In this document: piece after piece, positions 1 through 64,000 of the stretch
Position numbering within the stretch: position 1 is the stretch's first letter
Layout: each line of letters starts with the position of its first letter
Source: Eledone cirrhosa
Taxonomy: Eukaryota
Assembly (NCBI GenBank): GCA_964016885.1
Contig: OZ024742.1
Span: 9,920,001-9,984,000, forward strand
Reading direction: 5' to 3'
DNA length: 64,000 nucleotides
Program-made: the position numbers and the translations under genes
Notes under the pieces: generated by a model
The model's input: the letters and a program-made list of their open reading frames with translations, nothing else
Database searches by the model: none
Told to the model about the DNA's origin: nothing

Positions 1-3000
1 GGAGTTAGACTAGTACATAAATAGACTAGGGTTAGACTAGTACATCAATAGACTGGGGTTAGACTAGTACATCAATAACTAGGGTTAGACTAGTAGATCA
101 ATAGACTGGGGTTAGACTAGTACATCAACAGACTGGGTTAGACTAGTACATCAATATACTGAAATTAGACTAGTACATCAATAGACTGGATTTAGACTAA
201 TATATCATTAGACTGAGATTAGACTAGTACATCAATAGACTGGAGTTATACTAGTACATCAATAGACTGGAGTTAGACTAGTACATCAATAGACTGGAGT
301 TAGACTAGTGCATCAATAGACTGGGGTTAGACTAGTACATCAATAGACTGGAGTTAGACTAGTACATCAATAGACTGGAGTTAGTCTAGTACATCAATAC
401 ACTGGAGTTAGACTACTACATCAATAGACTGGAGTTAGACTAGTACATCAATATACTGGGGTTAGACTAGTACATCAATGGTCTGGGGTTAGACTAGTAC
501 ATCAATAGACTCAGATTAGACTAGTACTAGTACATCAATAGACTGGGGTTTGACTAGTACATCAATAGACTGTGGTTAGACTAGTACATCAATAGACTGG
601 GGTTAGACTTGTACATCAACAGACTGAGATTATACTAGTACATCAATAAACTTGGGTTAGATAGTACATCAGTAGACTAAGGTTAGACTAGTACATCAAT
701 AGGCTGGGGTTAGACTAGTACATCAATATACTGAGAGTAGACTAGTACATCGATAGAATGTGTTTAGACTAATACATCAATAGACTGAGATTAGATTAGT
801 ACATCAATAGACTGAGATTAGACTAGTACATCAATGGACTGGGTTAGACTAGTACATCAATAGAATGGGCTTAGACTAGTACATCAATGGACTGGAGTTA
901 GTCTAGTACATCAATAGACTGGGATTATACTAGTACATCAATAGACTGGGGTTAGTCTAGTACATCAATGGAATGGAGTTAGACTAGTACATCAATAGAC
1001 TGGAGTTAGACTAGTACATCAATAGACTGGGGTTAGACTAGTACAACAATAGACTGGAGTTAGACTAGTACATCAATAGACTGGAGTTAGACTAGTAAAT
1101 CAATAGACTGGAGTTAGACTAGTACATCAATAGACTGAGATTAGACTAGTACATCAATGGACTGGAGTTAAACTAGTACATCAATGGACTGGGATTATAC
1201 TAGTACATCAATAGACTGGGGTTAGTCTAGTACATCAATAGACTGGAGTTAGACTAGTACATCAATAGACTGGAGTTAGACTAGTACATCAACAGACTGG
1301 GGTTAGACTAGTACATTAATAGACTGGGTTAGACTAGTACGTCAATAGGCTGGGCTTAGACTATTACATCAATAGACTGAGATTAGACTAGTACATCAAA
1401 TGACTGGATTTAGACTAATACATCATTAGACTGAGATTAGACTAGTACATCAATAAACTGAGATTAGACTAGTACATCAATAGACTGAGAGTAGACAAGT
1501 ACATCGAAAGCATGGGGTTAGACTAATACATCAATAGACTGAGATTAGATTAGTACATCAATAGACTGGGATTATACTAGTACATCAATAAACTTGGGTT
1601 AGATAGTACATCAGTAGACTAAGGTTAGACTAGTACATCAATAGGCTGGGGTTAGACTAGTACATCAATATACTGAGAGTAGACTAGTACATCGATAGAA
1701 TGGGGTTAGACTAATCCATCAATAGACTGAGATTAGATTAGTACATCAATAGACTGAGATTAGACTAGTACATCAATGGACTGGGTTAGACTAGTACATC
1801 AATAGAATGGGCTTAGACTAGTACATCAATGGACTGGAGTTAGTCTAGTACATCAATAGACTGGGATTATACTAGTACATCAATAGACTGGGGTTAGTCT
1901 AGTACATCAATGGAATGGAGTTAGACTAGTACATTAATAGACTGGAGTTAGACTAGTACATCAATAGACTGGGGTTAGACTAGTACAACAATAGACTGGA
2001 GTTAGACTAGTACATCAATAGACTGGAGTTAGACTAGTAAATCAATAGACTGGAGTTAGACTAGTACATCAATAGACTGGGGTTAGACTAGTACATCAAT
2101 AGACTGGAGTTACTCTAGTACATCAATAGAGTGGGGTTAGTCTAGTGCATCAATATACTGGGGTTAGACTAGTACATCAATAGACTGGGTTAGACTAGTA
2201 CATCAATATACTGAGAATAGACTAGTACATCAATAGACTGGATTTAGACTAGTACATCAATAGACTGGGGTTAGACTAGTACATCATTAGACTGAGATTA
2301 GACTAGTACATCAATAGACTGGAGTTAGATTAGTACATCAATTGACTGGGGTTAGACTAGTTCATCAATAGACTGGGGTTAGACTAGTACATCAATAGAC
2401 TGGAGTTAAACTAGTACATCAATAGACTGGAGTTAGACTAGTACATCAATAGAATGGAGTTAGACTAGTACATCAATAGACTGGAGTTAGACTAGTACAT
2501 CAATAGACTGGGGTTAGACTAGTACATCAATGGACTGAGGTTTAGACTAGTATAAGTACATCAATTGACTTGGGTTAGACTAGTACCTTAATAGACTGAG
2601 ATTAGACTAGTACTAGTACATCAATAGACTGGGGTTAGACTAGTACATCAATAGACTGGTGTTAGACTAGTACATCAATAGACTGAGGGTAGTCACGTAC
2701 ATCATTAGACTGGGGTAAGACTAGTAGATAAATAGCGTGGGTTAGACTAGTACATCAATCGACTGGGGTTAGACTAATACATTAATAGACTTAGATTAGA
2801 CTAGTATATCAATAGACTGAAATTAGACTAGTACATCAATAGACTGGAGTTAGCCTAGTACTTTAATAAACTGGGGTTAGACTACTCCATCTATAGACTG
2901 AGATTAGACTAGTACATCGATAGACTGGGGTTAGACTAATACATCAATAGACTGGGGTTAGATTAGTACATCAGTAGACTGGGTTGAGACTAGTACATCA

Positions 3001-6000
3001 ATAGACTGAGATTAGACTAGTACTATTACATCAATAGACTGGGGTTTGACTAGTACATCAATAGGCTTGGGTTGGACTAGTACATCAATAGACTGTGGTT
3101 AGACTAGTACATCAATAGACTCGATTTAATCTAGTACATCAATAGACTGGGGTTAGAATAGTACAGCAATAGACTGGGGTTAGTCTAGTACATCAATAGA
3201 CTGGGGTTAAACTAGTACATAAATAGACTGGGGTTAGACTAGTACACCAACAGACTGGGGTTAGACAAGTACATCAATAGACTGGGGTTAGTCTAGTACA
3301 CCAATGGACTGAGATTATACTAGTACATCAATAAACTTGGGTTAGATAGTACATCAGTAGACTGGGGTTAGACTAGTACATCAATAGACTGGGGTTAGAC
3401 TAGCACATCAATTGGCTGGGGTTAGACTAGTACATCAATAGACTGGGGGTAGTCGAGTACATCATTAGACTAGGGTAAGACTAGTACATCAATAGCGTGG
3501 GTTAGACTAGTACATCAATGGACTGAGGTTTAGACTAGTATTATTACATTAATAGACTGGGGTTAGACTAGTATATCAATAGACTGGGGTTAGACTAGTA
3601 CATTAATAGACTGAGATTAGACTAGTACTAGTACATCAATAGACTGGGTTTAGAATAGTACATCAATAGACTGGGGTTAGACTAGTACATCAATAGACTG
3701 GGGTTATACTAGTTCATCAATTGACTAGGGTTAGACTACTACATCAATAGACTGGGGGTAGTCGAGTACATCATTAGACTAGGGTAAGACTAGTACATCA
3801 ATAGCGTGGGTTAGACTAGTACATCAATAGACTTAGATTAGACTAGTACATCAATAGACTGAAATTAGACTAGTACATCAATACACTGGAGTTAGCCTAG
3901 TACTTTAATAAACTGGGGTTAGACTACTCCATCAATAGACTGAGATTAGACTGTACATCAATAGCCTGGGGTTAGACTAATACATCAATAGACTGGGGTT
4001 AGATTATTACATCAATAGACTGGTGTGAGACTATTACATCAATAGACTGGGGTTAGACAAGTACATCAATGGTCTGGGGTTAGACTATTACATCAATAGA
4101 CTGAGATTAGTCTAGTACTAGTACATCAATAGACTGGGGTTTGACTAGTACATCAATAGACTTGGGTTGGACTAGTACATCAATTGACTGTGGTTAGACT
4201 AGTACATCAATAGACTGGATTTACTCTAATACATCAATAGACTGGGGTTATACTAGTACATCAATAGACTGGAGTTAGATTAGTACATCTATATGACTAG
4301 GGTTACTCTAGTATATCAATAGAATGGGGTTAGACTAGTACATCAATAGACTGGGTTAGACTAGTACATCAATAGGCTGGGCTTAGACTAGTACATCAAT
4401 AGACTGAGATTAGACTAGTACATCAATAGACTGGAATTAGCCTAGTACATCAATAGACTGGGGTTAGTCTAATACATCAATAGACTGGGGTTAGACTAGT
4501 ACATCAATAGACTGGAGTTACACTAGTACATCAATAGAGTGGGGTTAGTCTAGTACATCACTAGACTGGGGTTAGACAAGTACATCAATAGACTGGAGTT
4601 AGACTAGTACATCAATACACTGGGGTTAGACTAGTACATCAATAGACTGGGGTTATACTAGTTCATCAATTGACTGGGGTTAGACTACTACATCAATAGA
4701 CTGGGGGTAGTCGAGTACATGATTAGACTGGGGTAAGACTAGTACATCAATAGCGTGGGTTAGACTCGTACATCAATAGACTGGGTTTAGACTAGTACAT
4801 CAATAGACTGGGGTTAGACTAATACATTAATAGACTTAGATTAGACTAGTACATCAATAGACTGGAGTTAGCCTAGTACTTTAATAAACTGTGGTTAGAC
4901 TACTCCATCAATAGACTGAGATTAGACTGTACATCGATAGACTGGGGTTAGACTAATACATCAATAGACTGGGGTTAGATTAGTACATCAATAGACTGGT
5001 GTGAGACTAGTACATCAATAGACTGGGGTTAGACTAGTACAGCAATGGTCTGGGGTTAGACTATTACATCAATAGACTGAGATTAGACTAGTACTAGTAC
5101 ATCAATAGACTGGGGTTTGACTAGTACATCAATAGACTTGGGTTGGACTAGTACATCAATTGACTGTGGTTAGACTAGTACATCAATAGATTGGATTTAC
5201 TCTAATACATCAATAGACTGGGGTTATACTAGTACATCAATAGACTGGAGTTAGATTAGTACATCTATATGACTAGGGTTAGTCTAGTATATCAATAGAA
5301 TGGGGTTAGACTAGTACATCAATAGACTGGGTTAGACTAGTACATCAATAGGCTGGGCTTAGCCTAGTACATCAATAGACTGAGATTAGACTAGTACATC
5401 AATAGACTGGGGTTAGTCTAATACATCAATAGACTGGGGTTAGACTAGTACATCAATAGACTGGAGTTACACTAGTACATCAATAGAGTGGGGTTAGTCT
5501 AGTACATCACTAGACTGGGGTTAGACAAGTACATCAATAGACTGGAGTTAGACTATTACATCAATAAACTGGAGTTAGACTAGTACATCAATATACTGGG
5601 GTTAGACTAGTACATCAATAGACTGGGTTTAGACTAATACAACATTAGACTGAGATTAGACTAGTACATTAATAGACTGGAGTTAGACTAGTACATCAAC
5701 AGACTGGGGTTAGACTAGTACATCAATAGACTGGAGTTACACTAGTACATCAATAGAGTGGGGTTAGACTAGTACATCAATATACTGGGGTTAGACTAGT
5801 ACATCAATATACTGAGAATAGACTAGTACATCAATAGACTGGAGTTAGACAAGTACATCAATAGACTGGGGTTAGACAAGTTCATCAACAAACTGGGGTT
5901 AGACTAGTACATCAATAGACTGGAGTTAAACTAGTACATCAATAGACCGGAGTTAGACTAGTACATCAATAGACTGGAGTTAGACTAGTACATCAATAGA

Positions 6001-9000
6001 CTGGAGTTAGACAAGTACATCAATAAACTGGAGTTAGACTAGTACATCAATATACTGGGGTTAGACTAGTACATCAATATACTGAGATTAGACTGGTACA
6101 TCGATAGACTGGGTTTAGACTAATACAACATTAGATTGAGATTAGACTAGTACATTAATAGACTGGAGTTAGACTAGTACATCAAAAAGACTGGGGTTAG
6201 ACTAGTACATCAATAGACTGGAGTTAAACTAGTACATCAATAGACCTGAGTTAGACTGGTACATCGATAGACTGGAGTTAGACTAGTACATCAATAGACT
6301 GGTGTTAGACTAGTACATCAATAGAGTGGGGTTAGATTAGTACATCAATAGACTGGAGTTAGACGAGTACATCAATAGACTGGAGGTAGACTAGTATATC
6401 AATAGACTGGGGTTAGACTAGTACATCAATAGACTGGAGTTAGACTAGTACATCAATAGACTGGGGTTAGTCTAGTACATCAATAGACTGGAGTTAGACT
6501 AGTACATAAATAGACTAGGGTTAGACTAGTACATCAATAGACTGGGGTTAGACTAGTACATCAATAACTAGGGTTAGACTAGTAGATCAATAGACTGGGG
6601 TTAGACTAGTACATCAATAGACTGGGGTTAGAATAGTACATCAGTAGACTGGGGTTAGACTAGTACATCAATAGACTGGGGCTAGACTAGTACATCAGTA
6701 GACTGGGGTTAGACTAGTACATAAATAGACTGGAGTTAGACTAGTACATCAATAGACTGGAGTTAGACTAGTACATCAATAGACTGGAGTTAGATTATTA
6801 CATCAATAAACTGGAGTTTGACTAGTACATCAATATACTGGGGTTAGACTAGTACAACAATAGACAGGGTTAGACTAGTACATCAATATACTGAGATTAG
6901 ACTAGTACATCAATAGACTTCATTTAGACTAATACATCATTAGACTGAGATTAGACTAGTACATCAATAGACTGGGGTTAGACTAGTACATCAATAGACT
7001 AGGGTTAGACTAGTACCTCAATAGACTGGAGTTAAACTAGTACATCAATAGACCGGAGTTAGACTAGTACATCGATAGAATGGATTTAGACTAGTACATC
7101 AATAGATTGGAGTTAGACTAGTACATCAATAGACTGGTGTTAGACTATTACATCAATAGACTGGGGTCACACTAGTACATCAATAGACTGGGGTTAGACT
7201 AGTACATTAATAGACTGTAGTTAGACTAGTACATCAATAGATTGGGTTAGACTAGTACATCACTAGACTGGAGTTAGACTACTACATCAATATACTGGAG
7301 TTAGACTTGTACATCAATTGACTGGGGTTAGACTAGTACATCAATAGACTGGAGTTAGACTAGTACATCAATAGACTGGAGTTAGACTAGTACATCAATA
7401 GACCGGAGTTAGTCTAGTACATCGGTAGACTGGATTTAGACGAGTACATCAATAGACTGTAGTTAGTCTAGTACATCAATAGATTGGGTTAGACTAGTAC
7501 ATCAATAGACTGGAGTTAGACTACTACATCAATAGACTGGAGTTAGACTAGTACATCAATATTCTGGGGTTAGACTAGTACATCAATAGACTTCATTTAG
7601 ACTAGTACATCAATAGACTGGAGTTAGACTAGGACATCAATAGACTAGGGTTAGACTAGTACATCAATAGAGTAGGGTTAGACTAGTACATCAATAGACT
7701 GGAGTTAAACTAGTACATCAATAGACCGGAGTTAGACTAGTACATCGATAGACTGGATTTAGACGAGTACATCAATAGACTGTAGTTAGACTAGTACATC
7801 AATAGATTGGGTTAGACTAGTACATCAATAGAATGGATTTAGACTACTACATCAATATACTGGAGTTAGACTAGTACATCAATATTCTGGGGTTAGACTA
7901 GTACATCAATAGACTTCATTTAGACTAATACATCATTAGACTGAGATTAGACTAGTACATCAATAGACTGGTGTTAGACTAGTACATCAATAGACTGGGG
8001 TTATACTAGTACATCAATAGAGTAGGGTTAGACTAGTACATCAATAGACTGGAGTTAAACTAGTACATCAATAGACCGGAGTTAGACTAGTACATCGATA
8101 GAATGGATTTAGACTAGTACATCAATAGATTGGAGTTAGACTAGTACATCAATAGACTGGTGTTAGACTATTACATCAATAGACTGGGGTCACACTAGTA
8201 CATCAATAGACTGGGGTTAGACTAGTACATTAATAGAATGTAGTTAGACTAGTACATCAATAGATTGGGTTAGACTAGTACATCAATAGACTGGAGTTAG
8301 ACTACTACATCAATATACTGGAGTTAGACTTGTACATCAATAGACTGGGGTTAGACTAGTACATCAATAGACTGGAGTTAGACTAGTACATCAATAGACT
8401 GGAGTTAGACTAGTACATCAATAGACCGGAGTTAGTCTAGTACATCGGTAGACTGGATTTAGACGAGTACATCAATAGACTGTAGTTAGTCTAGTACATC
8501 AATAGATTGGGTTAGACTAGTACATCAATAGACTGGAGTTAGACTACTACATCAATAGACTGGAGTTAGACTAGTACATCAATATTCTGGGGTTAGACTA
8601 GTACATCAATTGACTGGAGTTAGACTAGTACATAAATAGACTGGAGTTAGACTAGTACATCAATAGACTAGGGTTAGACTAGTACATCAATAGACTGGAG
8701 TTAGACTAGTACATCAATAACTAGGGTTAGACAAGTACATCAATAGACTGGGGTTAGACTAGTACATCAATAGACTGGGATTAGACTAGTACATCAGTAG
8801 ACTGGAGTTAGACTAGTACATCAATAGACTGGTGTTAGACTATTACATCAATAGACTGGGGTCACACTAGTACATCAATAGACTGGGGTTAGACTAGTAC
8901 ATTAATAGACTGTAGTTAGACTAGTACATCAATAGATTGGGTTAGACTAGTACATCAATAGACTGGAGTTAGACTACTACATCAATATACTGGAGTTAGA

Positions 9001-12000
9001 CGTGTACATCAATAGACTGGAGTTAGACTAGTACATCAATAGAGTGGAGTTAGACTAGTACATCAATAGACTGGAGTTAGACTAGTACATCAATAGAGTG
9101 GAGTTAGACTAGTACATCAATAGACCGGAGTTAGACAAGTACATCGGTAGATTGGATTTAGACGAGTACATCAATAGACTGTAGTTAGACTAGTACATCA
9201 ATAGATTGGGTTAGACTAGTACATCAATAGACTGGAGTTAGACTAGTACATCAATATTCTGGGGTTAGACTAGTACATCAATAGACTTCATTTAGACTAA
9301 TACATCATTAGACTGAGATTAGACTAGTACATCAATAGACTGGAGTTAGACTAGTACATCAATAGAGTGGAGTTAGACTAGTACATCAATAGACCGGAGT
9401 TAGACAAGTACATCGGTAGATTGGATTTAGACGAGTACATCAATAGACTGTAGTTAGACTAGTACATCAATAGATTGGGTTAGACTAGTACATCAATATA
9501 CCGGAGTTAGACTAGTACATCAATATTCTGGGGTTAGACTAGTACATCAATAGACTTCATTTAGACTAATACATCATTAGACTGAGATTAGACTAGTACA
9601 TCAATAGACTGGAGTTAGACTAGGACATCAATAGACTGGGGTTAGACTAGTACATCAATAGAGTAGGGTTAGACTAGTACATCAATAGACTGGAGTTAAA
9701 CTAATACATCAATAGACCGGAGTTAGACTAGTACATCGATAGACTGGATTTAGACGAGTACATCAATAGACTGTAGTTAGACTAGTACATCAATAGATTA
9801 GGTTAGACTAGTACATCAATAGAATGGATTTAGACTACTACATCAATATACTGGAGTTAGACTAGTACATCAATAGACTGGAGTTAAACTAGTACATCAA
9901 TAGACCGGAGTTAGACTAGTACATCAATAGACTGGAGTTAGACTAGTACATCGATAGACTGGATTTAGACGAGTACATCAATAGACTGTAGTTAGACTAG
10001 TACATCAATAGATTGGGTTAGACTAGTACATCAATAGACTGGAGTTAGACTACTACATCAATATACTGGAGTTAGACTAGTACATCAATATTCTGGGGTT
10101 AGACTAGTACATCAATAGACTGGAGTTAGACTAGTACATAAATAGACTGGAGTTAGACTAGTACATCAATAGACTAGGGTTAGACTAGTACATCGATAGA
10201 CTGGAGTTAGACTAGTACATCAATAACTAGGGTTAGACAAGTACATCAATAGACTGGGGTTAGACTAGTACATCAATAGACTGGGGTTAGACTAGTACAT
10301 CAGTAGACTGGAGTTAGACTAGTACATCAATAGACTGGGGTTAGACTAGTACATTAATAGACTGTAGTTAGACTAGTACATCAATAGACTGGAGTTAGAC
10401 TACTACATCAATATACTGGAGTTAGACGTGTACATCAATAGACTGGGGTTAGACTAGTACATCAATAGACTGGAGTTAGACTAGTACATCAATATACCGG
10501 AGTTAGACTATTACATCAATAGACTGGGGTCACACTAGTACATCAATAGACTGGGGTTAGACTAGTACATTAATAGAATGTAGTTAGACTAGTACATCAA
10601 TAGATTGGGTTAGACTAGTACATCAATAGACTGGAGTTAGACTACTACATCAATATACTGGAGTTAGACTTGTACATCAATAGACTGGGGTTAGACTAGT
10701 ACATCAATAGACTGGAGTTAGACTAGTACATCAATAGACTGGAGTTAGACTAGTACATCAATAGACCGGAGTTAGTCTAGTACATCGGTAGACTGGATTT
10801 AGACGAGTACATCAATAGACTGTAGTTAGTCTAGTACATCAATAGATTGGGTTAGACTAGTACATCAATAGACTGGAGTTAGACTACTACATCAATAGAC
10901 TGGAGTTAGACTAGTACATCAATATTCTGGGGTTAGACTAGTACATCAATTGACTGGAGTTAGACTAGTACATAAATAGACTGGAGTTAGACTAGTACAT
11001 CAATAGACTAGGGTTAGACTAGTACATCAATAGACTGGAGTTAGACTAGTACATCAATAACTAGGGTTAGACAAGTACATCAATAGACTGGGGTTAGACT
11101 AGTACATCAATAGACTGGGATTAGACTAGTACATCAGTAGACTGGAGTTAGACTAGTACATCAATAGACTGGTGTTAGACTATTACATCAATAGACTGGG
11201 GTCACACTAGTACATCAATAGACTGGGGTTAGACTAGTACATTAATAGACTGTAGTTAGACTAGTACATCAATAGATTGGGTTAGACTAGTACATCAATA
11301 GACTGGAGTTAGACTACTACATCAATATACTGGAGTTAGACGTGTACATCAATAGACTGGAGTTAGACTAGTACATCAATAGAGTGGAGTTAGACTAGTA
11401 CATCAATAGACTGGAGTTAGACTAGTACATCAATAGAGTGGAGTTAGACTAGTACATCAATAGACCGGAGTTAGACAAGTACATCGGTAGATTGGATTTA
11501 GACGAGTACATCAATAGACTGTAGTTAGACTAGTACATCAATAGATTGGGTTAGACTAGTACATCAATAGACTGGAGTTAGACTAGTACATCAATATTCT
11601 GGGGTTAGACTAGTACATCAATAGACTTCATTTAGACTAATACATCATTAGACTGAGATTAGACTAGTACATCAATAGACTGGAGTTAGACTAGTACATC
11701 AATAGAGTGGAGTTAGACTAGTACATCAATAGACCGGAGTTAGACAAGTACATCGGTAGATTGGATTTAGACGAGTACATCAATAGACTGTAGTTAGACT
11801 AGTACATCAATAGATTGGGTTAGACTAGTACATCAATATACCGGAGTTAGACTAGTACATCAATATTCTGGGGTTAGACTAGTACATCAATAGACTTCAT
11901 TTAGACTAATACATCATTAGACTGAGATTAGACTAGTACATCAATAGACTGGAGTTAGACTAGGACATCAATAGACTGGGGTTAGACTAGTACATCAATA

Positions 12001-13478
12001 GAGTAGGGTTAGACTAGTACATCAATAGACTGGAGTTAAACTAATACATCAATAGACCGGAGTTAGACTAGTACATCGATAGACTGGATTTAGACGAGTA
12101 CATCAATAGACTGTAGTTAGACTAGTACATCAATAGATTAGGTTAGACTAGTACATCAATAGAATGGATTTAGACTACTACATCAATATACTGGAGTTAG
12201 ACTAGTACATCAATAGACTGGAGTTAAACTAGTACATCAATAGACCGGAGTTAGACTAGTACATCAATAGACTGGAGTTAGACTAGTACATCGATAGACT
12301 GGATTTAGACGAGTACATCAATAGACTGTAGTTAGACTAGTACATCAATAGATTGGGTTAGACTAGTACATCAATAGACTGGAGTTAGACTACTACATCA
12401 ATATACTGGAGTTAGACTAGTACATCAATATTCTGGGGTTAGACTAGTACATCAATAGACTGGAGTTAGACTAGTACATAAATAGACTGGAGTTAGACTA
12501 GTACATCAATAGACTAGGGTTAGACTAGTACATCGATAGACTGGAGTTAGACTAGTACATCAATAACTAGGGTTAGACAAGTACATCAATAGACTGGGGT
12601 TAGACTAGTACATCAATAGACTGGGGTTAGACTAGTACATCAGTAGACTGGAGTTAGACTAGTACATCAATAGACTGGGGTTAGACTAGTACATTAATAG
12701 ACTGTAGTTAGACTAGTACATCAATAGACTGGAGTTAGACTACTACATCAATATACTGGAGTTAGACGTGTACATCAATAGACTGGGGTTAGACTAGTAC
12801 ATCAATAGACTGGAGTTAGACTAGTACATCAATATACCGGAGTTAGACTAGTACATCGGTAGACTGGATTTAGACGAGTACATCAATAGACTGTAGTTAG
12901 ACTAGTACATCAATAGATTGAGTTAGACTAGTACATCAATAGACTGGAGTTAGACTACTACATCAATATACTGGAGTTAGACTAGTACATCAATATTCTG
13001 GGGTTAGACTAGTACATCAATAGACTGGAGTTAGACTAGTACATAAATAGACTGGAGTTAGACTAGTACATCAATAGACTAGGGTTAGACTAGTACATCA
13101 ATAGACTGGAGTTAGACTAGTACATCAATAACTAGGGTTAGACAAGTACATCAATAGACTGGGGTTAGACTAGTACATCAATAGACTGGGGTTAGACTAG
13201 TACATCAGTAGACTGGGGTTAGACTAATACATCAATAGACTGGGGTTAGACTAGTACATCAGTAGACTGGGGTTAGTCTAGTACATAAATAGACTGGGGT
13301 CAGACGAATACATCAATAGTCTGGGGTTAGACTAGTACATCTATAGACTGGAGTTAGACTAGCACATCAGTAGACTGGGGTTAGACTAGTACATAAATAG
13401 ACTGGGGTCACACTAGTACATCAATAGACTGGGGTTACACTAGTACATCAATAGACTGGGGTTAGACTAGTACATCAA
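1..13478. repeat. Satellite array, 27-bp unit (consensus GACTAGTACATCAATAGACTGG[G/A]GTTA), about 500 copies, open at the window start
   Basis: Directly visible 27-bp periodicity (e.g. TGGAGTT at 241 and 268) with diverged variants. Ends at about 13478, followed by unique sequence and a (CT)n tract. Confidence 0.98.
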
Positions 13479-13576
13479 TGATACAATGTTTCCCAGCACT
13501 CCATGTTCTGATTATTAATATAATCCTACATATAGACGGTGCATAGACAGAACTGTTGGCCTGACGTATTCTACTG

Positions 13577-13580
<4 letters not shown>

Positions 13581-13622
<42 letters not shown>

Positions 13623-13875
13623 CACTCTCTCTCTTTTTCTCTCACCCTCTCTCTCTATGTCTCTCTCTTTCACTCTCACTCTAACTCTCTCTCTTTCTTT
13701 CCCTCTCTTTCTCTCTCTCTTTCACTGTCTCTCTCACTCTCTCTCTTTCTTTCACTCTCTGTTCTCTCTTCCTTTCTCTCTGTCTCTCTCCGTTTCTCTC
13801 TGTCTCTGTATGTCTCTCTCTCTGACTCTCTCTCTCTATCTCTCTCTATATATCCATCTATCCATCTATCTATCT
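13581..13875. repeat. Degenerate (CT)n microsatellite ending in (TATC)n
   Basis: Directly visible; accounts for the SLSLSL ORFs. Confidence 0.95.
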
Positions 13876-14428
13876 AACACTCAATCCTCTGTCCTCCCTG
13901 GCAGAAATCGGCTCAGTTCGGATATTGTGAGAGAAGGGCTCCGCCCGATATACATGATTCTAAACACACTATCCTCAGAACAGGAAGTCACGGGTGGAGC
14001 GACTTTCCTTGTTTGTCGTTTCGAGATGTCTAAACCATGATTATGCAACGTATTTCGATCAATATTGATACAACAACAACAACAATAAGAAACAGAAAAC
14101 AAACCAATGCCAGTACCTAGTCAAGCGGCCATTGTCATTCCTCTGCGATTGCGCAGCTATTAATATCAGTACCATTCATTTAAAACATAACCTAATATTT
14201 TTAAAATGCAACACATCTAAATATTCCTTCGTATAGTGATTATTTCTTAATAAATGAGGGGCTTGTCACAGCTGGAGCATATTTTCCAAAAGGTTTTCTG
14301 GATCAAGATTGACCTCTGGGTCGAGAACAACAAAATATTTAGCAGTAACATATGTATTCATTATAAATCATTCAGGTGACAGAATTCCAGTCGTTATATG
14401 GCATTACGTGGCGTCTTCCATTGTCTCT

Positions 14429-14434
14429 CCCATC

Positions 14435-14466
<32 letters not shown>

Positions 14467-14496
14467 AACCACCACCATCATCATCAACATCGTCAT
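14429..14496. repeat. (CAT)n microsatellite
   Basis: catcatcatc... run visible. Confidence 0.9.
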
Positions 14497-14705
14497 GTTC
14501 ACAATGTTCCAACTTAATAACAGTAAACACAACACATTTTATTATCATAATAATCGTAATATTCAATTAGAGAATTCTTATTAATTGCGTGTCATAAACC
14601 AAACTGATTAAATTACATATATATTATACATTTCCCTGGAGCAATTAAAATACAGAATTATATATTTACCATTATTATTTGCTTCCTCAAATATCAGTTC
14701 TACTT

Positions 14706-15012
<307 letters not shown>

Positions 15013-15016
15013 TGTA

Positions 15017-15224
15017 ACGTTGGAATCCAAACACGGAATCGCAATAAGTGATAATAGTGTTTGAAAAGTGGTTAAATTACCCTAAGATTCAGAATAGAGA
15101 GACCAAAAGCTACTACAACCCTTTGTAGTGGTGGATGTCCATCTAAAGTCTGTCACTAGGGAACTGTACCCGAAATCCTAATGTAATTATCTTTTATAGT
15201 GGTTCTGTGTTTGGATTTCAACGT
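15017..15224. mobile_element. MITE-like element with about 31-bp imperfect terminal inverted repeats
   Basis: ACGTTGGAATCCAAACACGGAATCGCAATAA (15017) versus the reverse complement of TTATAGTGGTTCTGTGTTTGGATTTCAACGT (15194-15224), about 5 mismatches. Non-coding interior; no clear TSD. Confidence 0.5.
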
Positions 15225-16204
15225 CTAAAACACCTCCATATGTAGAATTGTCTGTACTAGAATCAGATAAGATATTGAAACTGGTGTAATGATGAAGACA
15301 AATATTCTAAATTCTTCTATCGAATGAGGAAAGTTCCATTATTTTATTTTGAGTTAGTACGGTAATATCTAATATCTTGCTAAAATAGACAACAAAACAT
15401 TGCTAGTGTAAGATGTATATCATCTCAATCATACGAATCTAAATATTTTATAATATCGAGAAAAAAAATAATAGGTAAACATTACATTTGCCTTAGGTAA
15501 AGCATTAATTCGTATTATTTTATATTTATAATTTAAGAATAAGATATGTGTAACTAAATCATCATACATGGAATAACGGTGTTATTTTTTATCTCAAGAA
15601 GCCTCTATATTCAGTTTGAAGAATCTAATGATTTAAAGAATTTCAATTCGAATAGATATAACATAGGAAGAATTTGGTGGAGTAAGAGGCTGGAATCTGT
15701 TTAATGCAGAGACACATCAATAAGTTCTGTTGCTATTTATCACACATGGAGAATAATGGTTACGGTGGCTAATTAATTAACTTCTTTATATATATATATA
15801 CATACAGAGAGGGAGGAGAGGAAGAGAGTGAGATGAGGAGGAGACAGGGAGGGGGGAGATAGAGAGTGGGGAAGACAGAGACAGAGAGAGAGAAAGAGAA
15901 ATAAAATATATAAAGAGAAAAAGAAACGGAAAAGGGAGGGAATGACACGGACTCTAGTGTCACAGAAGAATGAGAGGGGAGGGGAATTTGATTGGGCTCT
16001 GGGCCTAGGGCGCGGTGTAATGGGGCCCCACGGACAAGACCGCAAAAGCATATATATAAAATTATATTGAATATGAAGACTGTTGTGATGATGAGATGCT
16101 ATTAAAAAAGGAACGATCGACTTTCGTCAAATCGGACCGAGGAAACAATGTTTCCATTGATATTTCCAGTTAATAATACTATCTATCGGTCGCAACTCCA
16201 GGTA

Positions 16205-16325
16205 GAAGAGGCAACATGAAATAAAGTGTCTTGCTTAAGGACATAACACATCGCCCGGTTCGGGAATGGAACTCACAACCTCACGATTGTGAATCCAATT
16301 CTTGAAACCACTCAGCCACGCGCCT
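16205..16325 (-). mobile_element. tRNA-derived SINE, CORE-like family (5' part)
   Basis: Minus strand reads GGCGCGTGGCTGAGTGG (A box) ... GAGTTCCATTCC (B box) ... GTCCTTAAGCAAGACACTTT (CORE-like). Related copies at about 31215, 31790, 40525 and 61345. Confidence 0.75.
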
Positions 16326-16334
16326 TTAGCTATT

Positions 16335-16449
16335 AAATAGCTTATAAAATAGGGTGGCAACACTTAAAAGACGGAAAAAGAAGTTGATACCGGAATACAA
16401 CTTCTTTTTCCGTCTTTTAATGGCCACCATCCTATTATATAGGCTATTT
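16335..16449. repeat. Inverted repeat / fold-back
   Basis: TTAAAAGACGGAAAAAGAAGTTG (16364-16386) pairs perfectly with 16398-16420, with imperfect extension outward. Confidence 0.85.
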
Positions 16450-16536
16450 TATATCAACTCATGAACACATCATCATTCTTCATATTAACTTTATCATTTC
16501 AGTGCTTTGTAAAATTCCAAAAGATTAGCTAAGTAT

Positions 16537-16584
<48 letters not shown>

Positions 16585-16590
<6 letters not shown>

Positions 16591-16748
16591 AAAAAGTATG
16601 ACCCCGACGGCAGAGCTCAAGCCGTTTCGACGGCTATTTTCCCTGCCGTCGGGGTCATACTTTTTCCTATTTCCCACTCTACTACCCTAAGTATTGAGTA
16701 CTCTGGTGCGTTATGGTCCATCTGGTTCCTTACCACAATTCCTTTGTT
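16585..16748. mobile_element. Fold-back PLE-type pLTR fragment in (TA)n with the 3' half of a hammerhead
   Basis: 28-bp arms at about 16585-16612 and 16643-16670. Minus strand reads GAAACGGC-ttgagctct-GCCGTC (stem III plus GUC site). Flanked by TA tracts. Confidence 0.6.
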
Positions 16749-19387
16749 ATATACATATATATATATGCACTTAAAATGCTACAACGACTGTAGAACGTGA
16801 ATACGTACGTTTCATTAGCAAGTTATGTAACGCCAACTTCTCACTTCACTGCAGTCTAATGACTGAAACTAGTAACAGGGTAAACAATTAAGAATACGGA
16901 AACTTACTGCTTATGATTTGTTTGATTTTTAACTGAGATTTGTCAATAATTTAACTCATTCAATATAGTGTTCGACAGAAAAATATTTGGCAAAAGATCC
17001 GCCTTGATTGAGCACACATGGGGATAGCGTATGTCAAGCCGTGACCAAATCTTCGTTTGTTTCAGGAAGTGTGTTTGTCCGATAAAATTTCGCAAAGCGT
17101 CATTCCTGTTTTAAGAAATTACTATGAGAATTTAGCTATGAATTCCAGCACCACACGCAATCACCATCGTTGGCTAATATTGTGCAATACTTGTTTATAG
17201 AGAAAACTATACAGTAGTATCACTGTGCGTTGTTTGGGCATAAAACTAATCCGTGACCGTTACATGTTTCCAACGTTTCAAATCGATCTTTTGAGAATCT
17301 AGAAACAATTGTTGGTTTAACCTGAAAACAGAAGCAGTAATCCTTCTAACGTAGGGTTCTTATCACACAGATGCTGTTGCATTTAACAAACACACACCAA
17401 AACCCTCTCTCATTTACACATATATATATACAAACGCGTGTACACAAAAGGAATCCTCGGAATGCGAGGGAAAAAATTATTGAAACGCAGAAAGACATCT
17501 GCACACATACTTGATAAGAGAAAACCTGGAAGAATCTATTGCATGTATTGTTTAACATCCGAGTGGATATTATTTTTCAATTCATATCGTATGGAACAAA
17601 TGAAATTTGAGAAACTTCCTCATCCATCGTGTACGTCTGATTATCTTTAAATGTGTTTGTTAGATTGTAATTTACTGAAATTCTAATTCAATTGAAAAAT
17701 GTTTCATTCTTTTTAACCATTCTATTGAAACTCAAATATACAAATTTAAGAGTTGTTTCTGTTGTTGCTTCTGTTGCTGTTATTATTATTGACATTATTG
17801 TATCTTTGAAAATAAATTTCGAAACACAGTCGTGATGTAGATGGAAGGAATTTTCTATTCATGAAACACTCATATCTCGTACATATTACAATGAATTTTA
17901 ACATATCATTAACGTAGCGAGGGAAAAAAATAGTTACTTTGCATTTTTTAAATATCTTCTTTACTTTTGTTCTCTTAAAGTAAACTTGAATATTAAATGA
18001 TTGTGATAATATTTTTTAAAATAGAATGACAAGTATATCACATTCAAATATTGTGGAAATTTCCTACACTGCACATGTATTCACACGTATATATATGTGT
18101 ATATTAGGAATGGAATATATATAGAGGAAGATGTATACAAGTAAATACGTAAATACACGTTTATATAATTCTACAGACATTCATACTCTGACATAACGTA
18201 TCCATGAATATTGCAAGTGTTTACAACGTGCGTTACGTGCGTTATATCTGTGTTACAAGGGGTTTATGTATTTCTCTCTCTATATATAATATTGTGTATG
18301 TTTACAACGTGCATTATAGGTGTGTTACAAGGGTCTTATGTATTTCTCTATGTATATATCGTGTGTGTACATGTGCAGGTCTATCTATCTCTTTGTGTAG
18401 GTTTCTTTGTTGATGTGTATCTATTATTTGAAATAATTTGCATTTTGTTATAGCTATACGATTTCAGATGAATGGTGATTTAATATCACACAACTGAAAC
18501 TGATAAATACCATAGATAAATACATAAACGAAAAATAAATATATTTGAATAGCATATTTAAATCCCTTTTCCTAAAAACATTAAATCAATTGTATGAAGA
18601 GAACTAAAATTAATATTTGTGCTGTTCTATTTTTTCTTGTAATTTGCATTGCACCAAAATATAATTCCATGTTTGTTTAAACACAGAGAAAATAAAGAGC
18701 ATACAATCGAACATATAGGTATGGGTGTCATAGAGATTACCATTGTGTGATAATTACCACAGGAATACAGAGGAGATTTATAGGTGGGCTAGATAGGCTT
18801 TAGATACAACTTCGCAAGTTTCCTGTTCAAACCCACCGCACTGAATCATAGTCAAGATTTGATTCACACGACCCGAAGTCGTAATTTTTGAGAGAAAGTG
18901 AATGTTACATATGTAATGGAATACTGATCAGTTTCAAAAAGCAGATACAATGCAGTAGATATATATACACCACAAAGGAGAACAAATGAAACAAAACATA
19001 TAGGCCAGTTAAGGAAGAACACATCAATTGTTTATTTTTGTTTTGAAGCGTTTCTGCTTCACATTTGAAAAGAGGGTACAACCCTGAAATATCATATTGT
19101 AATATACTGGGTAAAACATTACTTTGTTTTATTATATTTGTCATCATTTACCCATTAAATATTTCTACCACATTTTACTAGCTTTCTGAAACTTACCGGT
19201 CATTTATTACACATCACACAATCATACAATTCTTCGCTTTAAACTATACTGTGAAATATATATATATATATATATACTTACGGTAAATATTGATGCAATT
19301 TAATTCAAGCACTCTACGTCTTTATCCACATAGGAATGACAGAATATATTTGGAATAAGAACAGGCGAAACTACTTCGCATTTTCTT

Positions 19388-19470
<83 letters not shown>

Positions 19471-19477
<7 letters not shown>

Positions 19478-19611
19478 TAACAGATTAAAGTTTAAGCAAA
19501 TAATCGCTGCTTTCACCCTTAACGGGATCTGTGATTCTTATACATTTAATATATATTTATCCTTATCGAGCCCTCTTTGGATTTTAGTCTTCACATTTAT
19601 TATTATTACTA
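19471..19611. mobile_element. Rearranged pLTR fragment of mini-PLE family B (see 52493-53185), in (TA)n
   Basis: ATTAAAATAACAGATTAAAGTTTAAGCAAA...GGGATCT is joined to an oppositely oriented TTATCCTTATCGAGCCCTCTTTGGATTTTAGTC piece. Both parts match 52.8-53.2 kb. Confidence 0.8.
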
Positions 19612-19943
19612 TATATATATATATATATAAATGGAAGTACAGCATAGTCGAAGCTCGAGCCGCAGCCAAGCCAACGAATGCTTTCAGCAGTGCAACCAAG
19701 CACTCGACAAGTTATAGACCTCAGAGTAATAACATACAGTTTAAAGGGCTTTGTAAATGGAAGACAGCGACCGGTAATTCAGCCGGGGTCCGTAGCAACG
19801 AAAGAGGTGATTCGTGAGAAAAAATATATACATATATATATATATATATATGCAGAGGTTATATTTAATTTGTTGGGATTCAACAAGCTTAAACATTTTT
19901 ATAACTGATATAAAGCACTCAACAAGTTAGTGGAGTAAATATA

Positions 19944-20268
19944 TAATATATTAATAAATGGAAACTATATTTATAAAACAAAAATTATTTTATTATATAT
20001 ATTTCATGGGCGACCAAGGTAAATTATGGTGCGCTTTCATCAGATAAAATACAGATTTGTTTTATAAATAAATCTTGACATACCCGGAAAAAAGACAACC
20101 TCAACCGTTGAGGTTGTCTTTTTTCCGGGTATGTCAAATTTATTTATAAAACAAATCTGTATATTATCTGATGAAAGCGCACCATAATTTACCTTGGTCG
20201 CCCTTGAAATATATACAATAAAATAATTATGGTTTTATAAATATAGTTTCCATTTATTAATATATTCT
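19944..20268. mobile_element. About 325-bp palindromic insertion with a hammerhead motif in each arm
   Basis: Arms at about 19944-20105 and 20107-20268 with a 1-nt spacer (CCTCAAC-C-GTTGAGG), in a TA-rich context. Confidence 0.85.
19986..20051 (-). ncRNA. Type I hammerhead ribozyme candidate (mirror copy at about 20160-20225, +)
   Basis: tattttat-CTGATGA-aagcgcacca..tggtcgcccat-GAAA-tatat-ATA-ataaaata. Stem I is a perfect 8 bp, stem III is palindromic, stem II is imperfect. Confidence 0.7.
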
Positions 20269-20346
20269 ATATATATATATAGAATATATATTGATTTAAA
20301 ACTGCACTATTCACAAGTGTTGTTTAACCTTCATATCATGTCTTCC

Positions 20347-20417
20347 TATTTTATCTGATGAAAACACAAATGTTATTGCATGATGATATTTGTTTTTGAA
20401 ATGCGCATAATAAGATA
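20347..20417 (+). ncRNA. Type I hammerhead ribozyme candidate
   Basis: tattttat-CTGATGA-aaacacaaatgttatt..atgatatttgttttt-GAAA-tgcgc-ATA-ataagata. Stems I and II form, stem III is the palindrome ATGCGCAT, site is AUA. Second copy at 25025. Confidence 0.8.
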
Positions 20418-20469
20418 CATGGAACTCTTTTAACCATCTTTTGATCTTATATATATATATTATATATAT

Positions 20470-20503
<34 letters not shown>

Positions 20504-20642
20504 ATATATAATAAACGTGGACCATCACTTCGAAAATTTTGCAATATCTCAGTTAGGTTTCTGTAAATCCGAAATCAATAAAATCCGCTTGCATTGTAAG
20601 CAAGTTAAGTTTCTTATATATATATATATATATATATATATA

Positions 20643-20836
20643 CGTTATTCCGGGTTGAATCGGAGGTAACCACAGTAAGTAAGGTACTCAATACATAGCA
20701 GAGTATAATAGTTTTAATATAGAAGAGATTCTACAGGACTAGAACTGTTTCATTCATTAGAAATCATCAGGAATCTGATGATTTCTAATGAATGAAAACA
20801 GTTCTAGTCCTGTAGAATCTCTTCTATATTAAAAAC

Positions 20837-20838
<2 letters not shown>
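20643..20838. mobile_element. Fold-back pLTR fragment in (TA)n, inverted exactly at a hammerhead core
   Basis: Arms at about 20709-20770 and 20775-20838 around TCATCAG-gaat-CTGATGA. Minus strand reads CTGATGA-tttctaatgaat-GAAAC-agttcta-GTC. Confidence 0.75.
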
Positions 20839-20869
<31 letters not shown>

Positions 20870-20879
20870 TATATATATA

Positions 20880-21079
20880 NNNNNNNNNNNNNNNNNNNNN
20901 NNNNNNNNNNNNNNNNNNNNNNNNNNNNNNNNNNNNNNNNNNNNNNNNNNNNNNNNNNNNNNNNNNNNNNNNNNNNNNNNNNNNNNNNNNNNNNNNNNNN
21001 NNNNNNNNNNNNNNNNNNNNNNNNNNNNNNNNNNNNNNNNNNNNNNNNNNNNNNNNNNNNNNNNNNNNNNNNNNNNNNN
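20880..21079. other. Assembly gap (200 N)
   Basis: N run next to a (TA)n tract. Confidence 0.99.
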
Positions 21080-21214
21080 AAACATTTCTCTAATTGGTCT
21101 TTATTTATAATTGGAAATTTCTAAAGCAATTTATCGGAACGTTATTGTTATTATCAAGCATTTGTGTATCATTATGATTAATACTATTCAAATACTTCAA
21201 ATACTTCAAATACA

Positions 21215-21405
21215 AAGCGATGGATTGGCAGTATCAGTAGAGAGTCGGACACCATGCTTTGCAGCAAAGAGGTACGGCCCTTTATGGTCTGAGTTCAAAT
21301 CCCGCCAAGGTTAACTTTGCCTTTCATCCTTACGGGGTCGATAAAATAAAGTACCAGTAATGTACTGGGTAATTGCTGGCCTTGTGCCAAAAGTAGAAAC
21401 AATTA
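21215..21405 (+). mobile_element. tRNA-derived SINE, family 1
   Basis: TGGCAGTATCAGTAG A-box-like, GAGTTCAAATCCCGCC B box, body AACTTTGCCTTTCATCC..ATAAAATAAAGTACCAG..TGGCCTTGTGCC. Near-identical to 29565-29755. Confidence 0.8.
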
Positions 21406-21449
21406 TGATTAATACTATTGTTATTTTGTTTCAGCCGTTTTATTGTTAT

Positions 21450-21617
21450 TGCAGGCTTATGTTACATTGTTGAGCGCTGCTCTATGTGCCTTGGACATGT
21501 GCGGATGCAGGCTTATGTTACATTGTTGAGCGCTGCTCTATGTGCCTTGGACATGTGCGGATGCAGGCTTATGTTACATTGTTGAGCGCTGCTCTATGTG
21601 CCTTGGACATGTGCGGA
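21450..21617. repeat. 56-bp unit x3 perfect tandem repeat
   Basis: TGCAGGCTTATGTTACATTGTTGAGCGCTGCTCTATGTGCCTTGGACATGTGCGGA at 21450, 21506 and 21562. Confidence 0.95.
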
Positions 21618-21679
21618 GGATTGTTTGGAATCATATTTTCTATTCCTTCATTAGTTTTTTATTAGTTTAATTCGAATGT

Positions 21680-21870
21680 AAAGGATGTCGGTCAAATGTT
21701 TATTTGCATAATTGTTACGTCCTTTTACGTTCTGAGTTAAACACCCGCCGTGGTTAGCGTTACATCCTTACGGGGTAGATAAAATAAAGTACCAGTAACG
21801 CGCTGGGGTCGATTTAGTAGACTTTCCGCTCTCCCCAAAATGTTGGTCTTGTGCTCAGATCAGAAATTCC
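21680..21870 (+). mobile_element. SINE family 1, diverged
   Basis: TACGTTCTGAGTTAAACACCCGCCG..CATCCTTACGGGGTAGATAAAATAAAGTACCAG..CTGGGGTCGAT. Confidence 0.7.
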
Positions 21871-21972
21871 AAACTGTGAAATAGCAGAATCTTTAGAGTA
21901 TTGATAAATACGTTGCGACATATGTTCCGGTTTGTTGCATGCTACGTTTATAGAACACTATGGTGTGTGTGT

Positions 21973-22021
<49 letters not shown>

Positions 22022-22810
22022 TGTGCATGTGTGTGTTTGTACCTGTGTGTGTGTGTACAGAGAAGGAGAAAGGCAAAGAATGTGAGAGGTTACCAAACTG
22101 TACTACCATTTATATATTCTTTTGTCTCTTCCTAAAAACTGAATATTACCACTGTTGAAGGTAATAATAAAACTCTTTTCGATGGCTGTTCTCTGTGGTA
22201 GAGGCTTCACCATCTTGTTAGAGCAGCTAAAATATAAAACATCGATTGGAGGTGTAGAATCAGCCATAACTACACCTCCCTTTACTTTTGTTATTTAATT
22301 TTCTGTCTTCTTATTAACTATATCAACAGTCACTTAACTACTGTTACTCATATCAACATAAGCTACACATTTCCAACCAACGTCTTGTATCTTCAAACAA
22401 ACAACTATCAACAACTTCTTTTTTGTCACTACAGACTAACCTATCTTATTTTACCAATCTTATCACAGACTAATTCTTCTACAAATTTTCGTTAGTATCT
22501 TCTTTCCATACTAAAAATAGTAATTTCTTCTCGGTTTCTTTGTTGTAAACAAACACAGATATATACACAGGCACTGGCAGACACGTATTCACATTCATAA
22601 ACCATGCACGCGCCCATGTCACGTGTATACGTGTTGAGGGTATAGGAATATATACACACGTGTTCTTGTAAATATGGATGTACAAGCACGTCATGCGATA
22701 CGATAACATAATCTACATGAATATAAATGTATGCATTCGAGCGGTCAATGATATATATGATATCAAATTTATAGAGGTATATTATTGGTAATTGGTTAGC
22801 ATTATACATA

Positions 22811-23453
<643 letters not shown>

Positions 23454-23742
23454 AGTGTATGTATTAACAAGTAACTCCATGGTATTTTCCATACATTAAT
23501 ATATGAGTATATGGGTGTATAACATTGTTAGTATGTATATATACATGATTATATGCTTGAATAGAAGAAACTGCTTAAACGGCTTGTAAATAAACGTATA
23601 TATATATTTATATACACGCAATTACATTTATTCATTTATAGGTATGTATATGTGCGTGTGTGTGTATATATATGCATGCATGTAGCTATGCATATATATA
23701 TTCACACGCACACACACACACAAACATAAATGTATATATATC

Positions 23743-23805
23743 AAGGGCGGTGCCCCAGCATGGCCTCAGCCGGATGGCTGAAACAGGTAAAAGAGTAAAA
23801 GAGTA
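23743..23805 (+). mobile_element. SINE/LINE 3' tail fragment
   Basis: GGCGGTGCCCCAGCATGGCC..GCTGAAACAGGTAAAAGAGTAAAAGAG, ending in a short tandem tail. Resembles octopus SINE 3' ends as I recall them. Confidence 0.55.
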
Positions 23806-23819
23806 TATGTAATATATAT

Positions 23820-24023
23820 ACATACATACATACATGCATACATACATACATACATACATGCATGCATACATACATACATACATACATACATACATACATG
23901 CATACATACATACATACAGACAGACAGACAGACATACATACATACATACATACATACATACATACATACATACATGCATACATACATACATAGATACATG
24001 CATGCATGCATACATACATACAT

Positions 24024-24094
<71 letters not shown>

Positions 24095-24100
24095 TACATA
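23820..24100. repeat. (CATA)n/(CAGA)n microsatellite
   Basis: Directly visible. Confidence 0.95.
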
Positions 24101-24688
24101 ACTGTGTCTATATGTGTTTCACCACCACATTCACACTAAACACTCCTATATCGAAATTTTAAAAATATATTTAATAAATCCAAACAAACAAGAAAACGAA
24201 TTCCTTCTTCTACAGCAACACAACACACTTGCCTTTCCATTGAATGCTTACCTGACTGTAACTCAACACATCGATATTTCTATGATAATTATGGTATTTA
24301 AGCTAGCTTATATTTCCTGCAAAACTTAATTGTGGCTATTCACCAACGAAATGGCCAATAATTGACTTGTATAGTAACCAAATTGACTACTTATTTATTT
24401 TTAGACCTGTTTTACTGTTTTTTAATATATTTATTTTATTCCAAATTATACTAAATACTTTAATATCTAAACGATAGTCTCGTCTCTTGCTGGATTCTCT
24501 CACCAAGAAATTGAGTCGTGTGAATTAGAAATTTTACTCCGAAAATCTTACTATTTATCCAGATATGTCTACCGTCTTTTCTTTTCCCTGCATACCTACA
24601 CCCATACAATACCAACACGTATACACGTGAATATATGTAGAGAGAGTGAGAGTAAGAGAGATGCATATTTATCAATCTCTCTCTCTCT

Positions 24689-24747
24689 TAGAAAGAAAAC
24701 CTATGTATGAGCTACAGATTATATATATATATAAATACGTATTTATA

Positions 24748-24799
<52 letters not shown>

Positions 24800-24853
24800 A
24801 TACGTATTTATATATATATATAATCTGTAGCTCATACATAGGTTTTCGTTCTA
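24689..24853. repeat. Inverted repeat centred on a (TA)n tract
   Basis: GAAAACCTATGTATGAGCTACAGATTATA..AATACGTATTT is mirrored by AAATACGTATT..TATAATCTGTAGCTCATACATAGGTTTTC. Confidence 0.9.
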
Positions 24854-25024
24854 ATCACCCCACGCGCGCACGTAGGCTTTCTTCCTTCTCAGTCAAAGCT
24901 TGCACACGTGTTAATACCAGTTTAACGACCATTGCACATAACTATATATATATATAAATCTACATATGTAGATTTAACACTTCACTGCTCGCAAGTGTTT
25001 TTTAAGCTTCATTACATGTCTCCC

Positions 25025-25093
25025 TATTTTATCTGATGAGAACGCAAGTATCATCCCATGATGATATTTGTTTTTGAAATGCGCATAATAAAT
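25025..25093 (+). ncRNA. Type I hammerhead ribozyme candidate (same family as 20347) within a TA-flanked insert at about 24955-25226
   Basis: tattttat-CTGATGA-gaacgcaagtatcat..atgatatttgttttt-GAAA-tgcgc-ATA-ataaa. Downstream sequence is shared with the 20347 copy. Confidence 0.8.
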
Positions 25094-25223
25094 TACATGG
25101 AACTCTTTTAACCATCTTTTGATCTTATATTATTTATACTCCAGTCCTATAAACTATAAACTGTTGAGTGCTACTTATCCGATATTTGCATTGCTTTATT
25201 GTGCTACAATAAAACTCACCTCC

Positions 25224-25369
<146 letters not shown>

Positions 25370-25899
25370 TGAATTGTTGACGGACGTGAGAGAAAGTACT
25401 CAATACCGAAGTAAAATAATTATTTAATTGTAGCTGAAACGTAAGGACAGATGAGATATGGTGACTATGGAGGAGTGATGCTAGAGCTGAGAAATATCGC
25501 ATACATTAAATTCAACTCTTCTTATTAACAACTGCATTGTTTCTTTCCAGGGACTATGTTAAAAAATAAACATCATTTGGTCATTTCATGAGAGTATCTT
25601 GGACTGACTGAAATGTTTATCCATCCCTTGTATATTAAGGGACATATGTCCATATATTAAATTAGAGATCTGCGAGTAGAAGCTCTTGTTTATAGAATTA
25701 GCTTCAATAAATACTTTGCTGACATCAGAGGTACGTTAAACATACGATATTTCTGATATATTTGTAATATAATTATTGCATTTATGACTATAATGCCGCT
25801 TTCTCTGATTTTACTTTAATAGCAACTTGGGGTAGTGGCTGGTAAGAATTGGTAGAGTGTCTGCTAAAAGCTTTGATGTATTTATTCCTGGTCTTTTCA

Positions 25900-26100
25900 A
25901 CTGAGGCAACGATTTGGCAGAGACATTAGAAAGGCGGATAAAAGGGTTTTAGTTATTTATTCCAGTTCTTTGAATTGTGGGTTCAAATCCGGCCGAGGTC
26001 ACCTTTGCCTTTCATCTGGGCAAGATCAATAAACGTTAGTACCAATAAAATCGCCTTCCATCCTAAATTGTTGGCCTTGTGCCTAAATTGAAAATCATTA
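25900..26100 (+). mobile_element. SINE family 1, diverged
   Basis: GGGTTCAAATCCGGCCGAGGTCACCTTTGCCTTTCATC..TGGCCTTGTGCC. Confidence 0.7.
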
Positions 26101-26326
26101 TAATTGTAATTCACCTTTTTGTAAGTTGATCTTAGTATTAACGTTGGTTAAGGTTACACACACACACAAATACAGAGAGAGAGAGAGAAATCAATGTATG
26201 TCTCCATGTATGACCATGTAACTCCTGGGGGAATCGCAGGGCACCATATTGACATGTAGCGTTTTAAACCTAACGGATCCCATCCCCTCTCCAATTCAAT
26301 GTACGTATACATGTGTGTATGCATGA

Positions 26327-26366
<40 letters not shown>

Positions 26367-26667
26367 CAGTTCTACGCACACGATAGACAACAGAAGCCAC
26401 GTGTTGTCCCTCTTCGATAAAAAAAACTTTCCCCCTCGGAAAACCCCCAGTTGATGGATGCGAAATCCGAAATATAGGGACAATTAAATCACTTCCAAGG
26501 TAACTCTCTCTCGTGTTATTATTTTTACACTCTTTCCTACGTTCCTCTACACCCTATACATCTCATTCTACATTTCCTCTTACATCTCTCTCATTACCAC
26601 CTGATTCTGTTACCAGGAGATTTACCCATCTGCATTGTTGAGGCTTCCAAAACGACCAATTTTATAT

Positions 26668-26699
26668 TATATATATATATGTGTGTGTGTGTGCGTGTG

Positions 26700-26785
<86 letters not shown>

Positions 26786-26792
26786 TATGTGT

Positions 26793-26873
<81 letters not shown>

Positions 26874-26901
26874 TGTGTGTGTGCGTGTGTGTGCGTGTGT
26901 G
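26668..26901. repeat. (TG)n microsatellite
   Basis: Directly visible. Confidence 0.95.
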
Positions 26902-28894
26902 TTATCTGAAATTACCGACACTTTTATTATAACTGTGATATGCTATTTGAAGGAGGTGTAACTGCTATTTCTAGCAGGGAGAGTGACAAAGAAGATAACT
27001 CACATTGTATTCTACACATCTATTCTATTGGGAATTATATTACACTAAATTTAATTGAAGATTTAATATATTACAAAATGAATTTTACCCGAGTGTTTGT
27101 TTTTACGTGTTTTTCCAGGGACATGTTAAATCGTCTTTACATCTACTATTATTACATTCATCCACTTCTTTGTACTTTGTAGTGACATGATAAAACCTTT
27201 CCATCTCACACGACCAACATTAACTGTTTCAGATCTTCACCAGATAGTTCTCTATCTTTGGGGTGACATGATAATTCGGAGCATAACTGATGCAACGATA
27301 GTAAAATCCGAACGTCAGCCATTTATTTATTACACACAAGATACTCGACATTTCGTGACAGTCAACCAGATTTTAATAAATTTCTAGTTCCTAAGATATT
27401 TTTCGAAAAACCAAAATCAATTTTGAATCGAAATTCCCTTGAATATATTGCAGTAAATACAACTGACTCTATAATTGGATTATATACTGATGGGTTATGT
27501 GTGAGTGTGTATGTGTGTATGTGTATGTTTTATATTCTCATGGACTATATACTGTCTATTCTGGAATTATATATATATTATATTCTGATGGAGTATTTAC
27601 TCACTATTATGCGATTATATATGTATATATGTGTGTGTATGTGTGTATGTAATATATTCTAACAGAAGATATACTGACAATTGTGGGATTATATATATAG
27701 ATGTGTGTTTATATTTGATGGTATGTGTATGTATTAGTCTGTATGTGTGTGTATGTGTTTGTATTTGTGTGTATGTGTATGCAATTTCACACACTGAGGG
27801 TGTCTCTAAAATTTAAGTAAATACTAACCTGATAGTAATTGTCTGAATCGCTTTCATATCGTGAATGCTATAAATCACCGACACATCTACTGAGGAGAAT
27901 AAATTGTATATAGTTTTAAGCGATCCCTGTAGTCACGACAGACTAAAATATTCAGTTTTGCAATGGCCGCTCTCTGCAGGTCTTCAATTGTGATTATCTC
28001 TACCTTATCAGTTAGCTATAGGGAAGTGATATGGTTTAAATAAGAAAGAGTAAAACTCTGCTATAATAGTATAACAATAGTTATTTGAGCAGAATGCTGC
28101 CATAATCCTTTTATTTTCTCGCTGTATTAATTTCGATGATGATGTGAGCCTTCTTATCAAGATTTTAATCAGAAACAGTTACTGGTGTGTAAATAAACTA
28201 GGGTTGAGGCGGTCGACTATACTATTAAAAAAAATGATTATTGTGTTAAGTCAAAAAGAAATTGGTTCTCTATTGCAGCTGAGGCGGTTGAAGGATAGGT
28301 AGTGTTAGATAGAAGTAGCCAAATTATTATTTAAGCGAGGCGCAAACAATAAATAGACAGTTGAATAAAAAAGTTTATTTCGCTTAAAAAATATATGCAT
28401 GTCGCAATTTCCTATCATCCACCTTAACTTCCCATTAAAAGTCGTCATGCTTGTGCAAAAAGTGAAAGGAAAAGAGAAATACAATTATTGATGTGGTTGT
28501 GTAACTATTGATTGAAGGTTTCCTGCGATGTTTTAGGATCCGTATACAACCACCGAGCTAGAATGACCTTCTATATACGAGTATCAGCGAACAGGGTTCA
28601 ACTTTGATCGCGGTATACCTTAGGCGTTTATCCATATGACATATCCCTCCAATATACTGAAGTAGATGGAATACTTTATGCCAAACACTTATAAGTGATT
28701 TCAGTTAGAGAGAGCTCAATCTACTAAAGATATCTTACAAACCTCACCAAAATCACACCCTACATTCGAATCATGCGGTCAGGGGTCACCTCATATCGGT
28801 TAAAAAGTGATACGTTCACTGCAGGAACACATTCAAAATCAACAACTAAAATAATTAGTGTTTTTTAGAGCAATTTGTATATATTAAATACTAG

Positions 28895-29100
28895 AGTGTT
28901 AGATTGGCAGAATTGTTGGCACGTCTGACAAAATTCTTTGTAGCTTTTTTTTTTCAACTATTTGCATACTGATTTCAAATCCTACTGAGGTCAACTTGGT
29001 TATTTATTTTTCCAGAATCAATAAAATAAAGTACCAGTCGCGTACTAGGGTCGAATTTTCTTTCCCTTAAATTACTGGCCTTGTGACCAAATCAAAAATC
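28895..29100 (+). mobile_element. SINE family 1, diverged
   Basis: TTGGCAGAATTGTTGG..TTTCAAATCCTACTGAGGTCAACTT..ATAAAATAAAGTACCAG..TGGCCTTGTG. Confidence 0.7.
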
Positions 29101-29344
29101 ACTTTTCTGAAATAAATTATCGGAGCGTGTGGGTAAATTGAAATTGAAATGTATATATCCCAAACACAGAAAATACCTATAACTATAGTTGATTGTTATA
29201 AATAATAACTAAAGAGGGGGAAATGTGTGGGCAGCAGCCGCTAGGAATAATTAGAATTCGATTCTTCGTAGCAGCTGCTGACCACTTTATTCCGACTACA
29301 GGAGTATTTTACTTGATTTACTATGTTACTATCAATAGCGATCG

Positions 29345-29755
29345 AAAAGCGGTGAATCGGTAGAGCGTCGGACAATATGCTTTGCGGTATATGGGTACGC
29401 CATTTTGGAATATGAGTTTAAATTACGGCAAGGTTCCTTTTGCCTTTCATTTTTAGAGGGCCCGATAAAATAAATTACCAGTAATACACTGGGGTAGATT
29501 TAGCTGACTTTCCTCTCTCCCCAAATTGTTGTTCTTGTACCTAAATCAGAAACCATTATTATTAATGAGCGGTGGATTGGCAGTATCGGTAGAAGGTCGG
29601 ACACCATGCTTTGACGCATAGAGTTACGGCCCTTGCCATTCTGAGTTCAAATCCCGCCGAGGTTAACTTTGCCTTTCATCCTTACGGAGTCAATAAAATA
29701 CCAGTAATGTACTAGGTAATTTGCTGGCCTTGTGCCAAAAGTAGAAACAATTATT
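29345..29755 (+). mobile_element. Two head-to-tail SINE family 1 copies (about 29345-29560 and 29565-29755)
   Basis: Each has a tRNA-like head with a B box and the TTTGCCTTTCAT..ATAAAATA..CCAGTAA body. Confidence 0.8.
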
Positions 29756-30291
29756 AACAATCAACTGTAGTTACAGTTATTCGTTGTGTTTGAGATTTCT
29801 CCATTTTCCAAACGTCATTTATTTTAAATCCTACACTCATGTAGGATTTTGGTACATATTTCTAGCGTTTCCTTGATCTTTCTATATATTTCTCTCACCC
29901 AAGGTGAACATAATGAACACATTATATCGAGTGTTTATAACAATAATACATTTATATTTACCTTTCGCATTTGTACGTGCGTGAGTGCCTGGGTGTGTGC
30001 ATGTGTGTATGTGTGTGATTAGGCTTGTGTTTGTGTGTGTTTTCTTTAGTGGATATTCCCGGTAGTGTACAAAAACATTCTTAGTCTATCCGATGCAAAC
30101 ACGAAATCACAATGGCAGGAAATTAGAAAGATTATGAATCATAAAAATATAAGAGAATCTCTTTATTTTTTAACATAGATTCTGGCGAGTTTTCTATCGT
30201 CACATTCTTATTACTCTCTCTCTCTCTCTCTCTAGCTAGATAGCTATCTATATATCTGTCTAACAACATATATTTATTTTATCTATCTATC

Positions 30292-30322
<31 letters not shown>

Positions 30323-30383
30323 TATATATATATATACTGTTCGTACTGCACTCTTTGTTATTGTTTTTGTGTTTTGATTTTTA

Positions 30384-30444
<61 letters not shown>

Positions 30445-31214
30445 ATGTGTCTTCTCACCTGACTTTCAAATGAAATATCCTTTTGACGATTAACACCATT
30501 GTCTTGACTAAAACTATATATATTTGGATTCAGTTATGTGAGATCCCTGCCAATAATAATAATAAAGATAAAAGAATTGTTAATTCTCCCACTGCGTATT
30601 ATATATTACAGTAAAATATAACTCGCATTTGTTCTCTCAACTTTCTTTTCTTTGCTATTATTTGCTTCTTTTTTTCTTTTTTTTTTTTATTGTATGTGCC
30701 GAAATCTAGTGAAGGTAGTGCAAGTAAAATATGGCGACTATATAATGAGATAAGCAGTGAAATGTGATAAAGATTGATGAGACATGGAGACTTCTATGAT
30801 TTATATCGCATCTCTCATATGAGGGGAATTAATCGATTCATGTTATTATAAAATTTCAGATCCCTAGGATAATGTATCGACAATATATTTGCCGTTATTC
30901 TCACTACGTTTTTATTTAGATGCTAGAAATATCAGCTAAATCTCTCTCAAATAAAACTGAGTCTTTTATGAATTAAAGTTTCGGAGTTCTCTCCCCCGTT
31001 CATCAAGATCAGAATTTTTATTTAGATATTCACTTCTCTTCTCATTACAGGTATAATTTCTGTTGATGAACAATACTGTTTAACTATTTACATTATGTAT
31101 GTTAGACTGCACTTAACTATTAATTATTGTAGATCAGAGTGCTGCAGTTAGAATATAATTGATCTAATTGGGGAGCTAATTGATCATAAGCCTCTCTCGA
31201 ACCCGGGGGCTCAT

Positions 31215-31463
31215 CAGAGTGGTCCTTCCCCCGATTTCTGTAGTGTGAAGCGACTGTATAAGACTACCCACCTGAACAAGACACCAGTCCATCACAGGGC
31301 TAAACCCCCAGCTATTGCTGGTACTCATTTTTAGCTGAGAATACTGGGACAACGTGAAATGAGTGTGTCTTGCTCAAGAGCCCAACACACAACCCAAGTC
31401 ACAAATCAGACCCATGACATGAGGATCGTACATCCAACACACTAACCACTGGACCACATGCCT
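31215..31463 (-). mobile_element. CORE-like tRNA SINE, near full length
   Basis: Plus strand GTGAAGCGACTG..CCAGTCCATCACAGGG..TTGCTCAAG..CTAACCACTGGACCACATGCCT, homologous to 40525-40778. Confidence 0.75.
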
Positions 31464-31789
31464 AAGGGTCCAGCTGGTTAAAATAGCAGTAGTGCAACAA
31501 CACCAACATGAATGCAATCTTGAAACCTATGTCGTAACATGCAGTGTTTGTTATTGTCATGAGGTAAAATATAAATCTAGGCTAACAACAATCCAAGAAA
31601 CAACAGAATGTGGATATTGTAGCAATGAGCAGCGGCAAAAAAGACAAAGAAAACCTTTTGAAATCTTCACAAATATTTGATAATTCCTGTGTGTGACAGC
31701 TCACACCTATGCAGGTTTAGCTGGCCTCCTCCAAGGTATATCTCGATGGAGGTGTCTTGGGTAATTTAATGATAGGAACCCCAGTCCTA

Positions 31790-31922
31790 TCATCCATATC
31801 TGCAGCTGAGTAAACTGGAGCAACGTTAAATAAAGTGTTTTGCTCAAGGAAACAACACATCACCCGGTCCGAGAATTTAACTCACAACTTTTCGATTGCA
31901 ACCACTAAGCCAAGCGTCTTCA
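31790..31922 (-). mobile_element. CORE-like tRNA SINE fragment
   Basis: CAGCTGAGTAAACTGGAGCAACG..TTGCTCAAGGA..CCACTAAGCCAAGCGTCT. Confidence 0.7.
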
Positions 31923-33465
31923 CCTAATTCCTATGCCATGGGTAGACAAACCTTCTAACGTTCCACTTATTCTAGCTGATGCTATTTAACATAAACTATG
32001 AACAAATGTTTACTTTTATGCGGAAATCCCTCTCAATAATTTCTTACGACCTAGGTCGATGGTTTGTCAGTATAAATAAAGCATCAAACAATATGTTTTA
32101 CAGTATTTATTCACGATTTTTACGTTTTGAGTCTTGAGATCAAAACCCACGAACGTCAACTTTGTCTTTCAGCATTAAGTCCTGCGGTTAATTTAATCGT
32201 CTTTCCCATTCCCTTAAACTGCTGACCTTGTACCAATGGTAGAAAGACTTATTTTCTTATGTCTATATCTCAGGAAAACCATAAAACCATATGTACACAG
32301 ACATGATACAATTATACAAACCTCAGTCAACGAGAATTACCACTCAGAATACAGCTTGTTGGGTGATGCTCCAGCGTTATTGCAAAGTGTTAAGATATTC
32401 TTTCTGGAGGGGAGGGGCTTATGGAGCACAAGAACCAAACGCCTGTAATTTTAATCTCGTAGTGAATTCTCTAAACATATTTAATATATCTAATTCATTG
32501 ACGAGAACTTTATCGTATTTTTATACGAATTTTATCAAAGGAAATATTCACAGAAGTGACATAGCTCAAATTTAAAGATTTGTAAGGAATGAATCACACA
32601 TTTTATTAATTGCTCTTTAAAATTGTTACAAGCTCTACCACTGCCTGTTTCTCTCTCTGTCTTTCTCCCTTCTAACAGTCTCTCCCTCTCTCACCCTCTC
32701 TCTCTCTCGCCCTCTCTCAATATATATATGTTTTTTTCCTCTTCTGTTCAGCTTCTTAATAAACTTCTTCCTACCACCTCCCACTACATGCCTTACATTC
32801 ATTATATATCTAATCATTATCTCTATTGAAACAGTCATTCACCCGTGAAGATTTAATGGTTACAGTCATAATCTAGTCTCAAATAGCACTCTGCTGATAT
32901 CATCTCGTTTGTGTATAGTGGTCAGTATACCTCAAATCAGAAATAAATATGGTCAATCATAAATGAACATGCTGATTCTTTCACAACTAGTCTGTGGAAA
33001 CTGATTGAGTACGTGAGGCAAAGAGAGATAGTAAACTCTTCTGAGGTAAACTCTGGTGTACAAACATTGTAGCTAACATCATGTACACGAAAGCTGTGCT
33101 AAAAAACATTTGATCCAGCTCTCCTATCTGGGGCTAACTGGATATTTTAATACTCTACATCTAACTCCAGTCTGTTATGGGCTTCTGAAACATGAAGTAT
33201 TTACGTGGTCACTCAATTTGCTAAACATAGTAAATTTTTCTCAAATTACACGCTAACTTGCTTTTTATATATATCACATAAGAAACGGAGAATCAGTGGT
33301 GCGACGAATTAAAATTTATTAGACATATTACAATCGTTTCTCTGGCGACCAACTTGAAATCCTAGATACGTCTCGATTCTTCGAAGCAGAGTTTCCAAAT
33401 GCTCTGTCAGAGCATCGAGTGCTCAAACGGCCTACCGCATACGGACGCTTTAAGAATCTCACACC

Positions 33466-33496
<31 letters not shown>

Positions 33497-33862
33497 CGAA
33501 ACCAGAAACCCTATCTTGAATTCTAAACTACACTACAACCACATCCCCATGTGACCGTGACATCAAATATATGACTGCCGTAGTTAATATTTCTCATAAA
33601 CACTACACTCGATTTAAATGTTCCAATAAACATTAATTACAATTGTATTTTTGTTTGCATAACGACAAACGAATATCGTGCCCCGAAATGTGTATTATAC
33701 CGAAGTCTAGCTCCAGATATTAGTAACTTAGTATCTCTAGGTACACTTAGACTGCAGTCATGGCCACATTTATGTAACATATTAACTGTACAATGATGTA
33801 CAGAATATGTTATTGTGCCTCATTGTGCCTTACTTCCCGATATACAAAGGCAGAAGGAAACT

Positions 33863-34025
33863 ATATTTCCAGATGTATAAAGACATATTTCCAGATGTAC
33901 AAAGACATATTTCCAGATGTACAAAGACATATTTCCAGATGTACAAAGAAGTATATTTGTAGATGTACAAGGACATGTATTTTTATATGTACAATGACAT
34001 ATTTTCAGATGTAAAAGACATATTT
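33863..34025. repeat. 22-bp tandem repeat (CATATTTCCAGATGTACAAAGA), about 4 good copies plus degenerate ones
   Basis: Directly visible. Confidence 0.85.
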
Positions 34026-35096
34026 ATTGATGTATATTTATTGATGTTATAAATATATATATTTATAAACGTAGAAAGACAGATGGCAAACTTAACCTTA
34101 AATACAGACTCTAATTGTGTCATCAGATGAACATAATAAAGCAATACATTATAGAGAAGCCCCCCCAAACGAAGTTTATATATAAATTGGAACATATAGC
34201 AAACATATTTGTGGCTGGGTTGGAGACCACCTGCAAAAATTTACATTTCAAATAACACATTCTCTGATCAATCCACATATATTGATTCTCTCCTTGCAAC
34301 CGGATCAACTAATTCAGGGATAAATGTTAACAAACACACAATCACACTCATACAGTTTTTCGAATATTAATAATAACATTCGATTCGTTTGCAATTATGC
34401 AAACAAGCTTCATTTTTTTATATATATAAATATATACGCATATACATATATACACACACGCACACATATATGTATGCCTACACATACACAGAGACACATA
34501 CACACACATATATATATATATATATATACCTTTACATATATATATGTGTGTATGTATTATATATATATGTGCATACACTCTCACACATAGACACATACAC
34601 ACATACATACATATATACATACATGCACACATTCATACATACATACATACATACATACATACATACATACATACATACATACATACATTCATACATACAT
34701 ACATACATACATACATACATACATACATACACATTAAATGACCTTCCTTTACTAGAATGATTTGAGAAACCGAGTTTTTTATGAGAGTCATATCATGAAC
34801 GAGTTCCCTCATATCCGGTTCCAGCAATCTTCGTACTAATTACTCTAGTGTCATGCTGGGTGATGCATTAGGTTGAGTTCATCGGGTACATTCGAAAAGA
34901 TGGCGATACTGCAGGAGGTAGCTTTATACTAAGAATTACGACTTGAAGAAAATTCATTGCAATTTTTAAAGTTATTTTTAGTGGCATAAGAGACGATAAA
35001 ACATATAGCTACTCCCGTGCATGGCCGCACGCATGAGTGCACAAGCACACGCACATACAATCATACATATGATACATATGATACATACATACATAT

Positions 35097-35166
<70 letters not shown>

Positions 35167-35183
35167 AGAGAGATGGAGAAAGA

Positions 35184-35242
<59 letters not shown>

Positions 35243-35353
35243 AGAACACTGGAAGGTAATATCCGTAGTGGTAATATCCGTAGAGTTTGGTAGAAGTAGT
35301 AACATAAGGTGAAACGATTGTTCTCGGAATGGTGAACTAATTGTTGTGTTACT

Positions 35354-35884
<531 letters not shown>

Positions 35885-36226
35885 ATATATATATATATAA
35901 CAATGAATTAGATGCCTGTAAGTTAGAATTTACCTCACTTATTTGTTATGAAATCATTGGTATACTTATTTCGAAGGCATCTGTTATATATCTGTGTGTG
36001 TGTAGTGGAGGGGGGATACATATATTTATATACACCTAATAACCTATATCTGGATTTACTTCCATATAGTTGAATCTGGCATAAATAAGAACTGCTAACT
36101 AACCTTTTCTTTACTTTTCATTCCATTGTTGAAATGCACGTAAGTCTAGTAAATTTGCAGTAAATTCCGCCTGTGTACTTAGTTTTATTATTTCTTATTA
36201 TATATATATATTATATATGTGTGTGA

Positions 36227-36285
<59 letters not shown>

Positions 36286-36571
36286 CAAATAACGAAACGA
36301 AATTAAATTTCGTTTCGTTTGTAACTCACTTTTGTATGACTGACGCTTAAGCAATTAAGTTAAATGTACATCCACATATGTATACTGAAATACTAGTATG
36401 CATACGAATACACACACGTGTACATATGTAGATGTACCGAGTTTTTCACTGGTCACTTTACTGTGAGTGTCCAGCTATTCTGTATGTAAACACACAGACA
36501 AACCGGTTTTTAGAGTCATACTGGTTTTTGAGGAAACACCTTTCCTCTATTCTCCAGAAAGCCAGACAAGG

Positions 36572-36616
36572 AATATTGGACTAGTTTCGATGTTGTTACA
36601 TCTCATCAGCAATATT
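36572..36616 (-). ncRNA. Canonical minimal type I hammerhead ribozyme
   Basis: aatattg-CTGATGA-gatgt-aaca-acatc-GAAAC-ta-GTC-caatatt. Perfect 7-bp stem I, 5-bp stem II, palindromic stem III ACTAGT, GUC site. Confidence 0.88.
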
Positions 36617-36934
36617 TACCTATCTTCCGGCCTTTCTAGAGAATCGTAAAAGCACATATCGTTATATGCTTTTTCTATGAAATATATATATATATATAAG
36701 AAGTTAATATCGCCACAGGTACTAAGTACCCCTGGAAATATATAGGGTGTCTATGATACAATGGTTGTTCAATGGTATTACTTTGACATACCAGAACTAT
36801 AAAATTGAGGTAAGCGGAGCAAGTAAGATTCAAACAATTTTTTTAAATAAATTAAAAAATATAATTTAAATATTTACCTATTCCAATTGCTTTTACCGAA
36901 CGGTTTCACTTCAATATATATATATATATATATA

Positions 36935-38387
36935 CGGGATAACAAGTTATCGTTATAGGCAATCCACTTAGAGGTAGTCCAGTTAGAGTACTCCGTGTTG
37001 TGGATGGTATTAACGTATGGCTTAGTTTGTCTCAACAAGACGCTTCCATAGTGATGCAGCGAGTTCGCGGTTATTTCTATGTAGGTTATATTTGGAGTAA
37101 TAATAATTCAAGAAATAAGAGTAACATGTTGTCTGTACAATAAGGACTTTATTCACAGTGCTGACAATTGTTTCTTTGATCTGGTAGGTCTAGAGCTCGC
37201 TAATCGCTTGATGTTGCGTCAATCGATCTCCACTACTTTGTTATAACCAGTCAATTTATTAGAGCGTGCGGATGTGAGGAAAATACGCAAGGCATGGCTT
37301 TTATAGAGGAGTGGTATTAGACCAGAACAGTAATATCAATAACAAAATAACTAGATACTGAATAGTTAAAATAATAACATCAATATGAATAAGAAATAGA
37401 ATATAATGATAAAACTAGCATGGTAAACGAACTGATGATACAGATGTATGAAATTGACATGTGAGGACTACTATAGGGTATATTATATGTAGTATTTGAG
37501 GGATGAAGAGATAACTAATAAAATGTACTCAGATTAAAATTTTGGAATCTACACTTTAAGTGCAATTATGAGGGATCTAGATACAAGTGTGGTGTGGGTC
37601 TAAAAGCACACTAGCAATAAACCGGAGATTGATTTATAGTTTGACAGTATTTTCGTTGTATCAACTTAGTGAAATTGATAGAGTGAGTGTATAAAGATAT
37701 GTGGTTCTTAGGTGATATTAAGTGAAATTGTAGATTTTAAGGTTTAGGTGGCTTATTCTAAATGTTGGGACTGCTAGTTCGAATCATGGGGTTTAGTTTT
37801 CACAACATCAATAACAAATAGCGTATAATTAAGACAATAACATCAACAATAAAATATGCATAGTAAATAGATAGAGAACATGATGAATAAAATTAGGGAT
37901 AGGGTACATTGAGATGATCATAATAATAATAAGAAAATAAGAGTTTCAAGGGGTTTAAGAGTAATAACTTAGAATTAAGTTCATCTGTTAGAGATCATGG
38001 GTGCTAATATGAGATATGTAGATATAATTGTTTGGTTCGAAAGAATAAACAACAGCAAAGACGAGATTGATTTATGGGCTGACAAGATAATTGGTAAATC
38101 TTTGTAGACATTGCTGTCCTATCTTGGTGGTATAGATGTAGGGAGGCTGCAAGGTGTTTATTGAAGATTATGGTTGTGTGAGAATGCGGATTTCATACGT
38201 TAAATTCTAAGTGATTTTCCATTAATTTTGGGGATGCTGTTTCGAATCACGGTGGTTTAAATCCCGTAAATTTAGTAGCAATACTATGTCTACAGAAAAT
38301 TGACTTTTTTATTTTGCTGATATGTAGGAATTCAAGGTTGCAGAGCCCGCAATGGGACATACCGCTGCTATAGGTCTTTGCGGCCGC
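36935..38387 (-). mobile_element. 5'-truncated Penelope-like element (second family) inserted between (TA)n tracts
   Basis: 38387-38247 translates to AAAKTYSSGMSHCGLCNLEFLHISKIKKSIFCRHSIATKFTGFKPP*, matching the C-terminus of the 41549 ORF (CKLCNLE..LFCRH..F..YKP). It is followed by a long 3' UTR with a decayed hammerhead (CTAATAA..GAAACAATTGTC, about 37150-37265). Confidence 0.8.
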
Positions 38388-38624
38388 TATATATATATAT
38401 ATATTTTTCTCATCCGTCTATTTTTCACTCCCAACCTAGTACCTTCAATATGCCCAATCTCAAATCTTTTCTCCGTCAGCTCCATTCTACTCCCAAGCGC
38501 TTCCTCCATTCTCCCACCCCTATGTGCATCCAATCCCCCACAGTTTTGCAAGAGATGTCAACATGAATGGACCTGTTATTTTTTATCTAAAAACATTTTT
38601 TCCACTTCCAACCCACCCGTCCCC

Positions 38625-38660
38625 TCTTCTGATGAAAGACTAGCGTCCGAAACGTTTAGA
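38625..38660 (+). ncRNA. Minimal hammerhead-like motif in a microsatellite-flanked insert (about 38405-38750)
   Basis: tctt-CTGATGA-aagactagcgtcc-GAAACGTT-taga. Palindromic stem III AACGTT; stems I and II are weak. Confidence 0.55.
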
Positions 38661-38747
38661 CCCTCTTCCTGCTATATCAAGCTTTAACCTAATATATCCC
38701 TTCCATATCCATATACTATACCGATTGTGTTGTTATTTCTGCTTACC

Positions 38748-38801
<54 letters not shown>

Positions 38802-39090
38802 TATATATATATATATATATATATATAGGCATACCGCCTATGGAAGCATCATAGCTACCATCAAACACACATACATATATATATATATTCATATATATTG
38901 AAATAAAAACATTTTATTCATTATGCACCATAAAATAGCTCGATACATAATAAACCAAAAACTAAATTCATTTATAGAAATTATATTTTGCTGTAATTAT
39001 GTATAGTCTGTTAAACGTAGGTATTGTAAGTAAATATATATGTATCTATGTATTTATGTGTGTACGTATGTATGTATGTATGTATGTATT

Positions 39091-39380
39091 TATCATCTTG
39101 GTTAAGAGAGTGGGACAGGCTTTGTGCAGTGCCTTTGCTCACTATAAAAGCTTCACGGCACAGGCATTGCATTATATCTGGAGATCTCTCTGCACTTGTC
39201 GTCACATGGTACCATGGGCCCAGCACTATGTGTCAATAATTGTCACAAGTGTAGTGTTTGTACCAGAGTTTTCAAGTCGTTGGCTGGACTAAAAAGTCAC
39301 ACTCGTTCAGCGCATCGGTAGGGGTTCTCCTACATGGTTATAAAGTAGTGGCCGTACTCGAAAACGAGTTGGCAGCCACC
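39091..39380 (+). mobile_element. RTE-derived non-autonomous retroelement, 5'-truncated copy
   Basis: Near-identical to the copies at 45608, 47122 and 47553. 39241-39321 encodes CHKCSVCTRVFKSLAGLKSHTRSAHR*, a C2H2 finger typical of RTE-clade ORF ends. Flanked by (ATGT)n. Confidence 0.75.
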
Positions 39381-40524
39381 ATGTATGTATGTATACGTCT
39401 ACATCTCTCTCTCTCTCTCAATATATATATGTATATACATCTCGACGCAATAACGCCACCAGAATATTGTCTATTTGGTTAAATCAGTTGATTACAGTGA
39501 AACTTTCATTAAAAGTAAATTCGTGAGTTATCTAATTGTTATGATAATCGTGACTAAAATATGTTATCAACTACATAAGAAACTCTTAATGAGCTTACGT
39601 TTGCGTCACACACAAAATTATACATATAGATTTCAGTTTTATCACAAATATTTCGGCTTCTTTATTAATCTTTTATGTATTTTTAGTTGTTTTATTATCT
39701 CTATTTGCAAAGTTGTTTGAAAGAGAAGCCTCGTATGTGAACGTAAGTCACTTTTACAAGATTGTTTATGTTGTGAGAAATGAGAAATATTTTCCGAGAA
39801 ATTACAGGCATTCTTGTAACATTTTTTTAAGGCGTTTCAAAGTTGTTTCTGTGAAACCCAGGTCTTCCCTTTCTTATCATCTCAAATAATTCACCCTTAG
39901 TTTCCTGTCTTAAAATCATATCTATGGAGACTGGAAGCAAGGGTCAAGAGTCGATGTCAAAGAATTAAGATATACAATGTTTTGTATTTATCACACTTTC
40001 TACATATTCTATTAACAGCTTTGAATTAGCAAGTCTTTGAGAAATAGAAATATTCTTTAGTAAATATGACATTGGATACTTGTAGACACATTAAGTAGTT
40101 ACACGAATTAAGTAGCCCGACTAATGTAGATATATATCATTATCTTCATCATTTGACGTCTGGTCTTTTCCCTCACACAATCGCCCCCCCTCCCACACAC
40201 ACAGCCATAGATATATTTGATATATATTTATCCTTATTGAGCCCTCTTTGGATTTTAGTCTTCGTATTTATTATTATTACTATATGTATATATATATATA
40301 AGTATTTCAGAGGGTGGTTAGGAATAATTGACCTCCTTGAGGGGAACAATCTGTTGAACTTCAACTGTCATGGATTCCATGATGGTAGGGCCTACCTGAC
40401 ATAGTTTCTACAACCTTTTGAGGACATCAGAAAATGTTTGGGAGATGGCATTAACCCTGGTCTTATTTCAATCTATGTCTCCTCTCGCTGTATGTCTAAG
40501 TCTAAAGTCTGTTTTAAACCAGAA

Positions 40525-40778
40525 GGCTCATTTGACCGGTGCTTATCCCGGTTTCATGGCGTGAAGCGACTGAGAGTACAAGACTCCCCCTGGACAAGAC
40601 GCCAGTCCATCGCAGGGTTAAACCTCCAGCTATTGCTGGTACTTATTTCAGCTGAGTATACTGGAGCAACGTGAAATTAAGAGTTTTGCACAAGGAGATA
40701 ACACGCAATCCACGAATCGAGCCCACGACATTTTGACTGTAGGTCCAACACCCTTACCACGAGGCCACGTGCCTCCAC
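40525..40778 (-). mobile_element. CORE-like tRNA SINE, near full length
   Basis: Minus strand begins GGAGGCACGTGGCCTCGTGGTAAGGG (A box) .. GGCTCGATTC (B box) .. CCTTGTGCAAAAC; homologous to 31215-31463. Confidence 0.78.
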
Positions 40779-40783
40779 ATCTA

Positions 40784-40842
<59 letters not shown>

Positions 40843-40847
<5 letters not shown>

Positions 40848-41384
40848 TGTGTATATATATGTAAGTATGAATATGTGAATTGTGAGTATATGTATTTTGT
40901 AGAGGTGTGCAAATATATTTGTGTGTGAATGCGTGGGTGAAAGGATACGTACACTTGAAAGAAAAATTTAAGTCTGAATGTTAATTAAGTGCAAACACAA
41001 AACCAACCACGCATATCTTTACTATCTCTAATCCTTCTATAGATTTAGAAAAATAACCAATAATATATTCTATAAAAAATGTCAAAACAACAGATGGGAA
41101 TCTAATTACTCACTGCCACCAAGAATTCTCACTGCTATCGAAAAACCACTCCTTCAAATATTCTTCTAACAACTTCACCCCTCCCTCCTAATATTCTCTA
41201 TAAAAACTAAATAGGTCCTCAGTAATATTATTCTGATGAAATGACAGTAAATAATAACATTGAAATATTGAATGTCTGCATAACTAAAAGTTTGTAGATA
41301 GCTGTTTTAGGTTATGTAACTGTTATAGAAACACGTGTCAATAAATTCCTTTCAACTAAACTGTATCCATTCAAATCTTTCTAT
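40843..41384 (+). repeat. 5' pseudo-LTR (542 bp)
   Basis: Matches 44428-44969 at offset 3585; one substitution noticed by eye (caaatattc vs caactattc). Confidence 0.95.
41228..41344 (+). ncRNA. Type I hammerhead ribozyme with extended branched stem II (5' pLTR)
   Basis: ttatt-CTGATGA-a-atgacagt...actgttat-a-GAAAC-acgt-GTC-aataa. Palindromic stem III ACACGTGT; predicted cleavage after C41339. Confidence 0.8.
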
Positions 41385-41548
41385 TTTTCTCCGGATTACT
41401 TTTGGAACTACAACTGGAACCGTCGAGCAAACTCTACGTGAGCTGATAATCTACTGTGTGTAATATTTATATTACAACACAACGGAAAATACTGTATATT
41501 TACCTCCTGTAAAGTCGAGCAACCCACACAGCAAACGCAACCACAACA

Positions 41549-43870
41549 ATGGAAAAACACTACCTGGATATGTCACTCAAAAACATACCAACCCAAGGTA
41601 GAAAGGAATATTTATTGAGCATGATTCAAAAAACTAATGAATTCATTCGACGTGTCAGGTGGAAAACGCTCCACTATGATAGAAGCCGTATGAACTCAAC
41701 ATTAGAAAGTGGTGTAAACAACAAATTCGGTTTTAGGACTTGTAAAAACCCACCCACCAACCCACTATTAGATGCATTTGAGCAGGACCTTATGAACTTA
41801 ATCCTTAAAATTAAATTCAAAGGACGCAACACCAACAGCAAATTACAGAAAGATATAAAAAAACTACTGGACGACCTTAAAAACACCAAAGGAATTGTAG
41901 TAAAAGCGGACAAAACATCAAACCTGTACACTATGGATTGCACTACATACAACAACTTCATTCGAAAAGAATTACATAAAAAATATAGAAAAACCAGTGA
42001 AGTAACCCTTAAGCACATCAATGATGAGGCATGCGAAATAGTGAAAAATCTCGGAATCGAAGATAGGACAGGACCACTCTTACCGGCGGTACCCACCTTC
42101 AATCTTAAGGACCACAAGGTAAACTTTGATAATGACCCTAAAATTAGATTAATCTGCCCCTCTAAATCAGATATAGGTAAAATAAGCAAATATATCTTAG
42201 ATAGAATCATCCCCCAAATTAAGGCTAAGGTTAACATTAAACTCTGGGGGAAGACCCAAGAAGCAATAAGATGGTTTAATAGCATTAGCAATAAGAATAA
42301 ATCTAAGTTTATCCAGTTTGATATCGATGAATATTACTCATCGATATCACCTGAAACTTTGAATAGAGCCATTAAGTTTGCTAAGGATAACTCTGACCTT
42401 ACAAACGATGAAATTAAGATTATATTAGAAGCTAGGAAAACTATAGTCAAATTTGAGAACAGTTATTGGGTACGTAAAGATAGACCCTCTAACTTTGACA
42501 TAACAATGGGCTCTAACGATTCGGCGGAAATAACTGATATTGTGGGGTTATTTATCGCCTTTAGACTCCAGGAAAAATTCAGCAATCTCCACGGCGGAAT
42601 ATACCGCGACGATGTTCTCCTCCTAGCTAAAAACCTTAATAACCAAAAACTAGAAAAACTACGCAAAGATATAAGAAAACTACTACTCGAAATAGGACTA
42701 ACTATAACATATGAATACAACCTTAAAGTAGTTAACTTCCTGGATGTCACACTCAATTTAAACTCTGGTTTGATTAAACCGTTTCATAAATTGAATGAAA
42801 ATCTCAAATACGTAAATGTTGGGTCTAACCACCCCATCTCTATAATTAAATCTATCCCTAAAAATATTTCCCTTAGAATCTCGGGTCTATCTTCTAACAT
42901 ACAAGTATTTAAGGAACACGCCGAGTACTACGATAACGCCCTTAGTAAAGCAGGCTACCTCAACAAAATAGAGTACATAGATGGGAACAATCAAAACACC
43001 CAAAATAAATCCCACATAGGTAGATATAATAACACAACACCAAACCACACTTACTACCATAGTATGCACACCAGTAAACCAACAAACAAAACTAATAGAA
43101 AGCGATGCAAAGAGTACTTATGGTATAACCCCGAATACAATAGCTCCATTAGTACAAATTTACCAGTAATCTTCTTTAAAATAATTAAAAGACATTTTCC
43201 CACATCACACAAATACCACAAAATCCTAAACCCTACCACTATAAGACTGTCATACTCTACAGCGTTAAACCTTGAACAACACATAAAAAAGATCAATACT
43301 AGAAGGTTAAACGAAAACACTAAGAACTTAAGTACAAAGAACACAAACAAATCAGTAGACAATACACTACAGAACATAAATAAACCAGACCTAAGTTCGT
43401 CCGCAATACTACTCCAGAGAAAACCCAACGTACACAACTGTAACTGCACCTATCCTGACAACTGCCCCCTCGGCAATAACTGCCTGGAAAAAAATATTAT
43501 TTATAAGTGTACCATTAAATCCGGAGGCAACGAGTGGTATTACGTGGGATCAACGGCAACATCGTTTAAATCTCGATTGTATAGGCATTCTTACTCAATA
43601 AAACACCAGAGCCAAAGAAATGTAACAACTTTAGCAGAAAAAGCTTGGACGCTCAGGGATAGCAATCAAAAGTTTACCCTAAAATGGGAAAAATTAGCTA
43701 AAACCCAAAGCTTTTCCAGGAGCCAAAATTTCTGCAAATTGTGTAATCTTGAGATTTATTACATAATCACACACAAGAAGAAACTGCTGAATAACAGAAT
43801 TGAACGAACATTATTCTGCCGTCACAGAACTAAAACCCTTTTTTCCCACTACAAGCCGAATATTACATAA
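41549..43870 (+). CDS. PLE polyprotein: reverse transcriptase plus C-terminal GIY-YIG endonuclease (773 aa)
   Basis: PLE-type motifs: VVKADKT, KDHK..PKIRLI, FIQFDIDEYYSSI, FDITMGS, IYRDD, VNFLDVTL, SNHP..IIKSI. Linker CNCTYPDNC. Endonuclease IIYKC..YYVGST..FKSR..H, KW, CKLCNLE, CRH. No stops or frameshifts. Confidence 0.95.
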   Translation: MEKHYLDMSLKNIPTQGRKEYLLSMIQKTNEFIRRVRWKTLHYDRSRMNSTLESGVNNKFGFRTCKNPPTNPLLDAFEQDLMNLILKIKFKGRNTNSKLQKDIKKLLDDLKNTKGIVVKADKTSNLYTMDCTTYNNFIRKELHKKYRKTSEVTLKHINDEACEIVKNLGIEDRTGPLLPAVPTFNLKDHKVNFDNDPKIRLICPSKSDIGKISKYILDRIIPQIKAKVNIKLWGKTQEAIRWFNSISNKNKSKFIQFDIDEYYSSISPETLNRAIKFAKDNSDLTNDEIKIILEARKTIVKFENSYWVRKDRPSNFDITMGSNDSAEITDIVGLFIAFRLQEKFSNLHGGIYRDDVLLLAKNLNNQKLEKLRKDIRKLLLEIGLTITYEYNLKVVNFLDVTLNLNSGLIKPFHKLNENLKYVNVGSNHPISIIKSIPKNISLRISGLSSNIQVFKEHAEYYDNALSKAGYLNKIEYIDGNNQNTQNKSHIGRYNNTTPNHTYYHSMHTSKPTNKTNRKRCKEYLWYNPEYNSSISTNLPVIFFKIIKRHFPTSHKYHKILNPTTIRLSYSTALNLEQHIKKINTRRLNENTKNLSTKNTNKSVDNTLQNINKPDLSSSAILLQRKPNVHNCNCTYPDNCPLGNNCLEKNIIYKCTIKSGGNEWYYVGSTATSFKSRLYRHSYSIKHQSQRNVTTLAEKAWTLRDSNQKFTLKWEKLAKTQSFSRSQNFCKLCNLEIYYIITHKKKLLNNRIERTLFCRHRTKTLFSHYKPNIT

Positions 43871-44139
43871 AAGAGGGACATCCCCCAACTATATAAACCT
43901 TAATCTAGTTAGAAAAATATAAAAACAATCTCTTCTCAACATATATTAATAACCTTAAATTACCATACTAATAATGAAAAGATATGCTGATGAGAATAGG
44001 TACAAATATGCGATAATGAATGTGTCTAAAAACGTCCATAAGTATGTATATATATGTGAAAATGTATATAAATAAGTAAATATATATATATGTTTGATGT
44101 GTATAGTTAGATGTAAGTGTATTCATGTATTAAAGTGCT

Positions 44140-44170
<31 letters not shown>

Positions 44171-44187
44171 ATATGTATATATGTGTA

Positions 44188-44256
<69 letters not shown>

Positions 44257-44427
44257 ATATGTGTATATGGATGTGTATGTATGTGTATGTGTGTACACAT
44301 GGACTAGAGTATGTATGTATATATGTGTGTGTCTATACGTGTGTATATAAAGATAAGTTGAGTACGAAAATGTATACACATGAGCGCGTATGTATGTACA
44401 TGAATACATGTGTGTATATATATGTGT

Positions 44428-44969
44428 ATGCATGTGTATATATATGTAAGTATGAATATGTGAATTGTGAGTATATGTATTTTGTAGAGGTGTGCAAATA
44501 TATTTGTGTGTGAATGCGTGGGTGAAAGGATACGTACACTTGAAAGAAAAATTTAAGTCTGAATGTTAATTAAGTGCAAACACAAAACCAACCACGCATA
44601 TCTTTACTATCTCTAATCCTTCTATAGATTTAGAAAAATAACCAATAATATATTCTATAAAAAATGTCAAAACAACAGATGGGAATCTAATTACTCACTG
44701 CCACCAAGAATTCTCACTGCTATCGAAAAACCACTCCTTCAACTATTCTTCTAACAACTTCACCCCTCCCTCCTAATATTCTCTATAAAAACTAAATAGG
44801 TCCTCAGTAATATTATTCTGATGAAATGACAGTAAATAATAACATTGAAATATTGAATGTCTGCATAACTAAAAGTTTGTAGATAGCTGTTTTAGGTTAT
44901 GTAACTGTTATAGAAACACGTGTCAATAAATTCCTTTCAACTAAACTGTATCCATTCAAATCTTTCTAT
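44428..44969 (+). repeat. 3' pseudo-LTR (542 bp)
   Basis: Direct repeat of 40843-41384; ends at TCTTTCTA/(TA)n. Confidence 0.95.
44813..44929 (+). ncRNA. Type I hammerhead ribozyme (3' pLTR copy)
   Basis: Identical to 41228-41344; predicted cleavage after 44924. Confidence 0.8.
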
Positions 44970-45607
44970 ATATATATATATATATATGCGTGTGTGTATG
45001 TGTATATATGCATATGTATGTGTATGTGTATGTGCGTATGTATGTGTATATGTATGTATCTATGCGTATGTATGTGTATATGTATATATATATACGTATG
45101 TATGTGTGTGTGTACGTATGTATGTGTGTGTATATATACGTATGTATGTATGTATGTATGTATGTACGCGTGTATGTATATACGTGTATGTATGTGTGTA
45201 TGTATATGTATATATACATGTATGTATGTATGTGTATATATATATATGCATGTATGTGTGTGTGTATGTGTATATATATATACATATGTATGTATGTGTG
45301 TATGTATGTATGCATGTGTGTGTATGTGTGTGTATATATGTATGCATATGTGTGTATGTATGTATGTGTGTGTGCATATGTATGTATGTATATATATGTA
45401 TATATATACATATGTATGTATATGTGTGTATATATATATATACATGTGTATGTGTGTATGTATGTATATATATACATATGTATGTATATATGTATGTGTA
45501 TGTATGTATATGTATGTGTGTATGTATGTATGTGTATGTATGTATGTATGTATGTATGTGTGTGTATGTATGTATATGTGTGTGTATGTATGTATGTGTA
45601 TGTATAT
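44970..45607. repeat. Complex (TA/TG/TATG)n microsatellite
   Basis: Directly visible; source of the YI/CV ORFs. Confidence 0.95.
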
Positions 45608-46065
45608 ATCAAAGGCCAAAGGGGCTCTTAAGAGTCAATGGCCATCCAAAATCACCAGGAGAGATGACCCCTTAGCTTTTGTCAAGGCAGAATTCTAGGA
45701 GAAGGAAAACTCTGATATAACACCTGCAACCCTGATGGTATCCAATGATGTTGACTTTTTCTTCTTTTTGGTAAATATCATCTTGGTTAAGAGAGTGGGA
45801 CTGGCTTTGTGCAGTGCCTTTGCTCACTATAAAAGCTTCATGGCACAGACATTGCTTTATATCTGGAGATCTCTCTGCACTTGTCGTCACATGGTACCAT
45901 GGGCCCAGCACTATGTGTCAATAATTGTCACAAGTGTAGTGTTAGTACCAGAGTTTTCAAGTCGCTGGCTGGACTAAAAAGTCACACTCGTTCAGCGCAT
46001 CGGTAGGGGTTCTCCTACATGGTTATAAAGTAGTGGCCGTACTCGAAAACGAGTTGGCAGCCACC
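45608..46065 (+). mobile_element. RTE-derived non-autonomous element, partly 5'-truncated
   Basis: Contains CTAGGAGAAGGAAAACTCTGA (RTE/BovB-type 5' UTR motif as recalled) fused to the C2H2-finger 3' end. Confidence 0.75.
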
Positions 46066-46498
46066 ATATATATATATATACATGTGTATATGTGTGTGTA
46101 TGTACATATGTATATATATATGTGTGTATGTATGTATATGTATATATGTATATATGTATGTATGTGTATGTATGTGTATATATATATATGAGTGTATGTA
46201 TGTGTATATGTATATATGTGTATATATGAATGTATATATATGTATATATGTATATATGTGTGTATGTGTGTGTATATATATATGTATATATATGTGTATG
46301 TATATGTATGTATATGTGTGTATATATGTATGTATGTATATATATATGTGTATGTATATGTATGTGTGTATATATATGTATATGTATGCGTGTGTATGTA
46401 TGTATATATATATGTATATGCATATGTATATATATGTGTATATATATATGTATGTATACGTGTGTATATGTGTGTATATATATGTGTGTACATGTGTA

Positions 46499-46529
<31 letters not shown>

Positions 46530-47121
46530 GTGCATGTGTATATGTGTATATATGTGTGTGCATATGTGTATATGTATATATGTATAAACGTATATGTATA
46601 TATGCATATGTGTGTATGTATATATGTATATATGTGTATATATGAATGTATATATATGTATATATGTATATATGTGTGTATGTGTGTGTGTATATATATG
46701 TATATATATGTGTATGTATATGTATGTATATGTGTGTATATATGTATGTATGTATATATATATGTGTATGTATATGTATGTGTGTATATATATGTATATG
46801 TATGCGTGTGTATGTATGTGTATATATATGTATATGCATATGTATATATATGTGTATATATATATGTATGTATACGTGTGTATATGTGTGTATATATATG
46901 TGTGTACATGTGTATGTGTATATGTGTATATATATATATATATGTGCATGTGTATATGTGTGTGCATATGTGTATATATATATGTATATATGTATATATG
47001 TATAAACGTATATGTATATATGCATATGTGTGTATGTATATATGTATATATGTATATATATACATATGTATGTATATATGTGTATATACATGTGTATGTG
47101 TGTGTGTGTGTATGTATGTAG
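46066..47121. repeat. Complex TA/TG microsatellite with an internal duplication of about 416 bp
   Basis: Landmarks such as TATATGAATG, GCGTGTG and ATAAACGT recur about 416 bp apart. Confidence 0.85.
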
Positions 47122-47409
47122 ATATCATCTTGGTTAAGAGAGTGGGACTGGCTTTGTGCAGTTCCTTTGCTCACTATAAAAGCTTCACGGCACAGGCATT
47201 GCTTTATATCTGGAGATCTCTCTGCACTTGTCACTTGGTACCATGGGCCCAGCACTATGTGTCAATAATTGTCACAAGTGTAGTGTTTGTACCAGAGTTT
47301 TCAAGTCGCTGGCTGGACTAAAAAGTCACACTCGTTCAGCGTATCAATAGGGTTTCTCCTACATGGATATAAGGTAGTGGCCGTACTCGAAAACAAGTTG
47401 GCAGCCACC
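47122..47409 (+). mobile_element. RTE-derived element, 5'-truncated copy
   Basis: Homologous to 39091-39380. Confidence 0.75.
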
Positions 47410-47552
47410 ATATATGTATGTATGTATGTGTATGTATGTGTATGTATGTGTATGTATGTGTATGTGTATATGTATATATGTATGTATGTGTGTATGTATA
47501 TATGTATATATTTATTTGTGTATGTATGTATGTATATATTTATGTATGTATG

Positions 47553-48160
47553 TCAGGTCACCAGTTGGTGCTACTGGTAACATGTATGCCAGTACAACCT
47601 GTCTCATGGTCGGGTCGTTGGCGACTAAACTGGCAACCCTACCAAGGTTTCTTGGTGAGGAGGGTGACTTTGGACATCCTGCAGGACTAAAAACAAAACC
47701 TATCAAAGGGCAAAGGAGCTCTTAAGAGTCAATGGCCATCCAAAATCACCGGGAGAGATGACCCCTTAGCCTTTGTCAAGGCAGAATTCTAGGAGAAGGA
47801 AAACTCTGATATAACACCTGCAACCCTGATGGCATCCAATGATGTTCACTGTTCTTCTTTTTGGTAAATATCATCATGGTTAAGAGAGTGGAACTGGCTT
47901 TGTGCAGTGCCTTTGCTCACTATGAAAACTTCACGGCACAGGCATTGCTTTATATCTGGAGATCTCTCTGCACTTGTCATCACATGCTACCATGGGCCCA
48001 GCACTATGTGTCAATAATTGTCACAGGTGTAGTGTTTGTACCAGAGTTTGTTCAAGTCGCTGGCTGGACTAAAAGGTCCCACTCCTTCAGCGCATCGGTA
48101 GGGTTTCTCCTACATGGATATAAAGTAGTGGCCGTACTCGAAAACGAGTTGGCAGCCACC
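47553..48160 (+). mobile_element. RTE-derived non-autonomous element, longest copy (about 610 bp)
   Basis: Structured 5' end, RTE-like 5' UTR motif at about 47789, C2H2-finger 3' end and an (ATGT)n tail. Confidence 0.75.
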
Positions 48161-48549
48161 ATGTACATATGTATGGATGTATGTACCTATGTATGTATGT
48201 ACATATGTACGTATTTATGCATGTATGTATGTATGTATGTATGCATTTATGAATGTACGTATGTACGTATGTACGTATGTATGTATGTTCTTCTGGTTTT
48301 ATAATTTCACAAATTTTTTGTGCGTATGTATGTAAGTATGTATGTATGTATGTATGTATGTATGTATGTATGTATGTATGTATGTATGTATGTATGTATG
48401 TATGTATTATATATGTATGCACATATATATATTTACTGTCTGAGTGTAAAACTAGATGCCTTCAAGTCTTCGTGGCTAAATCAGATTGAAGCAACTCACC
48501 ATGCTTTCGGTGAAAATCTGTGTAAATCTCAGTCGCTTTCTCTCACAAC

Positions 48550-48600
<51 letters not shown>

Positions 48601-48695
48601 CATATCATATCATATCATATATGTGTGTGTATGTCTACATACACACACACACTCACTCATATATATATATACATCACCCTTACACACACACACAT

Positions 48696-48744
<49 letters not shown>

Positions 48745-48789
48745 ATAGAATACTATTAGCTTCTCGCTAAAACAATTTCTATAACTTTC

Positions 48790-48858
<69 letters not shown>

Positions 48859-49303
48859 CATACGTATGTGTGCGTTTATAAGACATCTATGTGTATGTAT
48901 GCCGATTTTTTTTTGTTTTCATATAAAAGTAAACAAAACTACAACAACAACAATGTCTATGATTTAAATATTATAAGCCAACACCAACAGCAACACCATC
49001 TTGTATAAATACACAACAGCATCAATAACAACAACAACAATACTACTATGGACGGCGTCTTCTTCACTATCAACATTGGTTGATAATTTATATTTTGTTT
49101 GTGTTGTTGCTGTTGTTGTAGTTATTTATTCATGCTATGCGCCAAGAATGTTGGTGAAATTGAATTCCGTCTCTTGAGTATTTTACAGAAGACTTCTTGA
49201 AGGATCTAAATGTGATGTCTAAATTCAAACATCAGTGTTAGTGTTTTCATACCAGCTTAGCACACAGGCACGCAATAACAGCACCGAACGTGTACACACA
49301 CAT

Positions 49304-49358
<55 letters not shown>

Positions 49359-49578
49359 TATACACGCACGCACGCACGCACACACACACAGAGACATACA
49401 CACACACACACACAGGCACACACACTTATATATATATATATACAAACACACGTACCAGCTATTACACAGACACGTAATCATATCAGCATCAAACCCATAA
49501 ACATATACACACACATTTGAACCTGTTCGCAGGTGTATGTATATATAAATACATGTATGTGTGTATATATATATATGA

Positions 49579-49619
<41 letters not shown>

Positions 49620-49844
49620 TTTGTCTGAATATGTTTGGAATGAGTGTCAATACAAGTAGGTACACATAATATGACACCGCTATCAACAGCCGTACACGTG
49701 TTGGAGACATTTTCTTCAAGAAAGTTCTAAGAAACATGTAATCTAAATCCGGTAATAAAACCTCAGTGTACACAGATGATACATTCACACAGGGACGTTA
49801 TACATGTAAAAACACATGTATCAGTTACATGTGTGCATGTGTAA

Positions 49845-50081
49845 ACGTGTGGAAGTGTGTATGTTAGTACGTGTGGAAGTGTGTGTGTTAGTACGTGTGG
49901 AAGTATGTATGTTCGTACGTGTGGAGGTGTGTGTTGCAATTAATGCAATTAAATTCTAGAATTTTTATGAGTGAACGAAGCTATCTAGTTCTTTCTGATC
50001 AATCTTAATGCAAGAAATGTGTTTACACACAAACACACATAAAATGCATTAAAATTGATCAGAAAGAAGTAGATAGCTTCG

Positions 50082-50125
<44 letters not shown>

Positions 50126-50593
50126 GGGTTTTAAACACCAATATCATGCTAAAATTTCTTTAGTCAAATATATGTCGAAATGCTTATATTCCCTATTCAA
50201 ACTTCGCTCGATGTTTCAAAACAAATCTAAGTACATTGTAACGTGAACTGGCGCGAAATTTATTATACTTATTCACGTGACAGTCATCAACCAACCAAGT
50301 TACTTTTCTAAAATACCTAGCATTTCGAGCCACTTTTTTTAACATAAAACAGAAGTAACATTCGAACACCAAGCAGATTGCGAGGACAACCACAAACCCT
50401 CCATCTCAATTCTACTTTTGAAAAGCAGAAGAACTGTGAAACCACTAAAGGAAACAAATAAATATTCTTAAAAACACTCCAATTGCATTTTCGATTTCAT
50501 CTGTTTTCCTTATACTTTCACTCGTGTAGGACACCTCGGTTATTTTTCATTTTGTAAAAAACAGTCACTTTCTATATATATATATATATATAT

Positions 50594-50648
<55 letters not shown>

Positions 50649-50919
50649 TTGTCCTCGCAATCTGCTTGGTGTTCGAATGTTACTTCTGTTTTATGTTAAA
50701 AAAAGTGGCTCGAAATGCTAGGTATTTTAGAAAAGTAACTTGGTTGGTTGATGACTGTCACGTGAATAAGTATAATAAATTTCGCGCCAGTTCACGTTAC
50801 AATGTACTTAGATTTGTTTTGAAACATCGAGCGAAGTTTGAATAGGGAATATAAGCATTTCGACATATATTTGACTAAAGAAATTTTAGCATGATATTGG
50901 TGTTTAAAACCCTCTATGT

Positions 50920-50956
<37 letters not shown>

Positions 50957-51193
50957 CGAAGCTATCTACTTCTTTCTGATCAATCTTAATGCATTTTATG
51001 TGTGTTTGTGTGTAAACACATTTCTTGCATTAAGATTGATCAGAAAGAAGTAGATAGCTTCGTTCACTCATAAAAATTCTAGAATTTAATTGCATTAATT
51101 GCAACACACACCTCCACACGTACGAACATACATACTTCCACACGTACTAACACACACACTTCCACACGTACTAACATACACACTTCCACACGT
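49845..51193. repeat. Large inverted duplication (arms of about 550 bp: 49845-50392 and 50646-51193)
   Basis: Mirror ORFs 50193-50393(-) and 50645-50845(+) are identical. The right arm starts at a (TA)n tract. Each arm also contains nested inverted repeats and a 23-bp tandem. Confidence 0.92.
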
Positions 51194-51633
51194 GTGAGAA
51201 AAACCACAGACAATCCATCTCAACTCTACTTTTGAAAAGCAGAAGAACTGCGAAACCGCTAAAGGAACCAAATAAATATATATATATTTTTTTAAAATAA
51301 GACTCCAGTTGCATTTTCGATTTCATCTTTTTTTTATATATATATATATTTGAAGTGTATCACGTCATTCCACTTTTTACGGTCTCTGTGGTTTCTTTGC
51401 TCTACTTTCTCAACGTTACCTTTAATCTTTACTTGGTTGATACAAGAAAATACCAGTAAAGAACTGAAGTCGATTTAATCGACTTTCCCCTCCTCAAAAG
51501 TTGGTGGCACTTTGCCATAATCAGAAACCATTATTTATGTTCATCGACTACTATCATAACTTATATTGGTAGGACTACATCTTAAATTTCATCATATATA
51601 TAAGGATTGGTGCTCTGAAATAGCGATGTATAC

Positions 51634-51856
51634 ATGAATGTATGTATAGTATATTTGGCGATATACCGTATGTTTGATTAAAAACATTTAGAAGACCATA
51701 CGCTATCGGTTTTAAATTAGTGACTATGTCACTTACTTCTTTTCGGAAAAGAAGTAAGTGACATAGTCACTACTTTAAAACCGAGAGCGTATGGTCTTCA
51801 AAATCTTTTTAATCAAACATACGGTATATCGCCAAATATACTATACATACATTCAT
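51634..51856. repeat. About 220-bp palindrome, 1-nt spacer, abutting (TA)n
   Basis: ...CACTTACTTCTTTTC-G-GAAAAGAAGTAAGTG...; arms at 51634-51744 and 51746-51856. Confidence 0.92.
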
Positions 51857-51874
51857 ATATATATATATATATAT

Positions 51875-52085
51875 AGTAATAATAATAAATGTGAAGACTA
51901 AAATCCAAAGAGGGCTCGATAACGATAAATATATATAAAATATATAAGAACCCTAGAGCAAATATTTATTAAAATAACAGATTAAAGTTTAAGCAAAGAA
52001 TCGCTACTTTCACCTTTAACGGGATCTTCTGTAACTAAAAACAATCAATCTGTGGACGCAGAAGTAATTATTTCGAAAAACGTCT
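51875..52085 (-). mobile_element. Diverged pLTR copy of mini-PLE family B
   Basis: Homologous to 52793-53000, including the variant hammerhead at 51986-52036. Confidence 0.8.
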
Positions 52086-52449
52086 TCTAAATTTTGAAAA
52101 AAATAAAAATGACTTTAGTCAATGGTTAATATGTTCTTTCTTAAACAGAACAATTATATATCGTTATACTTTAAAAGGTCGGTACGTAAACTATATTATC
52201 TATATCTTGTATAAGATTAAACGTATAGAAATGTTCAACCTGTCTTCCACAATACAATATCAACAATTTGAACCTAGAATTTCAGATAACATCACTTGCC
52301 ATAGACAGAATGTATAGATCCGGTGACCGACCTACCTATAATTTAAATAAGCTATAGGGCCACAAACACTCGAAGCCTTATCTTTTAAAATATAATTTTA
52401 TTTTAGAATTAGTTTAGCTCATGTTTTACTTTTTAACACTAAATAATCA

Positions 52450-52492
<43 letters not shown>

Positions 52493-52497
<5 letters not shown>

Positions 52498-53185
52498 TAA
52501 AATAACAGATTAAAGTTTAAGGAAAGAATCGCTGCTTTCACCCTTAACGGGATCTTCTGAAACTAACAAAGTCAATCTGTAAACGCAGAACTGGATATTT
52601 CAAAAAACGTTGCAACCGGAGGAAGACAGGAAGACGATACTTTGGTTCGTGGAAACGTTCGCCTGTTTTCTGTATCAGGAGTTTTAGGTATGTTTTCCTG
52701 CTTGGTACGGGTATGTTCTTTGTAGAAATATTCAGATGTTGTTTCTGCATGATCAATATAAGTCAGTAGAGTGCTCAACCGAGGGAGCCAAATAGTAATA
52801 ATAATAAATTTGAAGACTAAAATCCAAAGAGGGCTCGATAAGGATAAATATATATCAAATATATAAGAACCGTAGAGCAAATATTTATTAAAATAACAGA
52901 TTAAAGTTTAAGCAAAGAATCGCTGCTTTCACCCTTAACGGGATTTTCTGAAACTAACAAAGTCAATCTGTAAACGCAGAACTGGATATTTCAAAAAACG
53001 TTGCAACCGGAGGAAGACAGGAAGACGAGAAGATCCCGTTAAGGGTGAAAGCAGCGATTCTTTGCTTAAACTTTAATCTGTTATTTTAATAAATATTTGC
53101 TCTACGGTTCTTATATATTTGATATATATTTATCCTTATCGAGCCCTCTTTGGATTTTAGTCTTCAAATTTATTATTATTACTAT
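52493..53185 (-). mobile_element. Internally deleted mini-PLE (391-bp period) with tandem and inverted pLTRs, in (TA)n
   Basis: 52493-52637 repeats at +391. 52750-52658 encodes MQKQHLNISTKNIPVPSRKTYLKLLIQKTGE, homologous to the PLE N-terminus MEKHYLDMSLKNIPTQGRKEYLLSMIQKTNE. 53028-53185 is an inverted pLTR. Confidence 0.85.
52514..52564 (-). ncRNA. Variant hammerhead-like motif (CAGAAGA core, CUU site); copies at 52905-52955(-), 51986-52036(-) and 53028-53072(+, partial)
   Basis: Family consensus agttt-CAGAAGA-tccc-gttaa-gggt-GAA-agca-gcgattctt-tgct-T-aaact. Three stems in hammerhead topology with a non-canonical core. Confidence 0.55.
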
Positions 53186-53187
53186 TA

Positions 53188-53260
<73 letters not shown>

Positions 53261-53513
53261 CGTGTGTGCGTGCGTGTGTATGTGTGTGCGTGTGCGTGTG
53301 AGTGTGTGTGTGTGCGCGCGTGCGTATGTGTGTGTGTTAGGTAATTCCGAAGTAAAAGCAAAGGAAAAAGTGTGCTCTATGTATAGAACAGAGCTATTTC
53401 ATTAGAAAGTGAACAACACAAAACATGACTACTCCATTACCAAAGGTTTTTGGATACCAGACAATATTAATATACGTCTGGATCCATATATATATATACA
53501 TATATATACATAT

Positions 53514-53584
<71 letters not shown>

Positions 53585-53629
53585 TCGAGCCCTCTTTGGA
53601 TTTTAGTCTTCAAATTTATTATTATTACT

Positions 53630-53757
<128 letters not shown>

Positions 53758-54064
53758 TTTATTATCATTAATATAAAAATGAATAATTATATTTTTGTAG
53801 AGAAGGGCATGAAATGTTATATAGCTTAGGGCTTCAGCCTGTGATAGTCCGACCCTGTATCAGACCATAACTTCCGATTGAACCGTAATTGCAAGTCACG
53901 TGTCTTGGGCATGTTAAACCTGTTAGGACACATTTCGTCTCCAGATCTGGACATGACAGCTTTCAACCCTAGAAGGAGAGAAATTGAGTGACAGAGAGGA
54001 GGAAGTGAGAAAGAGATCAGTTAAGGGGGTGGGGTACTACATGTAATGTCCTTTAGTGTCTTTC

Positions 54065-57000
54065 TTGTCACAAATGTCACCATAGCCGCCATAGGGTGAA
54101 CAACCTTGTCACAAATGTCACCATAGCCGCCATAGGGTGAACAACCTTGTCACAAATCCCACCATAGCCACCATAGGGTGAACAACCTTGTCACAAATGT
54201 CACCATAGCCGCCATAGGGTGAACAACCTTGTCACAAATCCCACCATAGCCGCCATAGGGTGAACAACCTTGTCACAAATGCCACCATAGCCACCATAAG
54301 GTGAACAACCTTGTCACAAATGTCACCATAGCCGCCATAAGGTGAACAACCTTGTCACAAATGTCACCATAGCCGCCATAAGGTGAACAACCTTGTCACA
54401 AATCCCACCATAGCCGCCATAGGGTGAACAACCTTGTCACAAATCCCACCATAGCCACCATAGGGTGAACAACCTTGTCACAAATGTCACCATAGCCGCC
54501 ATAGGGTGAACAACCTTGTCACAAATCCCACCATAGCCGCCATAGGGTGAACAACCTTGTCACAAATGTCACCATAGCCGCCATAAGGTGAACAACCTTG
54601 TCACAAATGTCACCATAGCCGCCATAAGGTGAACAACCTTGTCACAAATGTCACCATAGCCGCCATAAGGTGAACAACCTTGTCACAAATGTCACAATAG
54701 CCACCATAAGGTGAACAACCTTGTCACAAATGTCACCATAGCCGCCATAAGGTGAACAACCTTGTCACAAATCCCACCATAGCCGCCATAAGGTGAACAA
54801 CCTTGTCACAAATGTCACCATAGCCGCCATAAGGTGAACAACCTTGTCACAAATCCCACCATAGCCGCCATAAGGTGAACAACCTTGTCACAAATGTCAC
54901 CATAGCCGCCATAAGGTGAACAACCTTGTCACAAATGTCACCATAGCCACCATAAGGTGAACAACCTTGTCACAAATGTCACCATAGCCACCATAAGGTG
55001 AACAACCTTGTCACAAATGCCACCATAGCCGCCATAAGGTGAACAACCTTGTCACAAATGCCACCATAGCCGCCATAAGGTGAACAACCTTGTCACAAAT
55101 GTCACCATAGCCGCCATAAGGTGAACAACCTTGTCACAAATGTCACCATAGCCACCATAAGGTGAACAACCTTGTCACAAATGTCACCATAGCCACCATA
55201 AGGTGAACAACCTTGTCACAAATGTCACCATAGCCGCCATAGGGTGAACAGCCTTGTCACAAATCCCACCATAGCCACCATAGGGTGAACAACCTTGTCA
55301 CAAATGCCACCATAGCCGCCATAGGGTGAACAGCCTTGTCACAAATGTCACCATAGCCGCCATAGGGTGAACAACCTTGTCACAAATGCCACCATAGCCA
55401 CCATAAGGTGAACAACCTTGTCACAAATGTCACCATAGCCACCATAAGGTGAACAACCTTGTCACAAATCCCACCATAGCCGCCATAAGGTGAACAACCT
55501 TGTCACAAATCCCACCATAGCCGCCATAGGGTGAACAGCCTTGTCACAAATCCCACCATAGCCGCCATAAGGTGAACAACCTTGTCACAAATCCCACCAT
55601 AGCCGCCATAGGGTGAACAACCTTGTCACAAATGTCACCATAGCCACCATAAGGTGAACAACCTTGTCACAAATGTCACCATAGCCGCCATAGGGTGAAC
55701 AACCTTGTCACAAATCCCACCATAGCCGCCATAAGGTGAACAACCTTGTCACAAATCCCACCATAGCCGCCATAAGGTGAACAACCTTGTCACAAATCCC
55801 ACCATAGCCGCCATAAGGTGAACAACCTTGTCACAAATGTCACCATAGCCACCATAAGGTGAACAACCTTGTCACAAATCCCACCATAGCCGCCATAAGG
55901 TGAACAACCTTGTCACAAATGTCACCATAGCCACCATAAGGTGAACAACCTTGTCACAAATCCCACCATAGCCGCCATAAGGTGAACAACCTTGTCACAA
56001 ATCCCACCATAGCCGCCATAAGGTGAACAACCTTGTCACAAATGTCACCATAGCCACCATAAGGTGAACAACCTTGTCACAAATCCCACCATAGCCGCCA
56101 TAAGGTGAACAACCTTGTCACAAATGTCACCATAGCCACCATAAGGTGAACAACCTTGTCACAAATCCCACCATAGCCGCCATAAGGTGAACAACCTTGT
56201 CACAAATCCCACCATAGCCGCCATAAGGTGAACAACCTTGTCACAAATGTCACCATAGCCACCATAAGGTGAACAACCTTGTCACAAATCCCACCATAGC
56301 GGCCATAAGGTGAACAACCTTGTCACAAATCCCACCATAGCCGCCATAGGGTGAACAACCTTGTCACAAATCCCACCATAGCCGCCATTGGGTGAACAAC
56401 CTTGTCACAAATGTCACCATAGCCGCCATAGGGTGAACAACCTTGTCACAAATCCCACCATAGCCGCCATAGGGTGAACAGCCTTGTCACAAATCCCACC
56501 ATAGCCGCCATAGGGTGAACAACCTTGTCACAAATCCCACCATAGCCGCCATAGGGTGAACAACCTTGTCACAAATGTCACCATAGCCGCCATAGGGTGA
56601 ACAACCTTGTCACAAATCCCACCATAGCCGCCATAGGGTGAACAGCCTTGTCACAAATCCCACCATAGCCGCCATAAGGTGAACAGCCTTGTCACAAATG
56701 TCACAATAGCCGCCATAAGGTGAACAACCTTGTCACAAATGTCACCATAGCCGCCATAGGGTGAACAGCCTTGTCACAAATGTCACCATAGCCGCCATAA
56801 GGTGAACAACCTTGTCACAAATCCCACCATAGCCACCATAGGGTGAACAACCTTGTCACAAATGTCACCATAGCCGCCATAAGGTGAACAACCTTGTCAC
56901 AAATCCCACCATAGCCACCATAGGGTGAACAACCTTGTCACAAATGTCACCATAGCCACCATAAGGTGAACAACCTTGTCACAAATCCCACCATAGCCAC

Positions 57001-60000
57001 CATAGGGTGAACAACCTTGTCACAAATGTCACAATAGCCGCCATAGGGTGAACAGCCTTGTCACAAATGTCACCATAGCCGCCATAGGGTGAACAACCTT
57101 GTCACAAATGTCACCATAGCCGCCATAAGGTGAACAACCTTGTCACAAATGTCACCATAGCCGCCATAAGGTGAACAACCTTGTCACAAATCCCACCATA
57201 GCCACCATAGGGTGAACAACCTTGTCACAAATGTCACCATAGCCGCCATAGGGTGAACAACCTTGTCACAAATGTCACCATAGCCGCCATAAGGTGAACA
57301 ACCTTGTCACAAATCCCACCATAGCCGCCATAGGGTGAACAACCTTGTCACAAATGTCACCATAGCCGCCATAGGGTGAACAACCTTGTCACAAATCCCA
57401 CCATAGCCACCATAGGGTGAACAACCTTGTCACAAATGTCACCATAGCCGCCATAGGGTGAACAACCTTGTCACAAATCCCACCATAGCCACCATAGGGT
57501 GAACAACCTTGTCACAAATGTCACAATAGCCGCCATAGGGTGAACAACCTTGTCACAAATCCCACCATAGCCGCCATAAGGTGAACAACCTTGTCACAAA
57601 TGTCACAATAGCCACCATAGGGTGAACAACCTTGTCACAAATGTCACAATAGCCGCCATAGGGTGAACAACCTTGTCACAAATCCCACCATAGCCACCAT
57701 AGGGTGAACAACCTTGTCACAAATCCCACCATAGCCGCCATAGGGTGAACAACCTTGTCACAAATCCCACCATAGCCACCATAGGGTGAACAACCTTGTC
57801 ACAAATCCCACCATAGCCACCATAAGGTGAACAACCTTGTCACAAATGACACCATAGCCGCCATAGGGTGAACAGCCTTGTCACAAATCCCACCATAGCC
57901 ACCATAAGGTGAACAACCTTGTCACAAATGTCACCATAGCCGCCATAGGGTGAACAGCCTTGTCACAAATCCCACCATAGCCACCATAAGGTGAACAACC
58001 TTGTCACAAATGTCACCATAGCCGCCATAGGGTGAACAACCTTGTCACAAATCCCACCATAGCCGTCATAAGGTGAACAACCTTGTCACAAATCCCACCA
58101 TAGCCGCCATAAGGTGAACAACCTTGTCACAAATCCCACCATAGCCACCATAGGGTGAACAACCTTGTCACAAATGTCACCATAGCCACCATAGGGTGAA
58201 CAACCTTGTCACAAATCCCACCATAGCCACCATAGGGTGAACAACCTTGTCACAAATGTCACCATAGCCGCCATAGGGTGAACAGCCTTGTCACAAATGT
58301 CACAATAGCCGCCATAAGGTGAACAACCTTGTCACAAATGTCACCATAGCCGCCATAGGGTGAACAGCCTTGTCACAAATCCCACCATAGCCACCATAAG
58401 GTGAACAACCTTGTCACAAATGTCACCATAGCCGCCATAGGGTGAACAGCCTTGTCACAAATCCCACCATAGCCACCATAAGGTGAACAACCTTGTCACA
58501 AATGTCACCATAGCCGCCATAGGGTGAACAACCTTGTCACAAATCCCACCATAGCCACCATAGGGTGAACAACCTTGTCACAAATGTCACCATAGCCGCC
58601 ATAGGGTGAACAGCCTTGTCACAAATGTCACAATAGCCGCCATAGGGTGAACAACCTTGTCACAAATGTCACAATAGCCGCCATAGGGTGAACAGCCTTG
58701 TCACAAATGTCACAATAGCCGCCATAGGGTGAACAGCCTTGTCACAAATCCCACCATAGCCGCCACATGGGGAACAGCCTTGTCACAAATCCCACCATAG
58801 CCGCCATAAGGTGAACAACCTTGTCACAAATGTCACCATAGCCGCCATAAGGTGAACAACCTTGTCACAAATGTCACAATAGCCGCCATAGGGTGAACAG
58901 CCTTGTCACAAATGTCACCATAGCCGCCATAGGGTGAACAGCCTTGTCACAAATCCCACCATAGCCACCATAAGGTGAACAACCTTGTCACAAATCCCAC
59001 CATAGCCGCCATAAGGTGAACAACCTTGTCACAAATGTCACCATAGCCGCCATAGGGTGAACAGCCTTGTCACAAATGTCACCATAGCCGCCATAGGGTG
59101 AACAGCCTTGTCACAAATCCCACCATAGCCGCCATAAGGTGAACAACCTTGTCACAAATCCCACCATAGCCGCCATAGGGTGAACAACCTTGTCACAAAT
59201 CCCACCATAGCCGCCATAGGGTGAACAGCCTTGTCACAAATCCCACCATAGCCGCCATAGGGTGAACAACCTTGTCACAAATCCCACCATAGCCGCCATA
59301 AGGTGAACAACCTTGTCACAAATCCCACCATAGCCGCCATAGGGTGAACAGCCTTGTCACAAATCCCACCATAGCCGCCATAGGGTGAACAACCTTGTCA
59401 CAAATCCCACCATAGCCGCCATAGGGTGAACAGCCTTGTCACAAATGCCACCATAGCCGCCATAAGGTGAACAACCTTGTCACAAATCCCACCATAGCCG
59501 CCATAAGGTGAACAACCTTGTCACAAATCCCACCATAGCCGCCATAGGGTGAACAGCCTTGTCACAAATCCCACCATAGCCGCCATAGGGTGAACAACCT
59601 TGTCACAAATCCCACCATAGCCGCCATAAGGTGAACAACCTTGTCACAAATCCCACCATAGCCGCCATAGGGTGAACAGCCTTGTCACAAATCCCACCAT
59701 AGCCGCCATAGGGTGAACAACCTTGTCACAAATCCCACCATAGCCGCCATAGGGTGAACAGCCTTGTCACAAATCCCACCATAGCCGCCATAGGGTGAAC
59801 AACCTTGTCACAAATCCCACCATAGCCGCCATAAGGTGAACAACCTTGTCACAAATCCCACCATAGCCGCCATAGGGTGAACAACCTTGTCACAAATCCC
59901 ACCATAGCCGCCATAGGGTGAACAACCTTGTCACAAATCCCACCATAGCCGCCATAAGGTGAACAACCTTGTCACAAATGTCACAATAGCCGCCATAGGG

Positions 60001-60233
60001 TGAACAGCCTTGTCACAAATCCCACCATAGCCGCCATAGGGTGAACAGCCTTGTCACAAATCTCACCATAGCCGCCATAGGGTGAACAACCTTGTCACAA
60101 ATCCCACCATAGCCACCATAGGGTGAACAACCTTGTCACAAATGTCACAATAGCCGCCATAGGGTGAACAGCCTTGTCACAAATCCCACCATAGCCGCCA
60201 TAGGGTGAACAGCCTTGTCACAAATCTCACCAT
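54065..60233. repeat. Minisatellite array, 41-bp unit (CCTTGTCACAAAT[GT/CC]CACCATAGCC[G/A]CCATA[G/A]GGTGAACA[A/G]), about 150 copies
   Basis: Strict 41-bp periodicity (TTGTCAC at 54065, 54106, ...), with variation confined to a few dimorphic sites. Confidence 0.98.
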
Positions 60234-61154
60234 AACGTCCTAATAATGTACTTTCTTTTTTCAAATATCGCTATAGACTCTTTACGGGGAACACCCTTAT
60301 CACAAATGTCACCATAGCCCACTTAAGCGATAGAACTGAGCAATTACTCGGCTTAACATCAACAGCTGAGGTCACTCCGTTGAAAACATTCGGTTCCGTT
60401 CTCTTCCATATTTAAAATACTTTCCTAAAAATGGAGACCCAGCAGAGATATGGGAGCTGTCCGTCTTTCCTGACTACACCATAAATAAAACATAGTTGAG
60501 GTAAACGCGGTAATTATTTGATTTTATTTCAGTTGTGCACATTTCCGGAGTAGATTATCAACAGAACTAGATGTAATTAAACTACTTCAACTATGTTACG
60601 AGAAAACATTCTCGAATGGCGTTACGTACAATTGAAAAAGATACTCTCTTAAAAAGTCTATTCAAAAGTTTCACTTTAAATATTATTAAAAATTATTATT
60701 TATGGCAGCGGATTATGAAATTGTGAAATTGTGCCTTACATATTATTCCTAATTTTAATTGAAAGGAGATGTGCTTCAATGGAAAACAAACCTGGCTTGC
60801 TGATTTAACTCCATAGTTTAGTGTTGGTTAATTAAATGTAAAAACCTGCATAATACTGGTAATTACTTCATTAAAGAACATGTTCAACTGAAGCAGAAGG
60901 TGTAAGATAAGGACGGAAGTTTCTTTGTCGAAATTTGGTAAAAGGCAAAAAAAAAAAAAAAAAAAAATTGAGAAAAAGAAGAATTAAACATAATACAATG
61001 TAACCCAATGGAAAATGTAAGAAAAAACACGATCGTTGTATTAATTTTTATAGAATTAGTTTATTAAATCAACCCACGTACAAGACTGGTACTTATTTTA
61101 TCGAACTGGTACTTATTTTATCTCCAAATGGACAGTTGCAATACCAGAAGGTCT

Positions 61155-61275
61155 TTTGGCTGAGTTTAAATCCCGCCGAGGTTTATTTTACCTTTCATTT
61201 TTACAGGGCCCATAATATTAAGTACCAATAATGCACCGGGCTCGATATAACCGACTTTACCCCTTCGCTTAAAAT
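61155..61275 (+). mobile_element. SINE family 1 fragment
   Basis: CTGAGTTTAAATCCCGCCGAGG..CCTTTCAT..AAGTACCAATAATGCACCGGG. Confidence 0.65.
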
Positions 61276-61344
61276 TGCGCATTAATTCACACACAAATAT
61301 CAAGCAAGCCAATGATGGTCCGTCATAAGCAGTCACGAGCCCAG

Positions 61345-61510
61345 AGTTTCATCAAGGTTTCCCTGGCGTGAAGCAACTGAACCTACTAGACTTCCTCTTA
61401 GACAGGAAGTTAGTCCATGGCAGTGTTAATTCCCAAACTAATGCTGGTACACATTTTCAGCTGAGTATACTGGAGAAGTAGAAATGAATATTTTGCTCAA
61501 GAACTCAACA
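61345..61510 (-). mobile_element. CORE-like SINE fragment
   Basis: GTGAAGCAACTG..CAGCTGAGTATACTGGAG..TTTGCTCAAG, homologous to 40560-40700. Confidence 0.65.
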
Positions 61511-61959
61511 ATAGTCGATCCACATGCTAGAAATCCCAACCAAAACATCCTAAAAAACCCACACATTTACGTCTTTGACACAGTATGAGGCATTACATAA
61601 TATAGTCCAGCGCACAATAAAGAGAAAATATTAAATAATTGTGATAGAAAGGCCGTTGAAAATAGTTCTTCTATGGCTTAACTGAAGCTAAACAATAACT
61701 ACTACTACTACTACTACTACTACAAAACAACTGCAGTAACTACAACCACAATTACAAAATGTATTCCGATTCATGTAATTTTCTAACATATTGTTTGCGA
61801 TAATATTTGATGAATTCAAACCACTAGAACACAAAAGAAATTCACCTAAGGCGGTTCCAATAACAAGACAACACAATTTCTCAGTTAATAGTATCACACA
61901 CTCATTCATAAGCTTCCTCTTATATATACACATACGTGTATACACACAAATATACACCT

Positions 61960-62385
61960 GCTCTCACACAAGACGATTATATATATGTACATATATACAT
62001 AATTATGTGCATGTATATATGTACATATATATATATATAGAGAGAGAGAGAAATATATACATATATTATTTATATCGTATGTATTGGCACATATATACTT
62101 ATATATATATGCACATATATACTTATCTATATCTATCTATATTTATATATATATATATATATATATACTTATATATATGAATATACATATACTTATATAT
62201 ATATACAGACATACGTGTGTGTGTGTGTATGTGTGTGTATGTGTGTGTGTGTGCGCGCGCGCGCGCGTGTGTGTGTGCGTGCGCGTGTGTGTGTGTGTGT
62301 GTTTCGGTGTGTGTGTGTGTGTTTCTGTGTGTGTTTCTGTGTGTTTTTGTATGCCTGTGTGTGTATGTCTGTGTTTGTTTTCATG
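61960..62385. repeat. (TA)n/(TG)n/(CG)n compound microsatellite
   Basis: Directly visible. Confidence 0.9.
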
Positions 62386-64000
62386 TACATATAATTCAGT
62401 CAGTTTTGCATTCGCGAAGATTTGCTGCTGTGAAATATTTTATGGAGCATTATTATATTATTTTATGTCTGACAATGGCGAACATATAATGTTTAGCTGA
62501 GTATTATATACTTCGCTAGACATACACTGTATCAATCATTGCACATTCCTCTTCCTCTTTCAGTTTATCATTTTACTGTCCAATGTAATTTTATTATTTA
62601 TGACACGTTTTTCCTGGAAGCGCTCTGCTCTCCGTCCCAAAGCAGAACATACATAATTCTATTCCGTTCAAAGTTTCGCGACTGATTATAAAATTATTAT
62701 TCATAACATGATATTAATAGTAATTATTGTTTTAAATTCGTGGCTAAGAACCACATAAGCTATTGAAGAATGTATTTTTAACAAGCTATTAGATTTATAC
62801 CTTATTGGAATAACTGAACATTTTAGCTAATTCTACGTAATCAACAACGAAATTTTAAAGTTAAGATATAAAAGTTACGAAAGAAAATGAATAAAAAATA
62901 AATACATATAAATATAAATTCTAAAACATATTGGTTCCATTCTTTGTGAGAAGCGTCAATAATTTGCACGAGAATATAGTTATAGACAATTGACTCTGTT
63001 AACCTAACTATATATCTGATTCCTATATAATTATATAATTATACTGTTATTGAGATCCTCTTTGCAATCGTTCAAGCAAATACATACGTGTATATTAGCG
63101 TAGCTTTCAAAATCTATCAATGATATTATGCTATTATCTAAGTGGAATCTGCAGAGCGTGTTGCTGTAATAGTTTTCTGGTGTAGGGAATCGAATCGTTT
63201 GGACTTCACGTTCGTAAACATACAAGCGTCCAAGTGAGTCTAACAAACATTTAACGGTAAATGATAATAAGTTTATATTAGCTGAGAGTGGGAACAGCCG
63301 ACTGAGAGACATTGTAGGTAGTTCAGACTGGTGTGTTGGACTTTGTGTTTCGTTCCTATAACATATATGTAATAAGTAAAATAATTAAATCTAAGTAATT
63401 AGTAAAAGGTCAACATTTATGACCTTTATATAGAGAAACGAATCGTGGCTGGGAGACTCATCAGGTATCTACAGACCAGATCCACTATCTGACTCACAAG
63501 TGAGAAATAGTGGTGATAAACTGGACAATAATTACACCAATTCACCATTGTATAATTACACTGCTTTATCATTTGCCTATGTTTTACTTATCTTTTAGGA
63601 TGTTTGTTCACCCCAAAACATATATAGCCCATATTTGTCGTTTTGCCATTTTCCCTATGAAAGTTTCTATTGTCTCGAGTATAAGAAAAAACATGTCCAA
63701 TGAGTCTCACCGTAGAATTGAAAACAGAACCACATGATTGGTAAATAAACGTCATAACCACTTCACTATGTCTACACCTAGGTATATACGGAACGGGGTG
63801 ATTTACGTCTTTCTATATTTCTGTTACTATTAGACACTATTTTGACTTTCAGAACAGAGGAATATTAACAGTAACCAACTAACCTCTCGGATAAATTATG
63901 TTGTATGGACCTGTAACTCCTTATACAGGTGTAGGGGCACCATCATCTACGGGAGTCTATTTTTCCCCACGTTTGAACACAGTAGATCTCTTCAAGAGAA

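Follow-up and report, generated by a model that had tools for sequence, protein, structure and literature searches.

On balance we read the 64,000-nt stretch of the Eledone cirrhosa genome analysed here (the window; contig OZ024742.1) as carrying an intact Penelope-like element (PLE) of the Hydra clade, inserted in (TA)n and bounded by near-identical terminal repeats. It was likely generated by recent TPRT of an uncut RNA of more than unit length, and the 88-nt stem II of its predicted hammerhead possibly contains a retained 64-nt intron. The layout of the element is ordinary for the Hydra group, save for this one ribozyme arm, which has 88 bases instead of the usual 10–31.

Layout of the element

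The element lies on the forward (+) strand between two (TA)n target tracts, to which no strand is assigned. The left tract (40802..40844) follows a (CT)n run and overlaps the first bases of the element through microhomology, and the right one (44967..44987) leads into a TG/TA microsatellite. The 5′ pLTR (40842..41384, 543 bp) duplicates the 3′ end of the element in 5′-truncated form. An uninterrupted ORF encodes 773 amino acids (41549..43870), and the 3′ UTR (43871..44969, 1099 nt), with low-complexity TA/TG sequence inside it at about 44040–44450, ends with the 3′ pLTR (44427..44969), a direct repeat of the 5′ one. The two repeats, offset by 3585 nt, differ at a single position (41158/44743); C is found at 41158 in all three public runs that cover it, and the A of this copy is private. 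The ORF, the TA tracts on both flanks and the pLTRs with about one difference had all been described in a first-pass annotation and were recovered here, with the correction that its pLTR start (40843) and length (542 bp) were off by one base, the extra base lying within the TA microhomology. A long TA tract at about 44190–44248, inside the 3′ UTR, is itself a possible target.

The ribozyme cut positions proposed at that stage, 41339 and 44924, coincide with the GTC ends of two predicted hammerhead cores. The extensions it gave, about 45 nt beyond the 3′ site and about 500 nt ahead of the 5′ one, agree with our measurements of 45 and 498 nt. The tail beyond the predicted 3′ cut (44925..44969) has TAT as its last bases; its length was considered as an unusual feature and rejected, as it falls within the published Hydra tails (30–153 nt in 23 of 24, 30–48 nt in 10 of 24). 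Past the predicted 5′ cut, the 5′ UTR (41340..41548, 209 nt) contains two 3′ end sites of the family, 41384 (+45) and 41499 (+160), and no upstream ATG, against 2.6 expected. The cut as a marker of an AUG-free leader was nevertheless discarded: relatives contain 26 upstream ATGs in 2289 nt (16 of 21 loci scored), so such a leader is not a rule of the clade.

The encoded protein and its clade

The protein carries the motifs that define the Hydra clade (Craig et al. 2021, PMC8557442, section 11), so the element is, as judged from its sequence, a new family of this known clade of PLEs. It combines a telomerase-like RT (D258, YRDD at 352–355), a thumb, a CxCx5C linker (631–639) and, at the C terminus, an endonuclease of GIY-YIG type without CCHH, whose residues are Y652, Y665/G667, R676, H680, E735 and N748. 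The last two are invariant in eight aligned proteins and are flanked by CxxC (729–732) and CxH (757–759), and by-eye comparison with the Fig. S7 text showed that CxxC, the CCHH feature, is missing between the GIY and YIG strands. RWK is found at residue 37, DKT replaces DKG at residue 121, W..CxxC spans 713–732 and CRH is at 757, while GxKF/Y is not conserved, the corresponding stretch being FGFRT. The Hydra assignment had already been proposed from YRDD, CxCx5C and an endonuclease tail lacking CCHH; these features are all present, and a full-length match (33% identity, E 2e-130) to the protein P0112, which by eye corresponds to the Hydra-1_Amil text with few differences, adds to them. The alignment to P0112 is gapless between motifs A and B, leaving out the insertion-in-fingers domain, and the N-terminal CxC is also absent.

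Identity to Hydra-type proteins ranges from 33 to 41%, and a tree built of Hydra-like homologs only places the protein in one subclade with an Argonauta hians protein. Identity with Hydra-1_Obim was rejected, since the sequence differs by eye from the supplement text; the Hydra-1_Obim consensus has no pLTR. The top fold match of the RT structure model was telomerase (Z 15.0, rmsd 8.6, 316 aligned) and searches with the whole-protein model returned RT matches throughout; the single-sequence fold of the endonuclease has low confidence (pLDDT 42). Pfam assigned no family to this protein, and GIY-YIG was found in one of 17 aligned members. No relatives in viral contigs were found among 210 pattern matches, and the 12 matches in prokaryote assemblies, all in metagenome-assembled bins, are likely animal contamination.

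Like the Hydra clade as described, of which Hydra-1_Amil and Hydra-1_Obim are examples (PMC8557442), the element has a single ORF joining the RT to a C-terminal GIY-YIG-type endonuclease, with RWK, DKT, YRDD, CxCx5C, no CCHH, and CxxC and CxH around E/N, as well as a (TA)n target and a predicted type I hammerhead with a tail. It differs in its unit of 3585 nt, against generally <3 kb in that descriptive account and 2204–2759 nt in ten related pairs, in its 1.1-kb 3′ UTR, and in its protein, which has 773 residues where the median is 706 and contains two low-confidence inserts. It differs also in the 88-nt stem II spacer and its flanking As, where the clade has a canonical hammerhead near the 3′ end.

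A hammerhead with a long stem II

A type I hammerhead motif is predicted at 41228..41344 (+), with cleavage after C41339, and an identical one at 44813..44929 (+), with cleavage after C44924. The 5′ copy comprises stem I (41228–41232/41340–41344), the first core (41233–41239), the stem II spacer (41240–41327, 88 nt), GAAA (41328–41331) and a palindromic stem III (41331–41338); in the 3′ copy the core starts at 44818. The predicted fold places the invariant core and the NUH triplet in a three-way junction. Because the core, rod, GAAA, palindrome and stem I complement stand in register 209 nt upstream of the ATG (112–219 nt in relatives), the arrangement is, as far as sequence can tell, beyond chance.

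Of 67 hits from related loci, only one has a stem II spacer outside 10–31 nt; here the spacer is predicted to form a 33-bp rod (−24.1 kcal/mol, z −4.5). One extra A is found on each side of it, either as A opposite A or as extra As around an A-U pair; A·A at 10.1/11.1 is absent from all 61 distinct relative spacers, and the paired 10.1–11.1 closure of stem II is lacking in this motif. Stem III is a loopless palindrome of the dimer type (self-duplex −10.3 kcal/mol). Stem I has 5 bp, all A-U, with pairing probability ≤0.08, and one public run has a change at 41229 that breaks one of these pairs. The excision of a 3585-nt RNA by cleavage, as first stated, is doubtful because of the loopless palindrome, the all-AU stem I, the flanking As and the long spacer, none of which figures in the first-pass annotation. 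A short stem I, a palindromic stem III and an extra base before stem II are also found in the minimal and dimeric hammerheads of metazoan PLEs, including Penelope of Drosophila virilis (Cervera and de la Pena 2014, PMC4209133); the additional A before the second core distinguishes the present motif from them.

Standard hammerhead descriptors miss long-armed motifs like this one. Rfam gave no hit at gathering score in the 64 kb, and no hammerhead among 37 weak hits; a covariance model built from 40 relative hammerheads recovered the first core only (E 0.3), the long spacer being beyond its reach. Other hammerhead-like motifs in the window have spacers of 31–36 nt, and hammerhead loops of 35 nt have been published for a spike-moss PLE.

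A candidate intron in the ribozyme arm

The arm may be this long because it contains a small intron. The segment 41247..41310 (+, 64 nt; 44832–44895 in the 3′ copy, where it is also retained) begins with GT, ends with TTTTAG and has a pyrimidine tract, in agreement with GT...YAG and minimal intron length, and its deletion leaves a spacer of 24 nt in which a 9-bp stem carries a 4-nt loop. From these features we judge a retained GT-AG spliceosomal intron to have about an even chance. Both of its splice sites would be buried in the rod, and it would be kept in the genomic copies. PLEs retain 5′-UTR introns, that of Penelope being 75 bp long. Genomic copies of PLEs usually keep introns. In D. virilis Penelope the pLTR intron ends at helix I, and spliced and unspliced RNAs carry different ribozymes (PMC4209133); here, by contrast, the candidate lies inside stem II, the basal stem is present in both forms, and the unspliced form is the 33-bp rod. 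Strong donor-like GTRAGT words occur at 40861 and 40882, and likewise at 44113 in low-complexity sequence.

The same arm may, with an equal chance, never be spliced: it would then be no more than a hairpin that has expanded, or a small inserted one with a 2-nt GT repeat, in a ribozyme that is tolerant of it or a slow vestige. The stability of the rod (z −4.5) suits this explanation, as do three changes inside the rod in public run X6, all in loops or at unpaired bases of the fold as predicted. The donor is weak: its U1 duplex (−1.9 kcal/mol) falls outside the best 12 of 42 GT sites. The 31–36-nt spacers elsewhere in the window indicate that no intron is needed for stem II to lengthen; the 35-nt spike-moss loops also favour a hairpin. 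A sequence scan found only degenerate branch-like words and no clear branch site in the segment. Of the 14 joints listed in DNA contigs, not one jumps over 41247–41310, which is expected of a retained intron and is thus neutral to weakly negative. What a simple hairpin explains less readily is that the GT and TTTTAG ends are the exact bounds of the deletion that restores a stem of clade size. Some deletion closed the stem in 11707 of 50000 shuffles, with a YAG and pyrimidine tract in 79 of these and with any AG in 872 (0.2–2% of all shuffles), in a test designed post hoc, after the sequence had been seen. The length of the segment, close to that of the Penelope intron, also argues against a hairpin, as does a variant with a TTTCAG acceptor in run X3, though this change improves a rod pair too. 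The hairpin explanation concerns the ribozyme only, and fits either of the template models considered below.

If the segment is spliced, the element offers a direct experiment on PLE intron retention and on the role of the ribozyme; if it is not, what remains is a new but ordinary Hydra family whose hairpin is odd. A further step, which we regard as unlikely, is that splicing gates the hammerhead: part of the transcripts would lose the intron, and their compact, clade-typical ribozyme would cut and define the translated RNA, and the unspliced rod would remain uncut and serve as the retrotransposition template. Were this so, two open puzzles of PLEs, why introns are retained and what the ribozyme does, would be linked in one 120-nt switch.

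Template RNA and insertion

The earlier argument excludes a linear cleaved monomer as the template. Its logic is sound, but what it captures is the PLE tail in general, for which two explanations are already in print: RT initiation inside an uncleaved RNA (PMC11167929) and a circular template (PMC4209133). The seemingly puzzling geometry is the standard PLE pLTR plus tail and is not new. The closest experimental model is the Poseidon PAc element of Anolis (Frangieh et al. 2024, PMC11167929), in which internal initiation in vitro at two sites past the ribozyme sets the tail, cleavage is not needed and no RNA ends are found at the cut; the template is likely uncleaved. PAc belongs to another clade, and its two start sites are in the ORF, adjacent to each other and non-homologous to the target, whereas those of the present family are in the 5′ UTR, 115 nt apart and on TAT motifs. 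This TAT microhomology counts against the analogy with an uncut Poseidon template.

The family 3′ ends were located in public contigs, where a second end at +160 nt was found besides that at +45. Contigs of run X6 fork at 41384/5 and 41499/500, one contig of run X1 reaches 41499 and then passes into AT repeats, and one of run X8 departs at 41384; contig depths in these runs do not equal copy numbers. Each of the two ends finishes in alternating TA (3 and 5 nt), and seven such run ends occur in the 204 positions scanned. Among ten relative pLTR pairs, three end in TA runs (suffixes of 2, 5 and 3 nt) and seven have no clean TA run. A contig of X6 spans the junction between the tail and the 5′ UTR, which is thus not private to this locus.

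As the family suggests, we propose that transcription starts within the 5′ pLTR or upstream of it and continues past the 3′ pLTR into the flanking (TA)n. The C-terminal endonuclease would nick (TA)n, and the nicked end would prime at the TAT/(TA)n stretch that lies 45 nt beyond the 3′ ribozyme site, giving the tail. The RT would then cross both uncut ribozyme sites and halt 498 nt upstream of the 5′ one, creating the 5′ pLTR, whose end would join the target via TA microhomology; priming at the 5′-junction sites (+45 and +160) would instead yield solo pLTRs. With its loopless palindromic stem III, the ribozyme is predicted to be a poor monomer; any cutting would take place in a dimer or require the help of a protein, and most template RNA would thus stay whole.

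A seamless pLTR-ORF-pLTR copy is equally expected from a circle re-ligated at the cut. Such a rolling-circle template has been proposed for PLEs (PMC4209133): the ribozymes would cut as a dimer, for which the palindromic stem III is suited in a transcript with two of them, the 3585-nt monomer would be ligated, and the RT would prime 45 nt past the junction and proceed 543 nt into a second round. In a circle, both the +45 and the +160 site would also lie downstream of the ORF, in keeping with the X1 pLTR contig that reaches +160. We nevertheless consider it improbable for this element, given the Poseidon insertions in vitro without cleavage, the poor cleavage of metazoan minimal hammerheads (PMC4209133) and the five A-U pairs of stem I, the As flanking stem II and the 41229 change; the one pLTR mismatch is a further point against it, possibly post-insertional. 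Still less probable is a composite origin of the repeats in separate RT events, by a jump from RNA to RNA or through insertion of a second, truncated sibling into the TA tract within the 3′ UTR, in which case pLTR identity would not date one insertion. That tract is a target in itself, and small tail-end duplications (41384 to 41359, 41388 to 41357) are present in X6 at low depth. The 5′ junction, on the other hand, is seamless and is bridged by a contig in another run, another low-depth X6 joint leads from 44039 to a pLTR position, making ORF end and pLTR colinear in a sibling, and, were its 3′ pLTR missing, the element would be left without the ribozyme common to all Hydra elements.

The two family ends on TAT motifs provide a clean test of homology-primed against non-homologous internal initiation. 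Biochemical tests of a Hydra-clade element were not found in the literature consulted, and an intact young copy with two pLTRs is a ready substrate for endonuclease and priming assays.

Age and activity

The young age claimed for the insertion is supported by the single mismatch between the pLTRs, a weak clock where family copies are near-identical, and by 10 differences in 2520 nt from one public contig. Seven of the 22 public runs listed, none of them of RNA, contain 67–87% of the ORF words. The catalytic residues are complete in the ORF, and the element is potentially an active retrotransposon. Among 40 of 108 variant entries, 28 ORF variants were counted, 16 synonymous and 12 nonsynonymous, against 469 and 1850 sites, respectively, a ratio of about 0.19.

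Structure and affiliation of the element

The Penelope-like element (PLE) at 40842–44969 (+) has the textbook layout of pLTR plus tail. Its ORF of 773 amino acids runs without interruption from 41549 to 43870, between direct repeats (40842–41384 and 44427–44969) of 543 bp each, which differ at one position and are offset by 3585 nt. The hammerhead cores begin at 41233 and 44818 and their GUC triplets end at 41339 and 44924; the element starts 498 nt before the 5' GUC site and ends 45 nt beyond the 3' one. Re-measurement reproduced all figures of the first-pass annotation for the ORF, the pLTRs, the hammerhead sites and these overhangs. Both ends are bordered by TA tracts, and no target-site duplication is readable at the flanks. 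The TG/TA-rich sequence with which the element begins on its 5' side resembles the target across some twelve bases, two of them mismatched, as would be expected for a truncation joined by microhomology. An AATAAA hexamer, possibly a chance occurrence in AT-rich sequence, forms the 3' strand of stem I right after the predicted cut (44925–44930 and 41340–41345).

The Hydra clade is defined, in the accessible text of PMC8557442, by RWK, DKT, a CxCx5C linker, loss of CCHH, CxxC and CxH around conserved E and N, absence of the IFD, (TA)n targeting and a hammerhead. The element protein carries the motifs listed there, which occur in 110, 120 (DK[TS]), 106, 104 and 93 of the 120 top homologs, with YRDD in 117. 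The earlier assignment to Hydra is borne out by these motifs and by 33% identity (E 2e-130) to the homologous protein P0112, aligned over its length; P0112 shows few differences, by eye, from the Hydra-1_Amil text in the available supplement of PMC8557442. The AlphaFold model (pLDDT 81) has telomerase RTs as top structural matches. A tree built from the element protein and 120 homologs, restricted to Hydra-like proteins, places it with a protein of Argonauta hians and two further homologs (P0004 and P0001) at support 1.0. This neighbour and the wealth of microsatellites in the window would fit a cephalopod host. The closest identities found were 46% over 486 residues and, for a short fragment, 54%; the collection searched does not contain the exact protein. 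Identity with the octopus Hydra in print, Hydra-1_Obim (2507 bp, without pLTR; accessible part of PMC8557442), was rejected, since the sequences differ on comparison by eye. The element represents a new family, young and intact, of the known Hydra clade. Twelve loci (L077–L088) from assemblies that represent prokaryote species (metagenome bins) also contain Hydra elements, probably through contamination with animal DNA.

Age and selection

The claim of a young element held, given the near-identical pLTRs and a single public contig that spans 41541–44060 with 10 differences in 2520 nt. Seven of the 22 listed sequencing runs contain 67–87% of the sampled words of the ORF. Among 40 of 108 variant rows there are 28 ORF variants, 16 synonymous and 12 nonsynonymous, which over 469 synonymous and 1850 nonsynonymous sites gives a ratio of about 0.19; five of the 12 nonsynonymous changes fall in two low-confidence inserts of the protein model. 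In the RT the aspartates are intact, as are Y, G, R, H, E and N of the endonuclease. The few differences among copies, the low ratio and the intact residues together indicate, at the sequence level, a recent family under purifying selection. In run X6, contig depth rises along the ORF (405, 602, 675 and 1044) to about 1670 in the pLTR, a gradient that resembles 5' truncation, contig depth not being copy number.

Two 3' ends and the template

Contigs of X6 start at 41355 and 41470, exactly 30 nt ahead of 41385 and 41500, and therefore mark forks at those positions. An X1 contig reaches 41499 and continues into AT repeats, and an X8 contig departs from the element at 41384. These contig ends and joints are those among the matches listed, beside a further 401 loose ends and 2180 pieces. 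Together they define two family 3' ends, at +45 and +160 from the predicted hammerhead cut (41384 and 41499), a new observation. Both finish in alternating TA (3 and 5 nt), and seven such run ends occur among 204 scanned positions. In relatives, three of ten pLTR pairs finish in a TA run (suffixes of 2, 5 and 3 nt) and the other seven end uncleanly. The TA-suffixed ends modestly favour priming by pairing with nicked (TA)n. At the tail end (41357–41388), X6 also contains low-depth joints that jump back about 26–32 nt and carry a few extra letters; such small duplications could be marks of re-priming or template jumping.

Published Hydra tails, computed from positions in the available PMC8557442 supplement with the antisense row and one 5' copy excluded, measure 30–153 nt in 23 of 24 rows and 30–48 nt in ten of them; the accessible text gives an optional 30–40-bp tail and partial tandems as general traits. 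Tails of loci L003–L086 cluster near 30–38, 45–59 and 92–117 nt.

Both templates put forward in the first-pass annotation, an uncleaved or tandem precursor and a circle, are already in print. The accessible text of PMC11167929 reports that Poseidon RT initiates internally at two sites, which set the tail, and that insertion works without ribozyme cleavage, using unprocessed RNA; that of PMC4209133 proposes circular templates. A circular RNA may have served here. A linear read-through RNA would account for all features of the geometry: its 3' flank would provide the UA repeats at +45, and solo pLTRs would arise by priming at the 5' junction.

The oversized stem II and a candidate intron

What merits a closer look in this element is its oversized stem II, which may hold a retained intron. 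A descriptor search over 88 related loci, many redundant, gave 67 hammerhead matches in 49 loci. In 66 of them the two cores are separated by a spacer of 10–31 nt, and in the remaining one, a doubtful match with a 3-bp stem, by 64 nt; in the element the spacer is 88 nt (41240–41327). The nearest 3' hammerhead lies 72–489 nt from the end of the ORF match in relatives, versus 951 nt here, and the predicted cut 112–219 nt upstream of the ORF, versus 209 nt. The predicted fold of the spacer is a rod of 33 bp (−24.1 kcal/mol, z −4.5), matched by 2 of 1000 shuffles, with boundaries chosen post hoc; wider boundaries give a z-score of only −1.9. Pairing probabilities are 0.81–1.0 for the basal pairs of stem II in four contexts and no higher than 0.08 for stem I; the palindrome of stem III forms a self-duplex at −10.3 kcal/mol. 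The clade pattern at the base of stem II, U-A then G-Y, is retained if one extra A is tolerated on each side; none of the 61 distinct spacers from relatives has A opposite A. At 41327, the second extra A is unaltered in the covering X1, X6 and X8 contigs. This conserved A, the palindromic stem III and the weak stem I point to a conserved, dimer-type and probably slow hammerhead. Loci L003–L086 show a clade signature: 47 of the 61 distinct spacers have U-A at 10.2-11.2, and 10.1-11.1 is occupied by U.U in 25 and by G-C in 23; the available text of PMC3088659 ranks 10.1-11.1 as the second most conserved pair, with U-U the best tolerated mismatch.

Inside the rod, the segment 41247–41310 starts with GT, ends with TTTTAG and is directly followed by another GT. 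Its removal shortens the spacer to 24 nt, with a stem of 9 bp and a loop of 4 nt, a size common among relatives; removal to either of the two other AGs gives no such stem. In a test designed post hoc, with the inner 70 nt shuffled 50000 times, the stem was closed by any deletion in 11707 shuffles, by one ending in AG in 872 and by one with YAG and pyrimidines in 79. Introns are kept by PLEs, and the Penelope pLTR contains one of 75 bp, which ends at helix I (accessible part of PMC4209133). Against an intron, other hammerhead-like motifs in the window have 31–36-nt spacers. The donor is weak, no clear branch site was found in the candidate, none of 14 joints listed in DNA contigs skips the segment, and the folding penalty is equal, 6.9 kcal/mol, for spliced and unspliced monomers. 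The rod holds both splice sites in base pairs, so splicing would be inefficient. On this evidence we are evenly divided on whether 41247–41310 is a spliced intron. It seems unlikely that splicing gates hammerhead cleavage. No report of an intron inside a PLE hammerhead stem II was found in the freely accessible literature, the PMC4209133 and bioRxiv supplements lying outside this scope.

Other elements and repeats in the window

In a truncated Hydra-type relic at 36270–38390 (−), the C-terminal 55 residues of an endonuclease (33% identity), which start in a TA run, are followed by 1.6 kb of sequence and by a hammerhead motif at 36609 whose spacer has a normal length of 14 nt; the relic may represent more than one insertion. 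At 52490–53190 (−), an inverted pLTR-like pair precedes codons 1–31 of a different Hydra ORF (55% identity), after which comes one more repeat; the hammerhead-like motif there has CAGA in place of CUGA as first core. Motifs of other families, with the 31–36-nt stem II spacers, lie at 20160–20244, 20347–20402 and 25025–25080 (+) and 19986–20051 (−). Read by eye, the motifs at 20347 and 25025 show a stem III palindrome with U-A replacing C-G at 15.2/16.2; their stem I is long, and their tail, of about 40 nt, finishes in TAT. A solo pLTR with an inverted partial copy (20640–20860; hammerhead at 20770 (−)) has TA on both sides and a tail of about 95 nt, and adjoins an assembly gap (20880–21079). 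Two satellites occupy 4–13479 (27-bp unit, 499 copies, 86% matches) and 54064–60234 (41-bp unit, 150 copies, 94% matches).

What the first reader, a model, noticed from the sequence alone, without database searches (positions are those of the whole stretch)
52493..53185. 391-nt mini-PLE between two variant hammerheads: possibly a retrozyme arising from a Penelope element
Seen (minus strand): pLTR with a hammerhead-like fold, a short leader, ATG plus about 31 codons clearly homologous to the N-terminus of the 773-aa PLE protein, then an immediate jump into a second pLTR copy 391 bp on, plus an inverted pLTR at the 5' side. Pieces of the same pLTR recur at 19471, about 40215, 51875 and about 53585, always at TA tracts. 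Known: metazoan non-LTR retrozymes are short hammerhead-bearing tandem units that yield circular RNAs and are thought to be mobilised by PLEs. Inference: this is a non-autonomous unit made by internal deletion of a PLE. The retained ORF stub records its ancestry, and it could release a 391-nt monomer or circle.
Basis: partly seen in the sequence, partly recalled or inferred. Interest (0 to 1): 0.82.

Follow-up and report, generated by a model that had tools for sequence, protein, structure and literature searches.

The report
Internally deleted Penelope retrotransposon copy
This is a copy of a known kind of animal jumping gene that has lost its protein-coding middle; each of its two self-cutting-RNA motifs carries its own defect and its junction was not seen in the sequencing runs checked, so it is likely a dead one-off rather than a new circular-RNA parasite.

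Summary
The anatomy is real. On the minus strand lie an inverted arm (53029-53186), pLTR1, a 41-nt leader, an ORF start, a junction at 52662|52663 and a second pLTR 391 nt on, all inside TA tracts. The stub is 29 codons of an abundant Hydra-clade Penelope-like family; reads show the parent frame running on into the RW motif. It is not the window's 773-aa element. The retrozyme reading is poorly supported. Hammerhead 1 has G8A and hammerhead 2 a stem-III mismatch, both minority states in family reads. The circle folds no better than shuffles (z -0.04). At most 29 of about 204 ORF-side reads in one run, and none of 10 contigs in two other organisms, can span the junction. Two other contigs join 3' end to stub at different breakpoints. 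A small mobilised family is not excluded: no genome or RNA run was available. Internally deleted Penelope copies of this layout are published (PMC3846280). The odd feature is a family-wide U4A hammerhead core. The scan noted Penelope hammerheads and high-copy retrozyme families elsewhere in this genome, but no look-alike of this unit.

The parts
53029..53186 (+). Inverted, 5'-truncated arm: pLTR 3' part from the hammerhead core (G5, with one base shared with the sense arm) to the long outer end (site B). It has G8 and an intact stem III but lacks C3 and the 5' strand of stem I.
   Evidence: 1 difference in 158 nt against 52948-52791; alignment A1
52792..53028 (-). pLTR1 (upstream partial copy), 237 nt, ending at site B
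   Evidence: 436 reads in X23 have loose ends before 52791, and 77 contigs in X1 before 52792 with TA-rich consensus
52897..52970 (-). Hammerhead-like motif 1 (type I): core C3-A4-G5-A6-A7-A8-A9, U10.1.U11.1, CUU triplet, predicted cut 52910|52909. G8A at 52945 is a minority state in the family.
   Evidence: family reads carry G8 in 2473 of 2751 (X23) and 2603 of 2841 (X24)
52751..52791 (-). 41-nt leader between site B and the start codon
   Evidence: sequence; X1 contig 3 links pLTR end, leader and ORF start and runs on past 52665
52663..52750 (-). ORF stub: 29 codons plus one base of a Hydra-clade RT/endonuclease ORF
   Evidence: 134 reads (X23), 7 contigs (X1) and 1 contig (X4) leave before 52663 into letters that, read by hand, continue the frame as D-A-F-I-K-R-L-R-W
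52660..52665 (-). Junction of ORF stub to the element's 3' part. It reads either as a blunt join at 52662|52663 with one substitution, or as a 3-nt overlap (52663-52665) with one added base.
   Evidence: loose ends behind 52660/52662 and before 52663; chance of an overlap of 3 nt or more about 0.07
52493..52662 (-). 3' part of the element (170 nt) with pLTR2, ending at the short outer end (site A) in a TA tract
   Evidence: site A is a family-wide end: 1474 reads in X23 run into TA before the equivalent place 52881
52506..52579 (-). Hammerhead-like motif 2: core C3-A4-G5-A6-A7-G8-A9, predicted cut 52519|52518. C.C mismatch in stem III at 52522 is a minority state in the family.
   Evidence: family reads have the pairing base in 786 of 931 (X23) and 718 of 911 (X24)
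52519..52909 (-). The hypothetical 391-nt cut-to-cut monomer (36% G+C)
   Evidence: circular fold -62.9 kcal/mol vs shuffles -62.7 +/- 5.1; 49 of 100 shuffles fold as well
52456..52492 (.). TA tract at the right (3') flank, target of the insertion
   Evidence: sequence
53187..53206 (.). TA tract at the left flank, followed by (TG)n
   Evidence: sequence

Best explanation
This is a two-armed insertion of an abundant Hydra-clade Penelope-like retrotransposon in a TA tract, with the ORF start joined to the element's 3' end, and it is likely a dead one-off, most likely made when the reverse transcriptase jumped templates during insertion. Shown: the layout, the parent family, the breakpoint, and the two fixed outer ends (one arm ends at site A, the other at site B, 89 nt apart). 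Inferred: the element's enzyme nicked the TA tract and copied an uncut, pLTR-ORF-pLTR-type RNA. One arm started at site B and stopped after 158 nt (the inverted arm). The other started at site A, copied 170 nt, jumped to a point 88 nt into the ORF and ran on through leader and pLTR1. About 2 kb of ORF is inferred to be missing, from the size of relatives. A later repair deletion in a full-length copy gives the same sequence; I put the jump at 60% and repair at 40%. The G8A and stem-III changes likely arose at or after insertion, and are predicted to stop release of a 391-nt monomer from this locus.
For: Parent: N-terminal homology; reads and contigs continue the frame into the RW motif at 52663. 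Family 3' ends leave the window at 52660-52662: 846+254 of 1202 reads deep at 52654 in X23. Junction rare: bin arithmetic allows at most 29 spanning reads, against 204 reads deep on the ORF side in X23, and leaves no depth for one in X4 (9 contigs laid) or X6 (1 contig); none of the 8 listed X1 pieces bridges it. Two X1 contigs (depth 7.1 and 8.9) join the 3' part to the stub at other breakpoints (ORF side 52689), so such joins seem to recur independently (tables 5, 5c). Ribozyme defects; single G8 or C3 changes abolish cleavage (PMC11167929; PMC9901934). Layout and precedent: direct plus inverted pLTR, one-sided tail and an internal microhomology-mediated deletion in Adineta Pen2 (PMC3846280). 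Uncut RNA is the main template in vitro and reverse transcription starts at two internal sites (PMC11167929).
Against: The bounds are loose. X23 is a reduced-representation library that sees only copies near cut sites. Logan contigs drop rare forms, and a junction contig of about 60 nt would not be among the longest listed (8 of 1713 X1 pieces shown; 88 loose-end rows hidden). X1 depth alone allows spanning contigs up to about 29% of stub-side depth (12,579 at 52670 vs about 44,000 at 52695-52701). The unit keeps leader, ORF start and both end sites, so it could be mobilised in trans, and cleavage is not needed for insertion in vitro. A 391-nt circle copied for 1.37 rounds would give the same layout. 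The two other joins rest on 22 and 29 letters on their short side and share the same ORF-side point, so they might be one small family of their own.
Confidence: 0.68

Rival explanations
1. The unit belongs to a small non-autonomous mini-PLE family (tens of copies or fewer). The deletion arose once elsewhere, and the short RNA has since been copied in trans by the parent's enzyme, with or without a circular intermediate.
For: All cis parts are kept. Up to 29 reads in X23 could span the junction. pLTR sequences alone sufficed for insertion in trans in Adineta (PMC3846280). Non-autonomous PLE derivatives such as MRC1 are described (PMC8557442). The three pLTR pieces are nearly identical, as expected from one template.
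Against: No read or contig was shown to span the junction; none in organisms B and C, though B carries both the parent's ORF start (2 differences in 118 nt) and the 3' end. No look-alike among earlier findings, which is a weak test. Near-identity is equally expected of a normal young insertion.
Confidence: 0.22
2. The locus is a working non-LTR retrozyme: it is transcribed, both hammerheads cut, and a 391-nt monomer is released and closed into a circle.
For: Two hammerhead-like motifs in tandem, cut sites 391 nt apart, G+C 36%; the size lies within the 170-400 nt of metazoan retrozymes (PMC7229834). PLE hammerheads can need protein or a dimer to cut.
Against: G8A without a compensating U3 in HHR1; stem-III mismatch in HHR2; U4A in both; the hammerhead is not the lowest-energy fold; the circle is no more paired than shuffles. 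Only 1.37 units. In Xenopus 8 of 9 predicted retrozyme dimers with complete motifs did not cleave (preprint 10.64898/2026.07.22.740005).
Confidence: 0.05
3. The junction is an assembly error that collapsed a full-length copy.
For: No read or contig was shown to carry the junction, not even in runs of the best-matching organism. Tandem and inverted PLE structures trouble assemblers (PMC8557442).
Against: The join does not fall within a long repeat shared by both sides, as a collapse would need. The runs laid are probably other individuals and show only part of their records.
Confidence: 0.04

Closest known systems
Hydra clade of C-terminal EN+ Penelope-like elements (Craig et al. 2021, PMC8557442; section 11, passages and part 2 of the supplement read)
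   Same: N-terminus running into an RW motif; (TA)n target; partial tandem plus inverted 5'-truncated copy; type I hammerhead in the 3' repeat. U10.1.U11.1 occurs in 14 and cleavage after U in 10 of the 26 Hydra rows of File S2 (counted by hand).
   Different: This copy lacks nearly all of the ORF. All 26 listed Hydra hammerheads have CUGA and C15.2-G16.2 (they were found with a descriptor built on the canonical core); this family has CAGA and G15.2-C16.2. The tail here is 89 nt against the 30-40 bp described. The hammerhead is not that of Hydra-1_Obim.
Internally deleted Penelope copies of Adineta vaga, e.g. the Pen2 derivative on scaffold 304 (Arkhipova et al. 2013, PMC3846280; passages read)
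   Same: Direct and inverted pLTRs with a one-sided tail; a copy disabled by an internal deletion.
   Different: Different host and family; there the deletion is called microhomology-mediated and a target duplication is seen, here the overlap is ambiguous and the TA tract hides any duplication.
Metazoan non-LTR retrozymes (Cervera and de la Pena 2020, PMC7229834, part 2 of 6 and passages; Li, Clavereau and Pollet 2026, 10.64898/2026.07.22.740005, parts 1-3 of 5)
   Same: Unit size, low G+C, type I hammerhead in each repeat, descent from a PLE pLTR (already argued by Li et al. for 24 of 57 Xenopus families matching known elements, 21 of the 22 matches being PLEs).
   Different: No multi-copy or multimer evidence, both motifs defective, no stable circle fold, no RNA evidence. 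The retrozyme-PLE homology reported by Li et al. lies in the pLTRs; a retained ORF stub is not mentioned in the parts read.
Natural hammerhead core variants (Perreault et al. 2011, PMC3088659; section 8 and passages read, Figure 5 not seen)
   Same: U10.1.U11.1 is a known working variant; position 4 varies in nature (U4C in a viroid, weak in vitro but enough for infectivity).
   Different: U4A is not named in the text read (0 hits). A8 is described only together with U3.

Membership tests
Hydra-clade PLE (parent family) | N-terminal RWK-type motif after the conserved start | tested here: met
   Loose ends before 52663 read by hand as ...K-R-L-R-W, as in P0004 and P0001
Hydra-clade PLE (parent family) | DKT motif, RT core, CxCX5C linker, C-terminal GIY-YIG without CCHH | not testable with these tools
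   Deleted in this copy and the parent's full ORF was not retrieved. The relatives P0001 (RWK, DKT, YRDD, CxCX5C, GIY-YIG-like, CxxC, CxH) and P0004 (RWR, DKT, YRDD) show them.
Hydra-clade PLE (parent family) | Insertion into (TA)n | tested here: met
   All 7 outer ends printed run into TA; read loose ends at both end sites are TA-rich
Hydra-clade PLE (parent family) | Canonical hammerhead in the 3' repeat | tested here: inconclusive
   Type I fold with all stems present, but the core has A at position 4; no Rfam match
Penelope-like insertion layout | Partial tandem of pLTRs, inverted 5'-truncated arm, tail at one end only | tested here: met
Metazoan non-LTR retrozyme | Tandem units of about 150-450 nt, low G+C, no protein | tested here: inconclusive
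   Period 391 nt and 36% G+C fit, but there are only 1.37 units
Metazoan non-LTR retrozyme | Complete type I hammerhead in at least two consecutive units (criterion of Li et al. 2026) | tested here: not met
   HHR1 G8A, HHR2 stem-III mismatch, both U4A
Metazoan non-LTR retrozyme | Repeated family of the unit in the genome | tested here: inconclusive
   No spanning record shown; bound of at most 29 of 204 reads in X23, none in X4 or X6; no genome held
Metazoan non-LTR retrozyme | Highly self-paired circle | tested here: not met
   z -0.04 against 100 dinucleotide shuffles, 56% paired; no known retrozyme was folded as a positive control
Metazoan non-LTR retrozyme | Self-cleavage and monomeric linear and circular RNA | not testable with these tools
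   Needs bench work; no RNA run could be laid

The most novel reading that the evidence does not exclude
The unit is the founder or a member of a small trans-mobilised mini-PLE family, a retrozyme caught at birth with its parent's ORF start still attached, and the family-wide C3-A4-G5-A6 hammerhead is a natural U4A variant that still cuts, perhaps with help from the element's protein.
Probability: 0.12. Interest if true: 0.58.

Novelty: new member of a known kind. Interest (0 to 1): 0.22.

Why it matters
As a one-off dead copy it matters little: deleted Penelope copies and the descent of retrozymes from pLTRs are both in print. If the junction proved multi-copy and the RNA circular, it would show one concrete route from an autonomous element to a retrozyme, with the parent identifiable. 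The side finding is easier to test: an abundant family seems fixed for A at hammerhead position 4. Either that variant cuts, widening the known core, or a successful family moves without cleavage, which fits the in vitro result that cleavage is dispensable (PMC11167929).

Tried and rejected
Whole-genome junction count: no genome is held for this window, so copy number rests on read tables. RNA: no RNA holder listed; this is no evidence either way. Rfam: 0 matches at gathering level in the window; 7 matches at E up to 10 in 51800-53300, none a hammerhead. Search for the full-length parent with the 68-aa read-through P0002: 0 of 16 candidates scored. P0004 in metagenome contigs: 125 pattern matches, none confirmed. 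Junction pattern in metagenome contigs: 0 matches; that collection is unlikely to hold this animal, so it is no evidence. Pfam: no family for P0001 or P0002 at E 0.1. The 773-aa element as the parent: rejected, no DNA match. Naiad clade: rejected, the relatives have a C-terminal endonuclease and the RW and DKT motifs. An in-frame fusion to the ORF's C-terminus (H-E-P-K-Y-R-L resembles the C-R-H-x-x-K-x-x-L end of relatives): not supported, since the 30 family letters upstream, read by hand in three frames, do not resemble that end. Selection for inactivation, because both differences hit the hammerhead: chance is about 0.13, not significant. Twin end hairpins noted by earlier findings: a shared short sequence follows both end sites, but only site B folds (-4.6 kcal/mol) and neither beats shuffles. 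Literature on U4A: searches (0 papers), 53 and 57 and passages gave no U4A example. Lunse et al. on PLE hammerhead variants is not held and was not read, Figure 5 of Perreault et al. and the supplements of the Li preprint were not seen, and any of them may list it.

Full report
Observation. The minus strand reads, from 53186 down: an inverted arm, pLTR1 (53028-52792), a 41-nt leader, an ATG at 52750, an ORF stub, a junction and a 3' part ending in TA at 52493. 52881-53028 and 52490-52637 are 148-nt direct repeats with 2 differences, 391 nt apart. The inverted arm 53029-53186 matches 52948-52791 with 1 difference. The further pieces at 19465-19612, 40211-40286, 51873-52083 and about 53585-53631 are real, and all 7 outer ends printed run into TA.

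Parent. The stub matches the N-terminus of the window's 773-aa ORF at 17/31 and P0004 at 64.5% over 31 residues. The 773-aa protein has the Hydra-clade marks of Craig et al. 2021 (RWK, DKT, CxCX5C, C-terminal GIY-YIG-like motif, CxxC, CxH), and 299 relatives at E 1e-10 or better among 7996 candidates. It shares no DNA with the unit (best E 0.36), so it is a cousin. The parent shows in the runs. X1 contig 3 follows pLTR end, leader and ORF start and runs on for 177 letters past 52665. 134 reads in X23, 7 contigs in X1 and 1 in X4 leave the window before 52663, and their letters, read by hand, continue the frame as D-A-F-I-K-R-L-R-W. So 29 codons and one base are parent ORF. From the other side, 846 and 254 reads in X23 leave behind 52660 and 52662. 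The join reads as blunt with one substitution, or as a 3-nt overlap with one added base; an overlap of that length arises by chance about 7% of the time. An earlier AI note calls this genome an octopus; I did not test that.

Family. Twenty runs from 16 studies hold part of the stretch; I laid 6 of the 24 listed. Summed contig depth in X1 is about 1.0-1.4 million over pLTR bins and 26,000-71,000 over leader and stub. This is no copy number, but it suggests that bare ends far outnumber ORF starts. Copies end at two sites: A (52881 equivalent; 1474 reads into TA in X23) and B (52792; 436 reads), 89 nt apart. This insertion has one arm at each, as does the small two-armed insertion at 19465-19612. 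Frangieh et al. 2024 showed two internal reverse-transcription starts that bound the PLE tail. Earlier AI notes in this scan describe the same one-short, one-long end rule for other families.

Is the junction multiplied? No genome is held, so I used depth arithmetic. In X23 the bin 52660-52666 holds 2353 read-positions. The three listed loose-end classes account for 2144, leaving room for at most 29 spanning reads, against 1202 reads deep at 52654 and 204 at 52670. In X4 (organism B, 9 contigs) and X6 (organism C, 1 contig) the sums close with no spanning contig. In X1, 8 of 1713 pieces are listed and none bridges; depth gives only a loose ceiling of about 29% of the stub side. Limits: X23 is a reduced-representation library, contigs drop rare forms, 88 loose-end rows were hidden, and the arithmetic assumes loose ends sit exactly where listed. 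A dominant mini-family is unlikely; a small one is not excluded. The junction was also not confirmed for this locus itself. Two X1 contigs (depth 7.1 and 8.9) join the 3' part to the stub at 52689 instead, with 22 and 29 letters on the short side. They suggest that such joins recur at other breakpoints, but both share one ORF-side point and could be a small family of their own.

Ribozymes. A type I hammerhead can be drawn in both repeats, with cut sites 391 nt apart. It is not the lowest-energy fold and Rfam does not find it. The only two differences between the repeats are G8A in HHR1 and a C.C mismatch in stem III of HHR2. Family reads carry G8 in 2473 of 2751 and the pairing base in 786 of 931 (X23; similar in X24), and the inverted arm has both. 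Single changes at C3 or G8 abolish cleavage in a PLE hammerhead and single mutants of the CUGA region are weak in a deep scan; A8 is described as natural only with U3. The 391-nt circle folds at -62.9 kcal/mol against -62.7 +/- 5.1 for shuffles, whereas retrozyme circles are described as highly self-paired; I ran no positive control. Release of a monomer from this locus is therefore predicted not to occur.

The family-wide core. All three complete window copies read C-A-G-A at positions 3-6. In one search X1 lists one T>A place at 5% or more (52885) and X5 none, so U4 is below 5% among contigs laid at 88% likeness; for X23 and X24 not all T>A places were shown, and laying on an A4 reference favours A4. 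U10.1.U11.1 and cleavage after U are common in Hydra hammerheads (14 and 10 of 26 rows, counted by hand). All 26 have CUGA, but they were found with a canonical descriptor. I found U4C but not U4A in what I could read. The paper most likely to list it (Lunse et al.) is not held, and one figure and the preprint's supplements were not seen.

Mechanism. Shown: layout, parent, breakpoint, end sites, defects. Inferred: nicking of the TA tract and copying of uncut RNA from sites A and B, with a jump from 170 nt into the 3' part to 88 nt into the ORF (60%), or a later repair deletion (40%). Arkhipova et al. 2013 describe the same layout with an internal deletion and many copies disabled that way (passages). 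A circle copied for 1.37 rounds would look the same, and only junction counts can tell these apart.

Verdict. A new, probably dead copy of an undescribed Hydra-clade family (0.68); member of a small mobilised mini-family (0.22); working retrozyme (0.05); assembly error (0.04). That retrozymes derive from PLE pLTRs is already argued in print. Earlier AI notes report high-copy hammerhead repeat families elsewhere in this genome (unchecked), and no look-alike of this unit. Interest 0.22, mostly for the A4 core.

Noticed in passing
window 52949, 52558, 52030 (hammerhead position 4): The family seems fixed for A at hammerhead position 4, with a G15.2-C16.2 pair; neither is among the 26 Hydra hammerhead rows of Craig et al. 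Activity untested.
   Followed up: partly
run X1, joints to 52689: Two contigs join the family's 3' part to the ORF stub at other breakpoints (about 52639 and 52646 to 52689); possibly independent joins or a second small mini-element.
   Followed up: no
window 19465-19612: Small two-armed insertion of the same family in a TA tract: one arm ends at site A, the other at site B, and the two arms cover adjoining parts of the pLTR with a gap of about 11 nt.
   Followed up: partly
window 41549-43870 (+): Open 773-aa ORF with Hydra-clade PLE motifs, flanked by direct repeats of roughly 540 nt (about 40845-41385 and 44430-44969, read by eye); a decayed hammerhead-like stretch near 43985-44030 lies before the 3' repeat.
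   Followed up: partly
window 20355 (+), 25033 (+), 36609 (-), 20770 (-): Four further hammerhead-like motifs with a canonical CUGAUGA core, from other families; the first two look related.
   Followed up: no
window 38253-38390 (-): Remnant of a PLE C-terminus (33% over 55 aa to P0001).
   Followed up: no
window 52862-52880 and 52771-52791 (-): A similar short sequence follows both end sites A and B; only the one after B folds into a small hairpin, no better than shuffles.
   Followed up: partly
window 49845-50392 and 50646-51193: 548-nt inverted repeat, 99% complementary, around a TA-rich 253-nt spacer.
   Followed up: no
window about 51634-51856: Near-perfect fold-back of about 220 nt next to the 51873 copy, read by eye.
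   Followed up: no
window 54064 to about 60100, and 1 to about 12000: Tandem arrays with 41-nt and 27-nt periods.
   Followed up: no
window 20880-21079: A 200-base assembly gap.
   Followed up: no
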